22,147 nucleotides of DNA from a virus (Duplodnaviria > Heunggongvirae > Uroviricota > Caudoviricetes): the IMG/VR virus record IMGVR_UViG_3300025853_000050; one strand, written 5' to 3'. How positions within the stretch are numbered: position 1 is the first letter of the stretch; each line of letters opens with the position of its first letter. Below, piece after piece: positions 1-22,147 of the stretch. Under the pieces are notes generated by a model. The model made no database searches, was not told the origin of the DNA, and worked only from the letters and a program-made list of their open reading frames with translations. The translations under genes were made by a program, and so were the position numbers.

Positions 1-162
1 GTTATTCGCAGTGGTCGCCACATTAGCAGTATTTGCTTCTCCGTGGAAGAACGTGCTATTTGCCACTGGACTTGAACTATAGTAAATTGCCGTTGTGTTG
101 ATGACCCAGGTACCGCTTTCAACCTGAAGTCCATTCTTTACAACAAAATCTTTATCTGACAT
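1..162 (-). CDS. 5' part of a phage fibre/virion structural protein (runs off the left edge; not in the ORF track)
   Basis: ATG at 162 opens a stop-free frame to base 1: MSDKDFVVKNGLQVESGTWVINTTAIYYSSSPVANSTFFHGEANTANVATTANN. The DFVVKNGL start is one I recognise from T4-like fibre/structural proteins. It is preceded by TATAAATA and a purine-rich leader. Confidence 0.85.
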   Translation of the reverse strand, partial: MSDKDFVVKNGLQVESGTWVINTTAIYYSSSPVANSTFFHGEANTANVATTANN

Positions 163-176
163 GGTTCCCTATCCCC
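160..176 (-). promoter_or_regulatory. Conserved leader/RBS motif GGGGATAGGGAACC-ATG (copy 1)
   Basis: 16/17 identical to the motif at 7551..7567; both copies end exactly on a start codon. Confidence 0.7.
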
Positions 177-191
177 GATGTTTCTTTTATG

Positions 192-199
192 TATTTATA
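192..199 (-). promoter_or_regulatory. T4-type late promoter TATAAATA
   Basis: Exact T4 gp55-dependent late consensus, intergenic, immediately after the stop of the Gly-rich gene and 30 nt before the next ATG. Confidence 0.85.
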
Positions 200-979
200 T
201 TAATAGGTAATACTACCATTGCCGGTGAATTTATAAATGTGCCATGATCCACTAGTGGTATATACCGGAGATCCAGTCGTTGATGCTGCTGCAATTAAAG
301 CTCTAACGATAACGACACCGGAACCACCGGAGCCACCATTATAACTAGACCCGGCGCCACCACCGCCACCGCCACCGAGGCCATTAGTACCAGAACTACC
401 GTTACCGCTACTTGTTGCAGAACCGTTACCGCCACCACCAGAACCACCGGAGCCACCATTTGCGCCGCCGCCGCCGCCAGCATATGTTATAGCCGAACCT
501 GTTATAGAACTAGATAATCCATTACCACCGTTAGAATTATTTGCATTTTGTCCTGCCGAACCGGCACCACCGCCGCCAGTACGATAATACGAATTGCCGC
601 CCCCGCCGTAATTACCTTGACCAGCGGTCGGTGTGCCGCCTGTTGGGCGGGAGTTACTCCCGCCGCCGGAACCTCCAGAACCACCATATTGGTATGTAGC
701 GTAAGCACCACGGCCACCACCAATAGCAGTGAATCCAAAAGCTTCGGAATTTCCGCCATTAGTACCAGAATATCCACCGACCCCACCAGCACCAACTGTT
801 ATACTATATGTGGTCTTTTTAAAGATTTCGAAATTTGTATCCTGTAGTAATCCGCCAGCGCCGCCGCCACAACCAACGTTACCGCTACCAGCGCCGCCGC
901 CAGCGACAAGTAAATAATCAATTAAAACTGGAGCAGGACCATAACTATTGCCAACAAACGCGGATAAAATACCAGTCAT
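200..979 (-). CDS. Glycine-rich tail-tip adhesin (gp38-like polyglycine-sandwich type)
   Basis: 259 aa with DYLLVAGGGAG, repeated GGxGG/GGGGAG runs, GGSGVVIVR and C-terminal HIYKFTGNGSITY, typical of phage glycine-rich-domain proteins. TAATG-coupled to the upstream gene. Confidence 0.8.
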   Translation of the reverse strand: MTGILSAFVGNSYGPAPVLIDYLLVAGGGAGSGNVGCGGGAGGLLQDTNFEIFKKTTYSITVGAGGVGGYSGTNGGNSEAFGFTAIGGGRGAYATYQYGGSGGSGGGSNSRPTGGTPTAGQGNYGGGGNSYYRTGGGGAGSAGQNANNSNGGNGLSSSITGSAITYAGGGGGANGGSGGSGGGGNGSATSSGNGSSGTNGLGGGGGGGAGSSYNGGSGGSGVVIVRALIAAASTTGSPVYTTSGSWHIYKFTGNGSITY

Positions 980-1578
980 TAGCTAATATTTCCTGATACA
1001 ATACAATACGTACTATTCGCAAAGAAAATATTTGCCAATCCGCGAGTGGCCAACGTTGCGGTATTACCAGCCTTTGCGGTATTATCTCCTGCAATATAAG
1101 CAGTTGTTGTCGATAATGTTATTGTGACATCTCCAGTTGTGTCATTAACCAATATAACCACATCACCATCACTAAATGTTGCGTCCGGAACAGTAATGCT
1201 ACCTCCTGAACCAATCATGATATGTTTACTTTTATCGGCAGTGGTTAACTGGTAAGAAGTTGTTTTGCTGGAACCTGAAATTGGGATATTTTTATATCCA
1301 ACACTAATTCCATTTGTCTGTAGATCGCCCGTAAAATCTGCCGTTGTATCTGCATATTTCGCAATCGTGGATGCAGTTTTTGATGCTGTTACGGCTCCAT
1401 TAGCAAGTTTTGCCTCAGTAACAGTTCCATCAGCTGGAGTTACGCTTGTGATAGATGCGCCGTTACCAGATAATGTCGTTGCACTAACAGATGCGGCACT
1501 AACAGATGTGGCATTAACACTATTATTAACAGTGATAGAATCTAATACATCGACTGTTGTTACTTCTAAGCTACTCAT
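979..1578 (-). CDS. Short fibre stalk with C-terminal adapter domain (199 aa; start revised from 1599 to 1578)
   Basis: The ATG at 1578 overlaps the upstream TAA (TAATG), as at five other junctions. Starts MSSLEVTT, has DGTVTEAKLA-NGAVTASKTA shaft repeats, and ends in a beta-rich domain GYKNIP...CIVSGNIS. Confidence 0.75.
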   Translation of the reverse strand: MSSLEVTTVDVLDSITVNNSVNATSVSAASVSATTLSGNGASITSVTPADGTVTEAKLANGAVTASKTASTIAKYADTTADFTGDLQTNGISVGYKNIPISGSSKTTSYQLTTADKSKHIMIGSGGSITVPDATFSDGDVVILVNDTTGDVTITLSTTTAYIAGDNTAKAGNTATLATRGLANIFFANSTYCIVSGNIS

Positions 1579-2114
1579 TATTCTACTTCCTCCGGCCAAT
1601 TATGGATAGTTGGGGGAGCCCCATCAACCGATTCGAACAGGGCCATAAATTCCTGTAAGTTCGCGGCACCGTTTATTGCTAATTCGATGTTTGTGCATGA
1701 TTGTAAAATTGCACTCCTATAATCTGAAATATATACAGGAATTTCCACAGCCCTGTCTAATTTCCTCAAAACATACCAATCAGTTTTTTCTAACATATCA
1801 TTGGCAGTTTTCTTGGTTTTCTTTATCCACTCACTTCTCAATCCTATGGATATAATTTGGTTTCCATCTAAATCCAGAATAGGATCTCCATTCTCATCGA
1901 CTTGTGCAACATCTTCCAGCAATTTGGGAACTCCAGCTGAATAATAGAATCGTTTATCAACTGGTGGTTCAACGGCAGGTTCAAACCAAACTAATCCCAT
2001 CCCGGTTTTATATGTGTATGACCAAATATTCCAATTAGAAGGGTGAGTAATCCCATTATCATCAGTCCAAGGTTTACCTGGTTTAATTATATTTCCGTTG
2101 TATTTCCAAGGCAT
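1578..2114 (-). CDS. Putative tail-fibre assembly chaperone/partner of the upstream lectin protein
   Basis: 178 aa, acidic. W..NGITHPSNW and KKTANDMLEKTDWYVLRK...YRSAI resemble the LL..TDW motif of phage tail-assembly chaperone-like proteins. GGAG RBS. Confidence 0.65.
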   Translation of the reverse strand: MPWKYNGNIIKPGKPWTDDNGITHPSNWNIWSYTYKTGMGLVWFEPAVEPPVDKRFYYSAGVPKLLEDVAQVDENGDPILDLDGNQIISIGLRSEWIKKTKKTANDMLEKTDWYVLRKLDRAVEIPVYISDYRSAILQSCTNIELAINGAANLQEFMALFESVDGAPPTIHNWPEEVE

Positions 2115-2116
2115 GT

Positions 2117-4606
2117 TTATACTCCTAAACTATATTTAAATGGGTGTTCGGCAAATGCCATGAAGAAGTAAGTATACGCCGCATTCATCCCGGTATTACT
2201 GCGAAACTTAAATCCGTTTGATAAAATATCAACATAGTCGGTTGTGTCCTCAACAGCAGTTGTTTCAGCACGAAATCTGTCGTTATCTGGGTTATATCCA
2301 TCTCTTTTATTGTCTACTATAGACCAACTACCAGCACCGCTTGCTGGTTTAGCCATAATCCAAGCAGGTCTAAATCCAGTGTAAACGAAAGTACCATCAG
2401 CAGAAGCATTACCAACATAAGACCCAAATTTGGAGAACCCTTCTTTTTCCGCAAATACCCAAGCAACATAATTATCACCATTGGCCCCTTGGCCTGACGC
2501 TGCATTGTGATCGAAAGTGGTTGATGTCAAAGCCCTAGAACTTGAACCAAAAGCATTTGTCAAATTAAGGTCGGCATAATCTGTTGAACCATCAACGGCG
2601 TTTGTGTAACTCCGCCAATTTGTAGTTGCCGTGGTTCTATTCTTAATTATTACAAATTTTGGCGTTACTCCAAGACCATGGGCAATGGTCTTTTCTGTGC
2701 CATCCCCAGTATATGTGTAAATTCCAATACCAGCTTCCGTGTTTACTGTTGCTCCCGTTGGATTTCGAGTACCACCATCAAGTCCTGCTGCACTGGCAGT
2801 GGCATATCCTATACCGTCAACATTAAACGTGTTACTAGAACCACCCAATTTCCAATTCCACGCAACATAACTTTCGCCAGAAGCATTGAAAGAGTCTTGT
2901 GTTCCTAATGTAAATCCATCAGCATCAAATGATTGCAAGTATGTAGAATCAACAGATTCTCCCCAATCACCATTGGTAGACAAAGACCTAGTAGCCCCTC
3001 GAACAGTATCAGTTAAACGATGATATCTAGTGTTAGGTCCACGAGCCTTAATCCAAGTAAAATCAGGAGAGAAACCAACGCCAGTGATTGCATGAGCATC
3101 TGTTCCGTTTCCGTCATACAGGACAGAATTAAATGCGTCTAACGGGGATGCGCCTTGCGCTGGATCGAAAGTTGGTGCTGGTAGATTGGCTGAACAAAGA
3201 GCCTTAAAACCAGCTGGAGGCGTATAGAAAAATGATCCATAACCATTTTCATCCGGTGCTCCAACATAGTTGGCATAGTCTGTTAGTGAAGTATAAACAC
3301 CATCAAACGTACTATCCTGACCAAAGTTTAAATACCCATTTCCAGTGTAATATGTACCAAGTGCCGGTGACCATTCCTTATCCAAAGCACTACCAGAAAC
3401 TGCAACACCCTGACTGACTCCATTGACATAAAACGTGAGAGTTTTTGTTGCGGAATCTAAATCAAGAGCAACACCTATAACGGAAGCATTATTATATCTA
3501 CTACCATAAGAAGAACTGCTGTTGTTATTCCAAAGAGACCCAGTAGTTCCATTATCAAAGTATCCATAACTCGTTGCACTATATCCAGGGAACTTATTTG
3601 AATAGAAATTGGCCTGTAATTCATCAGTGGTTACAATACCAGGCATCGCATATGTCGAAGTAAAGGTAAGGTTGAACAATGCATATTCCCAATACCACTT
3701 ACCTGAAGAAACCGCAAACGTACTTGACCCCGATCTCCATTGTCCAGAAGTTGAATGTTGTTGTCTTAGATTGCCGGCGAGTAGGGCATTTACAGATTTT
3801 AAAGGATTTAATGTGGCGAAATTGTTAGTCGGACTATCAGGTACTTGATCGCTAGTCGCGATACCACTTGGAGTAAAATTATTTGAACCGGCTGCATCAT
3901 AGCCTAGTGTAGTCGCGCTTGTACCGTCTGCGAAGTCTAGATAATGGCCATTGTTACCATAAGATCCCGCATATGTTTTTGCTATCCATACACCATTTTT
4001 AAATTCACCAAACGAAGTATGATCCAATGCATAACCATCAATTAAATACGTTTCGGTGATATACCCATCAAAAGCATCGGCTGGAGGGTTGTTCCAATAA
4101 CTCCCTAGATAGTGCGAAGCAGTAGTGTTTATTGGGGTAGTCGTAAAAGTGCCACTATAGCTGGTTGCCTGTTGAATTCCATTCACATAAATCTTTGTCT
4201 TGCTACCATCAGCTAAACTACCGTCAACGGAGACCACAATGTGATACCAGCCAGCCGCATCCCGAAACATGGCGGTAGTCTTGTAATAGTATATTGCCCC
4301 ATTGTTTCCATAAAATGTAATGGTATCGTAACCATATGTGGCGTTATACGAAAAGAAAATGTCTGTTCTATTGGTACTTCCAGTGCTAGCACAGAACAAC
4401 CACTGAAAATCCGAAAGTTTAGGGTCGCATTTTTTTACCCATCCACTCCAGGTCCACTTTTGATTGTTACCCACAACACCAGTTCTAGATAGATAGGAAG
4501 TGGAACCATCAAATCTTAAAGAATTATCAATAGTTTTTGAGTAAAATCCGGACGAACTGGAAGATGTCGAAGCCATCCATTGTGAAGTACCAAAAGGACC
4601 ACTCAT
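2117..4606 (-). CDS. Multi-domain lectin-type adhesin (LamG/ConA-like + SPRY-like + DUF7483-like repeats)
   Basis: 829 aa. NSLRFDGSTSYL..WTWSGWVK..WYHIVVSVD (LamG/ConA); SGKWYWE..VIGVALDLD..LTFYVNG (SPRY); LYDGNG/YTYTGDG..IAHGLG..FVIIKNR/FSKFGSYVGN..YTGFRPAWIM repeats. Strong AAGGAG RBS. Confidence 0.85.
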   Translation of the reverse strand: MSGPFGTSQWMASTSSSSSGFYSKTIDNSLRFDGSTSYLSRTGVVGNNQKWTWSGWVKKCDPKLSDFQWLFCASTGSTNRTDIFFSYNATYGYDTITFYGNNGAIYYYKTTAMFRDAAGWYHIVVSVDGSLADGSKTKIYVNGIQQATSYSGTFTTTPINTTASHYLGSYWNNPPADAFDGYITETYLIDGYALDHTSFGEFKNGVWIAKTYAGSYGNNGHYLDFADGTSATTLGYDAAGSNNFTPSGIATSDQVPDSPTNNFATLNPLKSVNALLAGNLRQQHSTSGQWRSGSSTFAVSSGKWYWEYALFNLTFTSTYAMPGIVTTDELQANFYSNKFPGYSATSYGYFDNGTTGSLWNNNSSSSYGSRYNNASVIGVALDLDSATKTLTFYVNGVSQGVAVSGSALDKEWSPALGTYYTGNGYLNFGQDSTFDGVYTSLTDYANYVGAPDENGYGSFFYTPPAGFKALCSANLPAPTFDPAQGASPLDAFNSVLYDGNGTDAHAITGVGFSPDFTWIKARGPNTRYHRLTDTVRGATRSLSTNGDWGESVDSTYLQSFDADGFTLGTQDSFNASGESYVAWNWKLGGSSNTFNVDGIGYATASAAGLDGGTRNPTGATVNTEAGIGIYTYTGDGTEKTIAHGLGVTPKFVIIKNRTTATTNWRSYTNAVDGSTDYADLNLTNAFGSSSRALTSTTFDHNAASGQGANGDNYVAWVFAEKEGFSKFGSYVGNASADGTFVYTGFRPAWIMAKPASGAGSWSIVDNKRDGYNPDNDRFRAETTAVEDTTDYVDILSNGFKFRSNTGMNAAYTYFFMAFAEHPFKYSLGV

Positions 4607-4618
4607 TTTATATCTCCT

Positions 4619-5341
4619 TTATGAGTATGCCAGATAAGGTGTACCCAATAAAATTCTACCAGAAGCAATAACTTTATATGGAACCAAATCAGTTGTGGAT
4701 GCAGCAGTTGATAGGGTAATACCGGTATTACCTGGCGTTTCATAATCCGTGCCAAGTGAAACTGTTCTACTTCCCGTGGCATCTTGAATGAATACAATCA
4801 CACCAGATTGACCAACTTGTTCAGTTGTTGGATTGACCAATGTTACGTTTCCAGTCAACGTAAGTTTAAAATCTTGATATGATGAAAAATCTAATGTAGT
4901 GTTGCCAGATACGGTTGTATTTGCATACATTGCCGCAATTGCAGTATCGACGGATATTGATGCAACAGTTATATTTGCGGTACTTGCTATTTTTGCTGCC
5001 GTTACTGCGCCATCTGCGATCTTTGCTTGTGTTACTGCGCTATCGACTATTTTTCCAGTTGATATAGTGTTGTCTTGCACAGTGTGAAGTCCTAGTGCTT
5101 TGCCTTGATAGACAACATAAATCGAATCAGAACTCTGAACTGCACTAGTAAACACTATGGAGGTATCTGATGCAGTATATGCAACACTTGGTTCTTGTCT
5201 TACGTTATTTACAAATACTTCAATATCGTTTGAACCAACAACTGGATTGGTTAGAGTATACGAAGTACCACCATCACCAGTTATGGTCTGTTTTGATAAA
5301 GTATGAAAAGTATTGTCTGGTGTGTATCCTAAAAATGGCAT
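4619..5341 (-). CDS. Fibre arm: MPFLG-type N-terminal anchor domain + decapeptide shaft + C-terminal adapter domain
   Basis: 240 aa. N-terminal ~80 aa is paralogous to the 284-aa protein (DG.TSY.L..V.VN.V.Q.P..F..A). Three D.AVT.AKIA repeats. C-terminal LTLTGNVTL.NPT..GQSGVIVFIQDATGSRT domain, common in phage fibres. Confidence 0.75.
   Translation of the reverse strand: MPFLGYTPDNTFHTLSKQTITGDGGTSYTLTNPVVGSNDIEVFVNNVRQEPSVAYTASDTSIVFTSAVQSSDSIYVVYQGKALGLHTVQDNTISTGKIVDSAVTQAKIADGAVTAAKIASTANITVASISVDTAIAAMYANTTVSGNTTLDFSSYQDFKLTLTGNVTLVNPTTEQVGQSGVIVFIQDATGSRTVSLGTDYETPGNTGITLSTAASTTDLVPYKVIASGRILLGTPYLAYS
4985..5074 (-). repeat. Three tandem 10-codon repeats (DNTISTGKIV/DSAVTQAKIA/DGAVTAAKIA)
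   Basis: 30-bp period visible in DNA (gttactgcgc at 5001 and 5031). The same decapeptide occurs at 5863..5919 and 1372..1431. Confidence 0.8.
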
Positions 5342-5346
5342 ACTTA

Positions 5347-6201
5347 TTATCCTATTAAATATCCGCCAAAATATGCAATATGTATGTCTGTGTCACTATT
5401 ATTTGCATCCTTAAATGTGCCCCTAACTGTGTCATTGGCTGATAGCTGTATAGTCGCCATTGCGATAGCAGAACCGTAAGTAGTTGGTACGTAGTTTAGA
5501 GCTTGTGATATTAAAGTTGCATTTTTATATAATTTAACATAACCACTGCTAGTGCCAATGCCATTTCTTGTAACATCTACATACATAAGATATAAACCAT
5601 CTATGGGCGCAGTGAATAGCAAAGTAGTGTTGCTAAAATGATTTCCGTTATTTAGATGTATGGTCCTTGTACCAGACACTGCATCAACTTCGGCATTTAC
5701 TCCTACTGCATATGAACCGGCATAAACATGAAATGCTGGGGTATATGGTTTTGTAATATATCCATTGGAATCAATCACCAAAGAAGTATTACTAGCATTA
5801 TCATCAATGCCAGTGGTTGCAAAATTTGATATAGTCTTTCCAGACAAATCTAATGTAGAATTTAATTTATCTGCTGTAACTGCACCACTGGCAATCTTAG
5901 TAGTTGTGACCGACCCATCAGTAGGGACTGTGGCATTTCCAACTTCACCCATTCCAATCACAAAATCAATCACATCCGCCCCTGTAACTGCTTCTGAGAA
6001 TGTTATTGTCGATCCGTCAATACTGAATGATGATCCTGGTGCCTGTACTACACCATTAACAGATACCATCAATCGTTCGGCTTGACCTGGATAAAATGGC
6101 GCCGAATTATATAAAAGTGAATATGAGGTATTACCATCAGGTGTGATGGTATCTAAACTTTTAAATACACCTGATAATGGTTGTTGACCTATAAATGGCA
6201 T
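5347..6201 (-). CDS. Fibre arm with MPFIG-type anchor domain and C-terminal C1q-like head
   Basis: 284 aa. C1q signature NNGNHF...FTAPIDGLY...IQLSANDTV...FGGYLIG. N-terminal domain paralogous to the 240-aa protein. Confidence 0.85.
   Translation of the reverse strand: MPFIGQQPLSGVFKSLDTITPDGNTSYSLLYNSAPFYPGQAERLMVSVNGVVQAPGSSFSIDGSTITFSEAVTGADVIDFVIGMGEVGNATVPTDGSVTTTKIASGAVTADKLNSTLDLSGKTISNFATTGIDDNASNTSLVIDSNGYITKPYTPAFHVYAGSYAVGVNAEVDAVSGTRTIHLNNGNHFSNTTLLFTAPIDGLYLMYVDVTRNGIGTSSGYVKLYKNATLISQALNYVPTTYGSAIAMATIQLSANDTVRGTFKDANNSDTDIHIAYFGGYLIG
5768..5855. repeat. 88-bp direct repeat, copy A
   Basis: 82/88 identical to 6929..7016; encodes LDLSGKTISNFATTGIDDNASNTSLVIDS. Confidence 0.95.
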
Positions 6202-6204
6202 AGT

Positions 6205-6471
6205 TTATACCGGTGTTTCTATTTCTGCATTTACCTGAGCTGATGTTTTGACCCATCCTCTCGCAAATGCATCGGCAACAATTTCTTCTCTAGTTGTGGG
6301 TATTTGAACACCTTCATCGAGTGCTTTTGAAGTATATAATTGCACTATTTCATCAATTGCAATTCTTGCTCGGTTCTTTACAGCATTATCCGACCAATCT
6401 TCTGGTGATAATGCTGCATATTCCATCGCACTATATTCTGTGTCTGTGATTTCAATTGTAATTGTTGTCAT
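6205..6471 (-). CDS. Small acidic partner protein of a C1q fibre (chaperone or tip cap, function unknown)
   Basis: 88 aa with AAGGA RBS. MTTITIEITDTE..MEYAA.SPEDW.DNAVKNRARIAIDEI resembles small proteins I recall adjacent to C1q fibre genes in marine phages. Confidence 0.65.
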   Translation of the reverse strand: MTTITIEITDTEYSAMEYAALSPEDWSDNAVKNRARIAIDEIVQLYTSKALDEGVQIPTTREEIVADAFARGWVKTSAQVNAEIETPV

Positions 6472-6498
6472 TGTTTATTTCCTTTTGAATTTATTGGG

Positions 6499-7056
6499 TT
6501 AGCCGACTAGGAAGCCACTAAACGATGATTGAGAATCTATACTCCAAGCGTCGTCAGAATGTGACATGGCTCTAACATCCATAGTATCATTTGCGTACAT
6601 ATAGATTGTCCAACTACTTTGAACGGAATCGTAACTACCACTTTCTTGGTTAATCCAGTATAAACCAGGTACTAAAGTGCTGTTGTAGTACGGTCTAATA
6701 AGATGATATGTACCTGCAATTTCATCCCAACGTAGATTAGTGTTGAACTGATATACACCATTAACAGGCGCAGTGAAAACACCAGTAGAAGGATTAAGAC
6801 ATCCTCCTATATTATGGTAAACAACAGAGTCAAAAGACACTCGGTTATATGTTACAGTATTGTTGAATGCTTGATCTGCCGCTGACGCAAGAAAGCTAGG
6901 TTGATACGGCATAGTGACATACCCGTTAGAATCAATCATCAAAGAAGTACTACTAGCATTATCATCAATACCAGTAGTCGCAAAATTTGTTATAGTCTTT
7001 CCAGACAAATCTAATGATGTATCTAAACTATCTGATAATATTTTAGAAATCGTCAT
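6499..7056 (-). CDS. Short fibre with C-terminal C1q-like head
   Basis: 185 aa. PSFLA..VSFD..NIGG..NPSTGVFTAPVNGVYQF..ANDTMDV..FSGFLVG is a canonical C1q pattern. TAATG-coupled to the upstream gene. Confidence 0.9.
   Translation of the reverse strand: MTISKILSDSLDTSLDLSGKTITNFATTGIDDNASSTSLMIDSNGYVTMPYQPSFLASAADQAFNNTVTYNRVSFDSVVYHNIGGCLNPSTGVFTAPVNGVYQFNTNLRWDEIAGTYHLIRPYYNSTLVPGLYWINQESGSYDSVQSSWTIYMYANDTMDVRAMSHSDDAWSIDSQSSFSGFLVG
6929..7016. repeat. 88-bp direct repeat, copy B
   Basis: 82/88 identical to 5768..5855; offset 1161 nt, which is a multiple of 3. Confidence 0.95.
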
Positions 7057-7382
7057 TATGTTTTCTCCATCACACCTAGTACAACATCAATAGATGAATT
7101 TGCACCAGCCTTAACATTAAGAGAATCTAAACTTTCTAGAATATATTTCTGACCAGCAAGTGTTTCTAATGTAGTATGTGCTGGAATTTCAACAGCATCT
7201 AACAATTGAAATGTAGCTGCAGCCGAATTATCTTCAAACTGTACAGTAGCGCTAACAACGTTGTCTGTCTTATTAGCAATTGCTAATCCAAGTATAACAA
7301 CTTCACTTGATATAGGAGCCGCATAAAGTTCTTGATATGTAGTTGTTGCTTCTATTGACGAATTTTTAAAACTATTAGCCAT
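7056..7382 (-). CDS. Conserved MAN(S/T)FK-type small beta-sandwich phage structural protein
   Basis: 108 aa: MANSFKN..LY.AP....VILGLAIAN....VEIPA..TLE..GQKYILE..DSL.V...SIDVVLGVME. Family recognised from memory as following genes that end in ALAIALG. Confidence 0.75.
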   Translation of the reverse strand: MANSFKNSSIEATTTYQELYAAPISSEVVILGLAIANKTDNVVSATVQFEDNSAAATFQLLDAVEIPAHTTLETLAGQKYILESLDSLNVKAGANSSIDVVLGVMEKT

Positions 7383-7385
7383 TTT

Positions 7386-7553
7386 TTACCCCAATGCTAT
7401 TGATAATGCTGTTGCTTCGTCCGCAACTTGGGTTGTAGTTGCAACGCTAACGCTATTAATTGTAATATTTGAGCTAACAGCGACGCTATTAGATATCATA
7501 ATTTCAGCGTTGACAGTTTGTATGCTTAAATTAGTTACCTGTAAAGTGCTCAT
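7386..7553 (-). CDS. Unannotated 55-aa mini fibre/linker protein ending ADEATALSIALG
   Basis: Below the ORF-track cutoff. Translation MSTLQVTNLSIQTVNAEIMISNSVAVSSNITINSVSVATTTQVADEATALSIALG*. It fills the 7383-7582 gap, has its own leader motif, and stops 3 nt before the MANSFK gene. Confidence 0.85.
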   Translation of the reverse strand: MSTLQVTNLSIQTVNAEIMISNSVAVSSNITINSVSVATTTQVADEATALSIALG

Positions 7554-7567
7554 GGTTCCCTTTCCCC
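7551..7567 (-). promoter_or_regulatory. Conserved leader/RBS motif GGGGAAAGGGAACC-ATG (copy 2)
   Basis: 16/17 identical to 160..176. Confidence 0.7.
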
Positions 7568-7582
7568 TTAGACTTGTTTTTA

Positions 7583-7915
7583 TTATTTAGTTATTTCTGG
7601 GGTTAAGGTGATTATACCTTCCCGAATTCTTGTTATATTATCGGAGCCATCATTAATTTCAACATCATACAAATAACGCCTAGCTTCTATTGGAGAAGTT
7701 TGAGCCGGAGTTGTGGATATAGTAACATACCCGCCAGTATCAACTGCTGTCGTGAAGGATAAAGTCACGGTATTGGAAGTAAACTCTCTGCGCATTTGAG
7801 AATTTGCTGTATATCCAGACAAATTCATAAGATCGCCATTTGAATCTTTTACCGAAAATGTTTTTGAATATGTGGTTCCCTGAGGAATTACTAGATCTTC
7901 TTTAATAACTGACAT
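7583..7915 (-). CDS. Ig-like beta-sandwich virion protein (BppU/LtfC-like)
   Basis: 110 aa: L.I.QGTTY..TF.V.D.NG...NLSGYTA.SQMRR...RYLYDVEI....TRI.EG.ITLTPEITK, a pattern common downstream of VrlC-like genes in T4-like phages. Confidence 0.75.
   Translation of the reverse strand: MSVIKEDLVIPQGTTYSKTFSVKDSNGDLMNLSGYTANSQMRREFTSNTVTLSFTTAVDTGGYVTISTTPAQTSPIEARRYLYDVEINDGSDNITRIREGIITLTPEITK
7584..7591 (-). promoter_or_regulatory. Candidate late promoter ACTAAATA overlapping the upstream stop codon
   Basis: Variant of the T4 late box (TAAATA core intact), 31 nt before the ATG at 7553; same spacing as the TATAAATA at 192..199. Confidence 0.55.
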
Positions 7916-8514
7916 TATTCCATATTAACCCTTGAGAATGAAACCGTGGAACCTGTTGTGGATGGGGTGACTGAAAGAACAACATTGGCCCCAGAAATAC
8001 TACCAGAAAATACGCCAAGGACAGTATTTGAAGTCACAATACCATATTCTGTGGCAAAGGCTTGGCCAGATACCGAACTGTTCCCAGTGTGAACTACCAA
8101 AACTTTTGAAAGTTGATAACCATTTGCTGTAGTATCTGTAATATGTAATAGATATTCGGCAGCTTTATATGTGGATGCGTCAAATTGATCAACGGTCTGG
8201 AGAGATGTTCCATTAGTAATTACCGTTCCAGTATCAAATGCAGATACCTCCGACCATTGACCATTTGCATTTAGATAATGTTTAGTGGAAGCCGCCTGTA
8301 CCGTATTTGGTTGGATGATCTCAATATTTTCAGTAGAATTGCCAACTAAAACAGTATTGGACCAAAATTGACCGCTAATCGCAGCATTACCAACAGCTGT
8401 ATTTGAATCAGTGGTAACTGTATAAGTTGACATGGCATTAGCCACATCATTTACTCTATTAATTAAATACTCGAACGTATTTGTGTTTGAAACTTGAGCT
8501 ACTGTAATTGTCAT
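7915..8514 (-). CDS. Virion structural/short fibre protein with conserved C-terminal beta domain
   Basis: 199 aa. N-terminal V..TNTFE..INRVN anchor-like motif; C-terminal VDQF....YKAAEYL.HI....YQ.SKVLVVH....TEYG...LG.FS..ISG.NV.L.VTP domain. Confidence 0.7.
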   Translation of the reverse strand: MTITVAQVSNTNTFEYLINRVNDVANAMSTYTVTTDSNTAVGNAAISGQFWSNTVLVGNSTENIEIIQPNTVQAASTKHYLNANGQWSEVSAFDTGTVITNGTSLQTVDQFDASTYKAAEYLLHITDTTANGYQLSKVLVVHTGNSSVSGQAFATEYGIVTSNTVLGVFSGSISGANVVLSVTPSTTGSTVSFSRVNME

Positions 8515-8724
8515 TTATAATTTCTCTACTAATTTAGATAACATATTTTTGATATCAGAGATATCATTTTTCATATTATCAACTTCTTCTTTTAATGTAT
8601 TTATTTCATTTTGTTTTTGTTTTTTTAGTTTGTAGGCCGACAAAGCACTATTATTTGTGTTTAATAGTGCTTTGTTTGTATTATCCCTACCAATATCAGA
8701 AACTTCAGTTTGTACTAAATCCAT
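8515..8724 (-). CDS. Small coiled-coil protein following the VrlC-like gene (69 aa; start revised from 8745 to 8724)
   Basis: GRD..NKALLNTN..AL.AYK...EINTLKEEVDNMKNDISDIKNMLSKL heptad pattern. The 8724 ATG lies 4 nt after the VrlC stop, whereas 8745 would overlap VrlC. Confidence 0.75.
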   Translation of the reverse strand: MDLVQTEVSDIGRDNTNKALLNTNNSALSAYKLKKQKQNEINTLKEEVDNMKNDISDIKNMLSKLVEKL

Positions 8725-8728
8725 AACA

Positions 8729-11700
8729 TTAAACCTGCAATGCAATCACTCTTAAATCAGCAACCCTTGGCGGAATAGCAGAATCAGTTCCAGCCAATCC
8801 AATTTTTACCTGGAATTGTTTAAACCCATTATATACTTCACCGCCTAGTGTATGCGCTTCAGGTTCGGCGTCTGTTCTAAAATCAGTAATATCAATTGTA
8901 GAACCTACATAAGAAGCTTTCAGAGTAACAGCCGTACTATTAACAGTATCCACATAATAAGCAGTATTCGCTTCTAGAGGCGTCAATGGAGTACCACCAT
9001 CTGGGACCATATAATAAACTTGTTGGTTTGCAGTAAAAATAGTATTCGCGTCTGTGATAAAAATAGCATTATTTACAACATCAAACCCAGTTGTATTTGC
9101 GACAATAGGCGTGGCGTTTCTTACATATTGGAACACTCCATTAGAATTTTTATATTCGTCAGGAATATCACACACATATTCAATAAAGTCATAATCATTG
9201 GCAGTAGAAGAATACACATTTGATCTTGGTGTTAATTCTATCCAATTTTGGAGATCAAGTAATTCATTATCTTCTTCTGTTCTAAATCTACCCCAAACTT
9301 TAACATCACTATTTACTGGCTTGTACCCTGAGTAACTTACATATAAATCTTCGGCGTCTTGACCATCAGCCAAAGTAACAGGAAGCGAAATATATCTATT
9401 TAACAGGCTGCCACCAGAAGGTTCTGTTTCGCCAGTAAAGTCATTATTCAAAAGGTTATGAACAAACACGCCCTGCGAACGGTTGATATTTAATACAGGC
9501 GAAACATATTCAGATTCAGTAATAAGTATAACATTAGTATTCAAAGAATAATTGTTACTACTACCAAATCTAGAAAGTTCGTCAGAATATGATAATAACT
9601 CGCATTCTTTTCTATAATTATAATTCTCATTAGGAATAATAGAAGAATAATCAGAGAAAGTATTAGAAGTATATAAAACTTTAGATCCAAACAAAGCAAA
9701 TGTTTTTTCAAAGGTTAAATGATAAGCATTTAAATTTTGCACAGAATATTTATACGTATCATAAGATGCAATTGTATTAGTATTATTGGAAGAAATTCCG
9801 CGAATTACTGTATTAGGTTTAAACAATCCGTTCGTATGGTCAATGATCATAAAATTATTAGTAGAATCATATTTTCTGACAACACCAATACCATATTCAA
9901 TTAGATTAATACTACCAGTAATTGATTTGTCAGTAGAACCCGAATCAGAAATAGTATATGTTTCATTTAATTCAAAACCAACATTATCAGTGTAGTATTT
10001 TGAACTAATAATTTGAGTGACATTAGCAGTAACGCCTGAAGTTGTGCCTGTAATAATATCTCCTACAACAATATTATTAGAGCCAAATGTTACTTCAGAA
10101 AGAGACAAAAACTCATCTGTTTTGACTAATTCACCGCTTTGGAAAGTATTAGCTGAATCAGAAAGGTTTAGCATTTCAACACGACTATTGCCGATATTTA
10201 CATTAGCCTCTCCGACAGTAAAACTTGCTCTGTTAAATACAACTTTAAGGTCAACATCTGGTACCATATCCCAGTTTCTGTTATTATTCGTAGTAAACAA
10301 ATTACCATTTAATTTTCTTGTAGTATATTGTTTACCAGTTATAATATCAGTTTCGCCCAATCTAGCGATCCAAGAATAATAATTTGGATTTACACCTTCT
10401 GTATGGATAAGAAAGGCATATTCCTGATCATTCATCAAAAATACTGGTGATGGGAAAGTTACTCTAAATTTGTTATCTTCTTCTGTATTTAGATCACCAT
10501 CCCACAAAGGAACATCTTCAGATTTGTACCAAACTTCAGAACCTGGAACTTGAGTGCCAGAAATTTGACCTGAAGAATCCATCGTTCTGATTTCAAACCA
10601 AATACCAAGCGTTGGGTCTTTGGCTTGCAACCATATATCAGTAGAAGTTAAGAAGATACCATCTTCTCCAGCAGGAGCTTCTATTTTGAAAGAATACGCT
10701 AAGCAAGATTCAGGCCACCTATCGGGGGCGTTTGCGCGGCGCTGTTCCGCAGGGCTGAGTCGTCTATCCTCAGCAGACGTGCTTCTTGGTGGCGGGTAAA
10801 CGATTCTTCTTCTAACAGTATCAGATCCAAAACTACGCGAAACTCCATAATTTTTTTGATACAATGGCTTATCTTGCACAATTGCAATTGTTGTAGAAAG
10901 AATTGTATTTTGTTTTGGTGCAGTAAGTCCATTTGCAACAAAATAACTTACAGAATAAGAAGATGAATCGTCGGTCGAATTCGTAGGCGAATCAGTGATG
11001 ACAATTTCTTTTGTACCTGTTCTGAACCTTTTACCAGTTTCTGGCAATCGTAAATAAGCTACTAATGTTCCATTTTCGTCGGAGCGCAGTTCCGAACCTT
11101 CAGATTTTAACAAAATAGTTGAAGGGTCAATTATTTCATTAAGAGTACCTGGTCTAACTGGATCGATCACGTAAGGATTAAGTGGTCGTTGACTTTGAAG
11201 ATTGTATGTGCCTTCATATAATCTTATTGGCGGGTAAACACAAATAACAGGATCTACGCCAGCGCCGCCTGGACCAGAATTTTCATAATCTACGGGTGTA
11301 GTGTATTCATTCATGTCTTCATTATCAAAGAAAACATAAAATCTGGTATTAGGCTTAAGATGTTCTGCAAGAATTTTAATTGTCTGTGGCCTGATATAAG
11401 TTTTAATATCTACATCGGTTACAAATTCTCCAAGCTCCTCAGAAACTTTAGTATTTGTAATTGTAGTTTTTGTACCAGAACGGTCGTTATAATAATTTTC
11501 TCTCAACTCATAAGTTTGTTTCGCGCCTGAGCTCCAAACAGTTTTTGGTTTAAAATATTTGTTTGCTTGCGCTCTTGTTGCAACATTATAAACATTTCTA
11601 TTACCATTGGCGGAAGTTACAATTACAGTATATCCTGTAACATTTTTTCTCCAAGAATCCCAGACAGTTGAAGAAGTAGATCCTAATGTTTTTGATGGGT

Positions 11701-14700
11701 CTGAAATATCAATTACTTTATCTACTGTGCTTGTATCGACCCAATTATCTGTACTTGGTTCTAACTTTGTAACACCGACAAATCTATAAGAAGATTTTTC
11801 AATATTTCTTGTAGTTGTAACATTTTTAATCTCCATTAATTTCTTTTCAGAATATGGGAGAGTAATAATATCGCCAGTAACTTGATAATTTGAAGAAGTT
11901 TCTTCGTCTAATTCATATTTAAATGCTTCAGTTTCGAAAAATGGTCTAATAGAACCTTCTTCTGTATCAACACTAATTCTATAATCAATATTATCTGTGT
12001 CGCCTAGAGCATGAGAAGAAAAGTTATCTACAAAGAAACCATTTTTAAAACGGTCTAAACCATTTTCGTCAATAATTTTTAAGTCTAATGCACTTTTTTC
12101 TAACAGATTCAATGCGTTATAATATTCTAAATTATTAACTTTTTGGTTAATAACACCAATTTCTTTCATAGTAAATCGTTTAGGAGCTACTTTTTCTGTT
12201 ATAACTGAAGCGCCTGTTTGACCAATATTTCTGGCCAATGTTTCAGAAATTGATGGATAAGGAGGAATATAGACTTTTGAGAGAGTCATAGAATTGCCAG
12301 TTTTTACTGGACTTACTGGATCTTCCGCAGGAGTACCAGTAATTGAAGAGATAAGCCCTTCTCTATTGATAGTAATTAAATCTCTTCTAGCCAGGTAATA
12401 AGAATAATCAACATTAATATCGCTATCAATTGAAGCAATTCTTAAACCATTTGTATCAGTTCTGAAATTATCTGTAATCGCAGGATTGACTGTGGCGCTA
12501 CCAACTGTTACAGATGATACCGCTGTATTAGATTTATATGGCCTATAGTCTAATACATTTCTTAAATCATAATTACCATACTTAGGAATTTCGTATGTGA
12601 AAATAGTAGTATTTGAAGATGCTGTATCATCTACCGGATACGAATCAACAGAAAAATAACCATAGCCGCTAGAAAAATCTGGTTCAAAATGCTCCAACTC
12701 TACCAATAAATGTTTATTAGTAAGATCTAAACTACCAGTATGAATGATTGAACCATGGTCGTAGAAATTATTTTTCTGTCCATTATTATAATTAAATGAT
12801 GATGTTACATCTGTACCTTGCGACGCAGTAGTAAAATCACTAGTGTCCATTCTTACAGAGACTACATTAAATACATCAGGGATACCTAAATTATAAGGAC
12901 CGACTGAATTTGCTACGTTATTTGATGTATTAATTTTTACATATCTTGCAGATCTTAATTTTTTCTTAACTTCTGCTGCAACATTTCTAATTACTCTATA
13001 TGTCACCTGAGTATCGATACTACCGATTGTGCCAGTACTATATTCTTTTAGATCAATAATTAAAGAGCCAGAAGAAACATTTGCAGTTCTTGTAACGCCA
13101 GAAGAACCATTGGCAGTTAAGTCAAGAATATCGCCTGTTCTGATAGCTTTAGAAAAAGTATTACCAGTTAATGTACTTTCGGCCAAATTACTTTTTAACG
13201 TAAGAGAAGTACTGTTTGTTACAGCATTAATGTAATATTGTGAACCACTTCCTTCAAATACTAATCTAGTACCTGGTATTAATTTATCAAAATTAGTCGC
13301 AGTTCCTGTAACAATATTATTTCCATTGTCAACTGCCACAGTACCTTCAAGAACAAAATCGACATCTTGAGAAGCCGAAACAATTAATTCTCTTTTTTCT
13401 GCAGCAGATAAATTTCCTGACGAATAAGATAAAGATTCACCAGAAGTAGAAACAGTCGTTGACAATGATTCCGCTGCATCTAGATTAGCAGATAACGTTT
13501 CTGATCTATTAAAGCTAAAAGTAGTGCCAACAGCTCCAGTATTACTTCTTACTGTTCTTACATAATCTTTACCAATTGGGAACAATAATGTATTAGTATT
13601 TGTTTCTTTAATAACAGCTTTGCCGTCTGACAATACAATATCTGCAAAGAAATAATTTGGAGAAGTTGTATACGCAATGGATTTCGCTTCTGATAAAGTT
13701 CTACCAGCGTTCATTTTGTGGTCAAATAGATATGCGCGCATCTGCGCAGACGGTTGACCTAATGTACCAGATTGGTATACTAAAGATTTTAATTTAGCTG
13801 TACCAATTTTATTTCCAGTAGGAGATACTGAGCCTTTTACGTCATTTGTTACTCTTGTTTCTGCTGCATCATAAAGGTCTACTGTGATAGCTTTATCGTG
13901 CTGCAGCGAACCTACAATTTCTTTAATGAAAAAATAGCCACCAGATCTAGCATTTACCAATTGATTATCAACATATTTAAAATTGGTTGATTTTGGAACA
14001 ATAACATGAGTAGTGGTTAATTTATTAATTTCATAACCTTTGACGAAGGCTAAACCTGGGAGAACATCTACAGATAAAAATTCAGAATTCCCGCCTTGAG
14101 CAGTAGTTAATAACCCTTCATTTTCTCCTGTATCTAGATATTCTCTTGTTCTTAAATCAAACCCTTTAACATAATAATCACCAGATTCGTCATAGGTTCT
14201 TTTAGCTAATTCGTCATAAATTCTTGAATATTCTGTTCTTTCTTTTCTAAGGGTAATTGCGCCATTGTCCATAGAAAACAAAGGAATAAATGTTTCTTCG
14301 TCAAAATCTCCATCTAGAACGATTTTAGACAACCCTGTTTCAATAGCGTATCTATGCGCACCCGGCGCATTTTCGTTTGGTGAACCAAGCGCATTATCCA
14401 AAAGAGTAACGTCAGTTAAGTCGGTAACAAAATTTTCAGACGTTTCAAGGCCAATAGTGACAGAAGGGGTGGTTGAATACTTATCTAAGATAATAGAATC
14501 TTTCGAAAATGCGACAAACATTCCTTTTGAGAAAATAACGCCTTCTTCAATACTAAATACACTACCAAATCCAGAAGCGCTAGTTGGAGCTACAGTAAAG
14601 TTTAATGTTTCGCTGCCAACCAAAGAAACAATTTCATTTTCAAGAAATACATTTGAAGTTTCCGAACCTCTTGTGTATCGAATCATAAAAACATATGTTG

Positions 14701-15043
14701 AATCATCTTCGTCATATTCGACAGCTTTAACATAAGCTCTCAATCCGGAAGTTTGTCCTTCAAATATTTGACCAACAAAATCATCTAATTTTTTGTTAGG
14801 AAACTCAACAGAAGAAGCTTTGATATAAGGAACATCCAATTCAATATCAAACCCGCCGCCTAAAACGATTGTACCTTCTTTGAAAACATGGGAACCAAAA
14901 CGCTCAATCTGCTTTTGTAAAATTGATTGCATTTGGTTAAGTTCTCTTGCTTGCACCGCAACAGAAGGTCTAAACAAAATTTTATGATATCCTTTATCAG
15001 GATCATAATCATCAAAGTATGGTGGGATATTAAAATTTGCCAT
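8729..15043 (-). CDS. VrlC-like / DUF4815 large virion structural (baseplate-peripheral) protein
   Basis: 2104 aa. N-terminal PYFDDYD..KGYHKILFRP..AVQARELNQMQSILQ.QIERFGSH.FKEG; ELAKRTYDESGDY; LDRFKNGFFVDNF; C-terminal FQVKI...PPRVADLR.IAL. Confidence 0.9.
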   Translation of the reverse strand: MANFNIPPYFDDYDPDKGYHKILFRPSVAVQARELNQMQSILQKQIERFGSHVFKEGTIVLGGGFDIELDVPYIKASSVEFPNKKLDDFVGQIFEGQTSGLRAYVKAVEYDEDDSTYVFMIRYTRGSETSNVFLENEIVSLVGSETLNFTVAPTSASGFGSVFSIEEGVIFSKGMFVAFSKDSIILDKYSTTPSVTIGLETSENFVTDLTDVTLLDNALGSPNENAPGAHRYAIETGLSKIVLDGDFDEETFIPLFSMDNGAITLRKERTEYSRIYDELAKRTYDESGDYYVKGFDLRTREYLDTGENEGLLTTAQGGNSEFLSVDVLPGLAFVKGYEINKLTTTHVIVPKSTNFKYVDNQLVNARSGGYFFIKEIVGSLQHDKAITVDLYDAAETRVTNDVKGSVSPTGNKIGTAKLKSLVYQSGTLGQPSAQMRAYLFDHKMNAGRTLSEAKSIAYTTSPNYFFADIVLSDGKAVIKETNTNTLLFPIGKDYVRTVRSNTGAVGTTFSFNRSETLSANLDAAESLSTTVSTSGESLSYSSGNLSAAEKRELIVSASQDVDFVLEGTVAVDNGNNIVTGTATNFDKLIPGTRLVFEGSGSQYYINAVTNSTSLTLKSNLAESTLTGNTFSKAIRTGDILDLTANGSSGVTRTANVSSGSLIIDLKEYSTGTIGSIDTQVTYRVIRNVAAEVKKKLRSARYVKINTSNNVANSVGPYNLGIPDVFNVVSVRMDTSDFTTASQGTDVTSSFNYNNGQKNNFYDHGSIIHTGSLDLTNKHLLVELEHFEPDFSSGYGYFSVDSYPVDDTASSNTTIFTYEIPKYGNYDLRNVLDYRPYKSNTAVSSVTVGSATVNPAITDNFRTDTNGLRIASIDSDINVDYSYYLARRDLITINREGLISSITGTPAEDPVSPVKTGNSMTLSKVYIPPYPSISETLARNIGQTGASVITEKVAPKRFTMKEIGVINQKVNNLEYYNALNLLEKSALDLKIIDENGLDRFKNGFFVDNFSSHALGDTDNIDYRISVDTEEGSIRPFFETEAFKYELDEETSSNYQVTGDIITLPYSEKKLMEIKNVTTTRNIEKSSYRFVGVTKLEPSTDNWVDTSTVDKVIDISDPSKTLGSTSSTVWDSWRKNVTGYTVIVTSANGNRNVYNVATRAQANKYFKPKTVWSSGAKQTYELRENYYNDRSGTKTTITNTKVSEELGEFVTDVDIKTYIRPQTIKILAEHLKPNTRFYVFFDNEDMNEYTTPVDYENSGPGGAGVDPVICVYPPIRLYEGTYNLQSQRPLNPYVIDPVRPGTLNEIIDPSTILLKSEGSELRSDENGTLVAYLRLPETGKRFRTGTKEIVITDSPTNSTDDSSSYSVSYFVANGLTAPKQNTILSTTIAIVQDKPLYQKNYGVSRSFGSDTVRRRIVYPPPRSTSAEDRRLSPAEQRRANAPDRWPESCLAYSFKIEAPAGEDGIFLTSTDIWLQAKDPTLGIWFEIRTMDSSGQISGTQVPGSEVWYKSEDVPLWDGDLNTEEDNKFRVTFPSPVFLMNDQEYAFLIHTEGVNPNYYSWIARLGETDIITGKQYTTRKLNGNLFTTNNNRNWDMVPDVDLKVVFNRASFTVGEANVNIGNSRVEMLNLSDSANTFQSGELVKTDEFLSLSEVTFGSNNIVVGDIITGTTSGVTANVTQIISSKYYTDNVGFELNETYTISDSGSTDKSITGSINLIEYGIGVVRKYDSTNNFMIIDHTNGLFKPNTVIRGISSNNTNTIASYDTYKYSVQNLNAYHLTFEKTFALFGSKVLYTSNTFSDYSSIIPNENYNYRKECELLSYSDELSRFGSSNNYSLNTNVILITESEYVSPVLNINRSQGVFVHNLLNNDFTGETEPSGGSLLNRYISLPVTLADGQDAEDLYVSYSGYKPVNSDVKVWGRFRTEEDNELLDLQNWIELTPRSNVYSSTANDYDFIEYVCDIPDEYKNSNGVFQYVRNATPIVANTTGFDVVNNAIFITDANTIFTANQQVYYMVPDGGTPLTPLEANTAYYVDTVNSTAVTLKASYVGSTIDITDFRTDAEPEAHTLGGEVYNGFKQFQVKIGLAGTDSAIPPRVADLRVIALQV

Positions 15044-15052
15044 TATTTTACC

Positions 15053-16615
15053 TTAAATTTCGATAGTCAACTTAAAAGTTTCAGTTTGATCGTCTTTACG
15101 ATTTATGTTATTTATATTATCGACGTACATTGGTTGTAGTTCTTTGGTGTATATATCACCAACTGTAGAGATATTTATAGTAGTGACATTGTATCCACCA
15201 GTATTTGCCAGGTATTCTCCATTAACAAAAGTCTTATCACCAGATAAGTGAACAACACTGGAATTTGAAAATACAACTGTGGCCAATGAATTACTTGTTG
15301 CACCAGTTACAATATCACCTGCAGTAAAAGTATAAGCTGGCGAAACGGAAGCCTTTAATAAATTATTAAAAGAACGTTCATAAAATCTATCTCCAGGGGT
15401 GACTGTTCCCAGGGCAGTATTTGATACTGCATATTTTGGATTTTTAACAATACCAATTTTATTATACAAAGTATTTGCTGTTGGGATAATGTCAAGTTCG
15501 GTGTTCGCGAATGTAATATTAAATGCTATACCTTGCATATTTAATTCAATCGCTGGATCATAACCATGACCACCCGGAGGAGGAACAATGGCATAAACAT
15601 TAGCACCAGAACCATATTGTGATTGAATTTCAACATTAGCCCAGGAAATATTTGAACCCGAATCAAGCAATACAATTTCGCTAATCTTGGTAGTGTAATC
15701 ATTCACCAAACAATAAGCCGAAGGATTAGAGTCGCCATCAGTATTAAATACAACAGCAGGGCTGATCAAATATTCTGTAATACCTGGTGTGATTTTTGAA
15801 ATATCCATTGCGGTATTTACGTAAACAAATCTACCAGTGGCATTAACAACATAATCCGTGATTAAACGAAGTTGTGATGTGCTTTCAATTGTATTGTACA
15901 CATAAATTGCATTATTGACATAAAAGTTATCAGAGGACGAAGCATCATTTTGAATCTGAATAACAGTGGTATTTTGTACAGATGATACGATACCATTAGT
16001 TGACGATGTATATCCATTACCGCTGTTAGAAATAACAACCACATCAACGCCTGAATATTCAGCAGCAGTTGCCACGATAGAGGCATTGGAATTGATTGGA
16101 GCATAATCATCAGATTCGAATTTATCATAATTCAAAGATGAAACTGATGTGAGGTATTTCCACTTATATCCATCACTTGTCTCGAAGGTTGCCTTTTGTG
16201 TTGGTAGCCCGATCAAAGATGGATTGGAAGTAGAAACTGCTCCATTAGAATTGTCAATACATTTATAAACGTGGTATTGACCACCATCAATTAATGGGTC
16301 GCAAATAACATAAAAGTTATTGTTCGCTTCCAGCGTATTCGAAGTGCTGTCATATTTTTCGTATACAGTTCCTGTTGTCCATATGTTTTTCTTCACAACC
16401 GGAGAAATATCACCAGGTTGTACTTTTTTGCCAAAAAGCATATACCAATTTTGTTCAAAATTAGTCTCGTATGCATTATTTGCAACCTGAGGAACAGAAC
16501 TAGGATATTCAATCGGATGCGACCCATAAGCATAATACGCCGATGTATTACTTTGAATATTATCAAAGATTTCTTCGTATAATGCTTTTTTATACGCTGG
16601 AAGGATTTTACCCAT
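15053..16615 (-). CDS. gp8: Baseplate wedge subunit gp8-like
   Basis: 520 aa. YHVYKCIDNSNGAVST..P and FETSDGYKWKYL motifs, PPPGGHG.DP..EL, C-terminal Y.DN...I.R..DQTE.FKL.IE. Confidence 0.85.
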   Translation of the reverse strand: MGKILPAYKKALYEEIFDNIQSNTSAYYAYGSHPIEYPSSVPQVANNAYETNFEQNWYMLFGKKVQPGDISPVVKKNIWTTGTVYEKYDSTSNTLEANNNFYVICDPLIDGGQYHVYKCIDNSNGAVSTSNPSLIGLPTQKATFETSDGYKWKYLTSVSSLNYDKFESDDYAPINSNASIVATAAEYSGVDVVVISNSGNGYTSSTNGIVSSVQNTTVIQIQNDASSSDNFYVNNAIYVYNTIESTSQLRLITDYVVNATGRFVYVNTAMDISKITPGITEYLISPAVVFNTDGDSNPSAYCLVNDYTTKISEIVLLDSGSNISWANVEIQSQYGSGANVYAIVPPPGGHGYDPAIELNMQGIAFNITFANTELDIIPTANTLYNKIGIVKNPKYAVSNTALGTVTPGDRFYERSFNNLLKASVSPAYTFTAGDIVTGATSNSLATVVFSNSSVVHLSGDKTFVNGEYLANTGGYNVTTINISTVGDIYTKELQPMYVDNINNINRKDDQTETFKLTIEI

Positions 16616-16617
16616 TA

Positions 16618-17391
16618 TTATTTACCTATAGCAGTGAAATATACCGTAGTCAAAGTTGCGTTTGAAGTTCTAATTTCAACAACCGAGTTATTTTGAGCCA
16701 CAACTGCCGCACTGTAAGTGACGTCAGAAGAAGTATTACTTGTTGCAGTCACAACATAAGCATTTGTTGAATACGCAGAAGTAAACACCGCAGTACCAGT
16801 TGTTGAGTTTGCTTCTACAGATCCCCAAATCATCTTAAATCCGTTAGGAAGATATGTATATCCATTTGCGGAATCAGTAGAAGTACCTAAAGTCAATGTG
16901 TTAGAAGTTAGGTTAGCAGATCCAGTATGGACATGCGTGGTATTTACCGAAGTATAAACTGTTGAATTACCAACATACATAGTAGTCGGTGTCAAAGTTG
17001 CATTCGAAGCCGCAGTTTTTAAAGTAAGTTCCCCAACATTATAAGTTGTGTTAACTGTACTATTGCCAACTGTAACTTTTGATGTATTGATTGACAAATT
17101 TGAACCAATCGTCAATGTGCCTGGATCTAATACTGCGCTTGTTGTTGAATTAGCAACTGCAAAATTAGTTGAATTGGCCACAGCATTTACTGTGCTGCTG
17201 CCGGTAACAAGACCTCCAGTATTCGAAACTACCGAATTAACAGTGGAGTTACCAACTGTTACCGATCCAGTAGCGACGAACGAACCGTACATCTCATTGA
17301 AGTTATCGTTTACTTTATCAAAAGCATCACGAATTGGGTCACCAGTGCCATCATTTGCTGCTGAACCAATATTAATAGTTTGTTGTGCCAT
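16618..17391 (-). CDS. Short fibre: gp9/gp10-type N-terminal anchor + VGNSTVN-repeat shaft + tail-fibre tip domain
   Basis: 257 aa. MAQQTINIG.AANDGTGD.IR.AF.KVN.NF.E.Y matches the T4 gp10/gp9 N-terminus. C-terminal NGYTYLPNGFKMIWG matches the gp53-like/H-lectin-like tip seen in P2/Mu-type fibres. Confidence 0.8.
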   Translation of the reverse strand: MAQQTINIGSAANDGTGDPIRDAFDKVNDNFNEMYGSFVATGSVTVGNSTVNSVVSNTGGLVTGSSTVNAVANSTNFAVANSTTSAVLDPGTLTIGSNLSINTSKVTVGNSTVNTTYNVGELTLKTAASNATLTPTTMYVGNSTVYTSVNTTHVHTGSANLTSNTLTLGTSTDSANGYTYLPNGFKMIWGSVEANSTTGTAVFTSAYSTNAYVVTATSNTSSDVTYSAAVVAQNNSVVEIRTSNATLTTVYFTAIGK

Positions 17392-17401
17392 TTATTTCCC
17401 T

Positions 17402-19813
17402 TTAAACAAAATATCTATCGACTGTTACTCTACTATCACTAGCTCTAAATTGTGTACCCGAAGCATAAACATATCTAACGAATTTTCTATTATCAGCCCT
17501 GACTTCAACGTTATCGGCTGACAAATAATTTGTATAATCCCTAATAGTAACATCTGATGTTATATTATTAGAGTCCACGGAAACTACATTAGAACTAGCC
17601 CTGAATACAATAGTATTACCCGAATCAGCTCCCCAATTATCTTCATACAATAAAGTGCTTTCTCTCAAAAGACTAACTGAACTTTGAATAGTCAAACTTT
17701 TTAAGAAACTTCCGAATAATTCAGTACCAGCAACGTGGAAAGTGTCTTGTATTATCTTTTTGTATTTAGATAATTGTTTAGCCACTTTAATTTCATAAGA
17801 ATAGTCTTGATAGTAATAACTATCTTGTATATATTTATTTGAATCCAAAAAGCTTCTATTATTTACCCAATATCCTCTGGATTGCCCAAGTCCACCGTTT
17901 CTGACTTTACCCGAAATACCAGAATATGTATTAAATTCTTGAAGAGAAGCTCTTAATGTCGCGCCTGTACCATTTGCCGTAATTACCCTTACTTCCGGAA
18001 TTTGGAAATAACCAGATCCGCCATTAGATACATACGCCGAAATAATACCGCCAGTGCTATTTGTACTGATATAACCATTAGCCGTTGTGGAATTATCACC
18101 TGTTCCCGCAAATAATAACAATTCGCCGTTAGCATATCCAGTGCCACCGTAAACGATTTCTACATTACTGGCAATACCGCCATGTAAATAAGCAATAACT
18201 TCTTCATTCTCTACATACGATTTTCCCGAGTTAACCGCAACTGCAGTCGCCGCTGCATTGTTACCACTAGAAGGAAATGCTTTGATAGTTTCATCTTCAC
18301 CTGGAATACCACCATCCAATGGATAAATAGAAGAATTACTGTATAAATCATAAGTAGCAAAGTTAGAAGGAAGAATGGTTGGCGCTACCATATATTGAGC
18401 GTTTGCCATTGAGTTTGTTGACGGTGGTCCATACAATGTAATTTCTGTATTAGAAACCACTTCTTTGATAACAGCGTATTCGTATCCAGCTTCCGATACA
18501 GTTGAAGAATATTTTAAACCTATTACATCATCATTGGAAAAGAAATAATCAAAATTAGTATTTGTTCCAACGATAGTATTTGATGTAGTTGAATAAGCCA
18601 CATTACCATACATCGGTAATGAAGTTTGAACTGGTCTTGCAAATACGTAAGGTTCTGCTGCATAGTTATTACCCGTGAAAATATTATCCAAGGTCAAAAT
18701 AGAACCAAAAGTTTGAGATTCTTTTTCTAAAGAAGATCCAATAGTTGATGATAAATTGGCCGAAACATCTTTCGGTAATCCATAAGCCGTTGCATCTAAA
18801 GGAACCGTCAAATAATTCCCAAGAATGTCAGTATTATATTCAATAATCCGTGTGGAAGATAAATTTCCTATTTCAAAAGATGCACCTTCTCCTTGATCTG
18901 AAGATCTATAAACAAACGTTTGAGCGGTATTGGTAAACCCAGTACCACTATCAAGGATTAAGAAATTAACTGTTCCGAATTCGTTACTAACAGATGAAAC
19001 CCTAAGAACCCCTTCAGATCCATAAGAAATTACATCATTAGTATCCAAATCTTTATGAACAATCTTGATTATATCGCCGACGCTAAAACCTTGCCCACCA
19101 TTGGTAATTTCTAATGATTGTAAAGAACCTTTAATAGCAGGAGCTGCTTCAATTTTAGAAGTATCAGATTGTTCGCCGTAAAGAACAACTTTTTCGCCAA
19201 CTTCAAAATCTTTATCTCTGGTGCTGGTGTTTGACAAGTGTAAAATGTGAATAATATCATCATTAAAATATTCTTTGGAATAGCTTTCAACAATACCTGT
19301 AATTCGAGAAGAACTTCCGATAATTGTCTGACCAACATAACTTTCAAGTAAACTATTTCCGGTTACTTCCAAATATTTTGGTTGTCTCCAGATACCTTCT
19401 GATGGGCGCAATAAGTCGCGCCCAGGGATATAAACTTCAATATCTTCATCATATAGTAATTTAAATAACAAACGATAACATTGAATGCTACCCTTTGACC
19501 TGTAAACATCCAGAATATGTTTTAGAAGAAATCTTTTATTTGAAATTACCTCAAACGGAATACCGTATAGATATTTCTTTTGAAAATATTCAAGAAACTT
19601 AACAATAGTTTGGTCGATATCTCTATATTCCAAAAGTTCTCTTGATTCGCGAATTGGACCACCATATCCGTTGAACTCGTTATCCCACGCCGATTCCATC
19701 CATTCATAATATGCTTTCATGAATAGAACGAAATTGGGCCCATCTTCTTTATAGATATTAGGAAATTGACTTTCGATTAAATTCGAAATATGAGTTGGAA
19801 TTTGATATGGCAT
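17402..19813 (-). CDS. gp7: Baseplate wedge initiator gp7-like
   Basis: 803 aa. ISNLIESQFP..FV.FMKAYYEWME; FLLKHILDVYRSKGS...LFKLLY; IQDSYYYQDYSYEIK. Lies between gp6 and gp8. Confidence 0.85.
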   Translation of the reverse strand: MPYQIPTHISNLIESQFPNIYKEDGPNFVLFMKAYYEWMESAWDNEFNGYGGPIRESRELLEYRDIDQTIVKFLEYFQKKYLYGIPFEVISNKRFLLKHILDVYRSKGSIQCYRLLFKLLYDEDIEVYIPGRDLLRPSEGIWRQPKYLEVTGNSLLESYVGQTIIGSSSRITGIVESYSKEYFNDDIIHILHLSNTSTRDKDFEVGEKVVLYGEQSDTSKIEAAPAIKGSLQSLEITNGGQGFSVGDIIKIVHKDLDTNDVISYGSEGVLRVSSVSNEFGTVNFLILDSGTGFTNTAQTFVYRSSDQGEGASFEIGNLSSTRIIEYNTDILGNYLTVPLDATAYGLPKDVSANLSSTIGSSLEKESQTFGSILTLDNIFTGNNYAAEPYVFARPVQTSLPMYGNVAYSTTSNTIVGTNTNFDYFFSNDDVIGLKYSSTVSEAGYEYAVIKEVVSNTEITLYGPPSTNSMANAQYMVAPTILPSNFATYDLYSNSSIYPLDGGIPGEDETIKAFPSSGNNAAATAVAVNSGKSYVENEEVIAYLHGGIASNVEIVYGGTGYANGELLLFAGTGDNSTTANGYISTNSTGGIISAYVSNGGSGYFQIPEVRVITANGTGATLRASLQEFNTYSGISGKVRNGGLGQSRGYWVNNRSFLDSNKYIQDSYYYQDYSYEIKVAKQLSKYKKIIQDTFHVAGTELFGSFLKSLTIQSSVSLLRESTLLYEDNWGADSGNTIVFRASSNVVSVDSNNITSDVTIRDYTNYLSADNVEVRADNRKFVRYVYASGTQFRASDSRVTVDRYFV

Positions 19814-21651
19814 TATACTAATTGCTCTATAATATCTACAGTGATATCGGCGGGATCAATAATAAGAATTTTATTTTGTTTGGAAAGAATATCTTTAGTA
19901 TCAGTTTTAATATACAAATTAATACTTCCGGTATAATCTGCCACATTAATATTTTCAATATTAATTTCTCCAGTTGCATAATCAACTGAACCAACTATGT
20001 CATTTTTGACTAATTGATCTGCAACAGTGACGAACACCACTAAATTACCTTTTTGATCTTCTTCAATAAAACTCAATGGGTATGTTTTTCCATCATTGGA
20101 ATTATACGTAAATCGAGAAGAAAGAATAGAAGTATGTTCGGAATGCAAGTCATAACTACTTGTATGATACGATTCATGAACTGTATTTGATACATATACT
20201 GTTGAATTGTAATAAATTTCGTTACCAGTTTGAATATTGTAAGATGTATCTGTGCCAATAGCTGGTGTTAATTTCTTAACAATTCTAATTTCTGTGTCAT
20301 TACTTGTAATACTGGCATCACTATCATCAATTTGTTTAACGAGTTTACTATATCTCAAATCTTTGCCAAATAATTCTAGATTATTTTTACTATATGTAAC
20401 GATGGAAGAAATACAATCTGATTGAAGTTCTGAAGGAGATTTAGTTGATATTGCCTGGTCGTATTGTACTTTGGAAATAACCGAACAATAGAAATAATCC
20501 GGATCTTCAATGACAATTCTGTTGGGTAATGCGATATATTCTTGCAAATAATTATAGATGCTATCTTTTAAATATTGAGATGCAATCACCCCAACCGAAG
20601 GTTTGATCGCTAACATTACTTTACCATATTGTTTAGGAACTACTTCCTGTCCACCGTATACATTTACGTCAGAAACTTCGTTACTAAATTGCGAAAATAC
20701 CAATGAAGAATAATCGTCCGAACTGACCGCTCTTTGTTGAGTGGCAAAATACCTCGGGGCCGCAAATTTAACACTTTCAATAGATTCTTGTTCAGCCCCC
20801 CCGGAAGAAATTTCCACAACTTCTATGTTAGGAATATCAAAATAATAATCTTCCACAAAATCGAATGCATTAATGTTATCTGCTTCTTCTCCGAATGTAA
20901 CTCTATAACTTATTTTTACAGTCGCGCCATGTTTTGGCTTTTTACCAAAAAGCCCATCCCCAAATACAATTTCGTATAAATTGTCTCTTGAAGGTTGTAT
21001 AAAGTATATTTCTGAATTACCGTTTAGACCAAATAAGTGATCTTTTCTCTTATAATCTTTACTTGAAGAATCTTCAGTTACATTAACCACAACACTATTA
21101 ATATCAGATTTTTGGTTTGTTAGTAAAAATTTTTGATTTTCTTCGTTATAATTTACAATATATGTATCTTGATAATATTCTCCTTCAAATATTTCCAAAT
21201 TAGAAGTAGAAAATGTATCATTTGAAGAAAGAATTGTTAATGTATTATTCGTGGTGAATATATATGAACTATTAGAGTTATAACCCCTGAATCTGGTTCC
21301 TTTGGGTAAAGTTAAAATACCATCTTGACCTAATACATCAACGGTAAAATTAATTTTGGCGGAACTAGACCTTGCACTGGCAGGAACATAATTCAGTTCC
21401 TTTGAGTGAGAAATAACTGAATCATATAATTGAGCCGAATCTAGAAACATTTCTGATACTGCCATATTCAAATAAAATGAATTTAAATATGAATTATATG
21501 ACAAAATATCTAACAGAACACTAATATTAGATCCGTTATAATCATAATCTTTAAATTTATCTTGAGATTGAAGAAAACTTTTAAAATTATCTTTGAGTGT
21601 ATCAAAATCCAAAGAACTTAAAGTTAATGTACTATTTGTATTTGCTGCCAT
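19813..21651 (-). CDS. gp6: Baseplate wedge subunit gp6
   Basis: 612 aa. LDFD.LK.NFK.FL.SQ..FKDYDY.GSN.SVLLDILSYN.Y.N.FY.NM...EMFLDSAQ; FGDG.FGKKP; FATQQRAVS..DY; G.VDYATGEI. Confidence 0.95.
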   Translation of the reverse strand: MAANTNSTLTLSSLDFDTLKDNFKSFLQSQDKFKDYDYNGSNISVLLDILSYNSYLNSFYLNMAVSEMFLDSAQLYDSVISHSKELNYVPASARSSSAKINFTVDVLGQDGILTLPKGTRFRGYNSNSSYIFTTNNTLTILSSNDTFSTSNLEIFEGEYYQDTYIVNYNEENQKFLLTNQKSDINSVVVNVTEDSSSKDYKRKDHLFGLNGNSEIYFIQPSRDNLYEIVFGDGLFGKKPKHGATVKISYRVTFGEEADNINAFDFVEDYYFDIPNIEVVEISSGGAEQESIESVKFAAPRYFATQQRAVSSDDYSSLVFSQFSNEVSDVNVYGGQEVVPKQYGKVMLAIKPSVGVIASQYLKDSIYNYLQEYIALPNRIVIEDPDYFYCSVISKVQYDQAISTKSPSELQSDCISSIVTYSKNNLELFGKDLRYSKLVKQIDDSDASITSNDTEIRIVKKLTPAIGTDTSYNIQTGNEIYYNSTVYVSNTVHESYHTSSYDLHSEHTSILSSRFTYNSNDGKTYPLSFIEEDQKGNLVVFVTVADQLVKNDIVGSVDYATGEINIENINVADYTGSINLYIKTDTKDILSKQNKILIIDPADITVDIIEQLV

Positions 21652-22103
21652 TATCGAACTCTTTTAAGGATTTGTGTAAATGATTTCGTCGTGGAATCAT
21701 TTATTGTTTTATATTTTATAGTGATCACTACTTCGTTAGAATCTCTATGATATCTATTAATTGTCTCGCCGTTATCTACTATGATATCAACTAAAATGAC
21801 CCTTGGTTCATTTAGTTCTATTGCAGATTGAATGAAAAATTCTAATGATGATTTTTCGCCTTGGTTATTGGGATCAAATAACATCTTGGCTATTTGACAA
21901 CCGACTAATGGTTGAAATGGCCTTTCTCCAATTCCAGTTAATATTATATTTTTTAGGGATTGTTGTATTGATCTCTCATCCAAAGCCCTAGCAAGATGTT
22001 TACCACCAGGAAGGGTTTTGAAATTATTAGTAAAATCCGAATAAAATTCAAATTTTTTATTAGGATCTTTTCGAAAAAAGTCCGCCCTTGTTAATCTAGC
22101 CAT
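21651..22103 (-). CDS. gp25: Baseplate wedge subunit gp25
   Basis: 150 aa. I.QSLKNIILT..GERPFQP..G......LFD and EPRV motifs; directly upstream of gp6; GAGG RBS. Confidence 0.93.
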   Translation of the reverse strand: MARLTRADFFRKDPNKKFEFYSDFTNNFKTLPGGKHLARALDERSIQQSLKNIILTGIGERPFQPLVGCQIAKMLFDPNNQGEKSSLEFFIQSAIELNEPRVILVDIIVDNGETINRYHRDSNEVVITIKYKTINDSTTKSFTQILKRVR

Positions 22104-22118
22104 TTGTCCTCGTTATTA

Positions 22119-22125
22119 TATTTAT
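22119..22125 (-). promoter_or_regulatory. T4-type late promoter core ATAAATA upstream of gp25
   Basis: GATAAATA lies 16 nt before the gp25 ATG and upstream of its GAGG RBS; matches the cyanophage-type late consensus. Confidence 0.7.
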
Positions 22126-22147
22126 CATGACAATAGCGCTTTAAGCG

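Follow-up and report, generated by a model that had tools for sequence, protein, structure and literature searches.

This locus raises the question of whether its ten consecutive genes encode independent fibres or pieces that are joined into fibres through recurrent junctions. Pelagiphages and cyanophages rank among Earth's most abundant viruses, and the question is of interest as their fibre assembly and change of host are largely unknown. The window, a 22,147-nt stretch of IMG/VR record IMGVR_UViG_3300025853_000050, contains ten ORFs at 200–7553 that run in the same direction on the minus strand, and the ORF listing with translations contained all ten genes that an initial annotation had described as a plug-and-socket adhesin cassette. 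Directly upstream lie gp25, gp6, gp7-like and gp9/10-like genes (the gp9/10-like proteins being encoded at 16618–17391 and 7915–8514) and a gene encoding a giant DUF4815/VrlC protein, and the closest cultured relative, Methylophilales phage Melnitz, has the same layout, which extends to the neck gene. In pelagimyophages, the stretch from VrlC to gp14 is termed the "host recognition cluster", a hypervariable island for which lectin-type domains are listed, and most tail-fibre genes of these phages could not be identified, according to the accessible part of that study (PMC7029224). A nucleotide similarity search returned no match.

Taking gene order, domain identities, two protein folds and the conservation of two gene orders in other phages together, we consider it rather probable that the block forms the proximal end of the host-recognition (tail-fibre) cluster of an uncultured, Melnitz-related, T4-like marine myophage, and that its products are separately encoded pieces of several short receptor-binding fibres, joined at two recurrent junctions; the physical contacts, the oligomeric states and the positions of the fibres on the baseplate are what we infer from these observations. 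At the first junction, the 55-aa "linker" (7386–7553, minus strand, as for all genes below), which starts with MSTLQVT, would present its C-terminal hydrophobic tail, EATALSIALG, as the proximal protein. The 108-aa MANSFK protein (7056–7382), a small jelly roll of 8–9 strands that is probably an oligomer, would be the connector, and the distal fibre would dock onto it by an N-terminal XD2/XD3-type β-jellyroll, namely that of the MPFIG 284-aa protein (5347–6201) or of the MPFLG 240-aa protein (4619–5341). Alternatively, the 185-aa C1q protein (6499–7056) may dock by a short N-terminal motif.

The corresponding gene order, a protein with an ALAIALG-type hydrophobic tail, then a MANxFK protein of ~108 aa and then usually a fibre starting with MP(F/Y)(I/L)G, was found in Melnitz-like myophages, HTVC010P podophages, S-TIM5, Bordetella PHB04 and S-SCSM1. 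Across 80 close IMG/VR loci, which belong to a single clade and do not count as independent events, the protein encoded 5′ of the MANxFK gene ended in ALG in 86 of 91 cases, and the following gene started with MP[FY][IL]G in 65 cases, and ALG-ending ORFs in the fetched loci were followed by a MANxFK-type start in 116 of 124 instances. The initial annotation had named gene order in other phages as one test of its proposal, and this order was kept far beyond the phage of the block, in HTVC010P (gp23/24/27), S-TIM5 (gp131/130/129) and Bordetella PHB04 (gp124/123/121). Among distant subfamilies, the tail and the N-termini of the MANxFK protein and of the downstream protein varied together. Tail-bearing proximal proteins in relatives range from 55 to about 1500 aa and have the same kind of tail, the 55-aa protein being their minimal form. 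In S-SCSM1, the family member SSCSM1_27 (profile E 1e-19) is located between a 1478-aa "long tail fiber protein" that ends in PFILALGGN and a "tail fiber protein" of 711 aa. The three proteins are annotated as virion proteins, and the virion proteome of this phage was measured. Melnitz gene 188 ends in AIALG and is followed by no MANxFK gene. Given that linked genes share ancestry, the conserved order and the co-varying termini may reflect inheritance as a cassette instead of contact.

The AF2 monomer model of the 108-aa protein adopted a jelly roll (pLDDT 92.5) resembling generic small oligomeric jelly rolls with Z of about 9–10. Its matches include trimeric capsid cement proteins (7dou_4, Z 9.7; 7eel_H, Z 7.5), and these model-based matches, generic and with Z under 10, give by themselves no pointer to a role in fibres. 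Look-alikes of the model in BFVD are named "virion (structural) protein", and the presence of MANxFK members in virions is a matter of database annotation only, the label of SSCSM1_27 not being traceable to the proteome table. The family comprises 374 clusters at 50% identity. The 108-aa protein had no match in Pfam or NCBIfam and no PDB relative by sequence profile, its PHROG matches were limited to the unknown-function families phrog_26609 and phrog_1276, and no Pfam or PHROG match linked it to the T4 gp35 family. The MANxFK family and its hydrophobic-tail partner thus appear to be undescribed, which bears out this part of the claim of a new system, but the "adapter" included in that claim is the known family PF26209 discussed below.

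The anchor of the 240-aa protein (residues 14–82) offers a more specific structural comparison. In the AF2 monomer model, residues 14–80 matched XD2 of CBA120 TSP4 (7rfv_A, residues 187–250) with Z 10.1 and an r.m.s.d. of 1.4 Å over 63 aa at 18% identity, as well as XD3 (7rej_A, residues 265–335; Z 8.4), and the 240-aa model matched 9ny6_C with Z 8.6. The MPFLG domain also matched the N-terminal anchors of podophage fibres, including those of LME-1, Carin-1, P-SCSP1u and T7 gp17, and a sequence profile matched residues 133–186 of a K1-specific depolymerase (9k4a_A, E 1.2e-4), with no direct match to TSP4 or gp10. As modelled, the MPFLG domain is of the β-jellyroll fold of T4 gp10 and CBA120 TSP4 XD2–XD3, domains that mediate trimer-to-trimer binding in T4 gp10 and the TSP complex (PMC8825819). 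The supposed distinctness of the block from the T4 gp9–12 system is thereby weakened, as a gp10-like fold that occurs in the CBA120 and G7C complexes makes the system not wholly unlike gp9–12. The paralogy proposed for the two MPF(I/L)G proteins was borne out, since residues 1–196 of the 240- and 284-aa proteins, spanning anchor and shaft, share 30% identity (E 7e-15).

The same domain lends some appeal to the branched adhesin tree of the initial annotation, in which one MANSFK oligomer would act as the hub for the 185-, 284- and 240-aa arms and form a multi-headed adhesin at each baseplate vertex. The branched complexes of CBA120 and G7C rely on XD2/XD3 domains, and the block has a single MANSFK gene for two MPF(I/L)G fibres plus a third fibre encoded directly downstream of it. 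In Melnitz, too, XD-anchored fibres outnumber MANxFK genes, and genes 170 and 173 of this phage encode proteins of only two or three XD domains that look like branch platforms. However, a serial chain fits the data equally well, several arms on a 108-aa hub being only proposed, and S-SCSM1, S-TIM5 and several podophage-like loci have a single connector between one proximal protein and one distal fibre, as in a linear joint. The extra fibres could instead sit elsewhere on the baseplate, for instance on the gp9/10-like proteins mentioned above, and we regard the branched arrangement as unlikely.

Two of the fibres that would attach through the first junction carry recognisable heads. Two C1q fibres had been claimed, and the Pfam C1q profile (PF00386, gathering cut-off 23.7 bits) matched both the 185-aa protein (44.7 bits) and the 284-aa protein (30.2 bits); weak PDB matches to C1q-like protein 3 were obtained as well. 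The 284-aa protein consists of the MPFIG XD-type anchor, a decapeptide shaft and the C1q head, and belongs with tail fibres by its match to phrog_18673 (E 4e-23); its residues 108–284 share 38% identity with residues 6–185 of the 185-aa protein (E 3e-35). The latter is not devoid of an anchor; it starts with MTISKIL, an instance of a second N-terminal motif, M-x-[IL]-[ST]-[KR]-[IL], that is common to other fibre proteins, followed by a shaft segment and the head. Between the two C1q genes sits a gene for an 88-aa acidic protein (6205–6471) with no family match in Pfam, PHROG or NCBIfam; from its position only, we would guess that it is a fibre-assembly helper. The initial annotation assigned a role neither to this gene nor to that of the 178-aa protein described below.

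At the second junction, the C-terminal domain of the 240-aa stalk, which follows its anchor and shaft, would hold a separately encoded distal module. This domain (residues 134–238) had been called an adapter and is PF26209 (Phage_phiTE_241_C, putative phage tail fibre C-terminal domain, Pfam 38), a match precomputed on a protein identical to the 240-aa protein (P0270) and on its relatives, with Atlas clusters named for the family. It is therefore not new, but the gene order implied by the adapter claim was found nearly always, a PF26209 carrier being followed by an 829-like LamG/SPRY/DUF7483 gene and then a 178-like gene in nearly every locus long enough to display them, across myo-, podo- and siphophages. 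In the block, these positions are taken by the 829-aa distal module (2117–4606), which would dock by its conserved N-terminal peptide (containing FGTSQW), and by the 178-aa protein (1578–2114).

In all carriers examined, PF26209 was at the C-terminus of a fibre protein, and 829-like genes were always directly downstream of such a carrier. Over its last ~95 aa, the 240-aa protein is 77% identical to the C-terminus of the CRP-811 "fiber protein" CRP811_33, whose next two genes are 829- and 178-homologues. In 32 IMG/VR loci, carriers of 136–976 aa with unrelated N-terminal parts were followed by 829-like and then 178-like genes as far as the contig extended. The pattern recurs in podophage SS120-1 and in siphophage PSS2, in which gp072 precedes gp073 (Laminin_G_3 and DUF7483), the 829-homologue being annotated as a virion structural protein. 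The gene that follows the carrier in S-CBP2 and in Caulobacter phage S2B had no Pfam match and no BLAST match to proteins of the window and is, as far as its sequence tells, not recognisably 829-like.

The 829-aa protein had been presented as a LamG/SPRY head, and a LamG-like region and SPRY (37.6 bits) follow the N-terminal peptide, but that description missed DUF7483 (301.8 bits), its largest and best-conserved part; the protein also matched phrog_19943 (E 1e-162). Among 829-like proteins, the N-terminal peptide is better conserved than the LamG loops. The 178-aa protein, third in the cassette, shares 44% identity with CRP811_31 and 32% with MEP301 gp15 and had no match in Pfam, PHROG or NCBIfam. 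Its nearest named Atlas cluster carries PF16778 (score 0.90, 162 shared features), a weak lead by which it is probably a fibre-assembly chaperone acting at this junction.

A second instance of this junction may be formed by the 199-aa stalk (979–1578) and the 259-aa Gly-rich head (200–979), whose start overlaps the stalk's stop codon (TAATG). The stalk begins with MSSLEVT, resembling the 55-aa protein (E 0.003 for that protein against the stalk's N-terminus), and continues with shaft repeats and a C-terminal domain; its residues 50–178, spanning shaft and C-terminal domain, share 30% identity with residues 100–217 of the 240-aa protein (E 4e-10), a distant paralogy that a PF26209-type profile missed. 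In one locus, a 137-aa protein with the start MSSIEVEN carries PF26209 and stands ahead of an 829-like gene. The Gly-rich head that had been claimed was recovered as Gly_rich_2 (85.4 bits), the only Pfam match of the 259-aa protein, in which ~20 aa precede the domain. This protein shares 40% identity with the C-terminal region encoded by Melnitz gene 175, a fusion of the domain with an MPYLG anchor. Since Gly_rich_2 heads in relatives are mostly fused to their own anchor and shaft, it would fit that the 199- and 259-aa proteins together serve as one fibre. A 199-like gene paired with a Gly-rich gene was found in no other locus.

All of this might also be read as an ordinary mosaic cluster, in which independent fibres and chaperones each attach separately to the baseplate, the conserved boundary motifs serve as linkers for recombination or as signals for assembly, and the role of MANSFK is that of a fibre-assembly chaperone or a decoration of capsid or tail instead of a connector. 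The region is a hypervariable island, and module shuffling is active in it, as shown by a 131-nt in-frame repeat between the 185- and 284-aa C1q genes and by metagenomic relatives in which the same MPFLGYTPDNTF N-terminus carries alternative C-termini. The trimeric cement proteins are among the best fold matches of MANSFK, and a fibre C-terminus exchanged together with its own chaperone would yield a linkage like that of the second junction too. Nevertheless, conservation is at the protein level and at the extreme termini, across phages without DNA similarity, and MANxFK genes were never beside capsid genes in the loci examined, with members annotated as virion proteins. In addition, the 829-like proteins are large lectin-type proteins, one of them annotated as virion structural in PSS2, that lack an anchor of their own and must therefore attach to something, the PF26209 domain being their most constant neighbour. 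We judge independent fibres to be improbable and favour assembly through the two junctions; two joint types whose gene order recurs across many ocean phages are in line with the plug-and-socket idea, but do not prove it.

The T4 long tail fibre is formed by consecutive gene products, with gp34 as the proximal half, gp35 as the hinge protein and gp36–gp37 as the distal half; T2- and S16-type phages carry a gp38 tip adhesin on gp37, and lambda, Mu and P2 have fibre and Tfa chaperone pairs. By analogy, the logic of the block would be that of gp34–gp35–gp36/37 and of gp37–gp38, mostly built from other parts. As in T4, the block, S-SCSM1, S-TIM5 and HTVC010P have a gene for a small separate protein that lies between those for the proximal and the distal fibre, the S-SCSM1 member lying exactly between the two annotated fibre proteins. 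Unlike in T4, the proximal partner can shrink to 55 aa and the distal partner would dock by an XD-type domain, and gp35 is about three times larger than the MANSFK protein. As in gp37–gp38 and Tfa pairs, the last stalk domain travels with the next one or two genes while the stalk N-terminus is exchanged, and the distal recognition module is separately encoded, with a Gly-rich head after the second stalk. By contrast, the first pair has as its distal module a LamG/SPRY/DUF7483 protein of 800–1600 aa together with a PF26209 stalk, and Pfam assigns the 259-aa protein to Gly_rich_2 and no gp38 family.

With the CBA120 (TSP1–4) and G7C (gp66/gp63.1) complexes, the block shares the XD2/XD3 fold of its MPFLG/MPFIG N-terminal domains, a cluster of several receptor-binding proteins of different folds and relatives with tandem XD domains. 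It differs in having lectin-type heads (C1q, LamG/SPRY, Gly-rich) instead of depolymerase β-helices, in placing the XD domain at the very N-terminus of short fibres, and in the jelly-roll connector and C-terminal hydrophobic tail, for which no use is reported there. The host recognition cluster of pelagimyophages and cyanomyophages has the same genomic position and is hypervariable, and its description, in the accessible part of the source, makes no mention of the tail/MANxFK/XD or PF26209/LamG/178 orders (PMC7029224).

More tentatively, and as a possibility that we hold with less conviction than the assembly itself, the tail, MANxFK and XD N-terminal domain may constitute a widespread, unrecognised universal fibre joint, a functional counterpart of the T4 gp35 knee in myo- and podophages of SAR11, OM43, cyanobacteria and some terrestrial hosts, which together with the PF26209 socket would allow receptor-binding modules to be exchanged as plug-in units. 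If the junctions are real, fibre architecture and receptor-binding modules could be read directly from metagenomic sequence by looking for the short tail motif, the 108-aa connector family and the two docking domains, and structural biologists would have a compact set of complexes to work on; if the genes are linked as cassettes and nothing more, the block amounts to an ordinary mosaic cluster of fibre genes.

The block was also said to be flanked on both sides by a promoter and leader unit. A common leader, GGGGAnAGGGAACC followed by ATG, is present in both copies, at 7551–7567 ahead of the 55-aa gene, where the leader or ribosome-binding unit reads GGGGAaAGGGAACC plus ATG, and at 160–176, with 16 of 17 bases identical. 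The canonical late-promoter box TATAAATA, however, accompanies only the downstream copy, at 192–199, the upstream copy having ACTAAATA instead. On the minus strand, the downstream box and leader (160–199) stand ahead of the next fibre gene, at 1–162, which runs out of the window.

The window, part of the genome of an uncultured T4-like phage, has all its genes on the minus strand. In transcription order, gp25 (21651-22103) and gp6 (19813-21651) come first, followed by genes for a gp7-like wedge protein (17402-19813), a 257-aa gp9/10-N-like protein (16618-17391), a further wedge protein (15053-16615) and a 2104-aa DUF4815 protein, known as VrlC in work on marine phages (8729-15043). Three small genes separate the DUF4815/VrlC gene from the ten-gene block at 200-7553, whose products we name by length in transcription order (55, 108, 185, 88, 284, 240, 829, 178, 199 and 259 aa). 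The closest cultured relative, Methylophilales phage Melnitz, has an identical wedge-to-neck layout and a homologue of the 108-aa protein with 63% identity. A nucleotide search with the block against 50,697 phage records gave no match, and the nearest record is a 7-kb fragment whose overlap is limited to the right end of the window. A published account (PMC7029224) describes the stretch from VrlC to the neck gene gp14 as a hypervariable 'host recognition cluster' in pelagimyophages and cyanomyophages, and the ten-gene block is the start of this cluster.

Just upstream of the block, the gene at 7915-8514 encodes a 199-aa paralogue of the 257-aa wedge protein (26% over 226 aa, E 1e-6), which could be a second baseplate socket for fibres. 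The 110-aa protein at 7583-7915 has hits to phrog_1084 and phrog_3304 ('L-shaped tail fiber protein assembly'); its Melnitz homologue is the product of gene 184, annotated 'tail fiber'. The next gene after the block (1-162) starts MSDKDFVVKNGLQVE.., resembling the start of S-TIM5 gp131 (..FHIKHGLTVGS..) and also the T4 gp34 N-terminus (..EDGLDAGG..); this N-terminus may be the baseplate-attachment peptide of a further fibre.

Within the block, all ten open reading frames and the motifs claimed in the initial annotation were present as described. Pfam placed C1q domains in the 185-aa and 284-aa proteins, SPRY together with a very strong DUF7483 match in the 829-aa protein and Gly_rich_2 in the 259-aa protein, bearing out the two C1q fibres and the SPRY and Gly-rich heads that had been proposed. 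The suggested paralogous anchors and common shafts likewise held, with significant similarity of the 240-aa and 284-aa proteins over both regions. Paralogy was also significant between the 284-aa and 185-aa proteins over the shaft end and C1q head and between the 240-aa and 199-aa proteins over the shaft and C-terminal domain, and weak between the 55-aa protein and the 199-aa N-terminus. A promoter/leader unit supposed to bound the block on both sides was found in part: a 17-nt leader occurs twice (160-176 and 7551-7567), each copy ending on ATG, but an exact T4-type late box is present at the downstream copy only. Scans for sigma-70 promoters and terminators did no better than on shuffled sequence.

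A 131-nt in-frame direct repeat (5743-5873 and 6904-7034; 84% identity, offset 1161 nt) sits at the shaft-to-head boundary of both C1q genes, and its flanks have diverged, so recombination or gene conversion between the C1q paralogues is likely there. Two gene pairs share a frame, the 240- and 829-aa genes with TAA and four codons between them (4606-4621) and the 55- and 108-aa genes with a stop and one codon between them (7382-7388). We read both as pairs of separate genes because each downstream gene has its own start; a 240+829 fusion was rejected, given the clear AGGAGA Shine-Dalgarno site and ATG of the 829-aa gene after the TAA stop.

The 108-aa protein, which begins MANSFK, and its relatives (the MANxFK family) stand in a recurrent gene order, here called J1, between a product with a hydrophobic ..ALG-type tail and, usually, a fibre with an MP(F/Y)(I/L)G start. 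Conservation of this order, which the initial annotation had named as a check on its proposal, was found in other phages. Melnitz carries two MANxFK paralogues, each after a protein ending ..AIGVALG or ..ALAIALG and both followed by proteins with MP(F/Y)(I/L)G-type domains. Across 80 IMG/VR loci, an ..ALG end was found on the product upstream of MANxFK in 86 of 91 cases, and an MP[FY][IL]G start on the product of the following gene in 65. The order recurs in podophage HTVC010P (gp23/gp24/gp27), the unusual myophage S-TIM5 (gp131/gp130/gp129) and Bordetella phage PHB04. IMG/VR scans from distant MANxFK representatives revealed more distant subfamilies in which the tail, the MANxFK start and the downstream start vary jointly, as in ..ATAMAIVFGG / MANTFKSA.. 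/ M..KY[IL]GKN.. and ..PRAIVMGV / MAETFKN.. / MAKYGYTG... Among all fetched loci, the sampling of which is biased towards such loci, a MANxFK-type start follows 116 of 124 ALG-ending ORFs. The T4-like cyanophage S-SCSM1, for which virion proteome measurements exist (PMC9602691), has its MANxFK member, SSCSM1_27, flanked by a 1478-aa 'long tail fiber protein' that ends in ..PFILALGGN and by a 711-aa 'tail fiber protein'; the record annotation labels all three as virion proteins.

Tail-bearing upstream proteins range from 55 aa in the window through ~60-80 aa and ~200 aa (two XD domains) to the 1478-aa fibre, which makes the 55-aa ORF a recognisable minimal member rather than noise. In Melnitz, gene 188 encodes a 71-aa protein that ends ..TFAIALG and has no MANxFK gene after it; it immediately precedes the neck gene, where T4 has fibritin (wac), suggesting that the tail motif may have another partner. 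At locus L120 (4188-5488; also L118), the C-terminal pattern of a 117-aa protein (..LEEGDSLRL..SYEEIS) resembles the MANxFK consensus by eye, and the gene directly after it encodes a Gly-rich head of 315 aa that stands alone; should this likeness be true, connectors can stand before heads that lack an XD anchor.

The viral MANxFK family is large, with 374 clusters at 50% identity (E <= 0.001), and searches with the 108-aa protein found no relative in Pfam, NCBIfam or the PDB. Homology to the MS2 coat was rejected, the PDB matches being only chance-level with either the single sequence or a 125-member profile. An AlphaFold2 model from 125 sequences (pLDDT 92.5) is a compact jelly roll whose neighbours include the KHP40 cement trimer (Z 9.7), the Ena spore-appendage subunit, nucleoplasmin cores, HFTV1 and STIV turret domains and TNF/C1q (Z about 7). 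As these are generic small oligomeric jelly rolls, the fold alone says only that the protein probably oligomerises, and its gene neighbourhood tells more.

The model of the 240-aa protein shows two domains predicted with confidence and, between them, a shaft of low confidence. Residues 14-82 superpose on XD2 of CBA120 TSP4 (7rfv_A 187-250; Z 10.1, rmsd 1.4 Å over 63 residues), on XD3 of the same tailspike (Z 8.4) and on podophage fibre N-terminal anchors (LME-1, Carin-1, P-SCSP1u and T7 gp17), and the anchor-family profile matches the N-terminal region of a K1-specific depolymerase. XD2 and XD3 are modules of the T4 gp10 type; they mediate the binding of gp10 to gp12 and gp11 and of the CBA120 tailspikes to one another (PMC8825819). 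The MPFLG domain was thus rightly called an anchor, of XD2/XD3 type; the accompanying view that the system differs from T4 gp9-12 is weakened, since an anchor of this known kind ties it to the gp10/CBA120 attachment-module family.

Residues 134-238 form a beta-sandwich in the model, best matched by the Pa223 capsid spike C-terminal domain (Z 8.6), and correspond to PF26209, a 'putative phage tail fibre C-terminal domain' (Pfam 38). Over its last 95 residues the domain has 77% identity to the end of a 'fiber protein' from Roseobacter podophage CRP-811, in which the next two genes encode homologues of the 829-aa (39%) and 178-aa (44%) proteins. In 32 IMG/VR loci, PF26209 lies at the extreme C-terminus of carriers with unrelated N-terminal parts (136-976 aa), followed by an 829-like and then a 178-like gene wherever the contig continues. 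This order, here called J2, also holds in podophage SS120-1, and in siphophage PSS2 gp072 is followed by gp073, a 1626-aa Laminin_G_3+DUF7483 'virion structural protein'. The supposed adapter domain thus keeps its downstream neighbours in podophages and siphophages, with exceptions in S-CBP2 and S2B, where the gene downstream of the PF26209 carrier is not recognisably 829-like. Linkage of PF26209 to the 829-like gene, with exchanged stalk N-termini, places the exchange boundary within the stalk gene, immediately ahead of the proposed socket domain, a pattern also known for T-even gp37-gp38 and fibre/Tfa pairs. In 829-like proteins, conservation is higher over the first ten residues (..FGS(S/Q)QW..) than in the LamG loops. 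Joining of 240+829 or 199+259 by read-through or frameshift was rejected, as PF26209-type domains end the proteins in all relatives. The 'N-acetylmuramidase/lysin' annotation of the 178-homologue CRP811_31 had no support in profile searches of the 178-aa protein.

Taking the gene orders and models together, we consider it fairly probable that the block encodes several short fibres put together from separately encoded pieces through two junctions. At J1, a proximal hydrophobic C-terminal tail and a distal XD-type domain (or short N-terminal motif) would meet on the jelly-roll connector; at J2, the PF26209 domain would hold a separately encoded lectin-type module by its N-terminal peptide, and the 178-aa protein would, on a weak lead, be a likely assembly helper. 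The branched tree of the initial annotation, in which one hub carries several arms, seems doubtful to us, and equally so the view that the genes encode independent fibres whose cassettes are simply inherited together. Multi-protein and branched phage fibres, XD domains, C1q, LamG/SPRY and Gly-rich heads and PF26209 are already known; the MANxFK family of proposed connectors together with its partner, the hydrophobic-tail protein, and the regular order PF26209, LamG/SPRY/DUF7483, 178-like, appear undescribed in the libraries and papers searched.

Searches for a second 199-like plus Gly-rich pair, with which low-complexity filtering interfered, found none, the matches covering only shaft repeats or a 38-aa end, and paralogy is what points to a second stalk-plus-head pair in the block. 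The 199-aa protein carries a distant paralogue of the 240-aa C-terminal domain, and its gene overlaps that of the 259-aa Gly-rich head, which follows it, at TAATG; in Melnitz and most relatives the Gly-rich head occurs as a fusion with an anchor and shaft of its own, consistent with the 199+259 pair working as a single fibre.

A second class of fibre N-terminus, M-x-[IL]-[ST]-[KR]-[IL] (MTISKIL, MALSKIQ, MSLIKIN, MPISRIK, MAITRLN), occurs on fibres with different heads, carried by the window gene at 6499-7056 (minus strand), Melnitz genes 177, 181 and 183 and database loci L082, L042 and L011, and may be another docking peptide. Four metagenomic proteins (P0272, P0335, P0366 and P0372) share >80% identity with the 240-aa N-terminal anchor in an alignment of its relatives (A2) and end in a ..GGTLRII module instead of PF26209, which illustrates how heads or sockets are swapped on a single anchor.
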